Below are positions 1 through 64,000 of a stretch of 64,000 nucleotides of DNA, in pieces. The stretch comes from Acidobacteriota bacterium (lineage in GTDB: Bacteria; Acidobacteriota; Aminicenantia; Aminicenantales; UBA4085), in the NCBI GenBank assembly GCA_028749235.1, contig JAQULS010000001.1, positions 755 through 64,754 of the forward strand, written 5' to 3'. A program made the translations under genes and the position numbers. Within the stretch, counting starts at the first letter, position 1. Every line of letters starts with the position of its first letter. The notes under the pieces are model-generated. The model was not told the origin of the DNA and did not search any database. It saw only the letters and a list, made by a program, of their open reading frames with translations.

Positions 1-1273
1 GCTGATGGATGAGCTCGGCCGCCTCCGACCCGACCAGGTGGGCGCCCAGAAGCCGGTGCGAGCCCCGGTCGAAGATCATCTTGATCAGCCCGGGCATGAA
101 GGAATAGGTGGCGCAGGCCTTGACCAATCCCGAGTAGGCGCAGGTCCCGACGATGACGGCGCGCCCGCCCGCTACGGCCGCTTCCTCGGTCATCCCGACG
201 GAGCCGATTTCGGGCTGGGTGTAAATCCCGCTCGGAACGAATCGCTCGTCGAGGAGCCGGTCCCCGCCGAGCGCGTTTTCGGCCGCCACCGCCCCTTCCA
301 GAATGCCGGTGGCGGAGAGCATCCAGCGGCCCAGGACGTCGCCGGCGGCGTAGACGCCGGGGAGGGACGTCCGCAGGCGGTCATCGGCCAAAACCTGACC
401 CTTCGCCCCCAGCGCGATCCCAGCCGCCTCGAGCCCCAAGCCGGCCGTGGCCGGAGCGCGGCCGACGCAGACCAGGACCTTGTCCGAGGCTATGCGCTCG
501 CCTTGACCGGTCGTAACGGCCGGCCGCCCGTCCGGCCCCGTCTCATAATTCCGGACCATGGTTCCCGGCAGGAACCGGATGCCGCGCCGCTTCATCTCCT
601 TCTCGATGACCGCGACGATGTCCCCGTCCTGCCCGGGCAGGGCATGCTCGAGCTTCTCGATCAGCGTGATTTCGACGCCGAAGGTCCGGAAGATGAAGGC
701 GTACTCACAGCCGATGACTCCCGCGCCGATGATGACCATGCGGGCCGGGAGCTCGGGCATGTCCACCAGTTCGTCGGTCGAAAGCAGGGCCCGGCCGTCC
801 GTGGGCAGGCCGGGAACCGGGAAAGGCCGCGACCCCGTCGCCAGGACGAGACGCGGCGCCTCGACTTCGATCTCGGCGCCGGTGGGCGTCCGGACGAGAA
901 GATGCCGCTCGTCGCGCAGGCTCGCCTCCCCGCGCACGATCCGGACGTTCGGCCCGCGCAAGTGGGCGCCGATGACGCCCTGGTCGCAGCGGGTGATGCG
1001 GGTCCGGCTGGCCAGGACTTCCTTGTAGTCGAGCGCGAATCCGCCCTCGGCCTTGATCCCGAAATTCGCGATCTTCCGCAAAAGCTCGTAGACGCCGGCC
1101 GAAATCGAAAAGACCTTGCTGGGCAAAGTCCCGGTGAAGACGCAGGCGCCGCCGAGCTGGGCCGCCCGCTCGACGACGACAACCCGGGCTCCCATTTCGG
1201 AGGCCCGCACGACGGCGGCGAGGCCCGCTTCGCCGCCCCCCAGGACGGCGATGTCGGCGGCGATTCGTTCCAT
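1..1273 (-). CDS. FAD/NAD(P)-dependent pyridine nucleotide-disulfide-family oxidoreductase, SthA (soluble transhydrogenase)-like; partial, 3-prime end lies beyond the window start
   Basis: My own reverse-complement translation from ATG (revcomp of 1271-1273) reads MERIAADIAVLGGGEAGLAAVVRASEMGARVVVVER (GxGxxG Rossmann) and GGACVFTGTLPSK (CxxxxT, single Cys as in SthA). A second Rossmann motif VIIGAGVIGCEYA follows. The + strand 428-aa ORF here is Arg/Gly-rich antisense. The ORF track does not list this frame because no in-window stop exists. Confidence 0.75.
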   Translation of the reverse strand, partial: MERIAADIAVLGGGEAGLAAVVRASEMGARVVVVERAAQLGGACVFTGTLPSKVFSISAGVYELLRKIANFGIKAEGGFALDYKEVLASRTRITRCDQGVIGAHLRGPNVRIVRGEASLRDERHLLVRTPTGAEIEVEAPRLVLATGSRPFPVPGLPTDGRALLSTDELVDMPELPARMVIIGAGVIGCEYAFIFRTFGVEITLIEKLEHALPGQDGDIVAVIEKEMKRRGIRFLPGTMVRNYETGPDGRPAVTTGQGERIASDKVLVCVGRAPATAGLGLEAAGIALGAKGQVLADDRLRTSLPGVYAAGDVLGRWMLSATGILEGAVAAENALGGDRLLDERFVPSGIYTQPEIGSVGMTEEAAVAGGRAVIVGTCAYSGLVKACATYSFMPGLIKMIFDRGSHRLLGAHLVGSEAAELIHQ

Positions 1274-3633
1274 TATTCCGTTCGGCCGTAGAGCGTCCGC
1301 AGGCGGATCTGAGCCGCGGCCAGCCGGCGCAGGAAGGCGACGGCTTCATCCGAGCGCCGGAACACGGGCATCCCGGCCGCCGCGAGTTTGGCCGCCATCG
1401 GGTCGTAGAGGGCGCCGGCGTCGATGCAGGCGACCACGGGCTTGGACGTGGCCCGGAACATCGCGATCATCCGGGAGGGCGTGCTCTCGGGAGCCTCGAT
1501 CGATTCCGTATGTCCCTGGCCGGGAGCCAGCGTCTGCAGGGCCCGGGTCATGGGAACGGGAGAGATGACGGCGCAGTCGACGGCGGGATCGTCCAGGATG
1601 GCCCGGGCGCATTCGCCGAAGGCCGCGTCGTCGGCCGTCGGGGTGGTGTCCATCGGATTCTTGATGTCCTGCAGCTTGTCGATCCCGGCCGGGGCCAGGA
1701 TCTCCGCCAGGCGCTTCTTGGTCGCCTCGGAGAAGGCGGCCAACTCCAGCCGCGCGCCGTTCTTCAGGCTGTCCGACATGATCACGCACTCGAACCCGGC
1801 GTTGCTGATCAGCCCGACCCGGTTGCCGGCGGCGAAGCGCCCGTGGAGCGAAGGCAGGGCGGCGACGAAGCCGTCGAACTCGGCCAGGCTGCCGGCCACG
1901 ATCACGCCGGCGTCTTCCAGGACCGCCCGGCAGACGCCGTATTCGCCCGCCACGGAGGCGGTGTGGCCGGCCGAGGCCATGCGGCCCTCGGGCGTCCGCC
2001 CGCTCTTGTAGGCGATGACGTAGCGGCCCGGCATCTTGAGGATGTCGCGGGCCGCCTTGGCCGTCAGGTATCCGTCGCCGGGCTTGAAGCCTTCGACGTA
2101 AAGGGCCAAGACCCGGGCCGAAGGCTCGTCCTTGAGATAGTTCAGATAATCGGAGAACCGCAGATCGATCTGGTTCCCCAGCGAGACGGCGTAGAGCGGC
2201 TCGATGGCGTCCATCCGGCTGATGCGGCTGATCATGAAGGCGCCGCTTTGGCTGATGTGAACGAGCTCCGGCCGTTCGTTCCGGGGGAAGCGAAGCTTAT
2301 GCTCGGGGATGAAGGTCGTGTCGTAAAGGCCGGGCCGCGAGTAGATGCCCAGGCAGTTGCCGCCGTTGACGACCGGGGTCGTCTTGCCCTCGCGTCGGCC
2401 TTCCGCCAGGATCGCCTGGATGCGGCCCTCGATCGACTGGGTGCCCTGCTTTTCGCCCATGCCGCCGGCGATGACGATGGCCGAGCGGGCCTTGCCGTGG
2501 GCCACGAGATCCCGCAGGACGCCCTCGCACTGTTCCGCGCCCAGGGTCAGGACGAAGAGATCGACCGTCTCGGGCAAGTCGGCCACGGTGGGGACGCAGC
2601 GGCAGCCGTCGATTTCGGACGGGCCCGGCTTGACGACGTAGACACGGCTCCGGTCGAAGCCCATCTTCAGGATGTTGCGCAGGATGACCCGGCCCAGGTT
2701 GACTTTCTCGGAGACGCCGATGACGGCGGCGGACGCGGGTTTGAGCAGGCTCCCGAGGCCCGCGACCGGACGGTCGTGGACGTCCACATGGGCGCGGCTG
2801 AACCGGCACAGCCCGTCCAGGGGGACGAGCGCGCCGCCGGTCATGACGAAAGGATTGACCTCGGCTTCCTCGATGACGAAGCCGTCGCCCTTGGCGAAGG
2901 GCGAGTAGTGCGCAGCCAGGGCGAGGAATTCGGCGAAAGTCCCGGCCAGCGCCTCGGCCGTCAGGGGCGCGGGACGGCCGCGGAAAGGCTTGACCAGCTT
3001 GTCGAAGACGGCCAGCGGAGCCAGGTGGGACGCAATCGCGTCCCGCGTCAACAGGTGGGCGGAAGCCATGGAAACGGCCTGCCCCTCCTTCAGCCTCTGG
3101 TTGAGATATTCGACCTCGATCCCGCCCGCGCCGAGGGAGACGACGGGGCCGAACTCCCGCGAATGGCGGACGCCGAGCAGGAGCTCGGTCCCGAAGCCGA
3201 CTTTGTCGTAGGCGACCTTCTCGCAGATCAAAACGCCGCGCAGGTCGTTGGCCACGGCTTCCGGAGTCAGGCGTTTCGCTTCTTCCGGGCTTTTCTCCGC
3301 CAGCCAGGAGAGGAAGCGGCCCGGAACGTCCGCTTCCATGAGCCGGATCCCGGCTTTCACGGCGGCCGTCTCCGTCCGGACGAAGGCCACCCCGCCCACG
3401 TCGGTCTTATGCTGGATGAGGGGCGCTATGATCTTCAACACGACCTCGGACGAATGAAACTTCGCCAGGTCGGAAGCTTCGACCGTACCGCCCCGCGGCA
3501 CGAAACAAAAGACCGGCGTCCGCACCCCGGCCGCGGCCAGCACACCGTAGAATTCGTGCTCGAAGAGCGAGGAGCGGCCGTCCTTTTCGGCGGCGGCGAA
3601 GATGGCGTCGATGGCCTTGAAGTCGGCGCCCAT
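1273..3633 (-). CDS. acetate/acyl--CoA ligase, ADP-forming (NDP-forming acyl-CoA synthetase; ATP-grasp domain N-terminal, CoA-binding/ligase domains C-terminal)
   Basis: 786-aa ORF with ATP-grasp-like N-terminus and succinyl-CoA-synthetase-like CoA-binding region (VIGVSEKVNLGRVILRNILKMGF). Start ATG at 3633 is 1 nt from the iorB stop. Stop TAA at 1273-1275 overlaps the next start (TAATG). Confidence 0.8.
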   Translation of the reverse strand: MGADFKAIDAIFAAAEKDGRSSLFEHEFYGVLAAAGVRTPVFCFVPRGGTVEASDLAKFHSSEVVLKIIAPLIQHKTDVGGVAFVRTETAAVKAGIRLMEADVPGRFLSWLAEKSPEEAKRLTPEAVANDLRGVLICEKVAYDKVGFGTELLLGVRHSREFGPVVSLGAGGIEVEYLNQRLKEGQAVSMASAHLLTRDAIASHLAPLAVFDKLVKPFRGRPAPLTAEALAGTFAEFLALAAHYSPFAKGDGFVIEEAEVNPFVMTGGALVPLDGLCRFSRAHVDVHDRPVAGLGSLLKPASAAVIGVSEKVNLGRVILRNILKMGFDRSRVYVVKPGPSEIDGCRCVPTVADLPETVDLFVLTLGAEQCEGVLRDLVAHGKARSAIVIAGGMGEKQGTQSIEGRIQAILAEGRREGKTTPVVNGGNCLGIYSRPGLYDTTFIPEHKLRFPRNERPELVHISQSGAFMISRISRMDAIEPLYAVSLGNQIDLRFSDYLNYLKDEPSARVLALYVEGFKPGDGYLTAKAARDILKMPGRYVIAYKSGRTPEGRMASAGHTASVAGEYGVCRAVLEDAGVIVAGSLAEFDGFVAALPSLHGRFAAGNRVGLISNAGFECVIMSDSLKNGARLELAAFSEATKKRLAEILAPAGIDKLQDIKNPMDTTPTADDAAFGECARAILDDPAVDCAVISPVPMTRALQTLAPGQGHTESIEAPESTPSRMIAMFRATSKPVVACIDAGALYDPMAAKLAAAGMPVFRRSDEAVAFLRRLAAAQIRLRTLYGRTE

Positions 3634-3634
3634 G

Positions 3635-4219
3635 CTATTCGGCCGCCCGCCGGCCCGACTCGAAGGCTTTCAGGTTGGCCTCCAGGATGGCTTCGCCCCG
3701 CTTGGCAAAGAGCACGCGGACGAATTCGAGCAGCGCTTCCCGGCCCGGCAGAAGATGCCGGGACGCGGCGCCGAGCATGACCGTGTTCTGGGCCCGAACG
3801 GAGCCGGCTTCCTTGGCCAGGGCCTCGCTGTCCACGATGACGCTCCCCGGCAGGGCCCTGAGGCGGCCCAGCAGGGCGGCTTTGTCGGGATAGTCGGGGA
3901 TGTTGACGAAGGGGGTGCTGCTGGTCACGATCCGGCCGCCGGGTGCCAGGTAGTCGAGATAGCGCAGGGCTTCCAAGGGCTCGACGCTCAAGATCACATC
4001 GGCCCCGCCGCGCGGGATGAGATCGCTCCAGATCCGTTCGCTCGACAGCCGCAGGTGGGAGGTCACCGCGCCGCCCCGCTGGGCCATGCCGTGGACCTCG
4101 GCCTGCTTGACATGGTAGCCCTCCTTGAGGGCGGCGCTGTCGATGACGAAGGCGATCGACAGGATGCCCTGCCCGCCGACGCCGGCCAGGATGATGTCCT
4201 GCTTGCGCTTGTCGCTCAT
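3635..4219 (-). CDS. iorB: indolepyruvate:ferredoxin oxidoreductase subunit beta
   Basis: MSDKRKQDIILAGVGGQGILSIAFVI... is a typical IorB/2-oxoacid:ferredoxin oxidoreductase gamma-like fold. ATGA overlap with the iorA stop at 4216-4219. Confidence 0.85.
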   Translation of the reverse strand: MSDKRKQDIILAGVGGQGILSIAFVIDSAALKEGYHVKQAEVHGMAQRGGAVTSHLRLSSERIWSDLIPRGGADVILSVEPLEALRYLDYLAPGGRIVTSSTPFVNIPDYPDKAALLGRLRALPGSVIVDSEALAKEAGSVRAQNTVMLGAASRHLLPGREALLEFVRVLFAKRGEAILEANLKAFESGRRAAE

Positions 4220-5820
4220 CGGGCGCCTCCGAGCTTGTTCTTTTTCTTGGCCTCTTCCAGGCATTCCCGGACCGCCACCACGACCGACAAGCCGCGGCGG
4301 GCGATCTCCTCGCGAAAGACTTTCACGTTATCCTCGTGGAACTTGGGCAGCGGGGTGATGATCCGGATGCGTTCGGCCGGGACGCCGACGCCCCGGATGA
4401 TATCGAGCAGCCTGGCGCCGGTCGAGAAGGAGGGCTGGGTTCCGGTCATGGCCACGGTGCCGTTGTCCAGGACGACCAGGACCATGTCGGCATCGACGGC
4501 CGCGGCGCTCAAAAGGGCGGTGATGCCCGAGTGGCCGAAAGTCGAGTCCCCGATGACGCCGAGGGCGGGATGGAGGCCCGCTTCGGCCGCGCCGTGGGCC
4601 ATGCCGATGCTGGCGCCCATGCAGACGCAGGAATCGATGGCGTTGTGGGGCGGGAAGTAGCCCAGGGTGTAACAGCCGATGTCCGAGAAGACGACGGCGC
4701 CGGGCTGATCTTCCAAGGCCTTCTTGAGGGCCTTGAACGTGTCGGCGTGGGGACAGCCGACGCAGAGCTGGGGCGGCCGATTGGCCAGCGGGACATCGCC
4801 CATCGACCGCCGCTCGAGCGGCGCCAGGCCCAAAGCGGCCCGGATGGACTCGGGCGAGAGCTCGCCCTGGGCCGGCAGATGGCCCGACAGCCGGCCGATC
4901 ACGGTCTTGCCGGGGATTCCGAACAGGCCCCGGATCTGGCGCTCGATGAGGGGATAGCCCTCCTCGGCCACCAGGATCGTGTCGCAGTGATCGGCCAGGC
5001 GGCGCACCAGGTCCTCGGGAACCGGATAGACCGAAATCTTAAGGATCGACGGTTTAAGCCCCGAGCCTTCCAGGTTTTCCATGACGTAGTTATAGCCGAT
5101 GCCGGAGGCGATGATGCCCAGCTTGCGGTCGCCGGGAGCGAGATCGAGCCGATTGAAGGGCGATGCGGAGGCATAGCGGGCCAGCTCGGGCTGAAGCTCG
5201 AGAACCCGTTTGAATCGGCGCCGGGCGTTGCCGGGAAGAAGCGTCCACGAGGACCGCTCCCCCTTCCGGACCTCGTTTTGGGGCCGCGCCGGACGCGTCT
5301 CGACCCCGGCCCGGCTGTGCGACAGCCGGGTGGTCATCCGGATCATGACCGGCAGGTCGAGCCTCTCCGAAAGGTCGAAGGCCTCCCGGACCATGTCGTA
5401 GGACTCCTGGTGGTCGGCCGGCTCGAAGCAGGGGATCATGGCGAACTGGGCGTAGAACCGGCTGTCTTGCTCGTTCTGGGAGCTGTGCATGCTGGGATCG
5501 TCGGCCGAGCAGACGACGAGCCCGCCGTTGGCCCCGGTCAGGGAGGCGCTCATGAACGGGTCGGCGGCCACGTTGAGCCCGACGTGCTTGAAGGAGACGA
5601 AAGCCCGCTTGCCGGCGTACGAGCAGCCCAAGGCCTCCTCGAAAGCGGTCTTCTCGTTGACCGACCAGGCCGCCCGGAAGGCGGCGCCGCGGCCGATCTT
5701 GATCAGATACTCCATGATCTCGGAGGCCGGCGTGCCGGGATAGGAATAGGCGCCGCTCAAACCGGCGTGGACCGCTCCCAAACCGATGGCTTCATCGCCC
5801 AAGAGAATTTCCTTGCTCAT
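4216..5820 (-). CDS. iorA: indolepyruvate:ferredoxin oxidoreductase subunit alpha (TPP and 4Fe-4S binding)
   Basis: 534-aa ORF. A CxxCxxC-like cluster (LCVGCPHADTF), a TPP-binding region (GDSTFGHSGITALL) and length match IorA. Confidence 0.88.
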   Translation of the reverse strand: MSKEILLGDEAIGLGAVHAGLSGAYSYPGTPASEIMEYLIKIGRGAAFRAAWSVNEKTAFEEALGCSYAGKRAFVSFKHVGLNVAADPFMSASLTGANGGLVVCSADDPSMHSSQNEQDSRFYAQFAMIPCFEPADHQESYDMVREAFDLSERLDLPVMIRMTTRLSHSRAGVETRPARPQNEVRKGERSSWTLLPGNARRRFKRVLELQPELARYASASPFNRLDLAPGDRKLGIIASGIGYNYVMENLEGSGLKPSILKISVYPVPEDLVRRLADHCDTILVAEEGYPLIERQIRGLFGIPGKTVIGRLSGHLPAQGELSPESIRAALGLAPLERRSMGDVPLANRPPQLCVGCPHADTFKALKKALEDQPGAVVFSDIGCYTLGYFPPHNAIDSCVCMGASIGMAHGAAEAGLHPALGVIGDSTFGHSGITALLSAAAVDADMVLVVLDNGTVAMTGTQPSFSTGARLLDIIRGVGVPAERIRIITPLPKFHEDNVKVFREEIARRGLSVVVAVRECLEEAKKKNKLGGAR

Positions 5821-6002
5821 GATTCCATCCTTTTGGAGTTGCTGCGGGAACGGTTAGGATACCTTCCCCGCCGCCGGAGTGTCAAGGCGCGTCGGGCGCT
5901 TATCCTGATAAAATCTATAAAATTAGGTTGATATTCGGGCCGGGCTTGATCTATGATGAAAAGGCGCGACGCCCGGCATTCCTTCCCGCGCAGGAGTTCG
6001 GC
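5821..6002. promoter_or_regulatory. divergent intergenic region between the iorA operon and the Rrf2 regulator gene, with an AT-richer core (ctgataaaatctataaaattaggttgatatt)
   Basis: Only strongly AT-enriched stretch in an otherwise GC-rich region, located between two divergently oriented starts. Promoter/operator role is inferred, not demonstrated. Confidence 0.3.
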
Positions 6003-6458
6003 ATGATCAAGCTGTCGACGAAAGGCCGCTACGGAACCCGGCTGATGGTCAGCCTGGCCCGCCATTACCGCGAATCGCAGGATACCGTCATCCTCAAAAG
6101 CGTGGCCGATGAAGAGGGCATTTCGATCCGCTATCTCGAGCAGATCATCATTCCGCTCAAGATCAACAAACTGGTCAAGAGCATCCGCGGCGCCGGCGGC
6201 GGCTACACCCTGGCCCGGGCCCCCAAGGACATCAAGCTCTGCGACATCCTGCACGCCCTGGAAGGCTCCTGCAGCCTGGTCGAGTGCGTCGAGGACGAGA
6301 GCGTCTGCGCCAAGGTGTCCACCTGCGGCACCTACGAGATATGGAAAACGGCCACGCATTTGATGAAAGACTACTTCGACAACGTCTCCCTGCAGGATAT
6401 CATCGAAATCGCCGAAAAGAAGGCGGCCTCCGCCCGCAAGAAGGGCCGGGCCAAGTAG
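6003..6458 (+). CDS. Rrf2 family transcriptional regulator with a three-Cys cluster (IscR/NsrR-like Fe-S sensor)
   Basis: MIKLSTKGRYGTRLMVSLA... helix-turn-helix of the Rrf2 family. CSLVECVEDESVCAKVSTC supplies cluster-ligating Cys. In-frame ATG at 6003 within track ORF 5928..6458. Confidence 0.8.
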   Translation: MIKLSTKGRYGTRLMVSLARHYRESQDTVILKSVADEEGISIRYLEQIIIPLKINKLVKSIRGAGGGYTLARAPKDIKLCDILHALEGSCSLVECVEDESVCAKVSTCGTYEIWKTATHLMKDYFDNVSLQDIIEIAEKKAASARKKGRAK

Positions 6459-6496
6459 GCCGGCGCCGCCGCATCCGCCCGGCCCCGGTTCGGCTC

Positions 6497-7852
6497 ATGC
6501 GCTCCCTCATTCGCTTCTTCAGCTCCCTCCGGCTGGCCATCGTCCTGATCATCCTCCTGGCCGCCGCCTCGGTTCTCGGCACGCTCATTCCCCAGGGACG
6601 GACGCTCGAGGAATACGCCGTTCGCTACGGAGGGGCGGCCGGGATCCTGGTCAAGTCCGGGCTGACCGGGTTGTACCATGCCGCGGGCTTCCTCGCCCTT
6701 CTCATCCTGCTGGGACTCAACATCGCGGTCTGCACCCTGACCCGTCTTCCCGGCAAGCTCCGCCGGGCCTTCCGCCCGCGCCTGGAAACGGAGGCCAAGG
6801 CCCTGGCCGGGTTCAAGATCCACGATCGCCTCAAGCGGAGCGCCCCCCTGGCCGAAGTCAGGGAACGGCTCGAGACGGCCATGCGCGAAGCGGGCTGGCG
6901 GGTCCGTTCGGAATCACGGGAAAACCGCGTCCACATCCTGGCCCGCAAGCGGACGGCCGGCTTGTTCGGCTCGGACATCGTCCACCTCGGCCTTCTCGTC
7001 CTCCTGGCGGGCGGCATCGTCACGGCCGCGGCCGGATTCCGGACCGAGCTGGCCCTGAGCGAAGGCCTGACGCTCGACGTGCCGAAGGCGGGCTTCGCCC
7101 TGCGCCTGGACAAGTTCGATACGGAATACCATCCCGACGGCAGCGTCAAGGCCTGGAAAAGCTCCGTGACCGTCCTGGAAGCGGAGCGGCCGGTTCGGCA
7201 AGCGGTCATCGCCGTCAACCATCCCCTCACGCACCGCGGCTATTCCTTCTACCAGATGAGCTACGGGGACGACTGGGACGCGACCCGCGTGACGCTGGCG
7301 GTCCGCAAGAAGGACGATCCGGCGCCCGCCCGCCCCATCATCCTTCATCCGGGCCGGCGGCTCGCTCTCGGCGACGCGGCCGGATCGGAGATCGAGCTGA
7401 AGCGATTCCTGCCCGATTTCGTCCTGGGCGAAGGGAACCGGCCTGAAAACCGGTCCTACCGGCCCGACAATCCGGCCGCCCTGGTTGAAATCCGCGGCGG
7501 CGGGGAGACGGCCTTCGAGGGCTGGGTCTTCGCCAACTATCCCGGCTTCGCCCAAGCCCACGGACGCGAGGCATCCGGCTGGGAGGTCGGGATCAAGGCC
7601 TTCGACGCCCCTCGCTTCTCGGTTCTGGAAGCGGCCAAGGATCCCGGCGTCCCCCTCATCTGGATAGGCTGCCTGCTGGGCATGGCCGGGCTCTTTTTGG
7701 CTTTCTATTGGCCGGCCCGAGAGATACGGGCCGGGCTGGAGGAGGCCAACGGCCGGACGGACATCGGCTTGGGCGGAACGGCCGCCAAAGGCCGGGACCG
7801 CCTGCAGGCCGAATTCACCGCCCTCGTCGAATCGCTCCGGAGGCCAACATGA
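6497..7852 (+). CDS. ccsB: cytochrome c biogenesis protein ResB/CcsB (System II)
   Basis: MRSLIRFFSSLRLAIVLIILLAAASVLGTLIPQG is the canonical ResB N-terminus. Large periplasmic domain and C-terminal TM. Stop overlaps the ccsA start (ATGA at 7849-7852). Confidence 0.85.
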   Translation: MRSLIRFFSSLRLAIVLIILLAAASVLGTLIPQGRTLEEYAVRYGGAAGILVKSGLTGLYHAAGFLALLILLGLNIAVCTLTRLPGKLRRAFRPRLETEAKALAGFKIHDRLKRSAPLAEVRERLETAMREAGWRVRSESRENRVHILARKRTAGLFGSDIVHLGLLVLLAGGIVTAAAGFRTELALSEGLTLDVPKAGFALRLDKFDTEYHPDGSVKAWKSSVTVLEAERPVRQAVIAVNHPLTHRGYSFYQMSYGDDWDATRVTLAVRKKDDPAPARPIILHPGRRLALGDAAGSEIELKRFLPDFVLGEGNRPENRSYRPDNPAALVEIRGGGETAFEGWVFANYPGFAQAHGREASGWEVGIKAFDAPRFSVLEAAKDPGVPLIWIGCLLGMAGLFLAFYWPAREIRAGLEEANGRTDIGLGGTAAKGRDRLQAEFTALVESLRRPT

Positions 7853-8637
7853 CCGAATCGACGTTCTTCGCCGCCGCCCTCGCGGTTTATGCCGCGGCCG
7901 CCTTCTTCTATCTGCTCTTCCTGTTCAACGGGAAGGAACGGTCGGCCAAGACGGGCTTCGCCGTGGCGGTGGCCGGATTCGTCCTCCACACCGGCGCCTT
8001 GATCCTGCGGACGGTCGAAAGCGGGCATGCCCCCTTCACCAACATGTACGAATCGCTGTCCTTTCTGGCCTGGGCTTCGGTTCTGGCCTTCGTCCTGGTC
8101 ACCCTGCGCTTCCGCATGCACCGTGTCGGCCCCTACCTCCTGCTGATCGTCATCGGGTTGATGGCCCTGGCCTCCTCTCCCCTGATGCCCAAGGAAGCGA
8201 CGCCGCTCGTGCCGGCCCTGCAGAGCTACTGGCTGTGGCTTCACGTCTCGGTGACCCTGCTCGGCGAGGCCTTCTTCGCCATCGCCTTCGTCACCAGCCT
8301 GATGTACCTCAAGGCCCGGGATCCGGAGAAGAAGGAACGCTTGGACGCGGTCAGCTACCGCGCGATCTCGGTCGGCTTTCCCCTCTTCACCCTGGGCGGG
8401 CTCGTCTTCGGCATGGTCTGGGCCCAGAAGGCCTGGGGCACCTACTGGAGCTGGGATCCCAAGGAAGTCTGGAGCCTGATCACCTGGTTCGTCTTCGCCC
8501 TTTATCTTCACACCCGGATCGTCATGGGCTGGAAGGGCCGGCGATCGGCGTTCATCGCCGTTCTCGGCTTCCTGGCCGCCCTATTCACCTTCTTCGGCGT
8601 CAACTACCTGCTGGCCGGCCTTCACAGCTACGCTTGA
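7849..8637 (+). CDS. ccsA: cytochrome c-type biogenesis protein CcsA/ResC (heme export/lyase subunit)
   Basis: Polytopic membrane protein with a Trp-rich WWD-like region (WGTYWSWDPKEVWSLITW). Start MTESTFF at 7849. Confidence 0.85.
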   Translation: MTESTFFAAALAVYAAAAFFYLLFLFNGKERSAKTGFAVAVAGFVLHTGALILRTVESGHAPFTNMYESLSFLAWASVLAFVLVTLRFRMHRVGPYLLLIVIGLMALASSPLMPKEATPLVPALQSYWLWLHVSVTLLGEAFFAIAFVTSLMYLKARDPEKKERLDAVSYRAISVGFPLFTLGGLVFGMVWAQKAWGTYWSWDPKEVWSLITWFVFALYLHTRIVMGWKGRRSAFIAVLGFLAALFTFFGVNYLLAGLHSYA

Positions 8638-9278
8638 GCGGAAGTCCCCGTCCCATCGATGAGCATCCGCAGGCCGCGCGCGGCGCCTTCCGGGTCCGCC
8701 GCGGCCATGATCGCCGAGACGACGGCCAGGCCGTCCGCCCCCGCCTCCAGAACGGCGGCGGCGTTGGCGGCGGAGATGCCTCCGATGGCCACCAACGGAA
8801 GCGCGATCGAGACCCGCAGCGCCCGTAAGCCCTCCAATCCCCAGCCCGGTCCGGCCTCCGGCTTGGTCGGCGTCGCAAAGACCGGACTCACGCCCAGGTA
8901 ATCGATGTCCCGGCCGGCGGCCGCGCGCGCTTGGGCCATGGTTTCCACGGACAAGCCGATGACGGCGTCCGGCCCCAGCCGCCGGCGGGCTTCCTCCGGC
9001 GAAGCGTCGCTTTGACCGAGATGAACTCCATCGGCTCCCGCGGCCAGCGCAATGTCGACGCGGTCGTTGATGAGAAGGGGAATCCCGAAAGGGATCAAGA
9101 GGGATTTCAAACGGACCGCGGCTTGGATGAACGCGGCGGTCTCCAGCCGTTTTTCCCGGAGCTGCACGGCCGTCACGCCGCCCCTCGCCGCCGCCGCGAC
9201 GACATTCTCCAGGCCGCGCCCCCCGGCCAGATCCCGGTCGGTGACCAGATAGAGCCGGGGATTGAAAAGCCGTTTCAC
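8628..9278 (-). CDS. thiE: thiamine-phosphate synthase
   Basis: VKRLFNPRLYLVTDRDL... then GVTAVQLREK... is the ThiE signature. GTG start at 9278 overlaps the thiM stop (GTGA). Confidence 0.85.
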   Translation of the reverse strand: MKRLFNPRLYLVTDRDLAGGRGLENVVAAAARGGVTAVQLREKRLETAAFIQAAVRLKSLLIPFGIPLLINDRVDIALAAGADGVHLGQSDASPEEARRRLGPDAVIGLSVETMAQARAAAGRDIDYLGVSPVFATPTKPEAGPGWGLEGLRALRVSIALPLVAIGGISAANAAAVLEAGADGLAVVSAIMAAADPEGAARGLRMLIDGTGTSAQA

Positions 9279-10075
9279 GCCTCTTCCACCTTCAGCCTGG
9301 AGCGGATGTCGTCTTCCTTCAAGGCATAGAGGGCGTCGATGAACCGGACCTCCAGGGAAGCCGGCCCGGCCGCGCCTTCGGCGGCCATCTCGCCGGCGAT
9401 GCCCATCACGGCCATGGCATGGGCCGCGGCCTGGACGGGAGAGGGATTGACCGCGGCGAAGGCGGCGGTGAGGGCCGTAGCCGCGCAACCCAGGCCCGTC
9501 ACGCGGGGCATCAGGGGATGGCCGTTGGCCACCCGCAACAGCCTGGTTTCGCCGACGATGAGATCGACCGGGCCGCTGACGCTGACGACGACGCCGAAGC
9601 CGGCCAAGGCCCGGGCGGCTTCCAGGGCGTCGGCGGAATCGTGGCGGCTGTCGACGCCCTTGGTCGCCGCTTCGGCCAGGACCAGGGCCCGGATCTCCGA
9701 GGCGTTGCCGCGGACGATGCAGGGCCGGCAGGCCTCGATCAGGCTCAAGGCCGTTTCCGTACGGAAGCGGGTCGCGCCGGCTCCGACCGGGTCTATGACG
9801 ATCGGTATTTTCTTGGCCTTGGCCGCAGCGGCGGCCAGCCGCATCGATTCGATCCAGGGCCGGCTGAGAGTCCCGATGTTGAGGACCAGGGCTTGGGCGA
9901 TCCCGGCCATCTCGGCTGCCTCCTCGGGAGCCTGGGCCATGACCGGAGAGGCCCCCAGGGCCAGCAGGGCATTGGCCGTCAGATTCATGACCACATAGTT
10001 GGTGATGTTATGAATGAGCGGCCGGCCGGCGCGGATCCGCTCGACGTCCTGCCATACGGTTCGGGCATCGGTCAT
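9275..10075 (-). CDS. thiM: hydroxyethylthiazole kinase
   Basis: 266-aa ORF with ThiM-like regions PLIHNITNYVVMNLTANALLALGASPVMA and DPVGAGATRFRTE. Confidence 0.85.
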   Translation of the reverse strand: MTDARTVWQDVERIRAGRPLIHNITNYVVMNLTANALLALGASPVMAQAPEEAAEMAGIAQALVLNIGTLSRPWIESMRLAAAAAKAKKIPIVIDPVGAGATRFRTETALSLIEACRPCIVRGNASEIRALVLAEAATKGVDSRHDSADALEAARALAGFGVVVSVSGPVDLIVGETRLLRVANGHPLMPRVTGLGCAATALTAAFAAVNPSPVQAAAHAMAVMGIAGEMAAEGAAGPASLEVRFIDALYALKEDDIRSRLKVEEA

Positions 10076-10117
10076 GTCATCCTCCTGTGCCGCGGCCGCG
10101 CCTTGGGGCCGCCCGCG

Positions 10118-10165
10118 AAAAAAAAGGCCGTTTCCGCCGGCGTCTCATCGCCGGAGAAAACGGCC
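10118..10165 (-). terminator. rho-independent terminator downstream of the YHS-domain gene
   Basis: On the minus strand the sequence is GGCCGTTTTCTCCGGCG-atgaga-CGCCGGCGGAAACGGCC followed by T8. It lies immediately after the stop at 10173. Confidence 0.7.
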
Positions 10166-10172
10166 TGACGGC

Positions 10173-10940
10173 TTACTTCTTGGTCGCGCAGGAAGCGCAG
10201 GCTCCCTCGGCGCAAGCCGACGGGCCGCCGGCGGAATCCTTCTTGGCCTCTTTCATCTTGGCCGCGTGCTCCTGGATCTTCTTGACCGTCTCGGCGTTCT
10301 TGGAGGTCACGGTGATGACGACGCCGTCCTTGACGATCTCGACCTTGCGCTCGACGTCCGCGCCCATCATCGGACAGCCGGCCTTGTTCCCGGCCTTCAT
10401 TTGTCCCTTCATCATCTGGCCGTGCATCATGCCCTGGCCGTGGATCATGCCCTGGCCGTGGATCATGCCTTCAGCGGGCTTGGCCGCGGCCGCCAGGAAC
10501 TTTTCCGGCTCCTTGACGAACTCCGCCTTGCTGCCTTCGCAGCAGAAGTAGTACTTGGTCCCCTTGTATTCGTACGTCGCATTGGCCGTGGCCTTGTCGA
10601 TCATCATGCCGCGGACCGGATCCTTAGCCTTGGCCGGATCGTCGGTTTTGGCCGGCATCATCTGGCCGTGCATCATGCCTTCGTGGGTCATACCGGCGGC
10701 GGGCTTGGCCTCGGCCGCCAGGAACTTTTCCGGCTCCTTGGCGAACCTCGTCTTGCAGCTTTCGCCGCAGAAATAATACGTCGTGCCCTTGTAGTCATAT
10801 GTCCACTTGGCCGTGGCCTTGTCCACCGACATGCCGCAAACCGGGTCCTTGGCCTTGTCGGCCGTTTGGGCCGCGCCCAGGCAAACGCCGCCCGCGACAA
10901 TCAGCAGCAGGGCTAGAATCAACCAATTCATTCTCTTCAT
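10173..10940 (-). CDS. secreted tandem YHS-domain, Met/His-rich putative copper-binding protein
   Basis: Signal peptide MKRMNWLILALLLIVAGGVCLGAA. Two YHS/TRASH-like repeats (DPVCGMSVDKATAKWTYDYKGTTYYFCGESCKTRFAKEPEKF and DPVRGMMIDKATANATYEYKGTKYYFCCEGSKAEFVKEPEKF), each followed by Met-rich tracts (GMIHGQGMIHGQGMMHGQMM). C-terminal Cys cluster CAEGACASCA. The DNA shows a tandem duplication of about 290 nt. Confidence 0.8.
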   Translation of the reverse strand: MKRMNWLILALLLIVAGGVCLGAAQTADKAKDPVCGMSVDKATAKWTYDYKGTTYYFCGESCKTRFAKEPEKFLAAEAKPAAGMTHEGMMHGQMMPAKTDDPAKAKDPVRGMMIDKATANATYEYKGTKYYFCCEGSKAEFVKEPEKFLAAAAKPAEGMIHGQGMIHGQGMMHGQMMKGQMKAGNKAGCPMMGADVERKVEIVKDGVVITVTSKNAETVKKIQEHAAKMKEAKKDSAGGPSACAEGACASCATKK

Positions 10941-10990
10941 GAAGACCTCCGTTTGAATCCGTCTCCCTGACGGGATGGCGCCGAAAGATG

Positions 10991-11019
10991 ATTATACATT
11001 GGAATGATAGGAACAATAA
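10991..11019 (-). promoter_or_regulatory. candidate sigma70-type promoter for the YHS gene (minus strand TTATTG-17 nt-TATAAT)
   Basis: Minus-strand reading ttattgttcctatcattccaatgtataat is about 45 nt upstream of the start at 10940. Pattern match only. Confidence 0.3.
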
Positions 11020-11116
11020 ACCCGTTCGATGCCCCGGGCTTAAGGCAGGGTTAATACTGAGCGGCGCTTATAACCCCGATTTGAAAATCGGGGTTATAAG
11101 CGCCGCGAATGTATCA
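11015..11116. repeat. intergenic repeat element family 1, copy A; contains a perfect 20-nt inverted repeat at 11063-11104
   Basis: aataaacccgttcgatgccccgggctt...agggttaatactgagcggcgcttataaccccgatttgaaaatcggggttataagcgccgcgaatgtatca. Near-identical to 24324-24421. The terminal ...gcgcgaatgtatca is shared with 52171-52189. Lies just downstream of the copA stop. Confidence 0.75.
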
Positions 11117-11138
11117 ACTTCACCCGGCTCCGCTCCCG

Positions 11139-13400
11139 TCATTCGCCCGGGCGGAAGCGCTTGAGGCGAAGGGAATTCGAGACGACCGACACCGAGCTGA
11201 AAGCCATGGCGGCCGAAGCCAGCATGGGATTGAGGAGGATGCCGAAAAACGGGTACAGGGCTCCGGCCGCCACGGGGATGCCCACGACGTTGTAGATGAA
11301 AGCCCAGAAGAGGTTCTGCTTGATCGTCCTCATCGTCCGGCGGCTCAAGGCGACGGCCCGGGCCACGCCGGCCAGGTCGCCCCGGATCAGGGTGATGTCG
11401 GCCGCGTCCATGGCCACGTCCGTTCCCGTGCCGATGGCGATGCCGATGTCGGCCTGGGCCAGGGCCGGGGCATCGTTGATGCCGTCCCCGACCATGGCCA
11501 CCCGGCGGCCTTCGGCTTGCAGGCGGCGGATCTCGGCCGTCTTGTCGGCCGGGAGGAGCTCCGCCAGGACGCGCTCGACGCCCGCCGCCCGGGCCACGGC
11601 CTCGGCCGTCCCGCGATGGTCGCCCGTCAGTATGATGACATCCAGGCCGAGCCCCTGGAGCTTGCGCACGGCGGCTTTCGCCCCTTCCTTGAGCGGATCC
11701 GCGATCGCCAGGAGACCGGCCGCGCGGCCGTCGACGGCCGCGTATATCGGAGTCTTGCCCTCGCCGGCCAGGATCCCGGCCCGGGCCGCCCAAGCCGAGG
11801 CGTCAATGCCCCGCTCTTCGAGAAGAGCGCGGTTCCCGATCAGGACGGAGCGGCCGCCGACCGAAGCCGCCACTCCCCGGCCCGCCACGGCGGAAAAATC
11901 GGCGGCCGAAACGGGCGCCAAGCCGCGGGAGCGGGCCGCTTCGAGGACCGCTCCGGCCAGCGGATGCTCGGACAGGCGCTCGGCCGAAGCCGCGACGGCC
12001 AAAAGCCCCGCCTCGTCCCAGCCTTCGGCCGGCCAAACGTCGGTCACTTCCGGCGCCCCTTTGGTCAGGGTGCCGGTCTTGTCGAAGACGACGGTCGTGA
12101 TCTTGTGGGCCGTCTCCAGGCTGGCCCCGTTCTTGATCAGGATGCCGAGTTCGGCGCCTTTGCCGGTCCCGACCATGATCGCGGTCGGAGTGGCCAGACC
12201 CAGGGCGCAAGGGCAGGCGATGATCAGGACGGCCACGAAATTGAGCAGCGCCATGGTCAGGGACGGACGGGGGCCGAAAGCCCACCAGGCCGCGAAGGTC
12301 AGGACGGCGATCGACAGGACGACCGGGACGAAGACCCCGGCTATGGCGTCGGCCAGGCGCTGGATGGGGGCCTTGGATCCCTGGGCCTCCCGGACCAGCC
12401 TGACGATCTGGGCCAGCGCGGTGTCCCGGCCGACCCGGGTGGCCCGCATTTCGAAGCCGCCCGTCTTGTTCAGCGTCGCTCCGATGACCGGATCGCCGGC
12501 CGTCTTGGCCGCGGGCATGCTCTCGCCGGTGATCATCGACTCGTCCACGGCCGATCCTCCCCGCACGATGACGCCGTCGACGGGGACGCGCTCGCCCGGA
12601 CGGACCACCAGGACATCGCCGACCGCGACCTCGCGGACCGGGATCTCGATTTCATTCGGGCCGCGCAGGACGCGGGCCGTCTTGGGCTGCAGCCCGATGA
12701 GCGCGCGGATGGCGTCCGAGGCGCGCCCCTTGGCCCGGGCCTCGAGCAGCCGCCCGAGCAGGATCAAGGTGATGATCACGGCCGAAGTGTCGAAATAAAC
12801 ATGGGGAGCCGGCCCGCCCCGGGCGAAAAGTCCGGGGGCCAGGGTGGCCGCGGCGCTGTAGGCATACGCGGCGGTCGTGCCGACCGCGACCAGGGTGTTC
12901 ATGTCGGCGGCTCGATGCCTCAAGGCGGACCAGGCGCCCCGGTAAAAACGGGCTCCGATCCAGAACTGCACGGGAGTGGCCAGGGCCCAGAGAAGAAACG
13001 GATTGTGCAGAAAGGCCGGAAAGCCCGACACGAGCCGTCCCATGCTTCCGGCCATGACCATGGCGCTCAAAGCCAGGCCGATGAAGAAGCGGGACCGGAG
13101 GCGCCTTATGTCGCGATCCCGCTGCCTCGCTTCGACGTCCTCCTCGTCCTCCTCTTCGGAAACGCGGACGACCCCGTACCCGGCCGCTTCGATGGCCGCT
13201 TCCAACCCGGCCCGCCGGACCCGGCCGGTCAGGTACTCGACCGTGGCCCGGTTCGTAGCCAGGTTGACCGAGGCGCTCACGACGCCCGGAACGCCGAGCA
13301 GGGCGGTTTCGGCCCGGCGGACGCACGAGGCGCAGTGAAGGCCCTGGATGGCGATCTCGGCCTTGACCGGGGCCGGACCGGTTCGTTTTGTTTCGTTCAT
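11139..13400 (-). CDS. copA: copper-translocating P1B-type ATPase
   Basis: N-terminal HMA domain [11 protein letters not shown] transmembrane motif ([13 protein letters not shown]), DKTGTLT phosphorylation site and [10 protein letters not shown] hinge. ATG at 13400 with RBS GAGGAGAAAGACG. The track ORF extends to an alternative TTG at 13415. Confidence 0.9.
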
Positions 13401-13411
13401 CGTCTTTCTCC

Positions 13412-13699
13412 TCAACGCCGGAACCGGGAGCGACCCAAAAGCTCCAGGATCTCGGCGATCTTGCGGTCCTGATCGACGCGGTTGCTCCCGGCCAGGGACT
13501 CACGGACGCAGGTCCGCAGATGCCGGGCCAGGATATTGTCCTCGACCTTCCGCAGCGCTCCGGCGACGGACTGGAGCTGGGTCAGGACGTCGATGCAATA
13601 GCGGCCATCCTCGATCATCCGCCGGACGCCCTGCACCTGGCCCTCGATCTTTCGCAACCGGCTCACTTCGTCGACATGTTTTTCGGGCGAAACACTCAT
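13412..13699 (-). CDS. csoR: CsoR/RcnR family metal-sensing transcriptional repressor (copper-sensing)
   Basis: 95-aa ORF with the characteristic C...H...C motif context ([33 protein letters not shown]). Directly upstream of copA. Confidence 0.85.
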
Positions 13700-13796
13700 C
13701 GGGCACCTCCTCGTCCATTATACCATACCCCCCCATGGTATATGCCATAAACCCGGAGCGAAGTTCTGATGGGGAAGTCGGCCGGGCCCAGACGGG

Positions 13797-14915
13797 CTAA
13801 ACGATCGTTCCGCCGCCCAGGATGACGTCGCCGTCGTAGAAGACCGCCGCCTGCCCGGGCGTCGCGGCGCGCTGGGCCCGCTCGAACTCGACCACGATCC
13901 GGCCGCCCACCTCCGGATGAAGGACGGCCCGGGCTTCGGCATGGCGGGAACGGATCTTGACCGAGGCCGTCCGGGGCGCCTTCAGTTCCTCGATCGCCGA
14001 CCAGTTCACGCCTTCGACGAGCAAACGGCGGCGGAGCAAGGCTTCGTTCGGCCCGACCATGATCCGGTTGGCCGCGGCGTCGATGCCGACGACGTAAAGC
14101 GGCCGCGGCGCCGCGATGCCGAGACCCTTTCTCTGGCCGACCGTGTAGCGGGCGATCCCGCCGTGGCGGCCGATCGTCCGGCCGTCCGGACCGGCGATGT
14201 CGCCCGGCCGAAAGGCTTCGGGCGCCCGCGGCTTCAGGAATCCCACGTAGTCGTCGTCGGGGACGAAGCAGATTTCCTGGCTCTCCGGTTTGCGGGCCAC
14301 GGGCAGGCGCATCTTTTCGGCCAGGGCCCGGACCTCGGTTTTGCGCAGGCCGCCCAGGGGGAAGATCGTCCTGGCCAGGACGTCCTGCGGCAGGGAGTAC
14401 AGGAAATACGACTGGTCCTTGGCCGGATCGGACGCCTTGCGCAGCAGCCAGCGGCCCGAGGCCGCGTCCATCCCGACCCGGGCGTAGTGCCCGGTGGCCA
14501 AGGCCGCGGCGCCGAGCCTCCCCACCCGCCGCAGGAGCGGCCCGAACTTGACGAACCGGTTGCAGCGCAGGCAGGGATTCGGGGTCCGGCCCCGCCGGTA
14601 TTCGGCGACGAAATCCTCGATCACGGCTTTTTCGAACGTTCGCCGGAAGTCGGCGACGAAAAACGGGATGCCCAAGGTCGCGGCGACCGCGCCCGCGTCC
14701 CGCCGGGCCCCCGACCCGCAGCAGCCCGGCGAGGCATCCTCTCCGCACCGCCCGCCGGGCGGATGGAACAAGTCCATGGTCAGGCCGAAGACATCGAATC
14801 CCGCCTCCTGGAGCAGAGCCGCCGCAACCGAAGAGTCCACGCCGCCGCTCATGGCCACGGCGACCGGGCCGCCGCCCGGGCCGCGTTCGAAGGCCGTAAC
14901 AGATTGTGCTATCAT
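13797..14915 (-). CDS. mnmA: tRNA-specific 2-thiouridylase
   Basis: PP-loop SGGVDSSVAA and the conserved Cys pair (PCLRCNRFVKF). Start ATG at 14915 (M11 of the track ORF) is assumed. An alternative GTG at 14945 is possible. Confidence 0.8.
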   Translation of the reverse strand: MIAQSVTAFERGPGGGPVAVAMSGGVDSSVAAALLQEAGFDVFGLTMDLFHPPGGRCGEDASPGCCGSGARRDAGAVAATLGIPFFVADFRRTFEKAVIEDFVAEYRRGRTPNPCLRCNRFVKFGPLLRRVGRLGAAALATGHYARVGMDAASGRWLLRKASDPAKDQSYFLYSLPQDVLARTIFPLGGLRKTEVRALAEKMRLPVARKPESQEICFVPDDDYVGFLKPRAPEAFRPGDIAGPDGRTIGRHGGIARYTVGQRKGLGIAAPRPLYVVGIDAAANRIMVGPNEALLRRRLLVEGVNWSAIEELKAPRTASVKIRSRHAEARAVLHPEVGGRIVVEFERAQRAATPGQAAVFYDGDVILGGGTIV

Positions 14916-14962
14916 GACGTTATAGGTAGGCAGCCATTGTACCACGGCCAGGGAGGAGCCCC

Positions 14963-15826
14963 ATGAAAATGCCGCGCCTTGAAATCGTCGCCGCCGCCGT
15001 TATGAGCCTGGCCGGCCTGGCCGCCGCCCAGCCCCGCCTGGAGCTGTCCGTCGGGATCGGCAACTGCGTTTCCTCCTGGAAGGACGTCTCTTACAGCCAT
15101 GCTTATACGCCGCCGTTTCTCTATGACTCGACGGCCGTCACCTCGGGCCTGCAAACACTGACTCTCGGAGTCGATTCCATCTTCGGGGGATCCCTCAGCG
15201 CGGCCGTGATCGCCGGCCACTTCGGCGTCATGGTCACGTACCTCGCCTTCAACCCCGATATCTTCGGCACGAGCTCGGCGGACGCCGTCAGCGTCCGCTA
15301 CACCGCCATGCAGCCGCCGGACTACACCCCCACTCCGGCCGCCTTGGACTTCTCGACCAAGATGGCGGATCCCAACGGCGAGCTTCGCGAGACGACGATC
15401 AGCCTGGACGGCATCTTCCGCGTCGCCTTACCGGGCTGGTTCAGCCTGGACTTGTCGGCGGGCTTGACCTGGTTCAACATCGAGGGCGAAATAGGGGTTC
15501 TGGACTATTGGAAATTCTGGCTGGGCGGACATTCCGTCCTCTTTGCCCAGCAATACCAGCTGCTGATGGACATCGAATCGTTCAACCGGATCGGAGGCAA
15601 CGCCGGCGCGACTTTGAACTGGCACATGGCGACCAACGCGTCGCTCTGGATCGAGGCCCGTTACTATTTGGCCGGGTCCGGCCAGGCCGACTTGAGCTTC
15701 GAGCCGGTCGAATCCGAATCCGTCATCGTGGCCTTCGATCCCGAGACCGACATCATCCCGGTCGGCGACCTTGTCATCAAGCCCAGCTTCTTCCGCTTCG
15801 CCGCGGGCTTCCGGATCGTGTTCTGA
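14963..15826 (+). CDS. outer membrane beta-barrel protein (hypothetical)
   Basis: Signal peptide MKMPRLEIVAAAVMSLAGLAAAQP. Alternating amphipathic beta-strand pattern and C-terminal aromatic terminus ...AAGFRIVF. Confidence 0.7.
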   Translation: MKMPRLEIVAAAVMSLAGLAAAQPRLELSVGIGNCVSSWKDVSYSHAYTPPFLYDSTAVTSGLQTLTLGVDSIFGGSLSAAVIAGHFGVMVTYLAFNPDIFGTSSADAVSVRYTAMQPPDYTPTPAALDFSTKMADPNGELRETTISLDGIFRVALPGWFSLDLSAGLTWFNIEGEIGVLDYWKFWLGGHSVLFAQQYQLLMDIESFNRIGGNAGATLNWHMATNASLWIEARYYLAGSGQADLSFEPVESESVIVAFDPETDIIPVGDLVIKPSFFRFAAGFRIVF

Positions 15827-15842
15827 CGCGGCGGGCACACCC

Positions 15843-17108
15843 GTGGCAAGCCGACCGGAAGGGAGCCACACGGCCTTTTTCCGCTTTCATCTCCGGGTCG
15901 GCGTCCGGATAGGGCTCCGGCTCCTGGCCCCGATCCTGGCGGGCCTCTTCGCCGCCTACTACCTTCTCCGCCCCGAGCTGATCCTGCTGCTGCTCGACCA
16001 CTTGCTCAAAAGGGGCGGCGCCTTCGGGCGCGGCCTATCCCTCGCCGTCGTCAACGGGCTCATCGGAGCCGTCATCGCGCCCAGGGTGACGCTCGGCTTG
16101 GGCGGGTGGATCCGCCATCTTCCCGCCGCTTCGCGCTCCCAGCGGGGCATGGCGGCCGTTTCCATCCTGATCGCCGAAATCCCGATCCTTCTTCCGCTCG
16201 CGGCCGCGGCCCTTCTTCTGCCCGACAAAAACAGCCCTGCCCAGGTCTGGGCCTCGGTCGCGGGCCTCTTCGCCTCGGCTTTTTTCATGGCCCTCTATCT
16301 TCTCCCCGTGCGGCAGCCGCTCTGGGCTTCCGGCCTGACCTTGGCCGCCTGCATCCTGGCGGGATCGGGACGGCCGCTCCTTATGGCGGCGGCCGCGGCT
16401 GCCGCGTTCCTGGCCGATAGGGCGACGGGGCCGTTCCTGGGACGAGGCCGGCCGAAGAGACGGCTGATCCGTCCGTCTTCCGAACCGGCGTTTTTCGGTT
16501 TCCTCTTGAACCTGCGGGCGGCCGGATTTTCCATACTCTGGTCTCTTCTCCCGCCGGCTCTCTTTTTCGGCTGGCTGGTCGTCTTCCTCGCCAACAATCC
16601 CCTGGCGCCGGGACCCATCCGGGCGGCCGTTCGGCTGGCCGCCGGCGGAGCCGCAGCCGGCGCCCTGGCCGCGGCCGCCGCAAGCCTGGGAAAGCATCGG
16701 CCGGTCTGGCCCTGGAGCCGATCCTTGCCGATCGGATCCCGCAAGCGCGTGCTGCAGGACGCCCTGTTCCTGGCCGTTCCGGGCGCCGCGGCGCTGGCGG
16801 CGTTCGCCCTTTATTCCCCGGCCGCGCTCCCAGCGGCGGGACTTCTCCCCTACGCCGCCTTCCGGGCGGCGGCCGCCGCCCGGCCGTCCATGGAGACGCC
16901 GCGAAGCCCCATTCCCGGTCTGGTCTTGGAGCTGCTGTTGGCCGCGATCATGACCGCTTTAATCCCCGCGGCCGCCGGACTTCTCGCCGTCCTGGCCGTC
17001 CCCGCCTGGTCGATCGCCGCCCGGCGGGAGCGCTCGCTCAAGACCGGATTATGGCTGGAACGACGATACTCGGCCGACGGTGATTCCCTGACCTGGAGCT
17101 CCCGATGA
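15843..17108 (+). CDS. polytopic integral membrane protein (hypothetical), translationally coupled to the downstream ABC ATPase
   Basis: About 10 or more hydrophobic helices, Ala/Leu/Gly-rich. Stop overlaps the ATPase start (ATGA at 17105). Start codon uncertain (GTG 15843 chosen, in frame). Confidence 0.55.
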   Translation: MASRPEGSHTAFFRFHLRVGVRIGLRLLAPILAGLFAAYYLLRPELILLLLDHLLKRGGAFGRGLSLAVVNGLIGAVIAPRVTLGLGGWIRHLPAASRSQRGMAAVSILIAEIPILLPLAAAALLLPDKNSPAQVWASVAGLFASAFFMALYLLPVRQPLWASGLTLAACILAGSGRPLLMAAAAAAAFLADRATGPFLGRGRPKRRLIRPSSEPAFFGFLLNLRAAGFSILWSLLPPALFFGWLVVFLANNPLAPGPIRAAVRLAAGGAAAGALAAAAASLGKHRPVWPWSRSLPIGSRKRVLQDALFLAVPGAAALAAFALYSPAALPAAGLLPYAAFRAAAAARPSMETPRSPIPGLVLELLLAAIMTALIPAAAGLLAVLAVPAWSIAARRERSLKTGLWLERRYSADGDSLTWSSR

Positions 17109-17806
17109 TCGCTTTCGAATCGGTGTCCTTCGGTTACCTTCCGGGCCGCCCTTTCCTGCGCGGCGTGAGCGTGCGGATCGGCCCCGGGCTGACCCTCGTC
17201 GCGGGGCCGAACGGGGCCGGCAAAAGCACTTGGCTGAAGCTGGCGGCGGGGGTGGAGCCTCCCGATGCGGGCCGCGTCCTGATCGACGGGCGGGACTTGT
17301 GGCGGGAGGAGGCGGCCGCCCGGGCCGGCCTGGCCTATGTCTCCGAACAGCCCGACTTGACGCCTTATGCCACGATTGAGGACATTCTGCGGCTCGTGAG
17401 CCGGGTCCGGCGCCGCCCGGCGGGGGAAGCCGACGAGGCGCTGGCCCGGATGGGGCTGGAACGCTTCGCCGGCCGCTCGGTGCGCGAGCTTTCGCTGGGC
17501 CAAAAAAGGCGGGCCGCCTTCGCCGCCGCCCTCATCGGCTCGCCCGATCATCTTCTCCTCGACGAGCCGTTAGAGGCCATGGACCGGGCCTCGCGCGATC
17601 TCATCATCGACTGGATTCTGCGCCGGAAGGCGGAGGGAGCCGTGGCCGTCGTCGTCTCGCATGACCTCGAACCGTTCGCCGCCGCGGCGGACCGCGTCCT
17701 GGCACTCCGCGAAGGGACGGCCGTCCTGCGGGACGTCCCGCGGGCCGCCCCGGAAGACCGGCGGGCATTCCTCGACCGCCTGGCCCGGGGAGAAAAGGCC
17801 GTCTGA
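17105..17806 (+). CDS. ABC transporter ATP-binding protein
   Basis: Walker A GPNGAGKST, signature LSLGQKRR, Walker B LLLDEPLEAMD and H-loop VVVSHD. Confidence 0.88.
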   Translation: MIAFESVSFGYLPGRPFLRGVSVRIGPGLTLVAGPNGAGKSTWLKLAAGVEPPDAGRVLIDGRDLWREEAAARAGLAYVSEQPDLTPYATIEDILRLVSRVRRRPAGEADEALARMGLERFAGRSVRELSLGQKRRAAFAAALIGSPDHLLLDEPLEAMDRASRDLIIDWILRRKAEGAVAVVVSHDLEPFAAAADRVLALREGTAVLRDVPRAAPEDRRAFLDRLARGEKAV

Positions 17807-17898
17807 ACCGGGGCCGGCCGGCCTCGCGGCGCATTGCGACCGGAGGCGGTTTGTGTTACTATTTTGCGGCATTATCTCGTCTCCAAGGAGCTCACTCA

Positions 17899-18652
17899 TA
17901 TGTCCGGACACTCTAAATGGGCCTCGATTAAGCATAAAAAGGGCGCCGCGGACGCCAAGCGGGGCAAGATTTTCACCAAGATCATCCGCGAGATCGCGGT
18001 GGCGGCCCGAGCCGGCGGCGGCGATCCGGATATGAATCCCCGCCTGCGCACGGCCATCCAGGGCGCCAAGAACGCCAACATGCCCGCCGACAACGTCAAG
18101 CGGGCCATCCAGAAAGGCACCGGCCAGCTCGAAGGCGCCCAGTACGAGGAAGTCATCTACGAAGGCTACGGCCCCGGCGGCGTCGCCATCTACATCACCG
18201 CCCTCTCGGACAATAAAAACCGGACGGTCTCCGAAGTTCGGCACATCTTCATGAAGAACGGAGGCCAGATCGGGACGCAAGGCTGCGTCTCCTTCCGATT
18301 CAAACGGGGCGCCTACATCGACATCGACAAAGAGCAGGCCGACGAAGAGAAGCTCATGGATCTGGCCCTGGCTGCCGGGGCCGACGACATCAAGGACGAG
18401 GGCGATGCCTGGGAAGTCATCACGACTCCGGAAAAGTACGAGGCCGTCCTGGAGGCGATCAAGGGGGCGGGGATCGAAGTCGCGGATTCCAGCGTCGGCT
18501 ACATCCCGCTGGATTATACCAAGGTCGAGGGCAAGCAGGCCCACCAGGCCCTCAAGCTGGTTGAAGAGCTCGAGGACCACGACGACGTCCAGAGCGTCGC
18601 CGCCAACTTCGACATCGACGCCAAGGACATCGCCGAGTACGAGAACTCCTGA
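17899..18652 (+). CDS. yebC: YebC/PmpR family DNA-binding transcriptional regulator
   Basis: MSGHSKWASIKHKKGAADAKRGKIFTKIIREI is the highly conserved YebC N-terminus. Confidence 0.92.
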
Positions 18653-18666
18653 CCGGACCGCCTCCC

Positions 18667-19167
18667 ATGCGGGTCCTCGGCCTCGACCCCAGCAGCCAAG
18701 CCACGGGCTATGGCCTTATTGAATCCGACGGCGGAGACGCCGTCGTCCTCGCCTACGGAGCCATCAAGCCCTCGCCCAAAGAAAGCCTCCCGGCCAAGCT
18801 CCTGCGCATTCGAACCGGCGTCGCCGAGATCATCGCCCGCCATCGCCCCGACGAAGTCGCCGTAGAGAATCCCTTCTTCGCCCGCAACGCCCGGACCGCG
18901 CTCATCTTGGGCCAGGTCCGGGGCGCGGTCCTCGTCGCGGTCGCCGAAGCGAGACTTCCGCTCGCCGAATACTCCGCCCTGGAGATCAAAAAGGCCGTGA
19001 CGGGCTACGGGCAGGCGGAAAAGAACCAGGTCGGGGTGATGATCCGGGCGCTGCTGCGGATCGAGGACCCGGCCATGAAAGAGGACGCCGCGGACGCCCT
19101 GGCCTGCGCCCTCTGCCATATGAACACGCGGCAGTTCCGGGCCAAGCTGGAAGAATCGGGCTTCTGA
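18667..19167 (+). CDS. ruvC: crossover junction endodeoxyribonuclease RuvC
   Basis: MRVLGLDPSSQATGYGLIE... is the RuvC catalytic N-terminus. 166 aa. Confidence 0.92.
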   Translation: MRVLGLDPSSQATGYGLIESDGGDAVVLAYGAIKPSPKESLPAKLLRIRTGVAEIIARHRPDEVAVENPFFARNARTALILGQVRGAVLVAVAEARLPLAEYSALEIKKAVTGYGQAEKNQVGVMIRALLRIEDPAMKEDAADALACALCHMNTRQFRAKLEESGF

Positions 19168-19251
19168 AGCTCCGGCCTCTCGCCTCGCCCTTGTATCCCG
19201 CCGGAAAACGAGCTAGCATTTGCTTATCTCTATAGCCGGGGGATACACCCC

Positions 19252-22200
19252 ATGGACGAACGAAGGAAGCCGAGTCGAATCCCAATGCGGACGGTGGCCG
19301 CCCTGCTGACGGCCGGCGGGATCCTCCTGGCTTTGGGCTGGTGGGTCGGGAAGACGAACGCCCGGCGGGAGGATTCCCAGATGCGCGCGAACCTGCTCCG
19401 CCAGGTGCAGGACATCGCCGGCAACATCAACTCCCAGCTCGCCAAGCGGCTCACCTTCACGGAGTGGGACAAGGACACGCCGGCTTACGAGGTCCTGTGT
19501 GAGCAGATGATCGCCTTCGGCCGTTCCATCCGGCAGCGCGGCATCTACAGCATGGCCCTGCGCGGCGGGAAGATCATCTTCGGGCCGGAGAACTACCCGA
19601 AAGGCGATCCCATGGCCAGCCCCCCGGGGACGGTCTACGATCAGCCCTCGCCGGAAAATTTCCGGATTTTTCAGGACAAGCGTCCGACGACGCTGGGCCC
19701 GGTGACGGACGAATACGGAACGTTCATCTCGGCCCTGGCGCCCGTCCTCGACCCACACAGCGGCGAAGTGCTGATGGTGGTCGGCCTGGACATCCTGGCC
19801 GGCGAATGGCAGGCCCGGCTCCGCGCCGTTCGGCGCGCCCCGCTCCCGGCCGTCATACTGCTGGCACTTCTGCTGGCGGGAGGCGTCTTCGTCTACCGTC
19901 ATTATACCCGGCTGGCGCGGCCGGACACGACCAAATTCAAGACCTGGGTCATCGTACCCGCCGCCTTGACGGTGGCGGCCGCCATGGCCATCTACGCGGC
20001 GAGCGCGTACCAGCAGTACCGGCAGGGGGCCCGGCAAGCCGCGCGGGGCGGCGCCGAGCGGCTCCGGGCCGAATGGTCCCGGACCCTGCGCAACGAAGCC
20101 CGGCTTCTCAAGGCTCAAATCGACGCGATCTCCGTCCGGCCTGATCTCCAGCGGGCTTGGCGGGATAAAAACCGCACCGTCTTGACCGACCTGGTCCGAT
20201 CCTCCTTCGACCGGCTGAATCTCGATTACAACATCACCCAGTTCAACTTCATTGCCCTGGACCGGACCATGTTCCTCCGGGTTCATCGCCCCGGCCGCCA
20301 AGGCGACGTTATCGCCCGGTCCACGCTGAACACGGCCGTCCGGACGGATGAAGACGCCTGGGGCATTGAAACGGACGCCGCCGGCGTCTTCACTCTCCGC
20401 TACGTGAAGCCTTGGAAACAGGCGGATCGGACGCTCGGATACCTGGAGCTGGTTTTGGAGGCCGGCTCCTTGGCCGAGCGCCTGGCCCGCGACATGAGAC
20501 TGGATCTCCTGGTCGTCGTCCGAAAACGGTTCACGCCGCGTGAAAAGTATGAGGAGGAGCGCCGTCTTCTCGGATTGACCGAGAGCTGGGACACCTACGC
20601 CGACTTCGCCGTGATCAATCGGACGACCAAGGACATCCCGCCGGAAGTCGCGCAGCGGCTGAACCGGGACTCCGGAGCGACCGACGCCATCGAGATCTTC
20701 GACGCCCGGCTGGGCGACAAGCGCCTGGCCTGCGGTGTGGTCCGCCTGGACGATGCAGCCGGCCGGAACGTGACCGACTTCATCGTCATGGGCGATGTGA
20801 CCGCCGAAGCCGGGGCGGCCAGCAGCTCCCTTATGCTGAACCTGGGTTTCATGATCGCGCTGTTCGGCGGCGTCCTGGCTCTGATCTGGTCGATTACCTC
20901 GGCGGCGGAGCGCCGGCTCGGAACGGCCCTGGTCCGGATCAAGGAGAACGAGTCGCGGACGCGGGCCTTGACCAATGCGGCCCAGGACGCGATCATGACG
21001 ATGGACCCGGAAGGCCGTATTTCCTTCTGGAACCCGGCCGCCGAAAGGATCCTGGGCTACTCTAAGCAGGAGGCCATCGGCCGCGTTCTTCATGATTTTA
21101 TCGTCCCAGATCCTTTTCGGGATACGCACCGGGCGGCCTATCCGGCCTTTCTCGAGACGGGACAGGGTGCCATCGTCGGGAAAACCCTCGACCTCGAGGC
21201 GCTCCGCAAAGACGGCCGGACGATCGACGTCCAGATGTCTCTCTCGGCGGTCCACCAGAACGAAGGCTGGAACGCCATCGGCATCCTGCGCGACATCACC
21301 GACCGCAAGCGGGCGGAAGAGGGCCTGCGCGAGAGCAACCGCCGGCTGGAGGCGGCCACGGCCCGGGCCAAGGAGCTGGCCGCCCAAGCCGAGGCCGCCA
21401 ACCGGGCCAAGAGCGAATTCCTGGCCAACATGAGTCACGAGATCCGGACCCCCATGAACGGCATCATCGGCATGACCGGCCTTCTTTTGGACACGGACCT
21501 GACCCCCGAGCAGCGCCAGTTCGCCCAGATCGTCCGCGGCAGCGGCGAGGCCTTGCTGGCGCTGATCAACGACATCCTCGATTTTTCCAAGATCGAGGCG
21601 CACAAGATGGAGCTTGAGACGCTCGACTTCGACCTCCGCGCCGTCATGGAAGACACGGCCGAGCTGTTGGCCGTCAAAGCCCACCCCAAGGGACTGGACC
21701 TCATCAGCCGGATCGACCCCGACGTGCCCGTCTTCCTGCGGGGCGATCCGGGGCGCCTCCGGCAGATCATCACCAACCTGGGCGACAACGCCATCAAGTT
21801 CACGGCCCGCGGCGAAGTCTCGATCCGCGTCAGCCTGCAATCCGAGAGCGAGAAGCGGGCCCTGGTGCGCTTCGCCGTGACGGATACGGGCATCGGCATT
21901 CCCCGGGACAAGCAGGCCAAGCTGTTCTCCCCCTTCACCCAGGTGGACGGATCCACGACCCGCAAATACGGCGGCACGGGCCTGGGCCTGGCCATCTCCA
22001 AGCAGATCGCCGAAATGATGGGCGGGACGATCGCTCTGGACAGCGAGGAAGGCCGGGGCTCTTCCTTCTGGCTAACCGCCGACTTCGAAAAGCGGGCCGG
22101 CCCGCCGGCCGCGAAGCCGCAAGCCGCCGGCATCCCGGCCGGAGCGCGCATCCTGGTCGTCGACGACAACGCCACCAACCGCCTGCTGGTGAAAGCCTGG

Positions 22201-23394
22201 TTGAAAAAATGGGGGTGCCGCTTCGATGAGGCGGTGGACGGTCCGGCGGCGCTGGCCCTTTTGGAAAAAGGCGTTCAGGAGGGGGACCCCTATCTGGCCG
22301 CCCTCGTGGACGCCCTCATGCCGGGCATGGACGGCTGGGAATTGGGGCGCCGGATCAACGAGAGCCCGGCGCTCCGCGGGACGCACCTGATCATGATGAC
22401 CTCCATGGGAGGTCCGGGCGAGTCCAGGCCTCTGGCCGGCGCAGGCTTCACCCGCTGCCTGGCCAAGCCTCTGCGCCCTGCCCTGCTCCGGGAAAGCCTG
22501 GCCCGCGTCCTGGGCAGCCCGGAAACGGCCGCCAGGGCTGGCGGCCCGGCGCCGGCCGCAGTCAAGAGGTCCGGCCGCATCCTTCTGGCCGAGGACAACG
22601 CCACCAACCAGATCGTCGCTTTGAAAATCCTGGAGAAGCTGGGCTACCGGGCCGAAGCCGTGGCCAACGGCCGGGAGGCCGTCGAAGCCCTACGGACCAT
22701 ACCTTACGATGTCGTGCTGATGGACTGCCAGATGCCGGAGATGGACGGCTTCGAAGCCACCCGCCGGATCCGCGAGCTCGGACCCGATGCCCCGGCGTCC
22801 CGCGTTCCCATCATCGCCATGACCGCCCACGCCATGAAGGGCGACCGGGAAAAATGCCTGGCGGCGGGAATGGACGACTACCTGAGCAAACCGGTTCGGC
22901 CGGAAGAACTGGCCGCCGTCCTGGAGCACTGGCTCAACCGGCCCGAGACGGATTCTCCGACCGAGGCGTCCGCTCCGGCCGCGGCCCCCGCGCCCGCGGC
23001 GGATTCCGCCTCCCCCGACGTCCCGGTCTTCGACAAGGCCGGCTTCCTGGCCCGTCTTTCGGGCGACGAGGAACTGGCCCGGACGATCTCCGGGGTTTTC
23101 CAGTCCGACATGCCCGCCCAGATCGAGCAGTTGGCGGCCCTTGTCGCCGCCGGCGACGGCACGGCGGCCGGGAGGCAGGCGCATAAGATCAAGGGCGCCG
23201 CGGCCGGAGTGGGCGGCGAAGCCATGCGGGCGACGGCCTTCGAAATGGAGAAGGCCGGTCAAGCCGGGCGGCTCGACGACCTGCGGATCCTTCTGCCCGA
23301 GCTGGAAGCCCGCTATGCCCGGCTCCGCGAAGCAATGGACAAGGATCTCGGAAGCGGCGGGACGCCACCGGAAGGATCCACATGCGCATCCTGA
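19252..23394 (+). CDS. hybrid sensor histidine kinase/response regulator. Predicted 4 TM helices enclosing two extracytoplasmic domains, followed by PAS, HisKA, HATPase_c, two REC domains and a C-terminal HPt domain
   Basis: TM segments near aa 13-33, 197-217, 232-252 and 527-547. PAS (MTMDPEGRISFWNPAAERILGYSK), H-box LANMSHEIRTPMNGI and G-boxes (DTGIGIP, GGTGLGLAI). REC domains with LVDALMPGMDG and VVLMDCQMPEMDG. HPt with QAHKIKGAAAGVGG. Confidence 0.88.
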   Translation: MDERRKPSRIPMRTVAALLTAGGILLALGWWVGKTNARREDSQMRANLLRQVQDIAGNINSQLAKRLTFTEWDKDTPAYEVLCEQMIAFGRSIRQRGIYSMALRGGKIIFGPENYPKGDPMASPPGTVYDQPSPENFRIFQDKRPTTLGPVTDEYGTFISALAPVLDPHSGEVLMVVGLDILAGEWQARLRAVRRAPLPAVILLALLLAGGVFVYRHYTRLARPDTTKFKTWVIVPAALTVAAAMAIYAASAYQQYRQGARQAARGGAERLRAEWSRTLRNEARLLKAQIDAISVRPDLQRAWRDKNRTVLTDLVRSSFDRLNLDYNITQFNFIALDRTMFLRVHRPGRQGDVIARSTLNTAVRTDEDAWGIETDAAGVFTLRYVKPWKQADRTLGYLELVLEAGSLAERLARDMRLDLLVVVRKRFTPREKYEEERRLLGLTESWDTYADFAVINRTTKDIPPEVAQRLNRDSGATDAIEIFDARLGDKRLACGVVRLDDAAGRNVTDFIVMGDVTAEAGAASSSLMLNLGFMIALFGGVLALIWSITSAAERRLGTALVRIKENESRTRALTNAAQDAIMTMDPEGRISFWNPAAERILGYSKQEAIGRVLHDFIVPDPFRDTHRAAYPAFLETGQGAIVGKTLDLEALRKDGRTIDVQMSLSAVHQNEGWNAIGILRDITDRKRAEEGLRESNRRLEAATARAKELAAQAEAANRAKSEFLANMSHEIRTPMNGIIGMTGLLLDTDLTPEQRQFAQIVRGSGEALLALINDILDFSKIEAHKMELETLDFDLRAVMEDTAELLAVKAHPKGLDLISRIDPDVPVFLRGDPGRLRQIITNLGDNAIKFTARGEVSIRVSLQSESEKRALVRFAVTDTGIGIPRDKQAKLFSPFTQVDGSTTRKYGGTGLGLAISKQIAEMMGGTIALDSEEGRGSSFWLTADFEKRAGPPAAKPQAAGIPAGARILVVDDNATNRLLVKAWLKKWGCRFDEAVDGPAALALLEKGVQEGDPYLAALVDALMPGMDGWELGRRINESPALRGTHLIMMTSMGGPGESRPLAGAGFTRCLAKPLRPALLRESLARVLGSPETAARAGGPAPAAVKRSGRILLAEDNATNQIVALKILEKLGYRAEAVANGREAVEALRTIPYDVVLMDCQMPEMDGFEATRRIRELGPDAPASRVPIIAMTAHAMKGDREKCLAAGMDDYLSKPVRPEELAAVLEHWLNRPETDSPTEASAPAAAPAPAADSASPDVPVFDKAGFLARLSGDEELARTISGVFQSDMPAQIEQLAALVAAGDGTAAGRQAHKIKGAAAGVGGEAMRATAFEMEKAGQAGRLDDLRILLPELEARYARLREAMDKDLGSGGTPPEGSTCAS

Positions 23395-24314
23395 TCGCCG
23401 AAGACGATTTTACGTCGCGGGCCATGCTCACGGCAACGCTCCGGAAATGGGGCTTCGAGACGGCCGCGGCCCAGGACGGCGCCGAGGCCTGGCGGATGAT
23501 CCGGCAGCCGGGCGCCCCCAAATTGATCCTCCTCGACTGGAACATGCCGGAGATGGACGGCTTGGAAGTCATCCGCCGGATGCGGGCCGAGGAGACCGAG
23601 GAGCCTCCCTACGTCATCCTGCTGACATCCAAAGGCGAGAAAGAAAGCCTGGTCGCCGGCTTGAACAGCGGGGCCAACGACTACATCGTCAAGCCCTACG
23701 ACGCCGAGGAATTGCTGGCCCGGATCCGCGTCGGCCAGCGGATGGTGGAGATGCAGACCGGATTGGCCCAAGCCCGCCGGGATCTGGCCTATCAGGCCAT
23801 GCACGACGTTCTGACGGGAGTCTATAACCGCCGGGCCATCATGGAGGCGCTGAACCGGGAAATCGCCCGAACCGGCCGGGGAGGCGGCCCCTTGGCCGTC
23901 GGAGTCGGCGATATCGATCATTTCAAGCTCGTCAACGACCGGTATGGTCACGCCGTGGGCGACGAAATCCTGTGCGCGATCGTCCGCCGGCTGGAAAACG
24001 GCCTGCGGGCCTACGATCTTCTGGGCCGCTGGGGCGGCGAGGAGTTCCTGATCCTCGCCCCGGGCTGCCCGGTCGAGGAAGCCTATAAGCTGTTCGACCG
24101 CCTTCGGGCATCCATCTCGGCCGAACCGATTCCCACCAAGGCCGGACCGATTCCCGTCACGATCAGTCTCGGAGTGGCCGTTGGAGACGGAAGCCAGGCG
24201 GGCGCGGATCTCTTCGCCGCCGCGGACGCGGCCGTGTACCGGGCCAAGGACGAGGGCCGGAACCGCGTCTGCCTCTCCGTTGGGACCGGCCCGACGGATG
24301 CGGGCGCCGCTTGA
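23382..24314 (+). CDS. response regulator with GGDEF diguanylate cyclase output domain (PleD/WspR-like)
   Basis: REC domain (ILLDWNMPEMDG). GGEEF active-site motif preceded by an RxxD I-site (RAYDLLGRWGGEEF). Overlaps the kinase gene by 13 nt. Confidence 0.88.
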   Translation: MRILIAEDDFTSRAMLTATLRKWGFETAAAQDGAEAWRMIRQPGAPKLILLDWNMPEMDGLEVIRRMRAEETEEPPYVILLTSKGEKESLVAGLNSGANDYIVKPYDAEELLARIRVGQRMVEMQTGLAQARRDLAYQAMHDVLTGVYNRRAIMEALNREIARTGRGGGPLAVGVGDIDHFKLVNDRYGHAVGDEILCAIVRRLENGLRAYDLLGRWGGEEFLILAPGCPVEEAYKLFDRLRASISAEPIPTKAGPIPVTISLGVAVGDGSQAGADLFAAADAAVYRAKDEGRNRVCLSVGTGPTDAGAA

Positions 24315-24323
24315 GCGGCGGAT

Positions 24324-24421
24324 AATAAACCCGTTCGATACCCCGGGCTTTGTAGGGTTAATACTGAGCGGCGCTTATAACCCCGATTTGAAAATCGGGA
24401 TTTGACGCCGCGAATGTATCA
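24324..24421. repeat. intergenic repeat element family 1, copy B
   Basis: Near-identical to 11015-11116 over about 100 nt. The right arm of the inverted repeat is degenerate here (atcgggatttgacgcc). The last three nt (tca) form the TGA stop of ychF. Confidence 0.75.
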
Positions 24422-25501
24422 GACGGCGAACCGGAAGTTGATGATGTCGCCGTCGCGGACGGGATAATCCTTGCCCTCCAAGCGCAGCGTCCCGTTCGAC
24501 TTGCATACCTGCATGTCGCCCGCGGCCTCGAAGTCCGCATAAGCCGTGACCTCGGCCCGGATGAAGCCGCGCTCGATATCGGAATGAATGGCTCCCGCTG
24601 CCCGCACGGCGGGCGTACCGGCCCGGATCGTCCAGGCCTTGACCTCGTCGGGGCCCACGGTGAAGAAGGACACCAGTCCCATCAGACCGTAAGCCGTGGC
24701 GATCAGCTTGGCCCGGGCCGGCCGCTCGATCCCGTAGTCCTGCAGGAAGCGCCGCGCGTCCTCCTCGGACAGTTGACGGATCTCCATCTCCAGCCGGGCC
24801 GAAAGGGCGATGACGGCCGAAGACCCGCCGGCCAGCCAAGGCCGGAAGAGATGAAGCGCTTCGGCTTCGTTGGAAATATCGTTCTCATCCAGGTTCAGGG
24901 CCACGATGAGCGGCTTAAGAGTCAGAAAACGGTAGGACCGCAGAAGGAGATCCTCGTCCGGCGTCAGGCCCGCCCGGCGGAGCGGCGTTTCGGCCTCCAG
25001 GAAGGTCCGGCACCGCTCCAGGGCGGCCCGTTCCCGGACGTCGCGGTCGGACTTTTTGGCCGCGATCTGCTTGACCAGCCGCTCCAGCCGGCTCTCGATG
25101 ATCGCCAGATCGGCCAGGAGAAGCTCCGATTCGATATGGCGCAGGTCGCGCAGGGCGTCGACGGTCTCGAGCGGATGAGCGACGGTCGGATCGCGGAAAG
25201 CCCGGACGACGGCGAGCAGGGCGTCCGCGACGCGGAGCTTGCCCAGGGCCTGCTCGGTGAACGCGGCCTTGCCCGGCTCGCTCGAGGTCAGCCCCGCCAG
25301 CTCGCTGAACTCGATCGCGGCCAGGGTCTTCTTTTTGGGCTTGTAGACGGACGCCAGCATCTCGACCCGGGCATCCGGGACCTTGACCACGGCTACGGGC
25401 TCGGCCCCCTTGGCCGCGGCGGCTTCGGGATCCAGCCCCGTCAGCGCGCCGAACAGGGAGGATTTGCCGGATCGGGGCAATCCGATGAGACAGATGTTCA
25501 C
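24419..25501 (-). CDS. ychF: YchF/OLA1-like redox-regulated ATPase (Obg family GTPase fold with C-terminal TGS domain)
   Basis: P-loop GLPRSGKSSLFGALTG. Length about 360 aa. C-terminal TGS-like ...DGDIINFRFAV. GTG start at 25501. Confidence 0.75.
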   Translation of the reverse strand: MNICLIGLPRSGKSSLFGALTGLDPEAAAAKGAEPVAVVKVPDARVEMLASVYKPKKKTLAAIEFSELAGLTSSEPGKAAFTEQALGKLRVADALLAVVRAFRDPTVAHPLETVDALRDLRHIESELLLADLAIIESRLERLVKQIAAKKSDRDVRERAALERCRTFLEAETPLRRAGLTPDEDLLLRSYRFLTLKPLIVALNLDENDISNEAEALHLFRPWLAGGSSAVIALSARLEMEIRQLSEEDARRFLQDYGIERPARAKLIATAYGLMGLVSFFTVGPDEVKAWTIRAGTPAVRAAGAIHSDIERGFIRAEVTAYADFEAAGDMQVCKSNGTLRLEGKDYPVRDGDIINFRFAV

Positions 25502-25604
25502 GTTCGTTTCCTTCGGGGGATGAGCGATCGGTAAAAGAAATCTTAGCGCATCCGGGCCCGGAACGCAAACCGGCCCGGACCGCCCGCGGCCCGGTGCGGA
25601 ACGA

Positions 25605-27899
25605 TCAACGGACGACGATTTCGTCGACGAAGATCCAGGCCGCGCCGCCGGCCGAGGCGTGCCAGTCCGGGTTGGTTTTCATCCCCTCGACTTGAAGCCG
25701 TATGAAGCGCGGGCCGGCCGGCGCGACCGTCCACTCGAAGACGCGGACCGTCTCTTCCCGCCGCTGATCGCCGTCGATGATGACGGCGCCCACGGGACGC
25801 CAAGCCGTTCCGTCCGCGGACGCTTCGCACGTCACCCGGCGGGGATGAAAGATCCAGCTCTTGGGGTCGTAAAGCGTGCTGACGGCGATCGTCCGGGCAT
25901 CGCGCCCTTCGCCCAGGTCCAGAACGAGGCTGAAGTCGGTCCCCTCCCAGCCGAGCCAATGGACCTTGAAATCCCCGGCCCCGCGCACGCCGTCGGTGAG
26001 AAGAGCCAAGTCGCCCCGGCCGTACTTGGCCGCCGGCGGCGGATCGGCCGCGACGGGCCGACGGAAGGCCCGGTTGCCCTCGACCTGGACGTCGATGAAG
26101 CGACGGCCGGCATCGTAATAGTCCTTGGGAGTCAGGCCCGATTCATTGAGAGCCCGGACGCCGGCATCCAGGCAGCCCGTGTAAAAACGCTCCAGCAGGC
26201 GCGCCTTCTCCGGCCGCAAAATGAACCGGCCCTCCGTTTCGTCGTAGAATCCGCGCGGCCCGAACAGCTCGGCTTTTCCGATTTCGATCTCGGCGTAGAG
26301 GAACGGGAGCCGGGCCGAACGGACGCGGCGGAGCCGTTCGGGATCGGAGGCGACGGCCGTCTCAGCCAGGTCGAAGGCGGCGGCATAAGCGGCCAGGCGC
26401 TCGGCGGACAGGAAATCATCGGCGTGGGCGTTGGGCGGCTCGTAGATGCCCAGGTCCGTGCCCGAGGCGGCCAGGGACTCCCGGGCCGAGTCGATGACAC
26501 TTCGGATGAAAGGCGCGGCCGCCCCGTAATAGCCGGCCAGAAAATCGTTGACGGCCGCATCGACGTCCCGTTCGGGATTCCAGAGAAGCTTGGCCAGGAG
26601 CCAGCTCTTGAGCTCGGAGAGATCGTGCCCCGGCGAGGTGTTGGTCTGCTGGAAGTGCCGACGGATGCCGTAACCCGAGAAGAAGCGCAGGTTGGGCCGC
26701 AGGACATGAAGGTTGGGAAAAGGCGAGACTTGGTGGGCGAAATCGACGGTGTAGTCCCAGAGGTAGATGTTCTTGGTCAGCCGGCTCCAGTCCCCGATGT
26801 CCCGGACGAAGGAGGCGCTCGCGGGATCCTCGACGATGGGCCGGCTGCGGTTGAGCTCGATCGTGCAGAGCATGATCTGGACATTATCCGCCGGCCTGGT
26901 CAGACGGGGCGCGGGCCGGGAGAATTGATAGGCCAGGGTGGAAATGACCTTATCCGGAAAGCGGGAGGCCAGCCTGTTGACCAGGCGGAGGATCGGCCCG
27001 GCAGGCGAGCCCTCCTCGGCGATGATTTTTTCGCACTCCGGGCAGCGGCAATAAGTGGAATTGTCGTTCTGGCTGACCGACCAGACTCGCTTATCCGGCT
27101 GGGCGGCCATTTCCTTCGCCAGCCGGGCGGCAAGGATGTCGAAGACCTCGGGCCGCGAGGGGCAAAGCTGATCCGCGGTCCGCCGGCCGTTGACCAGGGC
27201 GAAATATTCCGGATGGTCCGCGAAATATTCATCGCGGGGAAGCAAACGGCCGAAGGAGTGGACATAGTAGCCGCGGGCGAATATCTCGTCCGTTTCGTTG
27301 AGCCTCATCCAGTCCCGATAGTCGGCGTCCTGGATGAATTCGCCGTTGACGCAGCGGAAATCGTTGGCCGGGTTGTCCCGATCGAAGACCCGGGGAAGAA
27401 ACAGCGACTCCGAGGCCGGGAAGAAATCGGCCGTGGGGCTGTACTTCCGGCAGCCGAGATATTTTTCGAGCAGATGAACGACGCCATAGATCGAGCCTTT
27501 GCCGCCGCCCGAGACGATGTAGACGGCCCGCTTCGAGACGACGGCCAGGAAGCCGTCCGGATGCAGTCCGGCGTATTGGGACCGGAAGGAGTCCGGGTAG
27601 ACGGATCGGGCGAACCCGAGCCAGACTTCTCCCTCCCGGACGGGGCGGGATTTTTCCACCACGGGCAGGACGGTCCCCGTCATCCGCCGCACGGCCTCCC
27701 GCAGGATTTCGGCCGCCCGGCGGTCGGCTGGAGCCGCTTCGGACGGCAGGACGATCGAACAGGCGGGCCGGCCGTCCCGGACCAGGGGGAATCCGTCCCC
27801 GGCGGGCGAAACGGAAAACCCGCCCGCAAAGGAGAAGGGCGCGGCCAGAGCCGCCAGGATCAAGACGGCGGCCGGGCGGAATCGCCTGGGCTTCGTCAT
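25605..27899 (-). CDS. secreted glycoside-hydrolase-like protein (DUF4838-like catalytic region) with C-terminal F5/8 type C (discoidin) carbohydrate-binding domain
   Basis: Signal peptide MTKPRRFRPAAVLILAALAAPFSFA. 764 aa. C-terminal discoidin-like segment (...KVHWLGWEGTDFSLVLDLGEGRDARTIAV...). Family assignment is by recollection of architecture, not search. Confidence 0.6.
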   Translation of the reverse strand: MTKPRRFRPAAVLILAALAAPFSFAGGFSVSPAGDGFPLVRDGRPACSIVLPSEAAPADRRAAEILREAVRRMTGTVLPVVEKSRPVREGEVWLGFARSVYPDSFRSQYAGLHPDGFLAVVSKRAVYIVSGGGKGSIYGVVHLLEKYLGCRKYSPTADFFPASESLFLPRVFDRDNPANDFRCVNGEFIQDADYRDWMRLNETDEIFARGYYVHSFGRLLPRDEYFADHPEYFALVNGRRTADQLCPSRPEVFDILAARLAKEMAAQPDKRVWSVSQNDNSTYCRCPECEKIIAEEGSPAGPILRLVNRLASRFPDKVISTLAYQFSRPAPRLTRPADNVQIMLCTIELNRSRPIVEDPASASFVRDIGDWSRLTKNIYLWDYTVDFAHQVSPFPNLHVLRPNLRFFSGYGIRRHFQQTNTSPGHDLSELKSWLLAKLLWNPERDVDAAVNDFLAGYYGAAAPFIRSVIDSARESLAASGTDLGIYEPPNAHADDFLSAERLAAYAAAFDLAETAVASDPERLRRVRSARLPFLYAEIEIGKAELFGPRGFYDETEGRFILRPEKARLLERFYTGCLDAGVRALNESGLTPKDYYDAGRRFIDVQVEGNRAFRRPVAADPPPAAKYGRGDLALLTDGVRGAGDFKVHWLGWEGTDFSLVLDLGEGRDARTIAVSTLYDPKSWIFHPRRVTCEASADGTAWRPVGAVIIDGDQRREETVRVFEWTVAPAGPRFIRLQVEGMKTNPDWHASAGGAAWIFVDEIVVR

Positions 27900-28040
27900 C
27901 GGCCTCCTCCATGGCGCGGGCCGGGAATATGAGATCTATGTATTCGATTTCACCCGCCGGGTCAATCTCTTCGGGTCCCGCCCGGAGCGGCGCCGGGTCT
28001 TTTGCTTTCCCGGCGGGCTTTGGTCTACAATGCTCGCGGT

Positions 28041-28631
28041 ATGATCGCGCACCTCAAGGGAACCCTCCTTCGTAAGGAACCGCACCAGGTGGTGATCGAC
28101 TGCCAGGGCGTCGGCTACGCCGCCGGGATCCCCCTCTCCACGTATTTCAAGCTGGGCGAAGAAGGCTCGCCGGTCGAGCTTCTCATCCATACCCACCTGA
28201 CCGACACTTCGCTCTCGCTCTACGGCTTCGCGACGCCGGAGGAAAAGGAGCTCTTTCTCAAGCTCATCGGCATCTCCGGCATCGGGCCCAAGCTGGCCAT
28301 CGCCGTCCTGTCCGGGATGGGGACGGAGGAGCTGGCCGAGGCCGTCCGGGCCTCCGACGTGGCCCGCCTGACCCGGGTTCCCGGCATCGGCAAGAAGACG
28401 GCCCTGCGCATCGCCATGGAGCTGGCCGACAAGCTGGAGAAAAAGGAGAGCCTGCTGCGCGGCGCGGCGTCCCAGGAGACCGAGGACCTCGTCTCGGCCC
28501 TGCTCAACCTCGGCTTCCGCCGCAAGGAGATCGAGGAGGTCGTGCAGGAGACCGTGCGGGCTCACCGCGGCAAGGACGAAGGCTTTGAGAAGATGCTGCG
28601 CGAATGCCTGAAGAAACTGGCCAGGCTGTGA
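28041..28631 (+). CDS. ruvA: Holliday junction branch migration complex subunit RuvA
   Basis: MIAHLKGTL... and two HhH motifs (LIGISGIGPKLAIAVL, LTRVPGIGKKTALRI). Confidence 0.9.
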   Translation: MIAHLKGTLLRKEPHQVVIDCQGVGYAAGIPLSTYFKLGEEGSPVELLIHTHLTDTSLSLYGFATPEEKELFLKLIGISGIGPKLAIAVLSGMGTEELAEAVRASDVARLTRVPGIGKKTALRIAMELADKLEKKESLLRGAASQETEDLVSALLNLGFRRKEIEEVVQETVRAHRGKDEGFEKMLRECLKKLARL

Positions 28632-29683
28632 ACCGAGTGAGCGCCCCCGCCGTCCTCAATCCCGTCCGGACCAAGGAGGATCTTCTCTTCGAGGACGGCC
28701 TCCGGCCGCGGAACTTCGACGAGTTCATCGGCCAGGAGACCATCAAGGCCAACCTGAAGATCTTCATCGCCGCCGCCCGCAAGCGCGGCGAGCATCTCGA
28801 CCACGTCCTGCTCTACGGGCCGCCCGGCCTGGGCAAGACGAGCCTGGCCTACCTTCTGGCCAAGGAGCTGGGCGTGGGCATCAAGCCCACCTCGGGACCG
28901 GTCATCGAGCGGGTCGGGGACCTTTCGGCCATCCTGTCCAACCTGCAGACCAAGGAAATCCTCTTCATCGACGAGATCCACCGCCTTCAGCCCGCGGTCG
29001 AGGAGATCATGTACTCGGCCATGGAGGACTTCTGCCTGGATATCGTCATCGGCCAGGGGCCCGCCGCCCGCAGCCACAAGCTGGCCCTGAAGAAGTTCAC
29101 CCTGATCGGGGCCACGACCCGGGCCGGGAGGATCACCGCGCCGCTGCGGTCCCGCTTCGGCATCATCCACCGGCTGGATTACTACCGGGACGAGGAGATC
29201 AAGCGGGTGCTCCTGCGCTCGGCCGGGCTGATGAACGTCCGGCTGGACGAGGAGGGCGCGGATGCCATCTCCCTCCGCTCCCGCGGAACGCCCCGGGTGG
29301 CCAACCGGCTGTTGCGCCGGGTGCGCGACTACGTCGACGTCCGCGGCGGCGGCGTCATCACCGGGCCGGAAGCCCGCTACGCCCTGGACATGATGGAGGT
29401 CGACGCGATCGGCCTGGACGACGTGGACCGCAAGATCCTGGGCACGATCATCGAAAACTTCGGCGGCGGCCCGGTCGGCATCTCGACCATCGCCGCGGCC
29501 ATCGACGAGGACAAGGACACCATCGAGTCCATCTACGAGCCGTTCCTGATGCGGATCGGCTTCCTGGACCGCACGCCGCGCGGACGCAAGCTCACGGACA
29601 AAGCCTGGCGCCATCTCGGCTTTGCGGCGCCGGGCGAAAACCCGGCGGCGGGACGGACGGGTGGGCAGAAAAAGCTCTTTTAG
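28604..29683 (+). CDS. ruvB: Holliday junction branch migration DNA helicase RuvB
   Basis: Walker A LLYGPPGLGKTSLA, Walker B ILFIDEIHRL and sensor regions. Start is either ATG 28604 (28 nt overlap with ruvA) or GTG 28628 (GTGA overlap with the ruvA stop). Confidence 0.9.
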   Translation: MPEETGQAVNRVSAPAVLNPVRTKEDLLFEDGLRPRNFDEFIGQETIKANLKIFIAAARKRGEHLDHVLLYGPPGLGKTSLAYLLAKELGVGIKPTSGPVIERVGDLSAILSNLQTKEILFIDEIHRLQPAVEEIMYSAMEDFCLDIVIGQGPAARSHKLALKKFTLIGATTRAGRITAPLRSRFGIIHRLDYYRDEEIKRVLLRSAGLMNVRLDEEGADAISLRSRGTPRVANRLLRRVRDYVDVRGGGVITGPEARYALDMMEVDAIGLDDVDRKILGTIIENFGGGPVGISTIAAAIDEDKDTIESIYEPFLMRIGFLDRTPRGRKLTDKAWRHLGFAAPGENPAAGRTGGQKKLF

Positions 29684-29815
29684 CCGACCTGACCGTCCTC
29701 GATACCTCCATCAAGATGGCCTTCAAGCTTGTCGAAGCGAAAACGATGGAAAAGGAACTGGGAGGGAGTTTACCAATGACCCAAGGCGCGGGCGCCCGCG
29801 GAGCGCCGCCGGAGC

Positions 29816-30670
29816 CTACTTGATGTACAGGTAGACGGCGTGTTCCGTCCCGACATCGTCGGTCAGCGTTTCCGACTTGGCGCCCCTCGACTCCCAGCCC
29901 TCGATGGTGTAGTTGTGGGAGACGACCCGCGTCCCCTTCCTCAGCTGGGCTTCCAGCTTGGGCCGTAGGAGGAGGTTGGACTCCGGCAGGAGGTAGAGGG
30001 TCACCACGGTGGCGGCCGAGATATCCAGGGTCATGGCGTCCTGCCGGCGGAATTCGACCAGGCGCTCGACCCCGGCCGCCTTGGCCGCGGCCAGGCACTC
30101 CCGGATCCGCTCGGGGACGATATCGACCCCGACACCGCGGGCCCCGTACTCGCGGGCGGCCGTGATCAGGATGCGGCCGTCGCCGCAGCCGATGTCGTAG
30201 ATGATGTCTTCGGGCCCGACCCCGGCCGTCTCGAGCATCTTCTCGACCACCGGCATGGGCGTGGGGACATAGGGGGCCAGGTCCGCGGCGTCGGCCAGTC
30301 CGTGCGCGCCCTTGAACATCTCCAGCTTCCCGCGTTCGTCCAGCCGGAAAGAGTGGGCCGAGCCGGGCTCCAGCCGATAGAGCTTGTCATGGTCGCCGTT
30401 GGAGAACTGGAGGTCCATGGCCGTCCGGCTCGAGAAGCGGTCGACAGTACCCGGAGCCAGCGTCCGGGCCATCGGCCCGACGTTCGAGAACAGGACCCGG
30501 ATGGTGTAATGGACGGGATCGGACGTGACGTTGCGGAGGGTCGTTTCGGGCGCGGCGGCCGGTTCGGGGGACTTGTCGGGCCCCTCCGGCCGGCAGGCCG
30601 AAACCCCGGCGAAAGCCGCCGTTACGACCAGTACGGCCGCGAAAGCTCGGAAGATCGGGCGCCTTTTCAT
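29816..30670 (-). CDS. putative lipoprotein with a class I SAM-dependent methyltransferase domain
   Basis: Signal peptide plus lipobox-like AGVSAC. Motif I DIGCGDGRILITAA, and the acidic motif II region of Rossmann-fold methyltransferases. Confidence 0.65.
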   Translation of the reverse strand: MKRRPIFRAFAAVLVVTAAFAGVSACRPEGPDKSPEPAAAPETTLRNVTSDPVHYTIRVLFSNVGPMARTLAPGTVDRFSSRTAMDLQFSNGDHDKLYRLEPGSAHSFRLDERGKLEMFKGAHGLADAADLAPYVPTPMPVVEKMLETAGVGPEDIIYDIGCGDGRILITAAREYGARGVGVDIVPERIRECLAAAKAAGVERLVEFRRQDAMTLDISAATVVTLYLLPESNLLLRPKLEAQLRKGTRVVSHNYTIEGWESRGAKSETLTDDVGTEHAVYLYIK

Positions 30671-30813
30671 GAGTCGTTCGTCCCGCGGAGGGCGGGTATC
30701 ATCATACGCCGATTCCCGGCCCGCGGTCATCCCGCCCGGATGATCCCGGGCCGATCCTCCCCTTGCGGCCGAGGCCGGTTTCCCGCTATGCTGGCCCCCG
30801 GACAAAACCCGCC

Positions 30814-31854
30814 GTGAATATCCAGGAATTCGACTTCGACCTGCCGCCGGAGCTCATCGCCCAGCACCCCGCCGCCCGCCGCGACGAGTCGCGAATGATG
30901 GTCGTCGACCGGGCGGCGGGACGTATCTCCCACCGGATGTTCCGCGATTTTCCCGATTGGCTCCGCGGGGACGAGCTCCTCGTGCTCAACGACGCCAAGG
31001 TCATCCCGGCCAAGGCCTGGGGCAAGAGGGGTGCGGCGACGGTCGAGTTTCTCTTCCTGAAGGAAATCGAGCCCGGCCTCTGGGACGTCCTCTGCAAACC
31101 CGCCCGCCGCATTCGCCCGGGAGACGAGATCGTCTTCGCCGACGACCTCAAGGGCACGGCCGAAATGCCCGCTCCCGGCTCGGACGAAGGCCGCCGCCGC
31201 ATCCGCTTCGGAATGCCCGACGTCCTGGGCCGGCTGAAGCGCATCGGGTTCGCCCCCCTGCCGCCCTACATCAAGCGGGCCAAGGCCGACCGGGGCGAGC
31301 GCGAACGGGACCTCGAGCGCTACCAGACCGTCTTCGCCTCGCGCGAGGGCGCCATCGCCGCACCGACGGCCGGCCTGCACTTCACGCCCGAGGTCCTGGA
31401 GCGGATCCGGGCCAAGGGCGTCGAATCCGCCCGGGTCACGCTTCACGTCGGCCTGGCCACCTTCCAGCCGATGCGGACGGACCGGATCGAAGACCACCGC
31501 ATGCTCGAGGAATCCTACGACGTGCCCGGAGAAGCGGCGGACGCCGTCGACCGGGCCAAAGCCGGAGGCCGGCCCGTCCTGGCCGTCGGCACGACCGTCG
31601 TCCGGACGCTGGAAAGCGCCGGCCGCTCAGGCCGGCTCGCGCCGGGACCGGGAGTGACGTCGCTCTTCATCACCCCCGGATTCGAATTCAAGATCGTCGA
31701 CCGCCTGCTGACGAACTTCCACCTGCCGCGTTCGACGCTGCTTCTTCTCGTCTCGTCCCTGGCCGGGCGGGAGCTCATCCTGAGCGCTTACCGCGAAGCC
31801 GTCCGCGAGCGCTATCGCTTCTTTTCCTACGGCGACTGCATGCTGATTCTATGA
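30814..31854 (+). CDS. queA: S-adenosylmethionine:tRNA ribosyltransferase-isomerase
   Basis: VNIQEFDFDLPPELIAQHPA matches the QueA N-terminus. GTG start at 30814 is in frame with track ORF 30763..31854. Confidence 0.88.
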   Translation: MNIQEFDFDLPPELIAQHPAARRDESRMMVVDRAAGRISHRMFRDFPDWLRGDELLVLNDAKVIPAKAWGKRGAATVEFLFLKEIEPGLWDVLCKPARRIRPGDEIVFADDLKGTAEMPAPGSDEGRRRIRFGMPDVLGRLKRIGFAPLPPYIKRAKADRGERERDLERYQTVFASREGAIAAPTAGLHFTPEVLERIRAKGVESARVTLHVGLATFQPMRTDRIEDHRMLEESYDVPGEAADAVDRAKAGGRPVLAVGTTVVRTLESAGRSGRLAPGPGVTSLFITPGFEFKIVDRLLTNFHLPRSTLLLLVSSLAGRELILSAYREAVRERYRFFSYGDCMLIL

Positions 31855-31879
31855 ACCAGCCGCCGGAATTCTCGAAAGC

Positions 31880-33244
31880 TCAGGCCGTGATGATGCCCAG
31901 CGGGGGGTTGGTCTTCCACAAGCCGCGGGTGAAGTCGGGGATCGCGACCGGCTTGCCCTTGGCCGCGACGCTGCGGCAGGAAGCCTCGACGACCGCGCTC
32001 CAGGCGGCCGCGTCGTAGACGTCCTGGTCCAGCGGCTCGCCTTTGCGCAGGGACTGGATCAGGCGGTAATCCTCGATGTAATCCATGCCGCCGTGGCCGC
32101 GGCCCTCGCCCTTCGAGGCGATGGCCTTCCATAACGGATGATCGTACTCGGCCGCGAACCTCTCGAAGTCGTCCCAGGCGTGGGCTTTTTCGGCCTTGCC
32201 CTCGACGTAGATCCGGTCGGGCCACTTGTGGGCCAGGCCCTTGGTCCCCTGGACCAGGTTGATGCGGGTATAAGGCCGGGGCAGGTTGGTGTCGTGGATG
32301 AGGATGATCGTCTTGCCCAGCTTGGTCCGGATCAGGGACGTATTGACGTCGCCCAAGACGAATTTCTCGGCCGCCTGGGGAGAGCCGGCGCCGAACTTCT
32401 CGACGGCGTACTCATGCAGCCCCCGCCCGGGCGAGCTCATCGAGACGAGGACGTCGAAGGCGTCGCCCCGGTTGATGTTCATGCACTGGGCCACGGGGCC
32501 GAGGCCGTGGGTCGGATAGAGGTTGCCGTTGAGCTTCTGGGCCCAGGCCCGCCGCCACAGGCCCTCGCCCTCCTTGGAGAACTTGACGTCGCGCAGGTCG
32601 TGCAGGTAGCCCGCCTCGGCGTGCAGGATCTCGCCCAGCAGGCCCTGCCGGACCAGGTTCAAGGTCATAAGCTCGATCCGGTCGTAGCAGCAGTTCTCCA
32701 TCATCTGGCAGTGCTTGCCGTACTTCTCGGCCGTCTCCACCAGGGCCCAGCAGTCGTCCAGGAACATCGCCGCCGGGACCTCGGTCGCGGCGTGCTTGCC
32801 GTTCTTCATGGCCGAGAGGCATACGGGGACATGCCACTCCCAGGGGGTCGCCGTCATGACCAGGTCGAGGTCCTCCTTCTCGCACATCCGCTCGAAGTCG
32901 CGGGGGCCGTTGGAGTAGCCCGCCGGCTTGGGCCGGCCGGCGTCCGTGCACATCTTCTGGGCCCGTTCGACCTTGGCCGGAACGATGTCGCAGATCGCCT
33001 TGATCTCCAGGCCGTCGATAGCCAGGTAGTTTTGGACATGGGACGAGCCCATGCCGCCGACGCCGACGAAGCCGACCCGGACGGTTTCGACCGGGGCCGT
33101 TTTGAACCCAGATCTGGCCTGCCCGGGGCGCGCGTTCGCCTCGCCCGGCAGCGTCAGGCCGGTCAGGGCCGTGCCCGCGGAAAGGACCGCTCCCGTTTTC
33201 AGAAAATCGCGGCGGGTGGTGCTTTGGGAATCATCCATGATCAT
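31880..33244 (-). CDS. TAT-exported Gfo/Idh/MocA family NAD-dependent oxidoreductase (GH109-like glycosidase architecture)
   Basis: Twin-arginine signal TRRDFLKTGAVLSAGTALTG. Rossmann motif VGFVGVGGMGSSH. 454 aa. Confidence 0.8.
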   Translation of the reverse strand: MIMDDSQSTTRRDFLKTGAVLSAGTALTGLTLPGEANARPGQARSGFKTAPVETVRVGFVGVGGMGSSHVQNYLAIDGLEIKAICDIVPAKVERAQKMCTDAGRPKPAGYSNGPRDFERMCEKEDLDLVMTATPWEWHVPVCLSAMKNGKHAATEVPAAMFLDDCWALVETAEKYGKHCQMMENCCYDRIELMTLNLVRQGLLGEILHAEAGYLHDLRDVKFSKEGEGLWRRAWAQKLNGNLYPTHGLGPVAQCMNINRGDAFDVLVSMSSPGRGLHEYAVEKFGAGSPQAAEKFVLGDVNTSLIRTKLGKTIILIHDTNLPRPYTRINLVQGTKGLAHKWPDRIYVEGKAEKAHAWDDFERFAAEYDHPLWKAIASKGEGRGHGGMDYIEDYRLIQSLRKGEPLDQDVYDAAAWSAVVEASCRSVAAKGKPVAIPDFTRGLWKTNPPLGIITA

Positions 33245-33386
33245 GCCTCCGATGCTTCTCGCGCTTCGTCCCCCCGTTTATACCCAATCCGGAATCCCCT
33301 GTAAAGGCGCTTGAGATTCTGGAGCGCCGGTTTGAATCTCGGGGCCTAAAAACGTAAAATGCGGATAGTCTGCTCTATAGCTATCC

Positions 33387-34679
33387 ATGGAAGACACTCT
33401 GTTCGAAAACGGCACGGTGGGCTGCGGCGGAGCCGGTTTCCCCGCCTCGGTCAAGCTCGCCGGGCACGTTGAGACCCTGATCGTCAACGCCGCGGAATGC
33501 GAGCCCCTTCTCCACAAGGATAAGGAGCTGTTGGTCCGCCGCGGCGACGAATTCTTCGCCGGGCTGGCCGAGGCGATGAGGCGGGTGACGGCCCGCCGGG
33601 GGATCATCGCCCTCAAGAAGAAATACGCCGATCTCGCCTCGTCCGTCGCCAAGCGATGCCCGTCGGACGTCGAAGTCCATCTCCTGGACGACGTTTATCC
33701 CGCGGGCGACGAATTCGTCCTGGTCTACGAAGTCACCGGCCGGATCATCGGGCCCGGCGGCCTGCCCAAGGACGTGGACGCCGTGGTCCAGAACGTGGAG
33801 ACGCTGGTCAATATCGGCCTCGCCCGTCCGGTGACCCGCAAGGCCCTGACCGTGGCCGGATTGGTGGCCCGCCCCATGACCCTGGAAGTTCCCGTCGGCG
33901 CGCCGTTCGCGGACATCCTGGCCGCCGCGGGGGGGGCTCTCGAGCCCGATTTCGGCGTCCTCGTCGGCGGAGTCATGATGGGCCGCCTGGCCGGCGATCT
34001 CTCGGAGCCGGTGACCAAGACGACGGCGGGATTGATCGTACTGCCGATAGACCATCCTCTCCTCCGCCGGCATGCCCGGCGTCCGGAGGCCGTGCGGCGG
34101 ATCGCCCGGGCGGCCTGCGACCAATGCACGTTCTGCACCGAGCTGTGCCCCCGCTACCTCCTGAACCATCCCGTCGAGCCCCACCGCGTCATGCGCAGCT
34201 TCGGCCTTGGAATTTCCGCCGACGGCGCCGCCCGCTACGCCCGGTATTGCTCCGGCTGCCGGTTGTGCAGCCTGGCCACCTGCCCCGAAGGGCTCGACCC
34301 ATCGGAGATCTGCGGCCTGGTCAAGAACGCGACCGCGCAGGGAAGCCCCCCCCGCGGCGAGAGCCCGGCCCCGAGGCCCCATCCCCTGCGGTTCGCCCGG
34401 CGCATGCCCACGGCCAGGCTGGTCCGCAAGCTCGGCCTGGAAGGGATGCCCGATCACGCCCCTTGGAGCTCCGTCCGGATCGCCCCGCGCCGCGTCCAGA
34501 TTCCGCTCCGCCAGCACGTCGGCGTGGCGGCCGAGCCGGTGGTGCGGGTCGGGCAAACCGTGAGCGAAGGCGACTGCATCGGACGGATCCCCGCCGGCAA
34601 GCTCGGGGCGCCGGTCCATGCCAGCATCGACGGGCGCGTAGTGTCCGTCGCGGACACGGTCGTGATCGAAGCCGAATAA
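33387..34679 (+). CDS. RnfC/PduS-like flavin- and Fe-S-containing NADH oxidoreductase (microcompartment-associated redox protein)
   Basis: 51-kDa-subunit-like nucleotide-binding site GCGGAGFPASVK. Two 4Fe-4S motifs (CDQCTFCTELCP and CSGCRLCSLATCP). C-terminal barrel-sandwich RnfC_N-like segment (LRQHVGVAAEPVVRVGQTVSEGDCIG...HASIDGRVVSV), i.e. the permuted order seen in PduS. Confidence 0.8.
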   Translation: MEDTLFENGTVGCGGAGFPASVKLAGHVETLIVNAAECEPLLHKDKELLVRRGDEFFAGLAEAMRRVTARRGIIALKKKYADLASSVAKRCPSDVEVHLLDDVYPAGDEFVLVYEVTGRIIGPGGLPKDVDAVVQNVETLVNIGLARPVTRKALTVAGLVARPMTLEVPVGAPFADILAAAGGALEPDFGVLVGGVMMGRLAGDLSEPVTKTTAGLIVLPIDHPLLRRHARRPEAVRRIARAACDQCTFCTELCPRYLLNHPVEPHRVMRSFGLGISADGAARYARYCSGCRLCSLATCPEGLDPSEICGLVKNATAQGSPPRGESPAPRPHPLRFARRMPTARLVRKLGLEGMPDHAPWSSVRIAPRRVQIPLRQHVGVAAEPVVRVGQTVSEGDCIGRIPAGKLGAPVHASIDGRVVSVADTVVIEAE

Positions 34680-34686
34680 GAAAACC

Positions 34687-35247
34687 ATGGACAACATCAA
34701 CAACATCGGGATCATGGAGCTCGGCTCGCTGGCCGCGGGCTACCGGGTCGAAGACGCGCTGCTGAAGACGGCGCCCGTTTCGATCCTGATCGCCCGGCCG
34801 ATCTGCTCGGGCAAGTTCCTGATCGTCGTGGCGGGCTCGGTCGCTTCCGTCAAGGCCTCGCTCGCCGGCGGCATCCGGGTCGGCGGCGAATCGATCATCG
34901 AGCATCGGATCATCAACAACCTGCATCCCGCGGTCCTGCCCGCCCTGGGGCTTGCCGTCGAGATCGGGACGGAATTGCCGGGCGCGCTCGGCATCGTGGA
35001 GACCTTCTCGGCGGCCGCCGCCGTGGAAGCCGCCGACGCGGCCGTCAAGAACGCCCCGATCGGGCTGTTCCGGATCCACTTGGCCATGGCCATGGGCGGG
35101 AAAGGCCTGGTGCTGTTTTGCGGCGGCCTGGGCGACGTCCGGGCCGGGCTGGACGCGGCCGTCGCCGTCATGGCCGAATCGGGCATGCTCGCGGGCAGCG
35201 CCCTGATTTCGGCCCCCTCGGCCGAGCTGCTGCGGGAATACATGTAA
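34687..35247 (+). CDS. BMC-T shell protein, tandem BMC domains, PduT-like (possible Fe-S pore)
   Basis: Two BMC-fold repeats (IGIMELGSLAAGYRVEDALLKTAPV and LGIVETFSAAAAVEAADAAVKNAPIG). Cys in ARPICSGKF, at a position comparable to the PduT cluster ligand. Confidence 0.8.
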   Translation: MDNINNIGIMELGSLAAGYRVEDALLKTAPVSILIARPICSGKFLIVVAGSVASVKASLAGGIRVGGESIIEHRIINNLHPAVLPALGLAVEIGTELPGALGIVETFSAAAAVEAADAAVKNAPIGLFRIHLAMAMGGKGLVLFCGGLGDVRAGLDAAVAVMAESGMLAGSALISAPSAELLREYM

Positions 35248-35259
35248 GGAGACAAGACG

Positions 35260-35988
35260 ATGGCGGGAACATTCGACCGGACAGCCGTCGAGAAGATCGT
35301 GCGGGACGTCCTGCGGGATCTTCCCAAGGCCGAGGGCGCACCGCGCGGTGACGGCCCGGCGACTCCTCTCCCGGTCAATGTATCGGCCCGCCATATCCAC
35401 CTCTGCCGCAAGGACTTCGAAGCGCTCTTCGGCCCGGGCGCCCAACCGACGCTCCTGCGGTCTCTCTATCAGGAGGGCCATTTCGCGGCCCGGGAGACCG
35501 TGGCCATTATCGGCCCCAAGAAGCGGATGATCCCGGAACTCCGCATCCTGGGCCCGCTGCGGGACCATTCGCAGGTCGAGCTGGCCTTCACCGACGTCAT
35601 CCACCTGGGGCTCGAAAACGTCCAAGTCCGCATGTCGGGAGACATCGAGGGCACGCCCGGGGCCTGGATCCAGGGTCCGGCCGGCATGCTGGAGTTGAAG
35701 CAGGGCGTGATCCGGGCGGCCCTGCACGTCCACATGAACGAGCGCGACGCGGCCCGGATGGGGGTCGTCCACAAGGGCTTTCTGGCCCTCCGGGTCGAAA
35801 GCGACGCCCCGGTCGTTTTCGGACGCGTCCACGTCCGCGTCGACCCGTCCTTCAAGCTCGAAGTCCACATGGACACGGACGAGGCCAACGCCTGCCACCT
35901 GGCGGCGGCCCGAAACGTGTCCCTGATTCCCGTACCCGGGAGCATCGAAAGTCCCGACGACATCCACCATAAAGGAGCGCGTGCATGA
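35260..35988 (+). CDS. pduL: phosphate acyltransferase PduL (phosphotransacylase)
   Basis: Two PduL repeats with the signatures VNVSARHIHLCRKDFEALFG and AALHVHMNERDAARMG. RBS aaggaga upstream. Confidence 0.85.
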   Translation: MAGTFDRTAVEKIVRDVLRDLPKAEGAPRGDGPATPLPVNVSARHIHLCRKDFEALFGPGAQPTLLRSLYQEGHFAARETVAIIGPKKRMIPELRILGPLRDHSQVELAFTDVIHLGLENVQVRMSGDIEGTPGAWIQGPAGMLELKQGVIRAALHVHMNERDAARMGVVHKGFLALRVESDAPVVFGRVHVRVDPSFKLEVHMDTDEANACHLAAARNVSLIPVPGSIESPDDIHHKGARA

Positions 35989-36275
35989 GAAAAGCATTGG
36001 GCATGATTGAGACGATCGGCTTCGTCCCCATGCTGGAAGCCACGGATGCGGCCTGCAAGGCCGCCCACGTGACCTTCCTCCATTGGGAGCCGGCCGGTTC
36101 GGGCATGGTCACGGCCTTCTTCGAGGGCGAGGTCGCCGCCGTCAAGGCCGCCGTCGACGCCGGCGCCGAGGCCGCGGCCAAGCTGGGCAAGGTCGTGGCC
36201 GCCCAGGTCATCCCGAATCCGTACCAGGATCTCGAGGCTTTCACCGCGGGGAAGCCCAAGCCCCGGACCGCTTGA
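35985..36275 (+). CDS. BMC-H shell protein (hexamer, PduA/EutM-like)
   Basis: ALGMIETIGFVPMLEATDAACKAAHV is the BMC (Pfam00936-like) core. 96 aa. Confidence 0.85.
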   Translation: MRKALGMIETIGFVPMLEATDAACKAAHVTFLHWEPAGSGMVTAFFEGEVAAVKAAVDAGAEAAAKLGKVVAAQVIPNPYQDLEAFTAGKPKPRTA

Positions 36276-36299
36276 AGCGGGCCGAGCGAGAGGACGCAA

Positions 36300-36581
36300 A
36301 TGAGCAATCAAGCCATCGGCATGCTGGAAACGCGGGGCATGGTCGGGCTGGTCACGGCCGGTGACGCCATGTGCAAGGCCGCCAACGTGACCATGATCCG
36401 GACGGTCGAGATCGGCGGCGGCTTCGTCACCACCGTGGTCAAGGGCGAAGTCGGCAGCGTCAAGGCCGCCGTCGAAGCCGGGCTGCTGACCCTGAAGGCC
36501 GTGGGGGCCGAGATCATCGCCGCCCACGTCATCCCCCAGCCGCACGATTCCACCCTCGGGCTCGTGGACAAGAAAGGCTGA
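36300..36581 (+). CDS. BMC-H shell protein (hexamer, PduA/PduJ-like)
   Basis: AIGMLETRGMVGLVTAGDAMCKAANV. 93 aa. Confidence 0.88.
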   Translation: MSNQAIGMLETRGMVGLVTAGDAMCKAANVTMIRTVEIGGGFVTTVVKGEVGSVKAAVEAGLLTLKAVGAEIIAAHVIPQPHDSTLGLVDKKG

Positions 36582-36594
36582 GGCGCCGGCCGTC

Positions 36595-37767
36595 ATGAAG
36601 ATCCTGGTGCCGAACATCGGCAGCACGTCGTTCAAGTATCGGCTCATCGATATGGACGGCGAGGCCGTGCTCGGCGAGGGCAAGATCGAGCGCATCGGCC
36701 GGCCCGGCGGCGACTGCCCCGATTACCCCGCCGCCATCCGGCGCTGCCTGGACGCGCTGGTCGGCCCGGGCAAGCCGCTGGCCGCCCTGGACGAGCTGTC
36801 GGCCGTGGGCTTCAAGGCCGTTCACGCCCACGGGCTGACGGGCGCCGTGCCCGTGACGCCGGAAGTCCTGGCGGCCATGGAGGAATACGCCTTTCTCCTG
36901 CCGGCCCACAACCCGCCCTATGTCGCGGCCATGAAGGCCTTCGCCGCCGCGGCGCCCACGGTCCCGTCCGTGGCGCTTTTCGAGACGGCCTTTTTCACGG
37001 ACATGCCCGAGGCGGCCTCCATCTACGCCGTGCCTTGGTCGTGGCGGGAGGAGGACGGGGTGCGGCGTTTCGGCTTCCACGGCGCCAGCCACCGCTATGC
37101 CAGCGACCAGGCGCGGCGTCTGGTCGGGCGGGACGGGCTGGCCCACATTTCCTGCCACCTGGGCGGCAGCTCGAGCCTGGCCGCCGTCAAGGACGGCCGG
37201 GCCGTCGACACCAGCTTCGGCATGACCCCCCAGAGCGGCATCCCCCAGAATAACCGGGTCGGAGACGTCGACGTCTTCGCCGTGCTGTATCTCATGAAAA
37301 AACACGGGCTCGGCCCCGACGAGATGGCCCGGACGCTGGCCCAGGAATCCGGGCTGGCCGGCATCTCGGGCCTCAGCGGCGACGTCCGCGACCTCGAGGC
37401 CGCGGCGGCCCGGGGACACGAGCGGGCCCGGCTGGCCCTGGAAGCCTATGTCTACGCCGTGCGCCGCTTCCTGGGGGCCTTCCTGATCGAGCTCGGCAAG
37501 GTCGATGTGATCACCTTCTCCGGCGGCATCGGCGAGCACTCGGCCTGGGTCCGGCGGCGCGTCCTGCGCGGCCTGGAGCCGTTCGGCATCATCCTCGACG
37601 ATCGTCGCAACGAGGCGGCGGAGAAAAACACGCGCATCTCCGCCGAGTCCTCGCCGGCGCAGGTCTGGGTCGTCGAGACCAACGAAGAGATCGTCGTGGC
37701 CCGGGCCGCGGCGGACGTCCTGAAAAGAATCCAAGCGGAAAAATCGGCGGGACGCGCGGCGTCCTGA
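36595..37767 (+). CDS. ackA: acetate/propionate kinase
   Basis: MKILVPNIGSTSFKYRL is the acetokinase N-terminal signature. Also ...VGFHGASHRYA... 390 aa. Confidence 0.88.
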   Translation: MKILVPNIGSTSFKYRLIDMDGEAVLGEGKIERIGRPGGDCPDYPAAIRRCLDALVGPGKPLAALDELSAVGFKAVHAHGLTGAVPVTPEVLAAMEEYAFLLPAHNPPYVAAMKAFAAAAPTVPSVALFETAFFTDMPEAASIYAVPWSWREEDGVRRFGFHGASHRYASDQARRLVGRDGLAHISCHLGGSSSLAAVKDGRAVDTSFGMTPQSGIPQNNRVGDVDVFAVLYLMKKHGLGPDEMARTLAQESGLAGISGLSGDVRDLEAAAARGHERARLALEAYVYAVRRFLGAFLIELGKVDVITFSGGIGEHSAWVRRRVLRGLEPFGIILDDRRNEAAEKNTRISAESSPAQVWVVETNEEIVVARAAADVLKRIQAEKSAGRAAS

Positions 37768-37785
37768 GACAAAGGAGTTCCTATC

Positions 37786-38061
37786 ATGGTGAATCCGGCG
37801 ATCGGAATGATCGAAACGCGGGGCCTGACGGCCCTGGTCATGGCCACCGACGCGATGCTCAAGGCGTCGGCGGTGGAGTTCATGGGCTGGCGGAAGGTCG
37901 GCAGCGGTTTGTGCTCCGCCTACGTCAAGGGCGACGTGGCCGCCGTGCGGACCTCCCTGGACGCCGGCATCGCCATCGCCCGCGAGGTCGGCCAAATCGT
38001 CAACACCCAGGTCCTGTCGCGCCCCCACGACGAGATCCAGGGCATGGTCCCGAAGCGCTGA
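37786..38061 (+). CDS. BMC-H shell protein (hexamer)
   Basis: AIGMIETRGLTALVMATDAMLKASAV. 91 aa. Confidence 0.88.
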   Translation: MVNPAIGMIETRGLTALVMATDAMLKASAVEFMGWRKVGSGLCSAYVKGDVAAVRTSLDAGIAIAREVGQIVNTQVLSRPHDEIQGMVPKR

Positions 38062-38080
38062 CCGGGCGCGGAGTCAAGAC

Positions 38081-38378
38081 CATGCTACTGGCCAAAGTCA
38101 TGGGGACGGTCGTCTCTTCGCAGAAGCACGCCAAGTTCCAGGGTATGAAGCTTTTCCTCATCCAACCCTGCGGTAGCTCCGATAAGAAGCTCGTCCCGCA
38201 GGGCGGCAGCTTGGTCGCCGTCGACTGCGTGACCTGCGGCGTCGGCGACCTGGTCCTCTTCACCCAGGGCAGCTCGGCCCGCATGACCGAGTGCACCAAG
38301 GACAGCCCCGTCGACGCCGTGATCATCGGCATCGTCGATGCCGTCGAGGTCCACGGCAAGCCCCTGGGGAAGCCCTAG
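38081..38378 (+). CDS. BMC-P vertex (pentamer) protein, EutN/PduN/CcmL family
   Basis: MLLAKVMGTVVSSQK... is the typical BMC-P N-terminus. 99 aa from ATG 38081 within a longer track ORF. Confidence 0.8.
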
Positions 38379-38402
38379 CCGGGGAAGGGAGCGCGTTCGG
38401 CC

Positions 38403-39866
38403 ATGATGAGTTTCCCCCCTCCTCCTCCCTACCGCGACCTGGACATCCCGGCCGTCGTGGCCGAGGTCGTCCGCCGGATGTCCGCCGAGCGGGCCGCCGG
38501 AAGCGCCGCGGACGCCGCGGCCGGCCCGGAGCCCGCGCATCCCGGGGCGGACGGCGTCTTCCCGACCGTCGACGAAGCCGTGGCGGCCGCCCGCCGGGCC
38601 CAGCCCAAGCTGGCCGCGCTGACCCTCGACCAGCGGGGCCTCATCGTCGACATCATCAAGAAATACTGCGTGGAAAACGCCGCGGAGCTGGCCCACATGG
38701 AGTTCCAAGAGTCCCGCATCGGGCGGGAGGACCACAAGCTCCAGAAGCTGACCATCATCTCCAAGGTCCTCGGCGTCGAGTCCCTGCGGACCAGGGTCCG
38801 GGTCGACGACACCGGGACCGAGTTCATCGCCGCCGCCCCTTTTGGCGTCATCGGCATGGTCACGCCGGCGACGCACAGCGTCCCGACCATGGCCGGCAAC
38901 GCCATCAACGTCATCGCGGCCGGGAACACGGCCGTCTTTTCGCCCCACCCCGCGGCCAGCCGCTGCCTGCAGTACGCCTTGAAGCAGATCAACCGGAGAA
39001 TCCGGGCCAAAACGGGGCTGGAGAACCTGATCACCACCATGGCCAAGCCGTCCATCGAGGCGGCCGGCGAGCTCTTCCGTCATCCGGGCATCGCCATTCT
39101 CAACATCACCGGCGGCCCGGCCGTCGTCAAGGCGGCCATGAAAGCCGGCAAGCGGGTCATCGCCGCGGCGCCGGGCAACCCGCCCGTCGTCGTCGACGAG
39201 ACCGCCGACATCCCGGCCGCCGTCAAGCACATCATCTTCGGGGCCTCCTTCGACAACAACCTCCTGTGCCTCGGCGACAAGGAGGTCTTCGTCGTCGAAG
39301 CGGTCATGGACGAGTTTATGACAGCCATGCGCCGGGCGGGAGCGGTCGAGCTCGCTCCCGGCCAGATCGAGCGCCTGGCCCAGGCCGCCTTCGTCCTCGA
39401 CAAGGCCTCCGGCGAGCGGCACGTGAACCGCGACTTCGTCGGGAAAAGCGCGGCCGTCCTGGGCCGGGCGGCGGGCGCGATCGTAGCCGACTCCGTCGAC
39501 CTGCTGTTCGGCGAGACGGAGGAGAACCATCTTTTCGTCCAGGAGGAGCAGATGATGCCGTTCCTCCCGATCGTCCGGGTCAAGGACGTCGACGCCGCGA
39601 TCGCGGCGGCCAAGCGGGCCGAGCACGGCTACCATCACTCGGCCATGATCCACACCCGGAACGACGAGACGGCCCGGCGGATGGCCCGCATCCTGGACAC
39701 CACCCTGTTCGTCCGCAACGCGGCCTGCACGGCGGCCCTCGGCGTCGACGGGCCGGGCTACCTGAGCTACAGCATCGCCACGGCCACCGGCGAGGGAGTG
39801 ACGACGCCGCTGACCTTCACCCGCCAGCGGCAGATGATCATCGGCGGCCGCTACGACTATTTTTAA
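38403..39866 (+). CDS. CoA-acylating aldehyde dehydrogenase (PduP/EutE family) with N-terminal encapsulation-peptide-like extension
   Basis: Catalytic Cys context FDNNLLCLGDKEV. PduP-like length (487 aa). N-terminus has a Pro-run (PPPPPY) followed by an amphipathic helix DIPAVVAEVVRRMSAE. Confidence 0.85.
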   Translation: MMSFPPPPPYRDLDIPAVVAEVVRRMSAERAAGSAADAAAGPEPAHPGADGVFPTVDEAVAAARRAQPKLAALTLDQRGLIVDIIKKYCVENAAELAHMEFQESRIGREDHKLQKLTIISKVLGVESLRTRVRVDDTGTEFIAAAPFGVIGMVTPATHSVPTMAGNAINVIAAGNTAVFSPHPAASRCLQYALKQINRRIRAKTGLENLITTMAKPSIEAAGELFRHPGIAILNITGGPAVVKAAMKAGKRVIAAAPGNPPVVVDETADIPAAVKHIIFGASFDNNLLCLGDKEVFVVEAVMDEFMTAMRRAGAVELAPGQIERLAQAAFVLDKASGERHVNRDFVGKSAAVLGRAAGAIVADSVDLLFGETEENHLFVQEEQMMPFLPIVRVKDVDAAIAAAKRAEHGYHHSAMIHTRNDETARRMARILDTTLFVRNAACTAALGVDGPGYLSYSIATATGEGVTTPLTFTRQRQMIIGGRYDYF

Positions 39867-39883
39867 ACCGAGGAGAGAATCCG

Positions 39884-40171
39884 GTGTACCTGGCGAGAAT
39901 CGAGGGCTCGGCGGTGACGACCCTTCACCACAAGAGCCTGGTCGGCCGCAAGCTGCTCATCGCCCGGCGCTGCGAGCCCGACGGCCGTCTGGCGGCCGAG
40001 CCGGTACTGGCCCTCGACGCCGTGGGAGCGGGCCTGGGCGACCTGGTCCTGATCTCCACGGACGGCGAGCTGGCCCGCAGCCTGACCGGCCACAAGACGG
40101 CGCCCGTGCGCCTGACGGCCGTGGGCATCGTCGACGCCGTCGACGGACCGAAGCCGGGAGACATCCGATGA
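39884..40171 (+). CDS. BMC-P vertex (pentamer) protein, second paralog
   Basis: VYLARIEGSAVTTLHHKSLVGRKLLIARR...LISTDGELARSL...AVGIVDAVD. GTG start with RBS aggagag. Hidden in the track as the tail of a spurious 626-aa ORF. Confidence 0.7.
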   Translation: MYLARIEGSAVTTLHHKSLVGRKLLIARRCEPDGRLAAEPVLALDAVGAGLGDLVLISTDGELARSLTGHKTAPVRLTAVGIVDAVDGPKPGDIR

Positions 40172-40461
40172 GGCTGGGCATCGTCAAGGGAACCGTGGTC
40201 CTCGGCCGCGGGCTGGCCGCCCTGGAGGGCACCCGCTACCTGATCATCGAGCCCTTGACGTCGGACGACCTGAAAGCCGGCGCCACCCGGGGAAGCGGCC
40301 GGGAAGTCGTGGCCGCCGATCACCTGGCCCCCGGCCCGGGGCAAATGGTCTGCTTTGAAGAGGGCCGCGAAGCCTGCGCTCCGTGGCTTCCGGCCGGCGT
40401 CCCGATCGACGCCTACGTCAGCGGCATCATCGACTCGATATCCTATCAACCGGCGGAATGA
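40168..40461 (+). CDS. BMC-P vertex (pentamer) protein, third paralog
   Basis: MRLGIVKGTVVLGRGLAALEGTRYLIIEPL... 97 aa. ATGA overlap with the previous gene. Confidence 0.78.
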   Translation: MRLGIVKGTVVLGRGLAALEGTRYLIIEPLTSDDLKAGATRGSGREVVAADHLAPGPGQMVCFEEGREACAPWLPAGVPIDAYVSGIIDSISYQPAE

Positions 40462-40465
40462 CAAC

Positions 40466-41587
40466 ATGAAACAGCTTTCCCTGCGGGGCCAAAACGTGAT
40501 TTCGGGCGCGGTCATCGGCCAGGCGGCGCGCGACGGCTGCACGGAGATCCTCATCGACGGCGACGCGGTCGTCACCTCGCTGGCCCTGGATTCCGCCGCG
40601 ATGGCGGGCATCCGCCTCGTCCGCGAAGGAGACGCCCGCCGCTTCGACGCCCCCGCCGGGGCCTTCGCCGCCGCGGGCGGGCCGGCTTCCCCCGAGGTCC
40701 TGTTTGCGTCCGCCGAGGCGCGGGCCGCCAAGGACGAGATCGTGGCCGTCGGCAGGAAGCTCTGGCAGCGATCCTACGTCGACGGCAACGGCGGCAACAT
40801 CTCCTGCCGGATCGGGGACAAGCACGTCCTGTGCACGCCGACCCTGGTCAGCAAGGGCGACCTTACCCCGGACGACCTCTGCCTGGTCGATCTGGACGGG
40901 AACCAGATCGCGGGCCGCAGGAAAAAGACGAGCGAGATCCTGCTCCACCTGGAGATCATGAAGGCCCAGCCCAAGGCCCGGGCCTGCGTCCATGCCCATC
41001 CCCCGCATGCCACGGCCTACGCCATCACGGGCATGGTGCCGCCCGTGCGGGTCATCCCCGAAGCCGAGATCTTCGTCGGATACGCCGCCTTCGCCCCCTA
41101 CGGCACGCCCGGCACGGCCGACATCTCCCGCCACGTCGTCGAGCTCGTCGCCGACCACAACACCATCCTGCTGGGAAATCACGGCGTCATCTGCTGGGCC
41201 GACACGCCCCTGCGCGCCGAATGGTGCATCGAGATCCTCGAGACCTACTGCCAGACGCTCCTTATCGCCTCGCAGTTGAACGTCCCGATCAAGACGATCC
41301 CCTCGGACAAGTCCGCCGCCCTCCTCGACACCAAGAGAAAGTTGAATCTGCCCGATCCCCGCTTGAGCGGACGGGCATGCGACGGGGAGGACCTCGGGAG
41401 CGAGCTGACCGGCATCACCGTCTGCCCGGGCGCCTGCGCCGCCGGCAACGGCCCCTGCCGGCTGAACGGATCGTGCGACTGCCCGCGGGAGCGGACCGGG
41501 ACGCCGGTTCCGAAGCGCGCGAGCGGCGAATCCGAGGCCCTGATCGGCCGCATCGTCGACGAGGTCATGAAGGCCCTCGGCCGATAG
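40466..41587 (+). CDS. class II aldolase/adducin-family protein (fuculose/rhamnulose-1-phosphate aldolase-like) with N-terminal extension, Cys-rich C-terminal segment and terminal encapsulation-peptide-like helix
   Basis: Aldolase core (WQRSYVDGNGGNISCR, HAHPPHATAYAI, LLGNHGVICW). Extra 80 aa at the N-terminus. C-terminal CPGACAAGNGPCRLNGSCDCP then EALIGRIVDEVMKALGR. Confidence 0.8.
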   Translation: MKQLSLRGQNVISGAVIGQAARDGCTEILIDGDAVVTSLALDSAAMAGIRLVREGDARRFDAPAGAFAAAGGPASPEVLFASAEARAAKDEIVAVGRKLWQRSYVDGNGGNISCRIGDKHVLCTPTLVSKGDLTPDDLCLVDLDGNQIAGRRKKTSEILLHLEIMKAQPKARACVHAHPPHATAYAITGMVPPVRVIPEAEIFVGYAAFAPYGTPGTADISRHVVELVADHNTILLGNHGVICWADTPLRAEWCIEILETYCQTLLIASQLNVPIKTIPSDKSAALLDTKRKLNLPDPRLSGRACDGEDLGSELTGITVCPGACAAGNGPCRLNGSCDCPRERTGTPVPKRASGESEALIGRIVDEVMKALGR

Positions 41588-41664
41588 GCCGTCGAGCCGC
41601 GAATCGATCCCCTGCGGCGCCATGAGCCTGCTTCTCGAAGGCCTCCGCCGCTGGGGACGCCCGC

Positions 41665-43401
41665 TCATCGATCGGCCAAGGCCGCCGCTGTGAGATAAAC
41701 CAAGCGGATGATCCGGGCCATCCACTCGGGGTTGATTTTGGCGGCTTCGTCGCCCGTCTGATGATAGTCCGCGTGCATGACGCCCGCCCAGTATAGATAG
41801 GGCACGCCGGCGGCGGCGAAAGGCAGGTAGTCGCTGACGATGCCGGAGCTCTTGACCACGGCTTCGGCCTGCGGCCAGAGATCGATGCCGATCGTCTGAT
41901 CGGCCTGCCGCAGGATCTCGCCCAAGCCACGGCCCGCCGCGAAAGCGACCACGGCGAAATTATCGGCCGAGATGTTTTTTTGCGCCTCGGCCGGGACCTT
42001 GAGCCTCCTCATCCGGGCCTTCAGGCTCTCCTCGTCATAGGTTCGCCCGATCATGTCGAGATTGAGGTAGGCCGCCGCGCGGGACAGGGGGAAAGCGGGC
42101 TTCCGGATATAGGCGGACGAGCCGAGCATACCCAGCTCTTCCCCGGTCCACAGGCAAAAGACGATCGTCCGTTTCGGCTTCACGGGCAAGCCGGCGATCG
42201 CCCGGGCGATCGCCAGGACGCCGGCCGCGCCGCTGCCGTTGTCGTCGGCGCCGTTGAAGACATACCGGTCCCGCCGGCCCAGGTGATCCAGGTGCGCGCC
42301 TATCGTCACGGTTTCGTCTTTCAGCTTCGGATCGCTTCCGGGAATGAAGCCGACGACGTTATGGCAGCGCAGCAGCCGTTCGCACTCGGCCGTCGTCCGG
42401 ATGGTCAGCTTGCCGCCGGCGATTTCAAGGGAGGCCGGCTTCCAATCGCTTTTGATCCTGGCCCGCAGGCCTTCGATGTTCCGCCCCGAAGAGGACAGGA
42501 GGACATCGGCCGCTTCCCGGGTTATGAAGATGGCTCCTCCTTCCCGCTTCGCGCCGGGCAGGGTGCACAGACGGCTCGGCTCCGTGATCAGCGGCCGCTC
42601 GTCGCTCTCCGCGGCCGGCCCCATCTGATCGTAGATATCGCCGTCTTTCATGTCATCCCTGACCACGAGGACGGCGACCGGGCCGAGCTTGGCGACTTCG
42701 GCGGCCTTGTTGAGCGGGCCGATGAAGGAGCGGAACCCCTTGTATTTTTCGGCCAGATCCGCCTTCATGAACGGAGAGGCCGGATCGTCCCGGCCGGGAA
42801 CCCCGTCGAGGATCATGACGATCCGGCCTTTGACGTCCAGCTTGGCGAAGTCGTCATAGCCGATCGAGTCCTCGCGGATGCCGTAGCCGGCGAAAACCAC
42901 GGGCGCGGTAAGCGTCTCCGGGATCCGGTTCCGATAATAGTTCTCCAAGTCGACGCCTTCGTGGAAGACCCGGCCGCCGCCGGCGCTCTCTTGGCTTCCC
43001 TGCCAGGAGAGCGTGCATCCCAGGCCGGTATACTCCTTCATCACGACTTCCTGCAGATAGCTTCGGGCCCCGTCTCCCCCCGAGTCTCCGGCCGGCTCGA
43101 TCCGCCAAAGGGCGAAGAGCGACGCGGCGTACTCGGCCGCCAAGCGATAGCCGCGGGAGCCGGCCTCCCGGCCCTCCAGGAAATCAGAGGCCAGGAAGGA
43201 AAGTAAGGCTCGGGAAGCCGGGCCGGTCAGGGTCTCGAATCCGGCCCGATAGCGCTCCGGAACGGCCGCCCGTGTTTCGACTTTGATCAAGGCGTTATCG
43301 CCGGCCCCGCCGCCTTGTTTTGGTTCCTGCGGCACGGCTTGTCCGGGAACGGCCGCGAAACTGAAAAGAACCAATATCCCTGTCGCAAATGATCGGCGCA
43401 T
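41665..43401 (-). CDS. secreted M28 family aminopeptidase with PA domain
   Basis: Signal peptide MRRSFATGILVLFSFAAVPGQA. Zinc-ligand context HLDHLG...GADDNGSGAAGVLAIA...GEELGMLGS. Start taken at M104 of the track ORF to avoid overlap with the next gene. Confidence 0.8.
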   Translation of the reverse strand: MRRSFATGILVLFSFAAVPGQAVPQEPKQGGGAGDNALIKVETRAAVPERYRAGFETLTGPASRALLSFLASDFLEGREAGSRGYRLAAEYAASLFALWRIEPAGDSGGDGARSYLQEVVMKEYTGLGCTLSWQGSQESAGGGRVFHEGVDLENYYRNRIPETLTAPVVFAGYGIREDSIGYDDFAKLDVKGRIVMILDGVPGRDDPASPFMKADLAEKYKGFRSFIGPLNKAAEVAKLGPVAVLVVRDDMKDGDIYDQMGPAAESDERPLITEPSRLCTLPGAKREGGAIFITREAADVLLSSSGRNIEGLRARIKSDWKPASLEIAGGKLTIRTTAECERLLRCHNVVGFIPGSDPKLKDETVTIGAHLDHLGRRDRYVFNGADDNGSGAAGVLAIARAIAGLPVKPKRTIVFCLWTGEELGMLGSSAYIRKPAFPLSRAAAYLNLDMIGRTYDEESLKARMRRLKVPAEAQKNISADNFAVVAFAAGRGLGEILRQADQTIGIDLWPQAEAVVKSSGIVSDYLPFAAAGVPYLYWAGVMHADYHQTGDEAAKINPEWMARIIRLVYLTAAALADR

Positions 43402-43475
43402 ATCGGAAGCCTCCCAAACGATGGATTCATAGATAGAACGCTTGGCGGCCGGGAACAGGGACATAAAGACGACGG

Positions 43476-44198
43476 TCATTCGGCGGCGATGGCGTTGAGC
43501 GCCTTGCGCCGCTCCTTCCAATCCGGCAGGCACCGGGCCAATAGCGAGTAGAAAGACGCGCCGTGGTCGTGATGCTTGAGGTGGCAGAGCTCGTGCAGGA
43601 CGACGTACTCGACGAGAGACGGAGCCGTTTGCACCAGGCGGGTATTGAAGACGATGCGCCCGTCCCGGCCGCAGCTCCCCCAGCGCCTTTTCATCCAGCG
43701 GAGAGACCACGGCGGCGCGGCGAGGCCGCCGAAGGGATCCGCCTCCAAGCCCCGGTCCAGGGCCGCCGCGAGAACCTGCCCGGCCCGCCGCTTAAGCCAG
43801 GATTCGATCCTGCGGCGGACGGCCTCCCGGTCATGGATGTCCGCGACGGGCACGACGAGAACGCCGTCCGCGAATGCCGCCCGCCTGGCCCGGCCCGGCT
43901 CGATCTTCACGGGATAGGTTTGGCCGAGGATCGAGATCAGGCCCGTTTCGGCGGACTTCGCCGGGGCATGCAATCGGATGCGGGTTTCGCTCTTTCGGAC
44001 GGCGCGTTCGATCCAGGCGGCCTTCTCGCGGGCGAAGGCCAGGACCCGGGCCGGAGCGACGCCGCGGGGGACGGAGGCCCGGACGCGGCCGTCGTCGAGA
44101 ACGGCAATCCGTATCCGCCGCCCCTTGCCCCGCTCCAGAGAAAGGGGGATTTTCCGGGAAGCCGTCTCGAGGATCAGGGTTTCCGCCGCGGGCCTCAC
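43476..44198 (-). CDS. M48-family/DUF45 (YgjP-like) metal-dependent hydrolase
   Basis: HELCHLKHHDH zinc-binding HExxH context near the C-terminus. 240 aa. Confidence 0.75.
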   Translation of the reverse strand: MRPAAETLILETASRKIPLSLERGKGRRIRIAVLDDGRVRASVPRGVAPARVLAFAREKAAWIERAVRKSETRIRLHAPAKSAETGLISILGQTYPVKIEPGRARRAAFADGVLVVPVADIHDREAVRRRIESWLKRRAGQVLAAALDRGLEADPFGGLAAPPWSLRWMKRRWGSCGRDGRIVFNTRLVQTAPSLVEYVVLHELCHLKHHDHGASFYSLLARCLPDWKERRKALNAIAAE

Positions 44199-45763
44199 CC
44201 GAGAAGCTTCCTCTTCTTCAGCCAGCGCTCGCGCAGGCGGACGCTGTCCAGGCCGAGGCAGGCGCCGCCGGACAGGGGATTCTTGCCCAGGCCTTCGAAG
44301 CGCAGGGTGTGCTTGCCCGTCTTCAGGGTGTAGCTCCCCAGGTAGTGCTCCTGGACGAAGAGCGTCTTGGCGTAGAGGTCGTAGTCCTTGGTCTTCTGGC
44401 CGGCCATGTAGTCCTCGGGCTGACCGATGACCTTGCCGTCCAGGAAGATGCGCCAGATGCCGGAATTCTCGGCATGGGTCAGCCAGAGCATGAGGCCTCG
44501 GTACTCTTCCTTGTCCACCGTGAACTCGACTTCGAACACGGGATGGTCGAAGACGGGCTGGAAGAGGATCTGCCCCTCCCCCGTCCAGTCGTAGCCCTTC
44601 TCGAGGCTCACGACCCCGTCCGAGTGCTTGGCCGTCGGGAGCATGGTCTTGGCTTCGATCACCCGGTCGAGCTCGGGCAGGATCCGGTCCGCGAGCGGCG
44701 GCAGTTTGGTGAACCGCTTGGGCTGGCCGATCTGGTACCAGAAGGCGACCGTGGCGATATCGTCCTCGCGCTCGACGTGGCCCTCGGTCTTGCCGCTCTC
44801 CGTCTCGTCGCCGGTGATCCAGCCGGTGTGCTCGATCTCGAAGCGCAGCGACTTGGTGAAGCGGACCGGATCCGGGATGTGCCAGCGGTAGAGCGTGTAG
44901 CGGGCCCCCAGGTCCTCGAAGTCCGGGCTCATGAAGGTGCAGCCGAAATAAGGATAGAGGGCCTGGTTCAAGCCCCAGGCCATCAGGAAATAGTCCTCCG
45001 TCCCCGTGCCCTGAATGCTCGGCTTCGCGTCGCCGTCGACGTAAAACTTGGCGTCGCCCTCGCCGAACCAGAAGGGGCTGCGGGAGCGCGCCGAAAGGAC
45101 GGTGCCGATGTAATGCCCTTCGCCCTCGGCGTCCAGGATCAGGTAGTCGTGCCCCGTCTTCTCGGGGAACTCGTTGCGGTACTGGGCGCAGAAATATCCC
45201 GTCCGGGGCGGCACGGGCTGCTCGGTGTAGTCGATGTGATAGTAGAAGGAGCGGACGTTCTTGGCTCCTTCATTGGTCACGGTGATGAGGCCGCGCTTAT
45301 GGAAAGGCATCGGAAAGTAGACGTTGTAGCCGTCGCCGCCCTCGACCATCATCGGCAGGGAGGCGATCTCGCGCCGCGCGCCGAAGCCCGCGGCGAAGAA
45401 GTCGCCGAGCGGCGCCTCGACCGCCGGCTCCTTGGCGTCGTCCCAGTACATCCGCAGGACGATCTCGTCGGGGCGGGCCGAGCCGGTCGGCTCCAGCCAG
45501 TTCGGCCGGGCCTCGTTGAAGGTCAGCCAGATGTGGTTGATCACCGCCGGTCCCTTGATGTCGGCCAGGACCTTGGTCTCGCCGGGGACGATGTACCGGA
45601 CGCGGTCGCCGTTGCCGGCCGGATTCGGATCGGCGGACGTGACCGCTTTCGACCGGCCCGGCTGGATTTGGGCCAACCCGGCCAGGTCTTGCGCGGACAG
45701 CCCGGCGGCGACGAGAAGCAGGAACCCGGCCGTCAGGAGACGGCGGGAGACGAATGAGCGCAT
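44195..45763 (-). CDS. secreted DUF2961 domain protein (family reported as glycoside hydrolase GH172)
   Basis: Signal peptide. Conserved DUF2961-like regions (GTGTEDYFLMAWG, YRWHIPDPVRF). 522 aa. Family call from memory of motif pattern. Confidence 0.6.
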   Translation of the reverse strand: MRSFVSRRLLTAGFLLLVAAGLSAQDLAGLAQIQPGRSKAVTSADPNPAGNGDRVRYIVPGETKVLADIKGPAVINHIWLTFNEARPNWLEPTGSARPDEIVLRMYWDDAKEPAVEAPLGDFFAAGFGARREIASLPMMVEGGDGYNVYFPMPFHKRGLITVTNEGAKNVRSFYYHIDYTEQPVPPRTGYFCAQYRNEFPEKTGHDYLILDAEGEGHYIGTVLSARSRSPFWFGEGDAKFYVDGDAKPSIQGTGTEDYFLMAWGLNQALYPYFGCTFMSPDFEDLGARYTLYRWHIPDPVRFTKSLRFEIEHTGWITGDETESGKTEGHVEREDDIATVAFWYQIGQPKRFTKLPPLADRILPELDRVIEAKTMLPTAKHSDGVVSLEKGYDWTGEGQILFQPVFDHPVFEVEFTVDKEEYRGLMLWLTHAENSGIWRIFLDGKVIGQPEDYMAGQKTKDYDLYAKTLFVQEHYLGSYTLKTGKHTLRFEGLGKNPLSGGACLGLDSVRLRERWLKKRKLLG

Positions 45764-45821
45764 GACGGACCTCCTCGAAACTTCTCCCCTGTCATCGGAA
45801 AACCGGGGCCGGGCGCCGCGC

Positions 45822-47735
45822 CTACTCGAACCGCTCCACGATGGCCCGGTTCTGCTCGTTCAGGATGCTCTTGGCCTCGGGCGTGAACAGGTACTCGATC
45901 CGGTTCCGGTAGTAGTCCTCGATCTTGCTGCGGACCATCTTCATCGTCGAGTTGAGCAGGTGGTTCTGCTCGGAGAAAGGCTCGCCCAGGACGGCGATCG
46001 TGGCAGGCAGCCAGCGGCCGGGGAACTGGCCGGCGAACTCGCCGCCTTCCTTGTACTTGGCCACCTCGGACTCGAGCAGGCGCAGCACCGCGTCCTGGCC
46101 TTCCGCCGTCTTGACCGACAAGCCTTTCTTCTTGAGCCAGCCCAGGACCGCTTCCTTGACCGGCACGAGCAGGCCCACGGTGTAGGGCGACTGGTCGTTA
46201 TAGAGCATCAATTGCTCGATGTAGGGCGAGTTGTCGGTGATGGCCTCCTCGATCAGTTCGGGGCTGTACTTCTCGCCGTCGTTGGCGATGAGCAGGCTTT
46301 TGACCCGGCCGAGCACGTACAAGTAGCCGTCCGCGTCGAGGTAGCCCAGGTCGCCGGTGTAGAGCCAGCCGCCGCGCAGCGCTTCGGCCGTGGCCTTTTC
46401 GTTGCGCCAGTATCCGGCCATGACGTTCTCGCCCCGAACGACGATCTCGCCGGAAGCCCCGGTCGGCAGAGAATTGCCATCCGAGTCGCAGATACGGATC
46501 TCCAGGTTCGGCATGACCCGCCCGGAGGAGCCCAGCTTGTGGTGGGTCAGGCTGTTGGCCGAGATGACCGGGGCGGCTTCGGTCAGCCCGTAGCCCTGGA
46601 GCATGGGGAAGCCGACGGCGTAGAAGAAGCGCTGCAGCTCGATGTCGAGCAGGGCTCCGCCGCCGACGAAGAACTTCAGGCGGCCGCCGAAGTTCTCCCG
46701 GATCTTGCTGAACAGCAGTTTGTCGTAGAGGGCCATGACGGGCGCCTTCAGCTTCTGCGCGCCGCGGCCGCGGTTCCAGCCTTCCTTGTTGTAGGCGTAG
46801 GCCGTCTTCATGGCCTTGGCGAAGAGCGCTTCGATTTTGGGGCCCTTGTCCCGTATCCCCTTTTCGATCGTCTTGCGGAAGTTCTTGGCCAGGGCCGGCA
46901 CGCTCAGGAAGACGTGGGGGCGCAGCTCCTTGATGTTGAGCGGGACGTTGCGGAGGGTCTCCAGGGCCGTCTTGCCCTGGGCGACGGAGGCGATCGAAGC
47001 CCCGCTCTTCATCATCATATAGAGGCCGCAGGTGTGCCCGAAGGCGTGGTCCCAGGGCAGGACGTTGAGCAGGACCCAATCCGGCTGGGGATCGATCAGG
47101 GCCGTGCCCTGCTCGATGTTGGCCGTGTAGTTGCGGTGGGTCAGGACGATGCCCTTGGGATCGGCCGTCGTGCCCGAGGTGTAGCAGATGTTGGCCGGAT
47201 CATCCTCGCGCACGGACTGCCAGCGGGCCTCGAAGGCGGCCCGGCTGTGGCCGAGGAAGTCCTCGCCCTTCTTGAGCACGGTTGCGGCCGAGATCTCGTC
47301 GGCCTCGAAGGACTTGAGGCCGTCGAAGCAGATGGTCAGCTTGAGGTCGGGCAGGTCGGGTTTGACCTGGCGGATCTTGCCGATATGGTTCTGGGAGACC
47401 AGCGCCATCCGGCAGCCCGAGTGGAGGAGCCGGAACTTGAGGTCGGCCCGCTCGTCCAGCTTGACCGAGATGGGCACGTCGACGGCGCCGACGTAGAACA
47501 GCCCCAGTTCGCCTATGACCCAGTCGTTGCGGCCTTCGGAGATCAGGGCCACCCGGTCGCCCTTCTCCAGGCCCAGGCTCATCAGCCCGGCCGCGAAGCG
47601 GTGGACGAGCGGCTTCATCTGGGCGAAGGTGGTGCCCTCGTACTTGTCGGCTTTCTTCTCCCACATCAGGACGTTGTCGGGATACCGTTCCACGCTGGTC
47701 TCGAACAAGCGGGGCAAAGTGCGCGGTGCGTTCAT
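45822..47735 (-). CDS. long-chain fatty acid--CoA ligase (AMP-binding ANL superfamily)
   Basis: AMP-binding motif YTSGTTADPKGIVLTH. GYGLTE and ...GDLGYLDADGYLYVLGR motifs. Strong RBS GGGAGGAGCGA before ATG 47735. Confidence 0.85.
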   Translation of the reverse strand: MNAPRTLPRLFETSVERYPDNVLMWEKKADKYEGTTFAQMKPLVHRFAAGLMSLGLEKGDRVALISEGRNDWVIGELGLFYVGAVDVPISVKLDERADLKFRLLHSGCRMALVSQNHIGKIRQVKPDLPDLKLTICFDGLKSFEADEISAATVLKKGEDFLGHSRAAFEARWQSVREDDPANICYTSGTTADPKGIVLTHRNYTANIEQGTALIDPQPDWVLLNVLPWDHAFGHTCGLYMMMKSGASIASVAQGKTALETLRNVPLNIKELRPHVFLSVPALAKNFRKTIEKGIRDKGPKIEALFAKAMKTAYAYNKEGWNRGRGAQKLKAPVMALYDKLLFSKIRENFGGRLKFFVGGGALLDIELQRFFYAVGFPMLQGYGLTEAAPVISANSLTHHKLGSSGRVMPNLEIRICDSDGNSLPTGASGEIVVRGENVMAGYWRNEKATAEALRGGWLYTGDLGYLDADGYLYVLGRVKSLLIANDGEKYSPELIEEAITDNSPYIEQLMLYNDQSPYTVGLLVPVKEAVLGWLKKKGLSVKTAEGQDAVLRLLESEVAKYKEGGEFAGQFPGRWLPATIAVLGEPFSEQNHLLNSTMKMVRSKIEDYYRNRIEYLFTPEAKSILNEQNRAIVERFE

Positions 47736-47897
47736 TCGCTCCTCCCGGTTCAAAGTGCGTTCATCCTATCGCGCCGCCGGGGGTCTTGTCAAAATGCCCG
47801 TTGACAAGCCGCGACCGGGGCCGATATCCTGGGAGCAGGGGAAAGAGGCCCGATGAATAAAGCGACCCCGCCCGCGACGGCCTCGAAAGGAAATCCC

Positions 47898-48338
47898 ATG
47901 ACCCGCCGCTCCCGCTTCATTTTTCCGAGCCTTCTCCTGGCGGCGGCCGCCGCGGCGATGATGGCGGCCGGCCCGGCCTGCAAGGGAGGAACCCGCCTGA
48001 CCGGCGCGGCCGACAAGGCCCTGGCCGAACAGGAAGCCGCCGAGGCGGCCGACAAGGCCGCGTCCGAGGAGGCGGCCGCCAAGCCCGAGCCCAAGCCCGA
48101 GCCCAAGGTCAACGACGCGATGTACGTCGAGATCACGGCCCGCTCCGTCCTCATCCGGGAGAAATACGCCGAGACGCCGGAGACAATCGATCCGGAAATC
48201 GACAAGGTCTACGACGCATTCAGCATCACCGCGGCCGATTACCGGGAGTTCGCCAAGACCCTCGTCCCGCCGAAGTCCTACGAGCTTCAGAAGAAGATCC
48301 AGGAGAAGATCCAAACCCTGGCCCACGAATACCGATGA
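47898..48338 (+). CDS. hypothetical lipoprotein, Ala/Glu/Lys-rich
   Basis: MTRRSRFIFPSLLLAAAAAAMMAAGPAC is a signal peptide with a lipobox-like Cys. Low-complexity EAAEAADKAASEEAAAKPEPKPEPK linker. Confidence 0.55.
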   Translation: MTRRSRFIFPSLLLAAAAAAMMAAGPACKGGTRLTGAADKALAEQEAAEAADKAASEEAAAKPEPKPEPKVNDAMYVEITARSVLIREKYAETPETIDPEIDKVYDAFSITAADYREFAKTLVPPKSYELQKKIQEKIQTLAHEYR

Positions 48339-48400
48339 CCTCGGGATCCGGGCCGGCCGCCGAATTGATGGCGGCGGGCCGGATATGGTAGATTGAGGAC

Positions 48401-48742
48401 ATGGCCGAAGATCCCGCCGTCAGCGACCAGATGGACGACATCCTGCATCCGGATACCCGGGCCAAGTCGTTCCGCATCACCATCGTGTTCGGACGCCGGG
48501 TCCACCCGAACTACGCCCCGGCGGTCGCCTGGGCCAAGCGCAACCCGACCTACCGCGAGGAAGGGCAGGGCGATTGGATCCGCCATTCGGCGGTCTACAC
48601 CCCGGCCGAGGTCGAGGATCTTTTCAAGCTGTTCAACCTGGTCCACGACTGGGAGACAACCGAGATCCTGGTCAACCACAAGCGCCTGCCCTACGGCCAC
48701 CAGCTCTGGCTGCCGTTGATGTGGTTCTACCGCATCCGCTGA
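48401..48742 (+). CDS. hypothetical protein, Trp-rich C-terminus
   Basis: 113-aa ORF in a GC-rich background with codon usage similar to neighbours. No recognisable motif. Confidence 0.4.
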   Translation: MAEDPAVSDQMDDILHPDTRAKSFRITIVFGRRVHPNYAPAVAWAKRNPTYREEGQGDWIRHSAVYTPAEVEDLFKLFNLVHDWETTEILVNHKRLPYGHQLWLPLMWFYRIR

Positions 48743-48767
48743 ATCGCACGGAATGGAGGTTCCTCCC

Positions 48768-51700
48768 ATGAAAAAGACCATCGCCCTGACCGTTCTCCTT
48801 CTCTCGCTGGCCGGGCTGGCCGCGGCCCTCGAGGAAGGCAGGTTCTTCACCTACCCGACCATCCATGGCGACACAATCGTCTTCACCTACGAGGCCGACC
48901 TCTGGACCGTGAGCGCCCAGGGCGGCACGGCGGTCCGCCTGACCACGTTCCCCGGCACCGAGAACTTCGCCAAGCTGTCCCCCGACGGGAAATGGCTCGC
49001 CTTTTCGGCGTCCTACGACGGCATCACGGCCGTGTACCTCATGCCGGCCGAGGGCGGCGCCCCGGTGCGCCTGACCTATACCCCCGGCGCGGCCCAGGCC
49101 ATCGCCTGGACGCCGGACGGGACGGAAGTGGTCTTCCGCTCAGCCATGGAGAACTTCATCGGCCGCGATCCGGCCTTGTACTCGGTCAGCCGCCGGGGCG
49201 GAGCGCCCGTGCGGCTCGTCGACCGGGGCGTCCTGATCAGCTTCATGCCCGAGGAGCACAAGTTCCTCTACAACCGCCGCGGCGCGGAGGAATACTACTG
49301 GAAGCGCTACAAGGGCGGCCAGTACATGGACATCTGGATGTACGACGCGGCGGCCAAGACGTACGCGCCGGTCACCGACTACGTCGGACGCAACAGCTAC
49401 CCGATGTGGATCAACGGCTTGATGTGTTTCGTCTCCGACCGCGGCAACGGCATCTGCAACCTTTACACCCAGAAGCTGGGCACGGCGGACGTCAAGCCGG
49501 TCACCCGCTACGATGACGTCGACGTCATGTACCCCAATACCGACGGCCGCTCGATCGTATACGTCCAGGACGGCCATCTTCACGTCCTGGAGGCCAAGTC
49601 CGGACAGGACCGCGAGATCCAGGTCCGAGTCCCGTCCGACCGTTGGGCCCTGCGGACCAAGGTCATCAACCCGCGCGATTACGTCCATACCGTCAATCTG
49701 GCCAATGACGGCAAAACGGTCGTCCTGGAGGCCCGCGGCGACGTCTTCCGTGTGCCCACGGGCCGCGACGTCACGGATAACCTGTCCAACACGCCGGGCA
49801 CCCGGGAAACGTACCCGGCCCTCTCGCCGGACGGCAAGACCGTGGCCTTCTTCAGCGACAAGAGCGGCGACTACCAGCTCTACACCCAGAGCGTCGGCGG
49901 CGGCGAGTGGACGGCCCTGACGACCGACTTGAACCGGGCCGCCTACAAGCTGATCTGGTCCCCCGACGGCAGGAAGATCCTCTTCGGCAACAAGGACTTC
50001 AGCCTGTTCTACGTCGACGTGGCCAGCAAGAAGCTGGTCAAGTTCGACTCCTCCAACCAGATGAAGAACGACGAATTCATCTGGGAGATGGCCGATTACG
50101 CCTGGTCCCCCGACTCCCAGTGGATCGCTTACGGCCTGGTCCAGTACAACCGCAACAACAAGATCTTTCTCTACAGCCTGGCGACGGGCCGGAAGACCGC
50201 GGTGACCGACGACTTCTACGACAACCTCTACCCCTCCTTCGACGCCGACGGCAAGTACCTCTACTACGTCTCCAGCCGCGCCTTCGACGTCCAGATGGAC
50301 TTCTACGAGGACAACCACGTCCTGCCGGCTCCCCAGCAGGTCATGGCCGTTCAGCTTCGCGCCGGCGAAAAGCCGCCCTTCGCGGCCGCCGACGCCGTCA
50401 AAGGCGAGGCCAAGGCGGAGGCGGCGGCCTTCCGCATCGACACCGAAGGGCTGCTGCAGCGGACCTACCCCCTGCCCGTCCCGGCCGGCAACTATTTCTA
50501 TCTCAAGGCCGGCAAGGGCAAGGTCCTGTGGGCCTCCATCGACGCCTTCAGCGAGACCGAGTACGAGGAAATCTTCCGGCCCAAGTACAATCAGGCCAAG
50601 TGGAGCCTCCACGTCTTCGACATGGCCGAGCGCCGCGACGTCGTGCTCACCGACAAGATCAGCGACTTCGGCCTTTCGGCCAACCAGGAGCAGATCATCC
50701 TGCGCAAGGAAGGCGACTTCTTCACGACGGCCGTCGACCGGGCCTTCGCCTCCAAGGGACTGGGCGAGCGACTGAGCCTGTCCGGCCTGCTTTACACCGT
50801 CGACCCGCAGAAGGAATGGCACCAGATCTTCGACGACGCCTGGCGCTGGTACCGGGACTTCTTCTATGACGCCAACTTCCACGGCCGCGATTGGAAGGCC
50901 ATGGGCGCCCGCTACCGGGCTTATATCCCCTACCTGTCCTCGCGCGGCGAGCTGAACTGGGTGCTGTCCCAGATGGTCGGCGAGCTGTGCGTTTCCCACA
51001 CCTACGTCGGCGGCGGCGACCTCGGACCGGCCGCAGCCCCGGGCTCGCCGGTCTTCACCGGCCTGCTGGGAGCCGACCTGGCCGCGGACAAGGCCTCCGG
51101 CCTCTACAAGCTGGCCAGGATCTACGGCCCGACCAACGTCAATCTGAGCCTGACCGGTCCCCTCGTCCGGCCCGACATCGCGGTCAAGGAAGGCGACTTC
51201 CTGCTGGCCATCAACGGCACCGCGCTGAAGTCCGGCGACGACTACTTCAAGCTCCTCCAGACGACCCCCGGGCGCACGATCAAGGTGACGATCAACGCCA
51301 AGCCGGCCCTGGAAGGGGCCAAGACCTACGAGATCGAGCCCCTGCGCAGCGACACCCAGCTGCGGTATTTCCGCTGGATCCAGGACAACATCAGCACCAT
51401 CGAAAACGCCACCGGCGGCAAGGTCGGCTACATGCACATCAACGCCATGGGCTCGGGCGGCATCGGCGAGTTCGACAAGTACTGGCGGGCCTTCCGCAAC
51501 AAGGACGGCATCATCATCGACGTCCGCCGCAACAGCGGCGGCTGGACGGAGTACTTCCTGATCGACAAGCTGGAGCGGGCCATGACCAGCCAGAACGTCC
51601 TGCGCGGCATGGTTCCCTTCCGCTATCCCGGGACGGCCGGCAACGGCAACTACGTGGTCATCTCCAACGAGAACAACGGCTCGGACGGCGAGGCCTTCGT

Positions 51701-52016
51701 CGAGGACTTCAAGGCCCGCCGGCTGGGCACGGTCGTCGGCGTCCGCTCCTGGGGCGGCCTGGTCGGCATCCTCAACCAGCAGCTGACCATCGACAACGGC
51801 ACGGTCGAGCAGTCCAACAACGCCTTCTACGGCCGCGACGGCAAGTGGATCGTCGAGAACCACGGCGCCGATCCCGACGTTCTGGTCGAGAACGATCCGT
51901 CATCGATCGCCGCCGGACGCGACCTGCAGCTCGAGAAGGCCATCGAGGTGATGTTGGACAAGATCAAGAAGAACCCGGCCGCCTTCCCGCTGGTTCCCGC
52001 TTACCCCAAAAAGTGA
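48768..52016 (+). CDS. tricorn protease homolog (S41 peptidase with beta-propeller and PDZ domains)
   Basis: Signal peptide MKKTIALTVLLLSLAGLAAA. Repeated PD40/WD40-like propeller motifs (SPDGKWLAF, SPDGKTVAF, SPDGRKILF). C-terminal S41 core (DVRRNSGGWTEY). RBS ggagg before ATG 48768. Confidence 0.8.
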   Translation: MKKTIALTVLLLSLAGLAAALEEGRFFTYPTIHGDTIVFTYEADLWTVSAQGGTAVRLTTFPGTENFAKLSPDGKWLAFSASYDGITAVYLMPAEGGAPVRLTYTPGAAQAIAWTPDGTEVVFRSAMENFIGRDPALYSVSRRGGAPVRLVDRGVLISFMPEEHKFLYNRRGAEEYYWKRYKGGQYMDIWMYDAAAKTYAPVTDYVGRNSYPMWINGLMCFVSDRGNGICNLYTQKLGTADVKPVTRYDDVDVMYPNTDGRSIVYVQDGHLHVLEAKSGQDREIQVRVPSDRWALRTKVINPRDYVHTVNLANDGKTVVLEARGDVFRVPTGRDVTDNLSNTPGTRETYPALSPDGKTVAFFSDKSGDYQLYTQSVGGGEWTALTTDLNRAAYKLIWSPDGRKILFGNKDFSLFYVDVASKKLVKFDSSNQMKNDEFIWEMADYAWSPDSQWIAYGLVQYNRNNKIFLYSLATGRKTAVTDDFYDNLYPSFDADGKYLYYVSSRAFDVQMDFYEDNHVLPAPQQVMAVQLRAGEKPPFAAADAVKGEAKAEAAAFRIDTEGLLQRTYPLPVPAGNYFYLKAGKGKVLWASIDAFSETEYEEIFRPKYNQAKWSLHVFDMAERRDVVLTDKISDFGLSANQEQIILRKEGDFFTTAVDRAFASKGLGERLSLSGLLYTVDPQKEWHQIFDDAWRWYRDFFYDANFHGRDWKAMGARYRAYIPYLSSRGELNWVLSQMVGELCVSHTYVGGGDLGPAAAPGSPVFTGLLGADLAADKASGLYKLARIYGPTNVNLSLTGPLVRPDIAVKEGDFLLAINGTALKSGDDYFKLLQTTPGRTIKVTINAKPALEGAKTYEIEPLRSDTQLRYFRWIQDNISTIENATGGKVGYMHINAMGSGGIGEFDKYWRAFRNKDGIIIDVRRNSGGWTEYFLIDKLERAMTSQNVLRGMVPFRYPGTAGNGNYVVISNENNGSDGEAFVEDFKARRLGTVVGVRSWGGLVGILNQQLTIDNGTVEQSNNAFYGRDGKWIVENHGADPDVLVENDPSSIAAGRDLQLEKAIEVMLDKIKKNPAAFPLVPAYPKK

Positions 52017-52034
52017 ACGTTTCGGCCTTTTAAC

Positions 52035-52064
52035 GGGGAACGCCTTCGGGCGTTCCCCTTTTTT
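52035..52064 (+). terminator. rho-independent terminator after the tricorn-like gene
   Basis: GGGGAACGCC-ttcg-GGCGTTCCCC followed by TTTTTT. Confidence 0.8.
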
Positions 52065-52075
52065 AGGATCTTCTC

Positions 52076-52189
52076 CCATCTCCGGGGATAGCGTTCCGGG
52101 GTTACCGTTCGGGGGAACGGTACAATGCGCCGTGATCGGGTCTTGACTGGACAATTGTTCCATGGAGATTCTACGGCGCGAATGTATCA
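52076..52189. repeat. intergenic repeat element family 2, copy C (its 3-prime end shares the family-1 terminus cgcgaatgtatca)
   Basis: ccatctcc...accgttcgggggaacggtacaatgcgccgtgatcgggtct...ctacggcgcgaatgtatca. Homologous to 60911-61021. Internal hairpin ACCGTTC-GGGG-GAACGGT. Confidence 0.7.
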
Positions 52190-52196
52190 CAAGCGG

Positions 52197-53582
52197 TCAG
52201 CCGATCTCCTCGAAGCGGGCCGTGAAATGGCGGAGGAATCGCGGCTCGTCCACGATGCGCAGGCCCCAGACCCGGTCCCTATGGCGGTTGATGGCGGCCA
52301 GGGCTTCGGCCACGTAGCTAAGATGGGCGGCCGTGTAGACGCGGCGGGGCAGGGCCAGGCGGACCATCTCCAGCCGCGGGAAGACCATCTTCCCCGTCCG
52401 GGGGTCCTTATGGCCGAACATGACGCCGCCGATTTCGACCGCTCTCACGGCGCTCTCGCGGTAGAGGGCCACGGTCAGGGCCCAGCCCGGGAATTGCTCC
52501 CGCGGGATGTCCGGCAGGATCCGGTCGGCCAGAAGGTATATGGCGCTCCCACCCGCCGGCTTGAAGTACGGCACGCCGGCCTCGTCGAGAAGGGCCCCGA
52601 GATAGGCGGCCTGGGCGGTCCGATAGGCGAGATAATCCTCCTCCACGACCTCGGCCAGCCCCTGGGCGATGGCTTCCAGATCCCGGCCGGCCAGCCCACC
52701 ATAGGTGTAGAATCCCTCCGAGATGATCAGGATGCTCTTCAGGCTCTTGGCCAGCTCGCCGTCGGCGAGGGTGATGAAGCCGCCGATGTTGACCAGGCCG
52801 TCCTTCTTGGCGCTCATGGTCGCCCCGTCGGCGTGGGAGAACATCTCCCGGGCGATGGCGGCGACCGTCTTACGGGCGTAGCCCTTCTCCCGCCGCTTGA
52901 TGTACCAGGCGTTCTCGGCGAAGCGGCAGGCGTCGAAGAAGAAGGGGATCCCGGCTTTCCGGCAGACGGCGCTGACCTTGCGGATGTTGGCCATGGACAC
53001 CGGCTGGCCGCCGCCGCTGTTGTTGGTCACGGTCAGCATGACCAGGGGAATCCGGGTCCGGCCCTTGGCGGCGATGAACGCCTCCAGCTTGGCCACGTTC
53101 ATGTCGCCCTTGAACGGGCAGTCCGAATCGGGATCGTAGCCCTCGTCGCTGACCAGGTCGACGGCCGTCGCGCCCCGGACCTCCACGTTGGCCCGGGTGG
53201 TATCGAAATGGATATTGCTCGGGACGAAGTCGCCCTTTTTGACCAGGCCCTCGAACAGGATCCTCTCGGCGGCGCGGCCCTGGTGGGTCGGAATGACGTG
53301 CTCGAACCCGAAGAGGTTCCGCACGGCCTTCTCGAAGCGGAAGAAGCTGCGGGCCCCGGCGTACGACTCGTCGCCGCGCATGATCCCCGCCCACTGGACG
53401 TCGCTCATGGCCGCGGTGCCCGAGTCGGTCAACAGGTCGATGAAGACCTTCTCGGCCGGTATGCCGAAGACGTTGAAACCGGCTTTCCGCAAAACCTGCT
53501 CCCGCACGGCGCGGGACGGAAGGTGCACGGACTCCACGGTTTTGATGCGAAAGGGCTCGACGGGCGGTTTGATGGTGGTCAC
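52197..53582 (-). CDS. tnaA: tryptophanase/tyrosine phenol-lyase family beta-eliminating lyase (PLP-dependent)
   Basis: 461-aa ORF with the beta-eliminating lyase family N-terminus (MTTIKPPVEPFRIKTVE) and PLP-lysine region (SAKKDGLVNIGG). Confidence 0.8.
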   Translation of the reverse strand: MTTIKPPVEPFRIKTVESVHLPSRAVREQVLRKAGFNVFGIPAEKVFIDLLTDSGTAAMSDVQWAGIMRGDESYAGARSFFRFEKAVRNLFGFEHVIPTHQGRAAERILFEGLVKKGDFVPSNIHFDTTRANVEVRGATAVDLVSDEGYDPDSDCPFKGDMNVAKLEAFIAAKGRTRIPLVMLTVTNNSGGGQPVSMANIRKVSAVCRKAGIPFFFDACRFAENAWYIKRREKGYARKTVAAIAREMFSHADGATMSAKKDGLVNIGGFITLADGELAKSLKSILIISEGFYTYGGLAGRDLEAIAQGLAEVVEEDYLAYRTAQAAYLGALLDEAGVPYFKPAGGSAIYLLADRILPDIPREQFPGWALTVALYRESAVRAVEIGGVMFGHKDPRTGKMVFPRLEMVRLALPRRVYTAAHLSYVAEALAAINRHRDRVWGLRIVDEPRFLRHFTARFEEIG

Positions 53583-53602
53583 GGGATTCTCCTTGGCTGC
53601 GG

Positions 53603-54505
53603 TCAGAACGAAACGAGCTTCTTGAAATCGGTGTAGCGGGCGGCGATCTCGTCCGGCCGCAGGGGCTTGAAGCGTTCGAGGCCGAAGCCTTCGATGGTGA
53701 ACGAGGCCATGACGCTGCCGTAGACGGCGGCCCGCCGGATCTCACGGCGGCTGAAGCTCCCGGCCTTGTCCAGCCAGCCCAGGAAGCCGCCGGCGAAGCT
53801 GTCCCCCGCCCCGGTCGGATCGACGACCCACTTGCAGGGTAGGGCCGGAATGGACAGGACGAGATCCGGGCCGAAGACCATGGCCCCGTGCTCGCCCTTC
53901 TTGACGACGACGATGCGCGGCCCCATCTCCCGGATCGCCGCAGCGGCCAGGATCAGGTTGCGCTCGCCGGTCAGCAGGCGGGCCTCCTCGTCGTTGGCGA
54001 AATAGACGTCGACCCGCTTCAGGATCCGCCGCAGCGCCTCGGGCTTGGAGTCGATGTACAGCCGGATCGTGTCCAGGGCCGTCAGGCGCGGTTTTTCGAC
54101 CTGGTGGAAGATGGCCTCCTGCAGGTCGGGGTCGATATTGGCCAGGAAAAGGATGCCGGCTTTCTTGTAAGCGTCCGGAATTTCCGGCCGGAAGTCGAGA
54201 AAGACATTGAGGTCGGTCCGGATGGTGTCGCGCTGGTTGGGATCATCGCCGTAGCGGCCGTGCCAATGAAAAGTCCGGCCGCCCTTGACGGTTTTCAGGC
54301 CCTTGAGATCCACGCCCCTCTTCTTCAGAAAGGCCACGACGCTCTTGGGAAAATCCTCGCCCACCACGGCCACGATCCCGGGCCGGGTAAAATAGCTGGC
54401 GGCCACGGCGCCGTAGGTGCACGATCCGCCGACGATCTTGTCGCGGCGCTCGCCGGGGGTTTCGATGGTGTCGAAGGCGACGGAACCGACGATGACCAGG
54501 CTCAT
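53603..54505 (-). CDS. PfkB family carbohydrate/nucleoside kinase
   Basis: N-terminal GG-like motif (GGSCTYGA) and C-terminal DPTGAGDSFAGGF anion-hole motif. Confidence 0.8.
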   Translation of the reverse strand: MSLVIVGSVAFDTIETPGERRDKIVGGSCTYGAVAASYFTRPGIVAVVGEDFPKSVVAFLKKRGVDLKGLKTVKGGRTFHWHGRYGDDPNQRDTIRTDLNVFLDFRPEIPDAYKKAGILFLANIDPDLQEAIFHQVEKPRLTALDTIRLYIDSKPEALRRILKRVDVYFANDEEARLLTGERNLILAAAAIREMGPRIVVVKKGEHGAMVFGPDLVLSIPALPCKWVVDPTGAGDSFAGGFLGWLDKAGSFSRREIRRAAVYGSVMASFTIEGFGLERFKPLRPDEIAARYTDFKKLVSF

Positions 54506-55416
54506 CGGACGCCACCCGGCAGGTATTTGCCGATGATCAGGGCCAGCCGCCGCCGCATGGCGGGTGTGATCCGCTTGGGATCGGTGACGAGCGCCCCGGC
54601 CAGGGCGTTGCGGCAGCCGCAGGCCGCGTCGTCATGCGGCGGCAGGGAAGCCACGGCCTTGCGGATGATCGTCTTGGCGTTATGGATGTTGAGCCGCAGG
54701 TTTTCCAGGATGAGGTCGACCGTGACGCTCTCCTCCCCGGCGTGCCAGCAGTCGTAGTCCGTGGCCAGGTTCATGGTGGCGTAACAGATCTCGGCCTCGC
54801 GGAAGAGCTTGGCCTCGGTCGCGCCGGTCATGCCGATGACCGAGCCGCCCCACAGGCGGTGCATCTCGGATTCCGCCTTGGTCGAGAAGGCCGGCCCTTC
54901 CATGCAGACGTACGTCCCGCCCGGGTGGGAGCGGATGCCCAGATCCTCGGCCGTCCGGTAAAGATGGCGGGACAGGACGCCGCAGACGGGCTCGGCCAGG
55001 GCGACATGGGCCGCGATGCCCCGGTCGAAGAAGGTGGAGAGGCGATGGGTCTTGTCGATGAACTGGTCGGCAAAGACGATGTCGCGGGGCTTGATCTCGG
55101 CCCGCAGGGAGCCTACCGAATTGACCGAAATGATCCTCTCGACGCCCAGCATCTTGAAGCCGTAGACATTGGCCCGGTAGTTGACGTCGGCCGGAAGGTA
55201 CCGATGGCCGCGACCGTGGCGGCTCAAGAAGGCCACTCGCCGGCCCTCGAGCGTCCCGACCATGTAGGCGTCCGACGGGTCGCCGAACGGGGTCTTGAGC
55301 TGGTGCTCTTTCAGGTTCTTGAAGCCTTCGATCTCGTAAAGCCCCGTCCCGCCGAGAATGCCGATCTCGGCCCGGGGCTGCGAAGCGCTGGGCGCGGTTT
55401 TCTTCTTCAGCGGCAT
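54502..55416 (-). CDS. mtnP: S-methyl-5-thioadenosine phosphorylase (purine nucleoside phosphorylase family 2)
   Basis: IGILGGTGLYEI...GTLEGRRVAFLSRHGRGHRYLP is the MTAP signature. ATGA overlap with the downstream kinase. Confidence 0.82.
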   Translation of the reverse strand: MPLKKKTAPSASQPRAEIGILGGTGLYEIEGFKNLKEHQLKTPFGDPSDAYMVGTLEGRRVAFLSRHGRGHRYLPADVNYRANVYGFKMLGVERIISVNSVGSLRAEIKPRDIVFADQFIDKTHRLSTFFDRGIAAHVALAEPVCGVLSRHLYRTAEDLGIRSHPGGTYVCMEGPAFSTKAESEMHRLWGGSVIGMTGATEAKLFREAEICYATMNLATDYDCWHAGEESVTVDLILENLRLNIHNAKTIIRKAVASLPPHDDAACGCRNALAGALVTDPKRITPAMRRRLALIIGKYLPGGVR

Positions 55417-55556
55417 GAGTCCTCCAAGGGTTATAAAGAGGGTAATATACCGGATAATGGGTGTCGTGCCAACCTCGGACCGGTCCGCCGGGAAGCGTTT
55501 TTTGATTTTTAGGCCGGAAAACGCTATCCTACTGTGATTCCAAAGGATCGCAGCTC

Positions 55557-56726
55557 ATGACACATGTTTACCTCGACGCCTTCGCCGGCTTGAGCGGCGA
55601 TATGATGCTGGGGGCGCTTCTCGACCTGGGCGTCTCCCGGGCCAAGTTCCGCAAGGCCGTCGCCTCCCTGGACCTGCCGATCCGGCTCGTCATCCACGAC
55701 GTCGAACGATCGCATCTGCGCGGCCTCAAGGTCGACGTTCTGATCGCTTCCCCGGGCTCCCCGGCCCGCCGCTTCGCCGACGTCGAGCGCTTCCTGCGCC
55801 GGGCTCCCTTGGCCCCGGCGGTGCGGGAGCGAAGCCGGGCCGTCTTCGAGACCCTCTTCCGGGCCGAGGCCAAGGTTCACGGCGAACCGTTCGATCGCGT
55901 TCATCTGCACGAGGCCGGGGCGGACGACGCCCTGGCGGACGTCGTCGGGACCTGCTGGCTGCTCGATGAGCTGGGCGTCACGGACCTGGCCTGCTCGCCG
56001 CTCAACGTCGGCTCGGGCTGGGTCAAGACGTCGCACGGCGTCCTGCCCGTGCCGCCGCCGGCCGTGGCCGAGCTTCTGCGGGGCCTGCCCGTCTATGCCG
56101 CCCACGCCGAGGCGGAGCTCGTCACTCCGACCGGGGCCGCCCTGGTCAAGACGCTCGCCTCCCGCTTCGTCCCGTTCCCCGAGCTGACCTACGACCGGAT
56201 CGGCTGCGGGGCGGGCGGCCGCGACCTGCCCGGCCTGCCCAACGTCCTGCGGGCCTTTGGCGGCTCGCGGCCCGTCCTCGATCCCGGCCGCCGGGTCTAC
56301 CGGATCGAGGCGACGATCGACGACTCCACGCCTCAGGTCCTGGCCGCCTTTCTCGACCGGGCCCTGGAGCTCGGGGCCCTGGACGCCTTCCTGGCGCCCG
56401 TGGTCATGAAAAAGGGCCGGCTGGGGACGCAGCTGACGCTGCTGGCCGATGCCGCGCGCCTGGACCGTCTGATCCAGGCCGTCTTCGAGGAGACCAGCTC
56501 GATCGGCGTCCGCTACCACGCCGTCGAGCGCCGGACCCTGGAGCGGACGATGGAGAAAGCCGCCCTGCTGGGGGCCTCCATCAGGATCAAGACGGCCCGG
56601 ATGGGCGGCCGGGTCGTCAACGCCCAGCCCGAGTACGACGACTGCCTGGCTCTGGCCCGCCGCAAGGGCCTGCCGCTGCGTGACGTTCAGCGGCTGGCCG
56701 CGGCCGCCCACGCGCTGCGGAAATGA
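55557..56726 (+). CDS. larC: nickel-pincer cofactor biosynthesis protein LarC (DUF111 family nickel insertion protein)
   Basis: [25 protein letters not shown] is the canonical DUF111/LarC N-terminus. 389 aa. Confidence 0.8.
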
Positions 56727-56733
56727 GGTTTCG

Positions 56734-57375
56734 ATGACGACCGCAAAAAAGACGAAAAATCCCGCCGCTCCCAAACCGGAGCCGACCAAGGGCATGGACT
56801 TGGCCCGCATCGAGAAGGGCGTGCGACTGATCCTGAACGGGGTGGGCGAAGACCCGCGCCGGGAAGGCCTGCGCGAGACCCCGGCCCGGGTGGCCCGGAT
56901 GTACCGCGAAATCCTGGGCGGACTGCACGAAAACCCCGAGATTCATCTGCGGACGGTGCACAAGGAAAAACACGACGAGATGGTCCTGATCAAGAACATC
57001 CCTATGTACTCGATGTGCGAACACCATATGCTGCCCTTCGCCGGGGTGGCCCACGTCGCCTACATCCCCAAGGACGGCCGGATCGTCGGCCTGTCCAAGA
57101 TCGCCCGCGTCGTCGAGGGCCTGTCCCGCCGTCTCCAGGTGCAGGAGCGGCTGACCAAGCAGACCGCCGACATGATCATGGACCATCTCGACCCGCAGGG
57201 CGTCATGGTCGTGATCGAGGCCGAGCACATGTGCATGTCCATGCGGGGCGCCAAGAAACCCAAGTCGATCACCATCACCTCGGCCGTGCGGGGCATCTTC
57301 CGCACCCACCCGGTCACCCGGGCCGAGGCCATCACGCTCATCCGAGGAGGGCTGACCGGTGGAAAAGAAGTCTAA
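56734..57375 (+). CDS. folE: GTP cyclohydrolase I
   Basis: ...[22 protein letters not shown]... with the FolE zinc-site signature. Confidence 0.88.
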
Positions 57376-59320
57376 GCAAACCTTTTTCGTCACGACGCCG
57401 ATCTACTACGTCAACGACGTGCCGCACATCGGCCACGCCTACACCACGATCATCGCCGACGCCCTGGCCCGCCACAACCGGCTGGCCGGGCGCGAGGTCT
57501 TCTTCCTGACCGGGACGGACGAGCACGGCCAGAAGATCGAGAAGGCGGCCGCCGAGCGCGGCATCACGCCGATCGAGCTGGCCGATTCCGTCGTCACCAG
57601 GACCCAGAACCTGTGGCAGGCGCTGGACATCTCGCAGGACTTTTTCGTCCGGACGACGATGCCCTTTCACGAGAAGGGCGTCCAGGAGATCTTCCGCCGC
57701 ATGCTGGCCAAGGGGGACATCTACAAGGGCGAGTACAAGGGCTGGTACTGCGTCTCGGACGAGGCCTTCCTGCCCGACGATGCTCCCATCGGCAAGGACG
57801 GCGCCAAGATCTGCCCGGACTGCGGCCGGGCGGCCGTCGTCCTGGCCGAGCCGACCTACTTTTTTCGGCTCTCGGCCTACCAGCAGAAGCTCCTCGACCA
57901 CTTTGAGGCTCACCCGGACTTCGTCCGGCCCCCGAGCCGGATGAACGAGGTCGCCAGCTTCGTCCGCGGCGGCCTGCGCGACATCAGCATCACCCGGACG
58001 ACCGTCAAGTGGGGCGTTCCGGTCCCCGACGATCCGGCCCACACGATCTACGTCTGGTTCGACGCCCTCCACAACTACATCACGGCCCTGGGCTGGGACT
58101 GGAACAGGGAGCGGTTCGAGAAGTTCTGGCCGGCCAGCCTCCACCTCATGGGCAAGGACATCCTGCGCTTCCACGCCGTCTATTGGCCGGCCTTCCTGAT
58201 GGCCTCGGGCTTCGCCCTGCCGGACTGCATCTTCGGTCACGGCTGGTGGCTGAAGGACGAGGCCAAGATGTCCAAGTCCCTCGGCAACGTCCTCGATCCC
58301 TACCTGATCATCAACACCCTGGGCCCGGACCCCCTCCGTTACTTCCTGCTGCGCGAGATCCCGATCGGCCTGGACGGCAATTTCTCCCACGAGGGATTCA
58401 TCCACCGGGTCAATTCCGACCTGGCCAACGACTTCGGCAATCTGGTCCACCGGACCCTGAACATGGTCCAGCAGTATTTCGGCGGCACGATCGGGGAGCC
58501 GGCCGCGGAGGAGGCCCAGGACGCCGCCCTCAGGGCCGCCTTCGAAAGCGCCCGGACCGCCGTCTTGGCCCACTACGAAGACTATGCCCCGGCCAAGGCG
58601 CTCGAGGAGCTGTGGGCTTTCATCGGCCTGGCCAACAAGTACCTGGCCGACAACGCGCCCTGGAAGCTGGCCAAGGACCCGGCCCTTCGCGGGCGCCTGG
58701 CCAGGGTTCTCTGGCAGGCGGCCGCGGCCATCCGCGGCTCGAGCCACCTGGCCGCTCCGGTCATGCCCGGCTCGGCCCGCAGGATCTGGGACCTTTTGGG
58801 CGAGACGCGCTCGCCGCTCGACGTTCTCTACGCCGATTTCCGCTTCGATGACCTCGATCCGGCCCGGCCGATGAAGCCGCCCGTCCCCCTCTTCCCCCGG
58901 ATCGATCTGAAAGAATTCCTGGCCGGGCCGGCGGCGGTCCCGCCGGCAGCCGAGCGCCCGGCGGAGCCGAAAAAGCCCCCGAAGGAGACGACCATGGACA
59001 TCATCACCTACGAGGAATTCAAGAAGCTCGACCTGCGCGTGGGCCTTGTTCTCAAGGCCGAGCGGGTCGAGGGGGCGACCCGGCTGCTGAAGCTCCAGAT
59101 CGACCTGGGCGGCGAGCAGCGCCAGATCGTGGCCGGCGTCGCCGAAACCTACGCGCCCGAGGACCTGGTGGGGAAACGGTTCACGGTCATCGCCAACCTC
59201 AAGCCGGCCGTGATCCGGGGCGTCGAATCGCAGGGCATGCTCCTGGCCGGGATCAGGGACGGCAAGGCTTTCATCCCGTTTTTCGAGGGCGACATACCGG
59301 CCGGCAGCAAGGTCCAGTGA
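57359..59320 (+). CDS. metG: methionine--tRNA ligase with C-terminal tRNA-binding (EMAP/Trbp111-like) domain
   Basis: HIGH motif (PHIGHAYT), zinc knuckle CPDCG, KMSKS (KMSKSLGN). C-terminal ...[26 protein letters not shown]. Confidence 0.92.
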
Positions 59321-60790
59321 TCAGAGCAGGGGGACTTTCTTCTCGGCGAACACTTTAAGGCAGGCGTCCACCACGGCGATATCGAATTGTTTGCCGCGCT
59401 GGGAGCGAAGCTCATCCAGGGCCGCTCCGATCCCCAGGGCCGGCCGGTAAGGCCGGTGGGAAGCCATGGCCTCGATGACGTCGGCCGCGCCTATGATCTG
59501 GGCCTCGATCAGGATCTGATCTCCCTGCAAACCCCTCGGATACCCGGAGCCGTCCAGACGTTCGTGGTGCTGGTGGACGATCTCGGCGATGGGCCAGGGA
59601 AACTCCACGTTCTTCAAAATCTCGAAGCCGAAGCGGGCATGCTCCCGGACCAGGCGCCGCTCGGCTTCCGAGAGCCGGCCCGGCTTGCTCAGGATCTCGG
59701 CCGGGATCGAGGTCTTACCCACGTCGTGGATGACGCCGGCGAAACGGATGGCTTCGATCTTCGTGGCGTCCAGGCCCATCTCCGTGCCGACGGCCCGGGC
59801 CAGGTTGGCCACCCGCTTCTGATGCCCCGCCGTCCCCGGGTCGCGCATTTCGACGGTCGCGGCCACGACGTTGATGATGTTGCCCAGGGCCTTGCGGAGC
59901 TGGCCGGCGATCAGGGCTTGTTCCGCCTCGGCCCGCTTGCGGTCGGTCAGGTCGCGGATGACGTACTGAATGCCATAGACGCGGCCGTCGGCGTCCTTGA
60001 CCAGGGCGCCCCGGATCTCGACCGGGAGCTTGACGCCGTCCCTCCGGCGCAGCGTTCGTTCCACCGCGGGCACATCCTCGCCGCGCTTCAAGGATTCGAA
60101 TCTGGCCGAGATCGCCTCGGCATCTTCGCCGATTATGAATTCATTCGCCGTGCAGCCGGCGATGTCCTCGAGCGGAACGCCGAGCAGGAGCCCCCCCTGG
60201 CGGTTGGCCGTCACGGCCCGGCCCCGCTGGTCGACCAGGAAGACGCCGTCGGCGGACGACTCGAAAAGGATCCGGAACCTCGTCTCGCTTTCCGTGACGG
60301 CCCGTTCCTGGCTCTTGCTCCGGCTGATGTCCTGGCCGATGACCAGAATGGCGGCCGGGTCTCCGGTCGTCCCGCGGACGATTCGGGCGGAGACAAGGGC
60401 GTCGAAAGACTCCCCGGTCCCCTTGCGGCAGAGGCATTCCCGGTTGGAAAAAAGGCCCAGGTCCGTGATCACGGCCAGACCCCGGACGGCCGCTTCGTAC
60501 TCGCGGGGATCGAGGAGCTGGTCGGCTCTCATCCCGACGAGATCAAAGCGGTTCGGGTAGCCGAAGAGATCCGCCGCCGCCTTGTTGCAGTCGATGATGA
60601 TCCCCTTGAGGGAAACCAGGAAGATGGCGGCCGGGGACATCTCCATGAACAGGGGGACGTCCATCACCGGCAGGGCGATCGCTTCCATCTCGCCTATCGG
60701 CTTGTCTAACGGAAAAAGATCGGTCCCGGCGGAAGGCGGAGCGAATCCGGCGTTCGAGGGGCTCGACCCGGCCCGGCGGCGGTTAAACAT
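59321..60790 (-). CDS. PAS-domain-containing HD-GYP c-di-GMP phosphodiesterase
   Basis: Two PAS-like regions, then HD motif (VIHDVGK) and HHERLDGSGYPRGL (GYP motif). Stop abuts the metG stop (convergent). Confidence 0.85.
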   Translation of the reverse strand: MFNRRRAGSSPSNAGFAPPSAGTDLFPLDKPIGEMEAIALPVMDVPLFMEMSPAAIFLVSLKGIIIDCNKAAADLFGYPNRFDLVGMRADQLLDPREYEAAVRGLAVITDLGLFSNRECLCRKGTGESFDALVSARIVRGTTGDPAAILVIGQDISRSKSQERAVTESETRFRILFESSADGVFLVDQRGRAVTANRQGGLLLGVPLEDIAGCTANEFIIGEDAEAISARFESLKRGEDVPAVERTLRRRDGVKLPVEIRGALVKDADGRVYGIQYVIRDLTDRKRAEAEQALIAGQLRKALGNIINVVAATVEMRDPGTAGHQKRVANLARAVGTEMGLDATKIEAIRFAGVIHDVGKTSIPAEILSKPGRLSEAERRLVREHARFGFEILKNVEFPWPIAEIVHQHHERLDGSGYPRGLQGDQILIEAQIIGAADVIEAMASHRPYRPALGIGAALDELRSQRGKQFDIAVVDACLKVFAEKKVPLL

Positions 60791-60910
60791 GGAGCCATTC
60801 TAAAAGCAACGGGATGAAGAAGGAATCGCCCACAGGAAGCATTCCGGGGGGTGATTTTTCCCGCCGGCCTCTCACCCCGAAAGATGAGCCTCTCCGCCTC
60901 TAAATATGGT

Positions 60911-61021
60911 CCATCTCCCGATTTCGGGAAACGCGGCGGGGAGTCACCGTTCGGGGGAACGGTGCCATGCGCCGTGATCGGATCTCGGCTGGGCTATTGT
61001 TCTGAGGAAAGGCTACGGCGC
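60911..61021. repeat. intergenic repeat element family 2, copy D
   Basis: ccatctcc...caccgttcgggggaacggtgccatgcgccgtgatcggatct...ggctacggcgc. About 80 percent identical to 52076-52179 by eye. Confidence 0.65.
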
Positions 61022-61076
61022 AAGACCGTCCCGGCCAGGCTTGGCGCGGCCCTCGTTAGGACGAATTCCTATTCGG

Positions 61077-61104
61077 TCCTCGCGAGGACGGCGCGGGTTT
61101 TTTA
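61077..61104 (+). terminator. possible rho-independent terminator (GTCCT-cgcg-AGGAC ... ggcgcggg TTTTTT) on the plus strand in a gene-free region
   Basis: Palindrome gtcctcgcgaggac followed 8 nt later by a T6 run. No annotated plus-strand gene upstream, so it may end a small RNA or be coincidental. Confidence 0.3.
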
Positions 61105-61129
61105 CGCCTTTTTCCGCTACTCTGACTCG

Positions 61130-61158
61130 CACCGTTTTTCATGATATGAAAAACGGTG
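61130..61158. other. perfect 13-bp inverted repeat CACCGTTTTTCAT-gat-ATGAAAAACGGTG in the AT-richer intergenic region
   Basis: Seen directly in sequence. No flanking T-run on either strand, so more likely a protein-binding site than a terminator. Confidence 0.5.
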
Positions 61159-61336
61159 TCAAACATACTCCGGCGCCCCGCCGCGCTTCGCAGTCCTTGG
61201 AGGGACGTCGCTTCGAAAGTCCCCGCGAGGATTGGGTTCCCTCGGAGAGGTGCGTAAAAAGGCTAAAACCCGCGCGATTTCGCCGTTGGCCGGCACTCCC
61301 CACCGCTTAACTTTTCCCGATATCGGGAGATGATCC

Positions 61337-61978
61337 TCAAATATCAAGGACGGTCCGGATCCGGTCCCACGCAACGGCTCCCGGACGGAGGAGGAGGGGT
61401 TCCGGGCCCGACAGGTCGACGATCGTCGAAACGGCTCCCCCCGGCGTCTTCCCGCCGTCGATCATCAAGTCCACCCGGCCCTCGAAAAGGCGCCGGGCCT
61501 CGGCCGCCGCATCGATCTCGGACGCTCCGGAGCGGTTGGCGCTGGTCGAGGTCAGGGGGAATCCCGTCCGATCGAGCAGACCGCGAAGCCACGGCAGGGC
61601 GGGGACGCGCATGGCCACCGTGCCGCCCGGGCCGAGCATCGCGGCCGGAAGAACGGGCCGGGCCGGGACGACCAGGCTCAACGGCCCGGGCCAAAACACG
61701 GCCGCCAGCCGGCGGAACGCCTCCGGGAGGACGGCGGCGACGGCCGCCGCCATCTCGAGGCCCGAGACCACGATCGGCAGGGGCCTGTCGCGGAAGCGTT
61801 CTTTAAGCTCATAGATCCGGTCCACGGCCGCGGCCGAGAAGGCGTTCCCGCCCAGCCCGTAGAAGGTGTCGGTCGGGTAAACCGCGATTCCATCCCGGCC
61901 GAGGATGGCCGCCGCCTCCCCTTCCTGGGGCAGGGACCGGGCGTCCGGGAGCGCGTAAAGAATGCGTGTGGCAGGCAT
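61337..61978 (-). CDS. tsaC: L-threonylcarbamoyladenylate synthase (YrdC/Sua5 family)
   Basis: ...DGIAVYPTDTFYGLGGNAFS... and ...FPLTSTSANRSGASEI... are YrdC signatures. 213 aa. Confidence 0.85.
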   Translation of the reverse strand: MPATRILYALPDARSLPQEGEAAAILGRDGIAVYPTDTFYGLGGNAFSAAAVDRIYELKERFRDRPLPIVVSGLEMAAAVAAVLPEAFRRLAAVFWPGPLSLVVPARPVLPAAMLGPGGTVAMRVPALPWLRGLLDRTGFPLTSTSANRSGASEIDAAAEARRLFEGRVDLMIDGGKTPGGAVSTIVDLSGPEPLLLRPGAVAWDRIRTVLDI

Positions 61979-62140
61979 GGAGACCGTTCGAACCCACTTT
62001 ATGGGAGCCCGGCCCGCCTGTCAATCTTTACAAACCGAACCCTTCCCTTTAAACTGAGAGGGCGGGAAAAGCGGGCCTTCGAAGCGAGGGCCCCATCCCG
62101 GGCATGGCATCTGCGCCGAACGGGGCGAAGGAGATCCGCG

Positions 62141-62902
62141 ATGAAAAGAGCTCTCGTCCCTTTGATCCTGGCCCTGCTGGCCTTGACCGCCGTCCCGGCC
62201 GCGGCCGACATGGCGTCGTTCCGGCTGAGCTTCAATATACCGACCATGCGGAGCGATTTCTGGACGAACGAGTTTACCCAGCTGACCCTGACCAGGAAGG
62301 GCTTCCAGGAAACCTCCTTCGGGCTCGCCTATGAGTTGTTCCTGACCCGCGAAATCAGCCTGGTCCTCGGCCTGGACATTTTCGCCAGGACCAAGAGCGG
62401 GATGTACCGCGATTACGTGGCCTATTCCCTGGCGGAGGGGGAGTTCGCCTTCCCTGACAACTACTACGGCGACTACATTCCCACCCATACCATCCGTTAT
62501 TCCGTGACCCCGATCCAGCTTTCGGTCAAGCTGACTCCGCTCGGACGCCGGGCCGGTTTGATTCCCTACGTCGGCGGCGGCATCGCCGTCTATTTCTACA
62601 ACCTGCGGAGGTCCGGCGACGTCATCGACTTCGACAACCCCTCCCCTTACACCGACGCCCAAGGCAACGAAGTCCGGATATACCCGATCTCCGATACCGA
62701 CGACTATGAAAGCAGCTTCGGCCGCTTCGGCTTCGGCTACCAGGTCTTCGGAGGCTTGATGATCCCGATCGGAGACCAGATGACGATCGACGGCGGGATT
62801 CAGTTCAACAGGGGGCAAGCCAAACTGAAGTCTTTTCCGGGATTCGAGCCGCTCGACCTGGGCGGCTTTCTGATCTCGATCGGGTTCAACTACTGGTTCT
62901 GA
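62141..62902 (+). CDS. outer membrane beta-barrel protein (hypothetical)
   Basis: Signal peptide MKRALVPLILALLALTAVPAAA. Alternating hydrophobic beta-strands. C-terminal ...GFNYWF aromatic terminus. Confidence 0.7.
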   Translation: MKRALVPLILALLALTAVPAAADMASFRLSFNIPTMRSDFWTNEFTQLTLTRKGFQETSFGLAYELFLTREISLVLGLDIFARTKSGMYRDYVAYSLAEGEFAFPDNYYGDYIPTHTIRYSVTPIQLSVKLTPLGRRAGLIPYVGGGIAVYFYNLRRSGDVIDFDNPSPYTDAQGNEVRIYPISDTDDYESSFGRFGFGYQVFGGLMIPIGDQMTIDGGIQFNRGQAKLKSFPGFEPLDLGGFLISIGFNYWF

Positions 62903-63756
62903 TTCTTCCGGACCGGAACGCTCTCGCTCCGGTCGAAGGGCAGGACGATCCTTCCCCATTCCCAGGCCGCCTCGACCTGGCCCTGGAAGCGGATCGGGAC
63001 GAGAAGGCTCCCGAAGGCCTCGGCCACGTCCTTGCCGATCTCCCAGAAGTCCAGCAGGAGGTCCACGGCCAGGGTCTTCTCTCCCCGCGCCTCGACCGGA
63101 CCGGCGTCCCGGATCGTCCCCTCGGCCAGGACCTTGTCGCCGACGCTCAGCTTGTAGGCGACGCTCTCGATCCGCAAGGGGAAGCCGTTGGGATTGACGA
63201 GCGCGCCCCGGAAGGTCAGGTCCCCGCCGCCCAGAGAGAGGGAGCGGGCCTCGAACGGAAGGCCCTTGGCGTCGAATCCGAGGAAGACGGGAAACTCGCC
63301 GCTGAAGGCGATCGGAACGCGCTCTTCCCGCCGCCTCTCGTCCTGGAACACCATCCCGCCGACGAGATTGCAGGCGATCCGATCCCGTCCCCGGATTCCG
63401 GGGATGACGGTATAGAGTGTATCGTAGGTGAAGCGGACCGGGAAGGCGACGGTCGTCTCCCCCTTGGCCGGAACGGGGATGGCCGCTTCCAGGTCCATCT
63501 CCTGCCTGAAGTAGTCGATCGAGCCGATGATGACGCGGTAATCATAGCGGGTCAGGGACCGCTTGGAGGACGTCAAGTTCTTGAGATCGAGGACGAAGAC
63601 CAGGGTCACGCCCTGCGGGCTGACCTCGCGCGCGATCCGCTCGCGAACGGCGACTTCGACGTCGTATTTTTGGGCCGGGACGGCCGCGGCGGCCGCCGCG
63701 CCCGCCGCCAGGACGAACAGGAGAGCCGTCGCGAGTCGAACATTTGATTGGGACAT
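62890..63756 (-). CDS. LEA14-like (LEA_2/WHy domain) secreted protein, two repeats
   Basis: Signal peptide MSQSNVRLATALLFVLAAGAAAAAA. Two repeats with LEA_2-like pattern (VTLVFVLDLKNLTSSKRSL...YDYRVIIG and IESVAYKLSVGDKVLAEGTI). Assignment tentative. Confidence 0.45.
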   Translation of the reverse strand: MSQSNVRLATALLFVLAAGAAAAAAVPAQKYDVEVAVRERIAREVSPQGVTLVFVLDLKNLTSSKRSLTRYDYRVIIGSIDYFRQEMDLEAAIPVPAKGETTVAFPVRFTYDTLYTVIPGIRGRDRIACNLVGGMVFQDERRREERVPIAFSGEFPVFLGFDAKGLPFEARSLSLGGGDLTFRGALVNPNGFPLRIESVAYKLSVGDKVLAEGTIRDAGPVEARGEKTLAVDLLLDFWEIGKDVAEAFGSLLVPIRFQGQVEAAWEWGRIVLPFDRSESVPVRKNQNQ

Positions 63757-63868
63757 CTTCGTCTCTCGGCCGCCCGAAGGCGGAGAAAGAAAGCTTAGTC
63801 TACACGAATCGCGGCCGGGGGACAACCCGCGTAGTCTCGTGTATAATACCCTCCGGATCGAAGTCCTC

Positions 63869-64000
63869 ATGCCGATTCCCGAGCCCTCCTTTCGCGACCG
63901 GGCGCTCTTCGTCCGGCTCTTCGGCCCCGACGTCTACGCCGTGGGCGGATACGTCCGCGACCTTCTGCGGGGCGCCGGGCCGGAGGAAGTGGACCTTTTG
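63869..64000 (+). CDS. tRNA nucleotidyltransferase (CCA-adding)/poly(A) polymerase family protein, N-terminal fragment (runs off window end)
   Basis: MPIPEPSFRDRALFVRLFGPDVYAVGGYVRDLLRG is the GG(Y/A)VRD head-domain motif. Confidence 0.6.
   Translation, partial: MPIPEPSFRDRALFVRLFGPDVYAVGGYVRDLLRGAGPEEVDLL

Follow-up and report, generated by a model that had tools for sequence, protein, structure and literature searches.

A methionine-rich tandem-YHS protein with a predicted signal peptide, encoded behind copA in a probable member of the Aminicenantes

Directly behind the gene for a Cu(I)-exporting ATPase, the stretch of DNA analysed here (the window, 64,000 nucleotides) encodes a protein of 255 residues in which a YHS domain has been duplicated, the second copy has lost two of its four metal ligands, and a conserved C-terminal unit and a Cys-rich tail follow. 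This is an uncharacterised combination of known copper-handling parts, and not a new kind of system. Judging from the sequence and its setting, we consider it somewhat probable that the protein is exported and acts in the periplasm, after CopA, as a sink or chaperone with several Cu(I) sites.

The gene and its product

The minus-strand ORF at 10173-10940 is a real gene, with a Shine-Dalgarno sequence (GGAGG) 5 nt ahead of its ATG and a GC3 of 0.86 in a window of 66.7% GC. The order of the parts, from the N-terminus to the C-terminus of the protein, is as follows.

10173-10940, minus strand: the whole tandem-YHS ORF, 255 aa, with its stop codon at 10173-10175
10869-10940, minus strand: predicted Sec signal peptide (heuristic features), residues 1-24, MKRMNWLILALLLIVAGGVCLGAA, with predicted cleavage before QT
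10707-10859, minus strand: YHS unit 1, residues 28-78, with the complete set D32, C35, C58 and C62; AF2 pLDDT >90
10635-10706, minus strand: Met/His-rich linker 1, residues 79-102, with 5 Met and 2 His; disordered in the AF2 model
10482-10634, minus strand: degenerate YHS unit 2, residues 103-153, with D107, R110, C133 and S137, and the new residues C134 and M113
10377-10481, minus strand: Met/His-rich linker 2, residues 154-188, with 7 Met and 3 His
10236-10376, minus strand: CPMM motif and β-β-α unit, residues 189-235, DVERKVEIVKDGVVITVTSKNAETVKKIQEHAAKM, a β-hairpin and then a helix
10176-10235, minus strand: Cys tail, residues 236-255, disordered, ending in C243-x4-C248-x2-C251-ATKK (three Cys and then KK)

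AlphaFold2 (AF2) predicts three confident domains (residues 29-78, 104-153 and 190-235), with disordered linkers between them. The mature protein is computed to be basic (pI 8.9), with a mass of about 24.8 kDa.

The exact protein is not present in a collection of 15 billion sequences (exact look-up). Its nearest relatives form a metagenomic family of 364 matches, some of whose members come from Candidatus Aminicenantes MAGs, and the host clade is probably Aminicenantes. The family has a common layout, namely a signal peptide, one to four YHS units, most of them followed by a Met/His-rich (sometimes also Cys-containing) linker, a CP(M/L/F)(M/H) motif, the conserved C-terminal unit and a Cys tail. 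Literature searches on YHS domains in methionine-rich or periplasmic proteins, or in proteins with a signal peptide, brought up no paper on this family.

Besides YHS, the protein has weak Pfam matches to the zf-FCS and TRASH models. HMA/CopZ, CusF, CopC and other known copper chaperone families do not appear among its Pfam and NCBIfam matches at E<=1. The NCBIfam model NF041384 gives 33.7 bits where 70 are required, and the protein is thus not a member of that family.

A duplicated YHS domain with a degenerate second copy

The Pfam YHS model (PF04945) matches the protein in two stretches with E=2.1e-31 and 108.1 bits, against a gathering cut-off of 30.3; in the HMM check suggested in the initial annotation, both repeats thus match. 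The internal duplication is unambiguous and far beyond chance. In the DNA, 176 nt recur 225 nt further on with 82% identity, as expected from the nucleotide-level tandem duplication noted earlier, and the protein aligns with itself with a score of 250, compared to 27 +/- 5 (maximum 53) in 1000 shuffles. The copies had been described as about 95 residues long. The duplication itself stands, in both DNA and protein, but the length does not, since the period is 75 residues (225 nt).

The metal ligands of YHS domains are thought to be an Asp and three Cys in the arrangement D-x2-C...C-x3-C (PMC4626032). Unit 1 has all four. For unit 2, the loss of the first Cys had already been noticed and is correct (C110R), but this is not the complete picture, because the last Cys is also gone (C137S). 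Two of the four ligands are therefore missing, and a Cys adjacent to the remaining one has been gained at position 134. Each of these changes is a single-base substitution, C110R being a change of TGC to CGC. The fold of unit 2 is retained in the AF2 model (pLDDT >90), and all of the structural positions align.

Both of the lost positions are Cys, invariant or nearly so, in 35 of the 37 aligned homologues. Across 120 homologues and 80 metagenomic loci, a residue other than Cys at the first ligand position is found only in the tandem-YHS protein and in P0001, a metagenomic protein that is 94% identical to it. P0001 is independent and has the same R, CC and S residues in unit 2, and the substitutions are therefore not sequencing errors. 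Unit 2 is also the more divergent of the two, with a mean identity to other units of 62%, compared to 73% for unit 1. Within single proteins of the family, the identity between units runs from 65% to 98% and the number of units from 1 to 4, which implies repeated duplication or gene conversion. The degenerate unit 2 provides a natural, built-in control for the residues that matter.

Met/His-rich linkers and Cys tail

A Met/His-rich run follows each YHS unit, as the initial annotation had it (GMTHEGMMHGQMM and GMIHGQGMIHGQGMMHGQMMKGQM), and together the two linkers hold 12 Met and 5 His in 59 residues. Linker 2 contains GM(I/M)HGQ hexapeptides, which arise from 18-nt tandem repeats (GMIHGQ GMIHGQ GMMHGQ MMKGQM); it has one hexapeptide unit more than P0001. 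The C-terminal tail CAEGACASCATKK contains the Cys cluster CAEGACASCA reported earlier, at residues 243-252. Most members of the family keep a pair or triple of Cys at the C-terminus, followed by KK(K).

A conserved C-terminal unit

Between linker 2 and the Cys tail there is a conserved folded unit (residues 189-235) that the initial annotation overlooked. It is strongly conserved in the family, as DVExKVENTKDGVVITLTSKNxETVKKIQEH. A profile built from the family's own units (DVExKVENTxDGVxITLTSKxPExVKKIQEH), which the tandem-YHS protein matches, was used for an exhaustive search. This returned 944 clusters (at 50% identity) with E<=1e-3 and 317 with E<=1e-10. Composition was counted in the 140 newly retrieved proteins among the best 150 of the 944 matches. 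Most of these have 2-8 tandem units, 131 of the 140 have no YHS domain, and about 70% carry a signal-like N-terminal segment. The linkers are Cys-rich in about 40%, and another 40% or so have no Cys at all, which suggests that the C-terminal unit need not itself bind metal. Proteins that appear to consist of the unit on its own start inside the Met-rich linker and lack a signal peptide, and were treated as truncated gene calls.

Pfam and NCBIfam hold no model for this unit. Sequence and profile searches of the PDB gave nothing below E=0.2, and a Foldseek search of the PDB with the model of the unit gave nothing credible (best E=0.6). Foldseek with the full AF2 model returned only weak matches of the YHS/TRASH type from the PDB (E>=0.35), to phenol and toluene hydroxylases, L24e and a MYM TRASH domain. 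The unit points to a sizeable secreted repeat family that has no curated model.

It is worth considering whether the protein might have a role in redox chemistry, sulfur transfer or Fe-S binding, with a TusA-like C-terminal unit or a cluster on the Cys tail. Several relatives carry the JGI label 'TusA-related sulfurtransferase', and a weak Fer2 match falls on the tail (E=0.026). The label can be traced to recurrent sub-threshold TusA (PF01206) matches in the repeat relatives, none of them above 27.2 bits, where the cut-off is 28.6, and membership of TusA is unsupported; the tandem-YHS protein itself has no TusA match at E<=1. The Fer2 match is far below its cut-off, the CPMM-β-β-α order is unlike the TusA fold, and no structural match was found. 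We therefore give this explanation hardly any weight.

Since such units come in tandem in other proteins, the single unit here would most likely pack against the copies in other chains (oligomerisation) or against a partner protein (docking). With no structural or family match to guide it, this role is a guess.

Conservation of the position behind copA

Scanning metagenomes with the C-terminal profile gave 80 loci. These include clade A, to which the protein of the window belongs and which has the motif VKKIQ, and a sister clade with the motif VKAIQ and a long Met/Arg-rich linker. The question whether homologues always follow copA has a different answer for each. In clade A, 41 of the 43 informative loci have copA directly upstream and in the same orientation, with gaps of -4 to 518 nt; in the sister clade, which has the same architecture, none of 18 loci has an adjacent copA. 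The loci stem from related organisms, and the counts are therefore not of independent events. Two sister-clade members that were retrieved by exact look-up (L004 and L088) have no copA nearby. The synteny in Aminicenantes may be due in part to shared ancestry.

In every clade-A place fetched by exact look-up, copA comes first and thiM follows the YHS gene, and sometimes a small peptide ORF lies between copA and the YHS gene; thiE comes next after thiM except in L007. One of these places has the same arrangement, with an upstream ORF of 813 aa that has no Pfam record. The conserved neighbourhood is mnmA-csoR-copA-YHS-thiM-thiE, together with multihaem cytochromes.

The initial annotation described YHS domains as usually being cytoplasmic appendages of P-type ATPases, and a scan of GTDB bears this out. 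YHS repeats with His/Met/Cys-rich linkers lie within the CopA ORF itself, at its N-terminus, in 61 of the best 80 GTDB loci, a set that is mostly ATPase-fused, contains no close Aminicenantes relatives and describes only the usual context of YHS. The plasmid matches agree, in that all those listed that have an annotated feature fall in or beside the gene of a cation or heavy-metal P-type ATPase. YHS arrays are thus fused to CopA in other phyla, so that the link between YHS and copper ATPases goes beyond shared ancestry. There are sporadic cases of secreted multi-YHS proteins elsewhere, such as L010 and L070, and the gene of L070 lies directly before copA.

The csoR-copA locus and the control of the YHS gene

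The features of the locus outside the YHS gene are the following.

13725-13741, minus strand: CsoR-type operator, ATACCATGGGGGGGTAT, abutting GGTATAAT
13412-13699, minus strand: csoR, a CsoR-family copper-sensing repressor, with a 4-nt overlap with the start of copA
11139-13415, minus strand: copA, encoding a Cu(I)-exporting ATPase of type P1B-1 that has a single HMA domain (CASC) at its N-terminus, as well as the motifs CPC, YN and MxxSS
11015-11116, minus strand: repeat element of about 100 nt, which fills the spacer between copA and the YHS gene and contains a near-perfect hairpin of 46 nt at 11061-11106
10991-10996, minus strand: TATAAT box, 50 nt upstream of the YHS ATG, with TTTATT 18 nt further upstream
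10118-10166, minus strand: intrinsic terminator-like site between the YHS gene and thiM, with U8 after an interrupted stem of 17 bp

The metal handled by this locus is probably copper, judging from its other members. CopA matches the Cu-ATPase subfamily model TIGR01511 with 639 bits. The operator ATACCATGGGGGGGTAT lies directly against a TATAAT box, about 30 nt ahead of csoR; it is the single CsoR box in the 64-kb window, and six related loci have one at the same place before csoR.

These observations bear on the idea that the tandem-YHS protein is a general binder of soft metals (Zn, Cd, Hg or Ag), or a protein with structural Zn, its YHS units being treble-clef zinc fingers and copper not the physiological ligand. 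YHS/TRASH domains do fold as treble clefs, and L24e uses the equivalent Cys to bind Cd (PMC4626032), so that by analogy Zn or Cd can be bound at YHS/TRASH Cys sites as well. The weak zf-FCS and TRASH matches are in line with this idea, as is a four-unit, Cys/Met-rich repeat relative whose gene adjoins one for a PF13801 Metal_resist protein and is near genes for a CDF transporter and ZnuA. However, the partner pump has the Cu(I)/Ag(I) signature CPC, YN and MxxSS as well as the subfamily match, the regulator is of the CsoR type and has a CsoR box, and GMxHGQ tracts of Met and His are typical for Cu(I) and not for Zn. We regard a non-copper ligand as distinctly unlikely.

The gene had been placed in a copper-export operon. 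Its position is as described, adjoining copA behind csoR-copA and on the same strand, and it may be co-transcribed with copA. However, the spacer of 198 nt contains the hairpin element, the YHS gene possibly has its own promoter, and the only CsoR box is before csoR; the scan of the 64-kb window found none ahead of the YHS gene. The repeat element has a second copy at 24324-24421 (minus strand), at the stop codon of ychF. The 46-nt palindrome was considered as a CsoR operator and rejected, as it has the wrong spacing (12 nt between CCCC and GGGG) and belongs to the element that is also found after ychF. In relatives, the spacer often holds an ORF for a hydrophobic peptide of 29-35 aa, in place of which the window has the repeat element; the small peptide of 30 aa has no NCBIfam match.

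The TATAAT box ahead of the YHS gene is a possible promoter of its own, and at this site the relatives have TTGATT-N16-18-TA(T/G)AAT. A scan for consensus promoters reported no site above threshold near the YHS gene. The terminator-like site downstream has z = -2.6 and was not reported by a simple terminator scan. No Rfam family reaches its gathering score in the window.

A separate promoter with no CsoR box would fit expression independent of copper stress, and hence a metallation chaperone, which would pass Cu(I) from CopA to cuproenzymes of the periplasm or membrane, much as CueP, PCuAC or Sco do, and serve maturation and not detoxification. Metallation of periplasmic proteins through CopA-type pumps is documented (PMC9470648), and the evidence from localisation and from adjacency to copA is the same as for a sink. 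Against this, the conserved neighbourhood contains no cuproenzyme gene, and the many low-affinity Met/His sites and the one to four units look like buffering and not like specific hand-over. A dedicated role in metallation is unlikely on this evidence, and a Cu(I) sink or chaperone acting after CopA remains the reading that we prefer.

Export

The N-terminus has the n-h-c layout of a signal peptide, with K2 and R3, an uncharged core of 17 residues and a cleavage site G-A-A before Q, as judged by heuristic features. The same layout occurs in 115 of the 117 homologues that are complete at the N-terminus, mostly ending in small-x-small before Q, and the signal peptide proposed in the initial annotation is supported to this extent. 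Beyond residue 25, where the KD19 maximum is 0.6, the protein has no further hydrophobic segment. It is predicted, therefore, to be exported by Sec and to be soluble. A lipoprotein was considered and rejected, as Cys20 is preceded by G-G-V and is not in a lipobox [LVI][ASTVI][GAS]C; P0001 has Gly at this position, and the other homologues have no Cys there. Periplasm is used here as the name of the compartment on the assumption that Aminicenantes are diderm.

Alternatively, the N-terminus might be an uncleaved anchor, and the protein a membrane-tethered stand-in, facing the cytoplasm, for the YHS domains that are elsewhere fused to CopA. The homologous tandem arrays in the GTDB loci described above are indeed cytoplasmic CopA N-termini, and in archaea CopM, encoded beside copA, acts as a stand-alone TRASH chaperone in the cytoplasm (PMC3595675). 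However, with K2 and R3 before the core, the positive-inside rule places the N-terminus inside and the rest of the protein outside. Moreover, the core has only about 17 residues, including a GG pair, the small-x-small site before Q is kept across the family, and the CopA of the window already has an HMA domain of its own. This topology is very improbable.

Proposed function

In the function that we favour, Cu(I) pumped out by the CopA encoded upstream would be captured outside the cytoplasmic membrane by the tandem-YHS protein. The flexible Met/His linkers would make the quick initial capture, through thioether and imidazole ligands. Met-rich regions capture Cu(I) in CueO, CusF and PcoC-type proteins. 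Tighter thiolate sites might then hold the metal, the first being YHS unit 1 (Asp32, Cys35, Cys58 and Cys62). Further holding sites may be provided by the three Cys of the tail, and by the CPMM motif together with two conserved residues of the C-terminal unit, His225 and Met229. YHS unit 2 is probably a spacer, its fold having been kept, or else a weaker Cys/Met site.

This proposal draws on three lines of published work. The adenylyl cyclase of M. phlei, a mycobacterium, is activated by copper through its YHS domain, and this is the only experimental YHS-mediated copper response found in the literature (PMC4626032). Met-rich domains recruit Cu(I) (PMC11494321). Lastly, CusF docks on CopA and receives its copper, and the idea of a periplasmic acceptor for CopA is well established (PMC9470648).

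The fate of Cu(I) after CopA has been well worked out only where CusF exists, and in most phyla the acceptor is unknown (PMC9470648). A conserved, probably exported YHS/Met-rich protein from an uncultured phylum, whose gene follows copA, is a testable candidate for this missing acceptor step, and the poorly characterised YHS domain would gain a second experimentally tractable context.

It is tempting to go further, and suggest that Aminicenantes moved a CopA-fused YHS array across the membrane to serve as a periplasmic acceptor, and that the C-terminal unit defines a large secreted repeat family (at least 944 clusters) whose Cys/Met/His-rich members form a new class of metal buffers in the cell envelope. 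This wider proposal is a speculative possibility, and we hold it only tentatively.

Relation to known systems

By homology, the closest known proteins are the YHS/TRASH N-termini of copper ATPases and archaeal CopM, both of them cytoplasmic. The former are found in CopA-like P1B ATPases such as rhizobial group VII, which has two TRASH/YHS copies of the same Pfam domain (PMC5552934). CopA-fused YHS repeats are likewise in tandem (2-5 copies), have His/Met/Cys-rich linkers and are always with a copper ATPase. However, they are cytoplasmic and part of the pump, whereas the array described here comes from a gene of its own, carries a signal peptide, and has in addition the C-terminal repeat unit and Cys tail, while the CopA of the window carries HMA instead. 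CopM, from the copT-copM-copA cluster of Sulfolobus (PMC3595675), is also a small stand-alone protein of the TRASH/YHS type encoded beside copA, and its gene is co-transcribed with copA. It differs in being a single domain of 56-71 aa, with no signal peptide and no Met-rich tracts, and in acting before the pump, on the cytoplasmic side (PMC3595675).

By proposed role, the closest are CusF, CueP and the 'sponges' of the PcoE/CopM type, which are exported and capture Cu(I) after CopA by means of Met and His (PMC9470648, PMC4335983). The tandem-YHS protein shares a basic surface with CusF, but has no detectable relation to any of these in sequence or fold, and combines Cys-based YHS sites with its Met tracts. 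Disordered Met/His segments have likewise been proposed to recruit Cu(I) transiently in multicopper oxidases of the CueO type (PMC11494321). There the Met-rich segment is an insert in an enzyme, whereas here the linkers lie between metal-binding domains of a non-enzymatic protein.

The YHS domain of the M. phlei cyclase has the same D-x2-C...C-x3-C set as unit 1, but is a cytoplasmic sensor fused to an enzyme, and its response was measured with Cu(II) (PMC4626032). The curated model NF041384, 'YHS domain-containing (seleno)protein', matches in part and has a different architecture. Extracytoplasmic YHS domains as such are not unprecedented: a periplasmic YHS domain has been predicted in FetA of C. 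jejuni (PMC10783030), and a study of the type II secretome of Legionella lists a YHS domain-containing protein in one of its protein tables (PMC12239567). What is new here is the specific architecture, the conserved position behind copA, the degenerate unit 2 and the unmodelled C-terminal repeat.

It is worth adding that, elsewhere in the window, an ORF at 14963-15826 that has no Pfam match carries a signal peptide and ends in a C-terminal Phe, as outer-membrane proteins do.

The region between copA and the YHS gene

In the window, the place just after copA is occupied by a repeat element, which is present in two copies, both just 3' of a stop codon:

11015-11116 (-), repeat element of ~100 nt, just past the copA stop codon
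24324-24421 (-), second copy, just past the ychF stop codon

The order within the element is TGATACATTCGCGGCG, a near-perfect 34-nt palindrome and then GGGTTTATT, and the element has no match in Rfam. Its 3' end contributes the -35-like TTTATT ahead of the YHS gene. In one relative (L003, 7019-8000) the copA-YHS spacer extends to ~1 kb without a called gene, and a GC-rich repeat that resembles a hairpin (...GGGGAACCCGC.CGGGGTT.CCCTTGTGAG...) recurs several times in it. This points to the spacer as a hot spot where repeat elements insert.

Many relatives have at this place a conserved ORF for a hydrophobic peptide of 29-35 aa (e.g. MTAKILVTLAGLGLIAFVNWYFFPR...), lying directly past the end of copA or overlapping it, which is missing from the window. 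Examples, with further cases among L106-L160, are:

L002, 1592-1693
L005, 6824-6916
L006, 6652-6744
L007, 6705-6794

Using a strict pattern, the ORF was found in 9 of 41 metagenomic loci. The peptide has no match in NCBIfam, and could belong to the pump as a small membrane subunit.

The CsoR-type operator

13725-13741, CsoR-type operator ATACC-N7-GGTAT, upstream of csoR

The operator directly abuts a TATAAT box ahead of csoR, and occurs only once within the 64-kb window. It is retained ahead of csoR in six related loci (L006, L094, L106, L107, L110 and L113).

The C-terminal unit and related proteins

The C-terminal β-β-α unit of the YHS protein, for which no curated library contains a model, marks a large secreted-protein family in which 2-8 units stand in tandem (944 clusters at E<=1e-3 in a profile search). 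The proteins P0145-P0284 are members retrieved by profile search with this unit. One member of the family lies at this locus:

L170, 6001-6789, Cys/Met-rich member with four units

This gene sits directly 3' of a PF13801 Metal_resist gene, with a CDF transporter, an ECF sigma factor and ZnuA nearby. Another member of the family is adjoined by nuo genes.

Relatives of the same general architecture form a sister clade to that of the window:

L004, 7001-7681; L088, 6001-6684; L138-L168, sister-clade members

There is a single YHS unit in these proteins, whose linker is long, rich in Met, Arg and Gly and has additional CPMM motifs; they also carry the motif VKAIQEHMTEHVAMMKKMK. Their gene adjoins copA in none of 18 loci, and in both annotated loci it is followed downstream by genes for a 155-aa protein, a radical-SAM (HemN-like) protein and a Tricorn protease.

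Other ORFs of the window

14963-15826 (+), 287-aa ORF with a signal-peptide-like N-terminus
35985-36581 (+), two short ORFs of 96 and 93 aa

The 287-aa ORF has no Pfam match at E<=0.001; its C-terminal ...GFRIVF is reminiscent of an outer-membrane β-barrel signal. The starts of the two short ORFs (M..ALGMIETIGF...) resemble those of bacterial microcompartment shell proteins.

Follow-up and report, generated by a model that had tools for sequence, protein, structure and literature searches.

Twelve co-directional genes occupy positions 33387-41587 of the plus strand in the window, the whole 64-kb stretch of DNA analyzed here, which comes from an Acidobacteriota MAG. In order they encode a PduS-like flavoprotein, a PduT-like BMC-T, PduL, two BMC-H, an acetate kinase (AckA), a further BMC-H, a BMC-P, an acylating aldehyde dehydrogenase (AldDH), two more BMC-P, and a class II aldolase (Table 1). 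An earlier note on this sequence had described twelve tightly spaced or overlapping genes in one direction. All 12 were confirmed at their coordinates and strand, with spacing of -4 to +24 bp. In a profile search of the operon ORFs, the check that the note had proposed for the shell and enzyme calls, all 12 exceeded the Pfam gathering scores, in agreement with the aldolase, acylating AldDH, PduL, AckA, and three-BMC-P metabolosome architecture it had recognized. NCBIfam cut-offs were also applied and were passed by AldDH, PduL, and AckA. The 142-bp gap 5' of the first gene holds a candidate sigma-70-like promoter, though the evidence for it is weak; two such sites were found in the region, with 0.7 expected. 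The region is probably one operon for a complete catabolic bacterial microcompartment (metabolosome) of this acidobacterium.

Table 1. Features of the microcompartment operon (positions in the window).
Feature	Position	Strand	Details
Candidate sigma-70-like promoter	33332..33360	+	TTGAAT-17-TAAAAT, 9/12 matches; weak evidence
PduS-type flavoprotein, MNdh (metabolosome NADH dehydrogenase)	33387..34679	+	430 aa; Pfam domains
PduT-type tandem-domain shell trimer (BMC-T^SE)	34687..35247	+	186 aa; two PF00936 stretches
PduL-type phosphotransacylase	35260..35988	+	242 aa; PTAC, E = 1e-63; NF011652, 222 bits (cut-off 209)
BMC-H paralog 1	35985..36275	+	96 aa; KAAH / PNPY interface motifs; PF00936, 89.9 bits
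BMC-H paralog 2	36300..36581	+	93 aa; KAAN / PQPH; Pfam BMC domain
Acetate/propionate-family kinase	36595..37767	+	390 aa; PF00871, 317 bits; TIGR00016, 310 bits (cut-off 293)
BMC-H paralog 3	37786..38061	+	91 aa; KASA / SRPH; Pfam BMC domain
BMC-P paralog 1	38082..38378	+	98 aa; ATG start; PF03319 (EutN_CcmL), 95.7 bits
CoA-acylating aldehyde dehydrogenase	38403..39866	+	487 aa; Aldedh; PRK15398, 533 bits (cut-off 403)
BMC-P paralog 2	39884..40171	+	95 aa; GTG start, GAGGAG ahead; EutN_CcmL
BMC-P paralog 3	40168..40461	+	97 aa; PF03319, 50.9 bits
Class II aldolase, signature enzyme	40466..41587	+	373 aa; PF00596, 154 bits; four modules
Aldolase module 1, EutQ/EutT/PduM-type mini-domain	nt 40466-40630	+	N-terminal 55 aa
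Aldolase module 2, catalytic domain	aa 91-265		Metal ligands E157, H176, H178, H239
Aldolase module 3, Cys-rich linker	about aa 300-345		
Aldolase module 4, C-terminal encapsulation peptide	aa 356-373, nt 41531-41584	+	

The predicted shell set is complete, with three distinct BMC-H, one BMC-T with a Cys pore, and a triplet of distinct BMC-P. The first BMC-H is 41-43% identical to the other two. BMC-P paralog 2 shares 38% identity with paralog 1 and 25% with paralog 3, the most divergent of the triplet, whose gene overlaps that of paralog 2 by 4 bp.

Three enzymes are predicted to be cargo carrying encapsulation peptides, the aldolase at its C-terminus and AldDH and PduL at their N-termini. 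In AldDH the peptide (aa 12-29, DLDIPAVVAEVVRRMSAE) is followed by a low-complexity linker; both the peptide and the variable linker are retained across 27 orthologs. The hydrophobic moment of the aldolase peaks at its C-terminal peptide. The AldDH and aldolase peptides were candidates in the earlier note and both proved conserved in ortholog alignments. The PduL peptide (aa 6-21, FDRTAVEKIVRDVLRD) forms a conserved amphipathic helix whose hydrophobic moment exceeds that of any other part of PduL. The protein is related to the R. palustris PduL of structure 5CUO. No terminal extension was seen on the 390-aa kinase.

The catalytic Glu/His ligands of the aldolase are invariant columns in the ortholog alignment. 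The note's statement that no signature enzyme is present is a misnomer, as the class II aldolase is itself the signature enzyme of the type. Its conserved N-terminal 55-residue domain is common to EutQ, EutT, PduM, and other microcompartment proteins, is modeled by AF2 with a pLDDT of about 93 over residues 11-50, and is probably a second tethering or assembly module. This domain and the PduL peptide had both been missed earlier.

In a relative with a 77%-identical aldolase, the order of all 12 genes is identical while the flanks differ. This gene-for-gene conservation indicates that selection maintains the operon, whose ORFs did not simply fall together by chance. PduS, PduT, and PduL occur together in about 48 of 80 related loci, nearly all from Acidobacteriota, and almost all of the 48 hold the remaining gene set too. 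The window flanks encode a GH109-like protein carrying a TAT signal, a DUF2961 protein, and a DUF4838 protein with a weak discoidin match, together with housekeeping YchF, RuvAB, QueA, and M28 and tricorn peptidases. The glycan-related genes cited before as fitting glycan foraging are present, intermixed with these housekeeping genes, but count as weak evidence, since they are not kept beside the operon in the relatives compared.

The PduS-type flavoprotein has the Pfam domain order 01512 (Complex1_51K), 10531 (SLBB), Fer4_17, and 13375 (RnfC_N), with the RnfC_N barrel C-terminal; in the NCBIfam comparison it matches RnfC over positions 129-415 only. This permuted four-domain order is a published trait of MNdh (Sutter et al. 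2024, PNAS). The protein carries the nucleotide/FMN motif GCGGAGFP and, like MNdh, two [4Fe-4S] motifs (CxxCxxCxxxC, aa 244-254 and 288-299), whose eight cysteines are retained in 46-47 of 47 orthologs. Its gene lies directly ahead of that of its partner shell protein, with pduT starting 7 bp past pduS. The top NCBIfam match of the BMC-T is eut_PduT, below the cut-off. The pore cysteine, Cys40 of an ICSGK motif, is found in 48 of 48 orthologs. The published MNdh/BMC-T^SE pore motif is CP(G/S)K, whereas 47 of the 48 acidobacterial orthologs have CSGK. The adjoining pore-cysteine BMC-T, the co-occurring AldDH, and the lack of an alcohol dehydrogenase at the locus are all shared with published MNdh/BMC-T^SE loci, and regeneration of NAD+ by electron export is an experimentally supported role of this module (Sutter et al. 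2024).

The earlier note took the PduS/PduT pair to be an addition not known from the described locus type, but the pair has been published. The 2021 catalog lists PduS and PduT for MIC4 and MUF3 (Sutter et al. 2021), and MNdh/BMC-T^SE is reported in PVM, ACI, MIC, and MUF types (Sutter et al. 2024). The BMC-T tree of the catalog and the 2024 paper place it in main or satellite loci of PVM and ACI; 18 of the 20 PVM occurrences are in satellite loci.

Judged by gene content, the operon is identical to MIC4 (Sutter et al. 2021, Supplementary Data 2), in which the AldDH carries its encapsulation peptide at the N-terminus and is accompanied by a PduL-type PTAC, a PF00596 aldolase, a PF00871 acetate kinase, a BMC-P triplet, between one and three BMC-H, and PduS adjoining a pore-cysteine PduT-type BMC-T. 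The reported sources of MIC4, however, are Actinobacteria, Bacteroidetes, Calditrichaeota, KSB1, Firmicutes, and Ignavibacteria, and Acidobacteria is not among them. The enzyme core is also that of the PVM compartment of Planctopirus limnophila (Erbilgin et al. 2014), with the same BMC-P triplet and C-terminal aldolase peptide. The gene-letter order PTAC, H, H, AckA, P, AldDH, P, P, aldolase corresponds to PvmB-D-E-G-H-J-K-M-N. Unlike PVM, for which Planctomycetes and Verrucomicrobia are the only reported sources, the acidobacterial operon has pduS-pduT at its head and three BMC-H in place of two, and lacks both the usual DeoR regulator and PvmO, the lactate/malate-dehydrogenase-type enzyme that recycles NAD+. 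The earlier label of PVM-like thus stands for the architecture and for the gene order from pduL to the aldolase, where comparison with published classifications follows the PVM letters; it fails as a name, which belongs to a different, GRM5-related type of Firmicutes, and by gene content the type is MIC4. ACI, the Acidobacteria-specific BMC of the catalog, shares the phylum, the C-terminal aldolase peptide, the BMC-P triplet, and occasionally PduS/PduT. Its main locus, in contrast, encodes a hydroxyacid dehydrogenase along with three proteins whose family is unknown, its description lists neither the PTAC nor the acetate kinase encoded here, and its AldDH is in a satellite locus with a near-C-terminal peptide, not in the main operon with an N-terminal one. 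We consider it likely that the metabolosome belongs to the aldolase-signature family, related to PVM and with the gene content of MIC4. The operon type and the electron-export gene pair are already described, and this is a further example and no new kind.

The operon most likely encodes an organelle for the breakdown of fucose/rhamnose-type sugars, with fuculose- or rhamnulose-1-phosphate the most likely substrate. PVM serves fucose and rhamnose catabolism via lactaldehyde, suggesting the same role here, and this homologous compartment is reported necessary for growth on both sugars. It is unlikely that the same organelle architecture handles another substrate and aldehyde, for example D-ribulose-1-P or L-xylulose-1-P yielding glycolaldehyde, or 5-deoxy-ribulose-1-P yielding acetaldehyde, or that the enzyme is a decarboxylase or epimerase of the aldolase superfamily. 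The aldolase does fall below every NCBIfam equivalog cut-off, so its specificity is not assignable from sequence, and it scores highest against 3-oxo-tetronate-4-P decarboxylase (115 bits) and archaeal FucA (99 bits), both of which have a cut-off of 250. Promiscuity has been described for class II aldolases, the catalog authors left MIC4, MUF2, and MUF3 as types of unknown function, and the 64-kb window encodes no fucose or rhamnose isomerase, FGGY kinase, or DeoR regulator. Against another substrate are the invariant class II catalytic pattern, collinearity with the fucose/rhamnose PVM operon, and the surroundings of related loci, which we compared using rhamnose/fucose-pathway queries and a Pfam census of 142 flanking ORFs, those nearest the loci. 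In these comparisons the sugar-pathway genes were RhaA, FucI, FGGY kinase, and enzymes for pectin/rhamnogalacturonan. A DeoR regulator adjoins at least 32 of 56 related loci and is the sole recurrent gene within 8 kb of them. One Vicinamibacteria locus is flanked by a fucose isomerase, an aldolase-dehydrogenase fusion, an FGGY kinase, and DeoR. The census found RhaA (three), FGGY (two), GH28 (four), rhamnogalacturonase-like (four), PL4 (two), and LUD (two), although sugar-pathway genes stand beside only a minority of related loci.

For fucose or rhamnose breakdown, a cytosolic isomerase and kinase encoded elsewhere would make the deoxy-ketose 1-phosphate, most likely L-rhamnulose-1-P or L-fuculose-1-P, which would then enter the shell. 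The aldolase would cleave it to DHAP and L-lactaldehyde, and AldDH would convert the trapped aldehyde, CoA, and NAD+ to lactyl-CoA and NADH. PduL would form lactyl-phosphate and recycle CoA, and the kinase, probably outside the shell, would produce ATP and lactate. As none of the 12 genes encodes an alcohol dehydrogenase, NAD+ would be regenerated by the NADH-oxidising MNdh, with electrons passing from NADH to FMN, the two [4Fe-4S] clusters, the BMC-T^SE pore cluster, and a cytosolic acceptor, and with no propanediol by-product. A lactaldehyde reductase encoded elsewhere (PvmO-like or Fe-ADH) may instead recycle NAD+ as in canonical PVM, leaving PduS/PduT a conditional accessory. Both systems do occur in 1,725 catalogued loci, the PVM module is mostly in satellite loci, suggesting conditional use, and only 64 kb of the genome is visible. 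We regard this as quite improbable, given that PduS/PduT is physically linked with the core genes in 48 related loci, that a search within 8 kb of the 56 loci turned up no conserved dehydrogenase, and that 361 published loci with MNdh/BMC-T^SE also lack an alcohol dehydrogenase (Sutter et al. 2024). It is very improbable that PduS acts as a cobalamin reductase for a B12 enzyme, the role first proposed in Pdu compartments and its historical annotation: the operon encodes no B12-dependent enzyme, adenosyltransferase, or reactivase, and Sutter et al. (2024) argue against such a role in compartment types free of B12.

Twelve ORFs on the plus strand of the window (33387-41587), spaced by -4 to +24 bp, each score above the Pfam gathering threshold. 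They code, in order, for a flavoprotein with Complex1_51K, SLBB, 4Fe-4S and RnfC_N domains (PduS), a tandem-BMC protein (PduT), the phosphotransacylase (PTAC) PduL, two BMC-H, acetate kinase, a third BMC-H, a BMC-P, a CoA-acylating aldehyde dehydrogenase (AldDH), two more BMC-P and a class II aldolase. The shell genes of this 8.2-kb operon encode four proteins with PF00936 and three with PF03319, each scoring over its gathering threshold, and the AldDH (PRK15398), PduL (NF011652) and the kinase exceed their NCBIfam cut-offs. The three BMC-H share 41-43% identity pairwise and the three BMC-P 25-38%, so both sets consist of distinct paralogs and not recent duplicates. With shell genes clustered with enzymes, the locus is a microcompartment locus. 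The earlier note had suggested an HMM search of the ORFs against shell and enzyme families, and every call, shell proteins included, came out above threshold; the coordinates and the list of 12 genes given there were correct.

Ortholog alignments of three cargo proteins, the AldDH, PduL and the aldolase, each revealed a conserved amphipathic helix with a variable, low-complexity linker behind it. For PduL and the aldolase this segment is also the protein-wide maximum of the helical hydrophobic moment. The pattern is, as judged from the alignments, the published encapsulation-peptide signature, including its position on each enzyme. Peptides on the AldDH and the aldolase had been proposed before and are conserved among orthologs, and the one on PduL had been missed. 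An acylating AldDH and a phosphotransacylase that both carry predicted encapsulation peptides mark the locus as encoding a metabolosome.

Positions of sequence features in the operon proteins
Feature	Protein position	Window position	Strand	Basis
AldDH encapsulation peptide	N-terminus, aa 12-29			ortholog alignment
PduL encapsulation peptide	N-terminus, aa 6-21			ortholog alignment, hydrophobic moment
Aldolase encapsulation peptide	C-terminus, aa 356-373			ortholog alignment, hydrophobic moment
Aldolase N-terminal 55-residue domain	aa 1-55	40466-40630	+	alignment, AF2 model
Aldolase Cys-rich insertion (VCPGAC...GPC...SCDCP)	aa ~300-345	41363-41500	+	
BMC-T pore cysteine	Cys40	34804-34806		

PduS has the domain order PF01512, PF10531, 4Fe-4S and PF13375, with the barrel shifted to the C-terminus, and its alignment to RnfC starts at position 129. 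Of 47 orthologs, 46-47 retain its two CxxCxxCxxxC motifs. The pduT gene follows after 7 bp and encodes a BMC-T whose pore cysteine is kept in all 48 orthologs. The same permuted architecture and conserved pore cysteine were described for the metabolosome NADH dehydrogenase and its shell trimer, MNdh/BMC-T^SE (Sutter et al. 2024, PMC11626177). Like that pair, the window proteins combine the permuted domain order, an adjoining BMC-T gene and the pore cysteine. The published pore motif is CP(G/S)K, whereas 47 of the 48 acidobacterial orthologs have CSGK, a lineage-wide Pro-to-Ser change beside the cluster-binding cysteine. By sequence, the window pair is exactly this module. The two genes are adjacent in 97% of loci, and of about 7,000 loci 2,172 contain the module, in types including PVM, ACI, MIC and MUF (PMC11626177). 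In PVM it occurs 20 times, 18 of them on satellite loci, and 361 loci are without an alcohol dehydrogenase (PMC11626177). Experiments support the oxidation of NADH with export of electrons across the shell (PMC11626177); transfer from NADH to the shell Fe-S cluster was demonstrated for the Clostridium botulinum pair only. The earlier note took the pair for an undescribed addition to a PVM-type locus. That novelty claim is contradicted by the literature (PMC11626177), as the module was already published with occurrences in PVM, ACI, MIC and MUF, and the feature behind it is thus already explained.

To which published type the locus belongs was weighed by gene content and order against the catalog of Sutter et al. 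(2021), with the features of PVM taken as given in the catalog tables and in papers after the original description. As in PVM, the signature enzyme is a PF00596 class II aldolase with a C-terminal encapsulation peptide, and the locus likewise has an acetate kinase, a PTAC, an AldDH and three distinct BMC-P. If the PVM gene letters track gene order, then B, D, E, G, H, J, K, M and N correspond to pduL-H-H-ackA-(H)-P-aldDH-P-P-aldolase in the window. The catalog defines PVM by its restriction to Planctomycetes and Verrucomicrobia, two BMC-H and PvmO, a protein of the lactate/malate-dehydrogenase type. In contrast, PvmO is missing from the 12 genes and does not recur near 56 related loci, the shell has three BMC-H, one BMC-T and three BMC-P rather than a pair of BMC-H with three BMC-P, and Acidobacteriota account for the source and almost every relative. 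The earlier interpretation was right in substance and its observation is confirmed, but the locus was mislabelled; it departs from PVM in PvmO, shell count and taxon. In the catalog, "PVMlike" denotes a GRM5-related type of Firmicutes; with a BMC-P triplet, an MNdh and an acidobacterial source, the window locus falls outside the published "PVM-like" definition.

The type named ACI for Acidobacteria has, in the catalog, a main locus with a hydroxyacid dehydrogenase and three proteins of unknown family; its AldDH lies on a satellite locus and bears a C-terminal peptide. None of these is matched here, and gene content rules out membership. The closest agreement is with MIC4, which according to the catalog combines an AldDH with N-terminal peptide, PTAC, PF00596 aldolase, PF00871 kinase, BMC-P triplet and PduS beside a PduT with pore cysteine; on that description the gene content of the window locus is precisely equal. 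The catalog places the MIC4 AldDH nearest to MUF2/MUF3 and its BMC-P in the green, grey and orange clades, and Acidobacteria are absent from the phyla listed. The catalog BMC-T tree has a clade "T_pvm" that unites planctomycete PVM and acidobacterial proteins. Gene content and order point to "PVM-related, MIC4-like, in Acidobacteria" as the assignment that is as precise as the evidence allows. The locus is thus an acidobacterial example of an already known kind of metabolosome and extends the known types to another phylum. The papers searched gave no description of the acidobacterial form, and the acidobacterial genera of the related loci had no match in the accessible catalog supplements. A PDB sequence search with PduL returned R. 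palustris entries only and no planctomycete PduL structure.

Relatives were collected by a scan with the aldolase alignment, using one genome per species, and the ORFs of the resulting 80 loci were searched with the window proteins. Nearly all 80 are from Acidobacteriota, among them Acidobacteriaceae, Terracidiphilus, Granulicella, Bryobacteraceae, Solibacteraceae and Vicinamibacterales. PduS, PduT and PduL are encoded together in 48 loci, and nearly all of these also encode AckA, three BMC-H, a BMC-P, AldDH, two more BMC-P and the aldolase. The pduS-pduT pair is divergent from the adjoining core genes in 37 of the 48 and co-directional in 11, including the window. In GCA_003141555.1, a peat-fen MAG labelled Aminicenantes, the aldolase is 77% identical and all 12 genes are in unchanged order with entirely different flanks.

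Several Bryobacterales and Solibacteraceae genomes have the aldolase and AldDH in one place, at times with PduL, while no shell gene lies within 10 kb (related-set loci L011, L017, L021, L027, L030, L043, L044, L048, L053, L055 and L062). The shell must be encoded elsewhere in a split or satellite organisation, and these may be the loci that the catalog filed as ACI for Solibacter and SbA3. P0181, an AldDH homolog of a Solibacter MAG, is solitary with no shell genes nearby and was set aside as uninformative. A few acidobacterial-type aldolase loci carry labels of other phyla, L030, L053 (Arcobacter), L063 (Hyphomicrobium) and L069 (Verrucomicrobiia), which suggests that either contigs were mis-binned or the module was transferred horizontally.

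In the ortholog alignment, the Glu and His residues that serve catalysis in class II aldolases do not vary. The aldolase scores below every NCBIfam equivalog cut-off, so its substrate has to be read from context. The homologous PVM organelle has been linked to the breakdown of fucose and rhamnose by way of lactaldehyde. Among related loci, one from Vicinamibacteria is flanked by a fucose isomerase, an aldolase-short-chain-dehydrogenase fusion, an FGGY kinase and a DeoR regulator. The 142 flanking ORFs lying nearest, surveyed with Pfam, include three L-rhamnose isomerases (E = 2e-212), two FGGY kinases, four GH28, four rhamnogalacturonase-like and two PL4 proteins, and two lactate-utilisation LUD proteins. 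When the 64-kb window was searched by tblastn with FucI, an FGGY kinase, a RhaEW-like fusion and two DeoR proteins, all taken from related loci, nothing matched while the positive controls worked, and the window itself thus adds nothing on the substrate. The signal for fucose or rhamnose from related loci is real but thin. The most likely pathway would run from rhamnulose- or fuculose-1-phosphate to lactate and ATP with recycling of NAD+. The aldolase would cleave the sugar phosphate to DHAP and lactaldehyde; lactaldehyde would be converted to lactyl-CoA, then to lactyl-phosphate and finally to lactate with ATP formation, and MNdh/BMC-T^SE would regenerate NAD+.

The Pfam aldolase domain spans only residues 91-265. 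Ahead of it, the N-terminal domain has T37 and A40 invariant in 84 sequences and is modelled by AF2 as beta-alpha-beta-alpha-beta with a pLDDT of ~93 over residues 11-50. A PDB fold search with the model found no significant match (best E = 0.06), only a generic small alpha/beta fold. Profile searching retrieved 1,218 proteins among 1.84 billion representatives, including small proteins that contain it once, twice or three times and fusions to PduL, EutT-type adenosyltransferase, EutQ cupin, flavoprotein-like TIGR02536 proteins and enoyl-CoA hydratase. In NCBIfam the domain is N-terminal in EutQ and EutT, and C-terminal in PduM and TIGR02536. Given this recurrence, the domain appears to be a recurrent microcompartment-associated module for which Pfam has no model; a tethering or assembly role is what we infer for it. 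The Cys-rich insertion, which separates the catalytic domain from the C-terminal peptide, is found only in the close clade of the window protein, which has six cysteines; across the clade there are four to six, four of them conserved. Cysteine enrichment in aldolase linkers was noted previously. The insertion could bind metal or be redox-active beside the Fe-S electron-export pair.

Acidobacteria are among the most abundant bacteria of soil and peat and most are uncultured. We tentatively propose, as slightly less probable than its contrary, an uncatalogued phylum-wide acidobacterial subtype of aldolase metabolosome, with a PVM-ordered core, without an alcohol dehydrogenase and with MNdh/BMC-T^SE in the main locus, in which the EutQ/EutT/PduM-type aldolase N-domain is a second targeting or scaffolding device beside the C-terminal peptide, and which would be a main route for rhamnose and fucose carbon (pectin, exopolysaccharide) in peat and soil Acidobacteria. 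If true, a conserved deoxy-sugar organelle exporting electrons without propanediol would alter how carbon from plant and microbial polysaccharides is modelled in soil and peat, and the operon would be a natural test case for MNdh/BMC-T^SE without a compensating alcohol dehydrogenase. That the aldolase, EutQ, EutT, PduM and PduL fusions have this mini-domain in common hints that microcompartments share a general, so far unmodelled assembly module. The operon is of modest interest; the current understanding of microcompartments is unchanged by it, its module or its mini-domain.

Clustering of flanking ORFs found one recurrent gene, the DeoR regulator (at least 32 of 56 related loci); tblastn with two DeoR proteins did not find it in the 64-kb window. 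Three putative glycan-active proteins are encoded on the minus strand: a DUF4838 protein with a weak discoidin match (25605-27899), a GH109-like protein with a TAT signal (31880-33244) and a DUF2961 protein (44195-45763). They are compatible with a polysaccharide-degrading lifestyle, as had been argued before from glycan-foraging flanks. Their genes are scattered amid housekeeping genes and the link to the operon is not kept in relatives; we down-weighted the argument because only DeoR recurs beside the 56 loci. No RNA genes were detected by tRNA and Rfam scans over the window, and terminator-like hairpins 3' of the operon were no more frequent than expected by chance. At a G+C of ~67%, the window holds many spurious long ORFs, as illustrated by 43874-45757 (+), which has no Pfam match and is overlapped by the DUF2961 gene, a real gene with a third-position GC of 0.91.

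Follow-up and report, generated by a model that had tools for sequence, protein, structure and literature searches.

An MNdh/BMC-T^SE pair at the head of a PVM-type microcompartment operon in Acidobacteriota: a likely route for NAD+ recycling by electron export

The first two genes of a 12-gene operon (33387-41587) in an uncultured Acidobacteriota bacterium encode a PduS-like flavoprotein and a PduT-like shell trimer subunit. Pairs of this type were renamed MNdh and BMC-T^SE by Sutter et al. (PNAS 2024; PMC11626177), and these names are used here. We consider it likely that the pair is an MNdh/BMC-T^SE module heading a PVM-type operon, and that it recycles NAD+ by exporting electrons through the shell. 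The original prediction had proposed that the pair recycles NAD+/NADH for an encapsulated aldehyde dehydrogenase by way of a shell-embedded cluster. Its checkable elements hold, and the same mechanism has been tested in vitro for MNdh/BMC-T^SE (PMC11626177), which supports this reading. The interpretation is probably right but is a rediscovery: the electron-export role was published with experimental support in 2024, and the locus therefore adds one more ordinary member to a known system. All positions refer to the window, that is, the whole 64-kb stretch of DNA that was analysed.

The MNdh and BMC-T^SE genes

The gene for MNdh, a PduS-like metabolosome NADH dehydrogenase, lies at 33387..34679 and that for BMC-T^SE at 34687..35247, with an intergenic gap of 7 nt. 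Both are on the forward strand, as are all the other features described below as part of the operon. They encode proteins of 430 and 186 residues, exactly where the original prediction had placed them, and their third-position GC (0.87 and 0.92 respectively) is typical of coding sequence in a window of 67% GC. Proteins identical to the two are on record in an Acidobacteriota MAG (P0001, P0121).

Pfam identifies four domains in MNdh, these being in order Complex1_51K (PF01512; residues 7-143, E 4e-34), SLBB (PF10531; 155-199), the 4Fe-4S dicluster domain Fer4_17 (243-304), and a C-terminal RnfC_N barrel (PF13375; 366-428, E 8e-14). This is the domain order of PduS. The closest relatives of solved structure are RnfC chains (7zc6_C, 9eri_C and 8ahx_C; E 2e-38, about 29% identity, TMq about 0.63), which are also the best PDB matches of the AlphaFold2 model (pLDDT 88.3, pTM 0.90). 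RnfC has the same FMN/NADH site and two 4Fe-4S clusters, but there the RnfC_N barrel is N-terminal whereas in MNdh it is C-terminal, and the alignment with 7zc6_C accordingly falls into two permuted pieces, with residues 370-425 matching RnfC 33-87 and residues 6-265 matching RnfC 128-386. A further difference is that the partner of MNdh is a shell protein and not a membrane complex. The permuted PduS-type order that had been read from the translation is thus borne out by both the Pfam coordinates and the two-piece alignment.

The ligands are intact. The GCGGAGFP motif of the complex-I 51-kDa-type NADH/FMN site occupies residues 12-19, within the Complex1_51K domain. In a 25-sequence alignment spanning 52-81% identity, the FMN/NADH residues G12, G14, G15, G17, F18, P19 and K23 are invariant, as is the NAAECEP motif (N34-A36-E37-C38-E39-P40), and these motifs align with GMGGATFP and NAAECEP of RnfC. 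The two cluster motifs are C244-x2-C247-x2-C250-x3-C254-P and C288-x2-C291-x2-C294-x4-C299-P, the final spacing of the second being x4. All eight cysteines are invariant in the same alignment and 100% conserved among 120 homologues. The homologues in which these cysteines, the GxGGAGFP loop and the NAAECEP motif do not vary span 52-100% identity, so that the FMN site, the two 4Fe-4S motifs and their conservation, on which the original prediction had depended, all stand. Judged by its sequence, the first gene encodes a genuine PduS-like flavo-iron-sulfur enzyme, which by homology would bind the clusters.

BMC-T^SE contains two BMC domains (Pfam PF00936, E 2e-31), as expected of the tandem-BMC shell protein that had been proposed. 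The AlphaFold2 monomer model (pLDDT 89) has a single-layer tandem BMC fold, with a TM score of 0.91 to 3nwg and 0.82-0.84 to the PduT structures 3n79 and 3pac; the match to Salmonella and Citrobacter PduT has an E-value of about 1e-32. The motif RPICSGKF lies at residues 37-44, and its Cys40 aligns without gaps to Cys38 of Citrobacter PduT (3pac, KTICPGKF) and to Ser38 of the Salmonella PduT C38S mutant (3n79). In PduT, Cys38 is the ligand of the pore [4Fe-4S] cluster and sits on the trimer axis (PduT literature; PMC11626177), and the suggestion that the cysteine of RPICSGKF is placed like this ligand therefore holds. In the model, strands 32-38 and 44-50 are joined by a loop that carries Cys40. 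Confidence is lower for the 131-140 block (mean pLDDT 66), which contains the pore loop belonging to the second BMC domain. These comparisons indicate that the second gene encodes a genuine PduT-like shell protein with a pore cysteine, and homology suggests that it binds a cluster.

The NCBIfam matches of both proteins are below cutoff, and thus give no equivalog assignment. For MNdh the sub-cutoff matches are to PrdC, RnfC and RsxC, NCBIfam having no PduS model. BMC-T^SE scores 97.7 bits against eut_PduT (TIGR02526), far under the cutoff of 250.3, which marks it as a diverged relative and not an EUT or PDU orthologue.

It is worth adding that the pore motif is a variant. The motif CP(G/S)K has been described as universally conserved (PMC11626177). 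BMC-T^SE fails this pattern when it is taken literally, as written in the text of that paper, since it retains the Cys, Gly and Lys and has only the Pro replaced, giving C-S-G-K. Pore motifs across related loci were mapped through tblastn alignments. The cysteine is kept in all 120 of the closest homologues and in all 78 BMC-T genes adjoining related MNdh genes, with C-S-G-K itself present in 119 and 73 of these respectively. Motif-based classifiers should therefore allow for C-S-G-K.

The linkage of the two genes was surveyed in 80 species-representative genomes that have an MNdh gene. A BMC-T gene adjoins it in 75, and is about 9 kb away in one. It was not found in the other four, in three of which the MNdh gene is near a contig end.

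The operon and its microcompartment type

Upstream of the MNdh gene is a 142-bp divergent intergenic region, in which a consensus scan identified a promoter-like site, TTGAAT-17-TAAAAT (33332..33360, 9/12 matches); support from the scan is weak, as the 2 sites found compare with an expectation of 0.9 from shuffled sequence. A terminator scan 3' of the last gene of the operon gave nothing convincing.

BMC-T^SE is followed by a PduL-type phosphotransacylase (35260..35988; Pfam PTAC from residue 38, E 1e-63; NCBIfam PRK15070 over cutoff), whose N-terminal amphipathic extension is probably an encapsulation peptide. Next come two BMC-H shell proteins (35985..36275, Pfam BMC E 1e-25; 36300..36581, E 5e-22), an acetate/propionate-family kinase (36595..37767; Pfam Acetate_kinase E 1e-94; TIGR00016 over cutoff), and a third BMC-H protein (37786..38061, E 2e-24). 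The first of three BMC-P vertex proteins (38082..38378) is identified from its translation and from NCBIfam CcmL/EutN matches. In ORF calling it is only the tail of a longer ORF in the same frame (37911-38378) with an upstream GTG start, and a related locus (L001) has a 98-residue EutN gene at the equivalent position. The CoA-acylating aldehyde dehydrogenase (38403..39866; Pfam Aldedh) scores 533 bits against NCBIfam PRK15398, for which the cutoff is 403; this agrees with the earlier description of an aldehyde-oxidising compartment. Its N-terminal sequence, DIPAVVAEVVRRM, forms an extension that is probably also an encapsulation peptide. The second BMC-P (39884..40171; GTG start; Pfam EutN_CcmL E 7e-22) has a homologue in L001 that is likewise 95 residues long, and the third (40168..40461; E 2e-13) leads into the signature enzyme, a class II aldolase (40466..41587; Pfam Aldolase_II 90-264, E 4e-45). 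The aldolase has an N-terminal extension of about 85 residues and, at its C-terminus, a helix resembling an encapsulation peptide (..EALIGRIVDEVMKAL) that is conserved in 41 orthologues.

From the signature aldolase, the gene set and the gene order, we assign the operon as a PVM-type microcompartment. It shares with the PVM fucose/rhamnose microcompartment the class II aldolase, the order PduL, H, H, Ack, H, P, AldDH, P, P, aldolase, and the BMC-P triplet. It differs in its Acidobacteriota host, in having neither a DeoR regulator nor an alcohol dehydrogenase of the lactate/malate-DH type within the 64-kb window, and in the addition of BMC-T and MNdh at the operon 5' end. The gene order recurs in L001, in L003 and in a locus from Planctomycetales (L070). 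L003 is flanked by DeoR, FGGY kinase, isomerase-like and MFS genes.

Two other assignments were tried and rejected. The ACI type, suggested by the host phylum, is defined by a hydroxyacid dehydrogenase (PF00389/PF02826) in the locus and an aldehyde dehydrogenase at a satellite locus (PMC8217296); here there is no hydroxyacid dehydrogenase, and the aldehyde dehydrogenase is inside the operon. A PDU type fails because, unlike PDU microcompartments, this locus has neither a B12-dependent diol dehydratase nor a PduQ alcohol dehydrogenase. In about 50 likely genes spread over 1-64 kb of the window, Pfam scans found no B12-dependent enzyme, diol dehydratase included; neither the operon nor the rest of the window has an ethanolamine ammonia-lyase, an adenosyltransferase or another B12-binding enzyme. 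The earlier statement to this effect holds for these 64 kb.

No alcohol dehydrogenase, whether Fe-ADH or of the lactate/malate-DH type, is present in the window either. The module is therefore the only NAD+-regenerating system seen for the compartment, which strengthens the argument for NAD+ recycling. An alcohol dehydrogenase gene could lie beyond the window. Loci of this kind are known: the published class with no alcohol dehydrogenase, to which the present locus belongs, numbers 361 reported loci (PMC11626177).

Proposed electron path and alternatives

The closest experimental parallel is the MNdh/BMC-T^SE pair of the Clostridium botulinum GRM1 microcompartment, which regenerated NAD+ in vitro, the electrons leaving for the shell exterior by way of three 4Fe-4S clusters; EPR and voltammetry support a path from NADH to FMN, to the clusters and to the outside (PMC11626177). 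The idea of electron export had been foreshadowed for B12-free GRM1 loci (Axen et al. 2014; PMC4207490). The pair described here has the same four-domain permuted architecture, eight Fe-S cysteines and FMN/NADH motifs, and again the MNdh gene adjoins that for a single-layer tandem-BMC trimer with a pore cysteine, in a locus that encodes an acylating aldehyde dehydrogenase but lacks a B12 enzyme. It differs from the published module in having C-S-G-K, in belonging to a PVM-type compartment of Acidobacteriota and in its position in the main operon.

In the following scheme we infer that the clusters are bound, on which side of the shell MNdh sits, which way the electrons run, and what the substrate and acceptor are. 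The class II aldolase would release an aldehyde, which the gene set and the PVM literature suggest is most probably lactaldehyde derived from the phosphate of fuculose or rhamnulose. Fucose or rhamnose is a candidate substrate, a choice for which the sugar-related genes beside L003 (FGGY kinase, isomerase-like and MFS) provide context. Inside the shell, the acylating aldehyde dehydrogenase would convert the aldehyde to acyl-CoA, reducing NAD+ to NADH, and PduL and the acetate-family kinase would yield the acid and ATP, the kinase making ATP at substrate level from the acyl phosphate. By homology to C. botulinum, MNdh would be docked to the BMC-T^SE trimer from the lumen, oxidising NADH at its FMN, although published AlphaFold docking is ambiguous on which face of the trimer MNdh binds (PMC11626177). 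Electrons would then pass through the two MNdh 4Fe-4S clusters to a cluster held by three copies of Cys40 on the trimer axis, and from there to a cytoplasmic acceptor such as ferredoxin, flavodoxin or O2. No ferredoxin or flavodoxin gene adjoins the operon, and there are no rnf genes near the locus.

In the first of the alternatives there is no relay across the shell. MNdh would then be a lumenal or cytosolic diaphorase acting on O2 or a diffusible acceptor, or would reduce the aldehyde directly, and the cysteine would have some other role, for example in a redox-gated pore. Axen et al. offered the speculation that PduS could stand in for the alcohol dehydrogenase (PMC4207490), and O2 did serve as acceptor in vitro (PMC11626177); the departure of the pore motif from CP(G/S)K and the low-confidence pore loop of the second BMC domain also fit such a role. 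However, the MNdh and BMC-T genes are almost strictly adjacent, and the cysteine is absolutely conserved only in the BMC-T proteins that pair with MNdh, and these two observations are hard to explain without a joint function. We therefore regard the absence of a relay as improbable.

Electron export also has to be weighed against flow in the opposite direction, with a low-potential cytoplasmic donor reducing the shell cluster and MNdh then reducing NAD+ or another lumenal acceptor. In its favour, modules of the RnfC type work reversibly within Rnf complexes. The window also encodes a 2-oxoacid:ferredoxin oxidoreductase (3635-5820), so that reduced ferredoxin may be available. Against this, the aldehyde dehydrogenase is the sole lumenal NAD-dependent enzyme encoded and it makes NADH, the operon has no reductase that would consume NADH, and the published EPR and voltammetry favour the outward direction (PMC11626177), so that reverse flow seems very improbable.

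Finally, a cobalamin reductase that regenerates adenosylcobalamin for a B12 enzyme, with PduT merely a shell component, is the role first assigned to Salmonella PduS (PMC4207490, PMC11626177) and the name that some database sources give to the close MNdh homologues P0014 and P0059, but we reject it as barely credible here, since there is no B12 enzyme in the window or in the fully listed loci L001 and L003, the signature enzyme, a class II aldolase, depends on a metal, and the RnfC-like fold has been argued to leave scant space for a corrin (PMC11626177). The only gene of possible note in this respect is a radical-SAM gene of L001, which lies about 7 kb upstream and is unrelated.

The module in Acidobacteriota

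Because a 2024 study had already proposed, named and tested the mechanism, the importance of the locus as a discovery is small. It does illustrate that a reading of sequence with no other input can recover the MNdh/BMC-T^SE mechanism. PVM is among the compartment types already listed as carrying the module, with 18 of the 20 published PVM occurrences being satellite loci (PMC11626177). In Acidobacteriota, by contrast, the module usually forms part of the main operon. The present locus thus adds PVM-type main operons of Acidobacteriota, a phylum abundant in soil, to the documented range of the module, and flags C-S-G-K as a consistent variant of the cluster-binding motif.

The building of MNdh/BMC-T^SE into the main operon, together with the clade-specific C-S-G-K, points toward a further possibility, which we offer as speculation and think rather unlikely: that the PVM-type metabolosome of soil Acidobacteriota has dropped recycling by alcohol dehydrogenase and is now obligatorily dependent on electron export. 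If this were true, the change from Pro to Ser could retune the cluster potential, oxygen tolerance, cluster type or choice of acceptor, and the oxidation of sugar-derived aldehydes within an organelle would be tied directly to the respiration of an aerobic or microaerobic host.

The MNdh and BMC-T proteins

The GC content of the window is about 67%, and its likely genes were chosen by a third-position GC filter, which yielded a clean set. The two open reading frames of the original prediction are present at exactly the coordinates claimed: the PduS-like metabolosome NADH dehydrogenase, MNdh (33387-34679, + strand, 430 aa), and, after a gap of 7 nt, the PduT-like shell protein, BMC-T (34687-35247, + strand, 186 aa). 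Database records from a single 69,633-bp contig of an Acidobacteriota MAG (P0001 and P0121) contain proteins identical to both.

Pfam places in MNdh, in order, a Complex1_51K domain (residues 7-143, E 4e-34), an SLBB domain (155-199), a 4Fe-4S dicluster domain (243-304) and an RnfC_N domain (366-428, E 8e-14), with the GCGGAGFP motif at residues 12-19. The nearest relatives of solved structure are RnfC subunits, and the alignment with RnfC 7zc6_C falls into two pieces in swapped order, MNdh 370-425 pairing with RnfC 33-87 and MNdh 6-265 with RnfC 128-386. Judged from the alignment, this is the circular permutation that sets PduS apart from RnfC; with the Pfam order, it bears out the permuted architecture originally proposed. 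The proposed FMN/NADH site and two 4Fe-4S motifs also stand: C244, C247, C250, C254, C288, C291, C294 and C299 are each 100% conserved in 120 homologues, and these eight cysteines, the glycine-rich loop and NAAECEP are invariant in a 25-sequence alignment (52-81% identity). The AlphaFold2 model is confident (pLDDT 88.3, pTM 0.90). Its top PDB matches are RnfC chains, with a TMq of about 0.63 over about 330 columns, as expected when a sequential aligner meets a permuted protein. Given the domains, the invariant ligands and the confident model, the clear conclusion is that MNdh is not a degenerate RnfC relic.

It is worth adding that all 120 homologues also keep two cysteines that are not among the eight cluster ligands: C38 (window 33498-33500), in the AECEP motif common to RnfC, and C309 (34311-34313), directly after the second cluster motif.

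BMC-T is the tandem-domain shell protein expected, with two BMC domains in Pfam. Among PDB sequences, phmmer matched it to 3nwg, 3pac (Citrobacter PduT) and 3n79 (Salmonella PduT C38S), with E values of about 1e-32 to 1e-34. The alignment with PduT is gapless over the N-terminal domain and sets Cys40 of RPICSGKF opposite Cys38 of KTICPGKF in 3pac and, in 3n79, opposite the engineered Ser38, which is the placement predicted for a pore-cluster ligand. Cys38 is reported in the PduT literature to hold a [4Fe-4S] cluster in the central pore. Modelled as a monomer (pLDDT 89), the protein adopts the PduT fold (TM 0.82-0.91), with Cys40 in the loop joining strands 32-38 and 44-50; by homology, Cys40 is predicted to lie on the trimer axis.

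Operon and compartment type

MNdh and BMC-T open a compact 12-gene operon (33387-41587), continuing with PduL, two BMC-H, an acetate-family kinase, BMC-H, BMC-P, an acylating aldehyde dehydrogenase (AldDH), two BMC-P and a class II aldolase. In a mechanical ORF list, two genes of the EutN-family BMC-P trio are inconspicuous as separate ORFs. For the one before AldDH (38082-38378), the list shows only a longer same-frame ORF (37911-38378), whose upstream GTG start overlaps the BMC-H gene before it; the first one after AldDH (39884-40171, GTG start at 39884) is found at the end of a long spurious ORF (38291-40171). Counting both, the locus carries the BMC-P triplet that is typical of the Planctomycetes/Verrucomicrobia-type (PVM) compartment. 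On gene content, its enzyme set, triplet and gene order match the PVM compartment (PMC4207490, PMC8217296). The Acidobacteria type (ACI) was rejected: unlike this operon, its locus includes a hydroxyacid dehydrogenase and its AldDH is encoded at a satellite locus (PMC8217296). Pfam scans of roughly 50 likely genes found no alcohol dehydrogenase or DeoR regulator in the window, and no B12-dependent enzyme, as the original prediction had it.

PduL and AldDH carry amphipathic N-terminal extensions, and the aldolase has a C-terminal helix kept in 41 orthologues; their sequences resemble encapsulation peptides. MNdh lacks an extension of this kind. At its N-terminus the aldolase (40466-41587) also carries about 85 extra residues without a Pfam match and, ahead of the conserved terminal helix, it has a Cys-rich linker (CPGACAAGNGPCRLNGSCDC) whose cysteines vary across the 41 orthologues.

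The gene transcribed divergently from the operon (31880-33244, - strand) encodes a GH109-like Gfo/Idh/MocA oxidoreductase that bears a TAT signal; together with two nearby glycan-related genes, for DUF4838 with an F5/8 type C domain (25605-27899) and for DUF2961 (44195-45763), it suggests a polysaccharide-degrading neighbourhood. LarC-type proteins mature the lactate racemase cofactor, and one such nickel-insertion protein (PF01969) is encoded at 55557-56726 (+ strand); a link to lactate from a lactaldehyde-oxidising compartment is speculative.

Related loci

An MNdh alignment was run on one genome per species, giving 80 loci, which were then queried with the window's twelve proteins. The BMC-T gene adjoins MNdh in 75 and is about 9 kb off in one. 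It was not found in four; in three of these MNdh lies within about 300 bp of the contig end, and the fourth contig extends about 2 kb past MNdh with no BMC-T. The pair heads a PVM operon, as in the window, in 12 loci (seven Acidobacteriota, three Planctomycetota, one Chitinivibrionales and one labelled Coriobacteriia), is divergent yet adjoining the operon in 34, all Acidobacteriota, and is solitary within the flanks in 28, chiefly Planctomycetota, Sumerlaeota and Omnitrophota. Loci L001 and L002 share the window's operon order and have a 78%-identical MNdh. In L003 a 53%-identical MNdh is divergent beside a PVM operon, and DeoR, FGGY kinase, isomerase-like and MFS genes flank that operon.

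Three MAGs labelled Coriobacteriia (L011, with a complete operon in the window's order), Acidimicrobiia (L007) and Hyphomicrobium (L037) have MNdh 72%, 54% and 51% identical to the window protein, within the range of the Acidobacteriota loci. Either mis-binning or recent horizontal transfer accounts for this.

Comparison with the published electron-transfer system

Homologues of PduS and PduT that keep the cluster cysteine were already described from B12-free GRM1 loci by Axen et al. (2014; PMC4207490), who suggested that electrons are shuttled through the shell. In a survey of more than 7,000 loci, Sutter et al. (2024; PMC11626177) identified 2,172 with the pair (adjacent in 97%; 361 without alcohol dehydrogenase), and they coined the names MNdh and BMC-T^SE. 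Their activity assays, X-ray footprinting, EPR and voltammetry supported NAD+ regeneration via FMN and three 4Fe-4S clusters. Given this match, the original reading of the pair, as recycling NAD+ by passing electrons through a shell Fe-S cluster, appears correct in substance and not new.

No external electron acceptor is encoded near the operon. At 1273-5820 (- strand) lie an ADP-forming acyl-CoA synthetase-like protein and two 2-oxoacid:ferredoxin oxidoreductase subunits, a hint of ferredoxin use in this organism; ferredoxin could accept electrons from the shell cluster.

The pair belongs to the known, recently characterised MNdh/BMC-T^SE kind, and its differences from the published system are small. 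BMC-T scores 97.7 bits against the NCBIfam PduT (EUT/PDU) model, below the 250.3-bit cutoff, and by this measure is diverged from EUT/PDU PduT. The published pore motif, CP(G/S)K, was called universally conserved (PMC11626177). Here it is C-S-G-K, with Cys, Gly and Lys retained: the residue aligned with Cys40 is Cys in 78/78 related loci, the motif being C-S-G-K in 73 and C-P-G-K in five, and C-S-G-K also occurs in 119 of the 120 closest database homologues. The discrepancy may be mere notation. That the compartments of Acidobacteriota cannot function without exporting electrons via a retuned C-S-G-K cluster site seems unlikely. Finally, the published survey records the pair seven times in the ACI type and 20 times in the PVM type, 18 of the latter at satellite loci (PMC11626177), whereas most acidobacterial copies of the module are joined to the main operon of PVM type.
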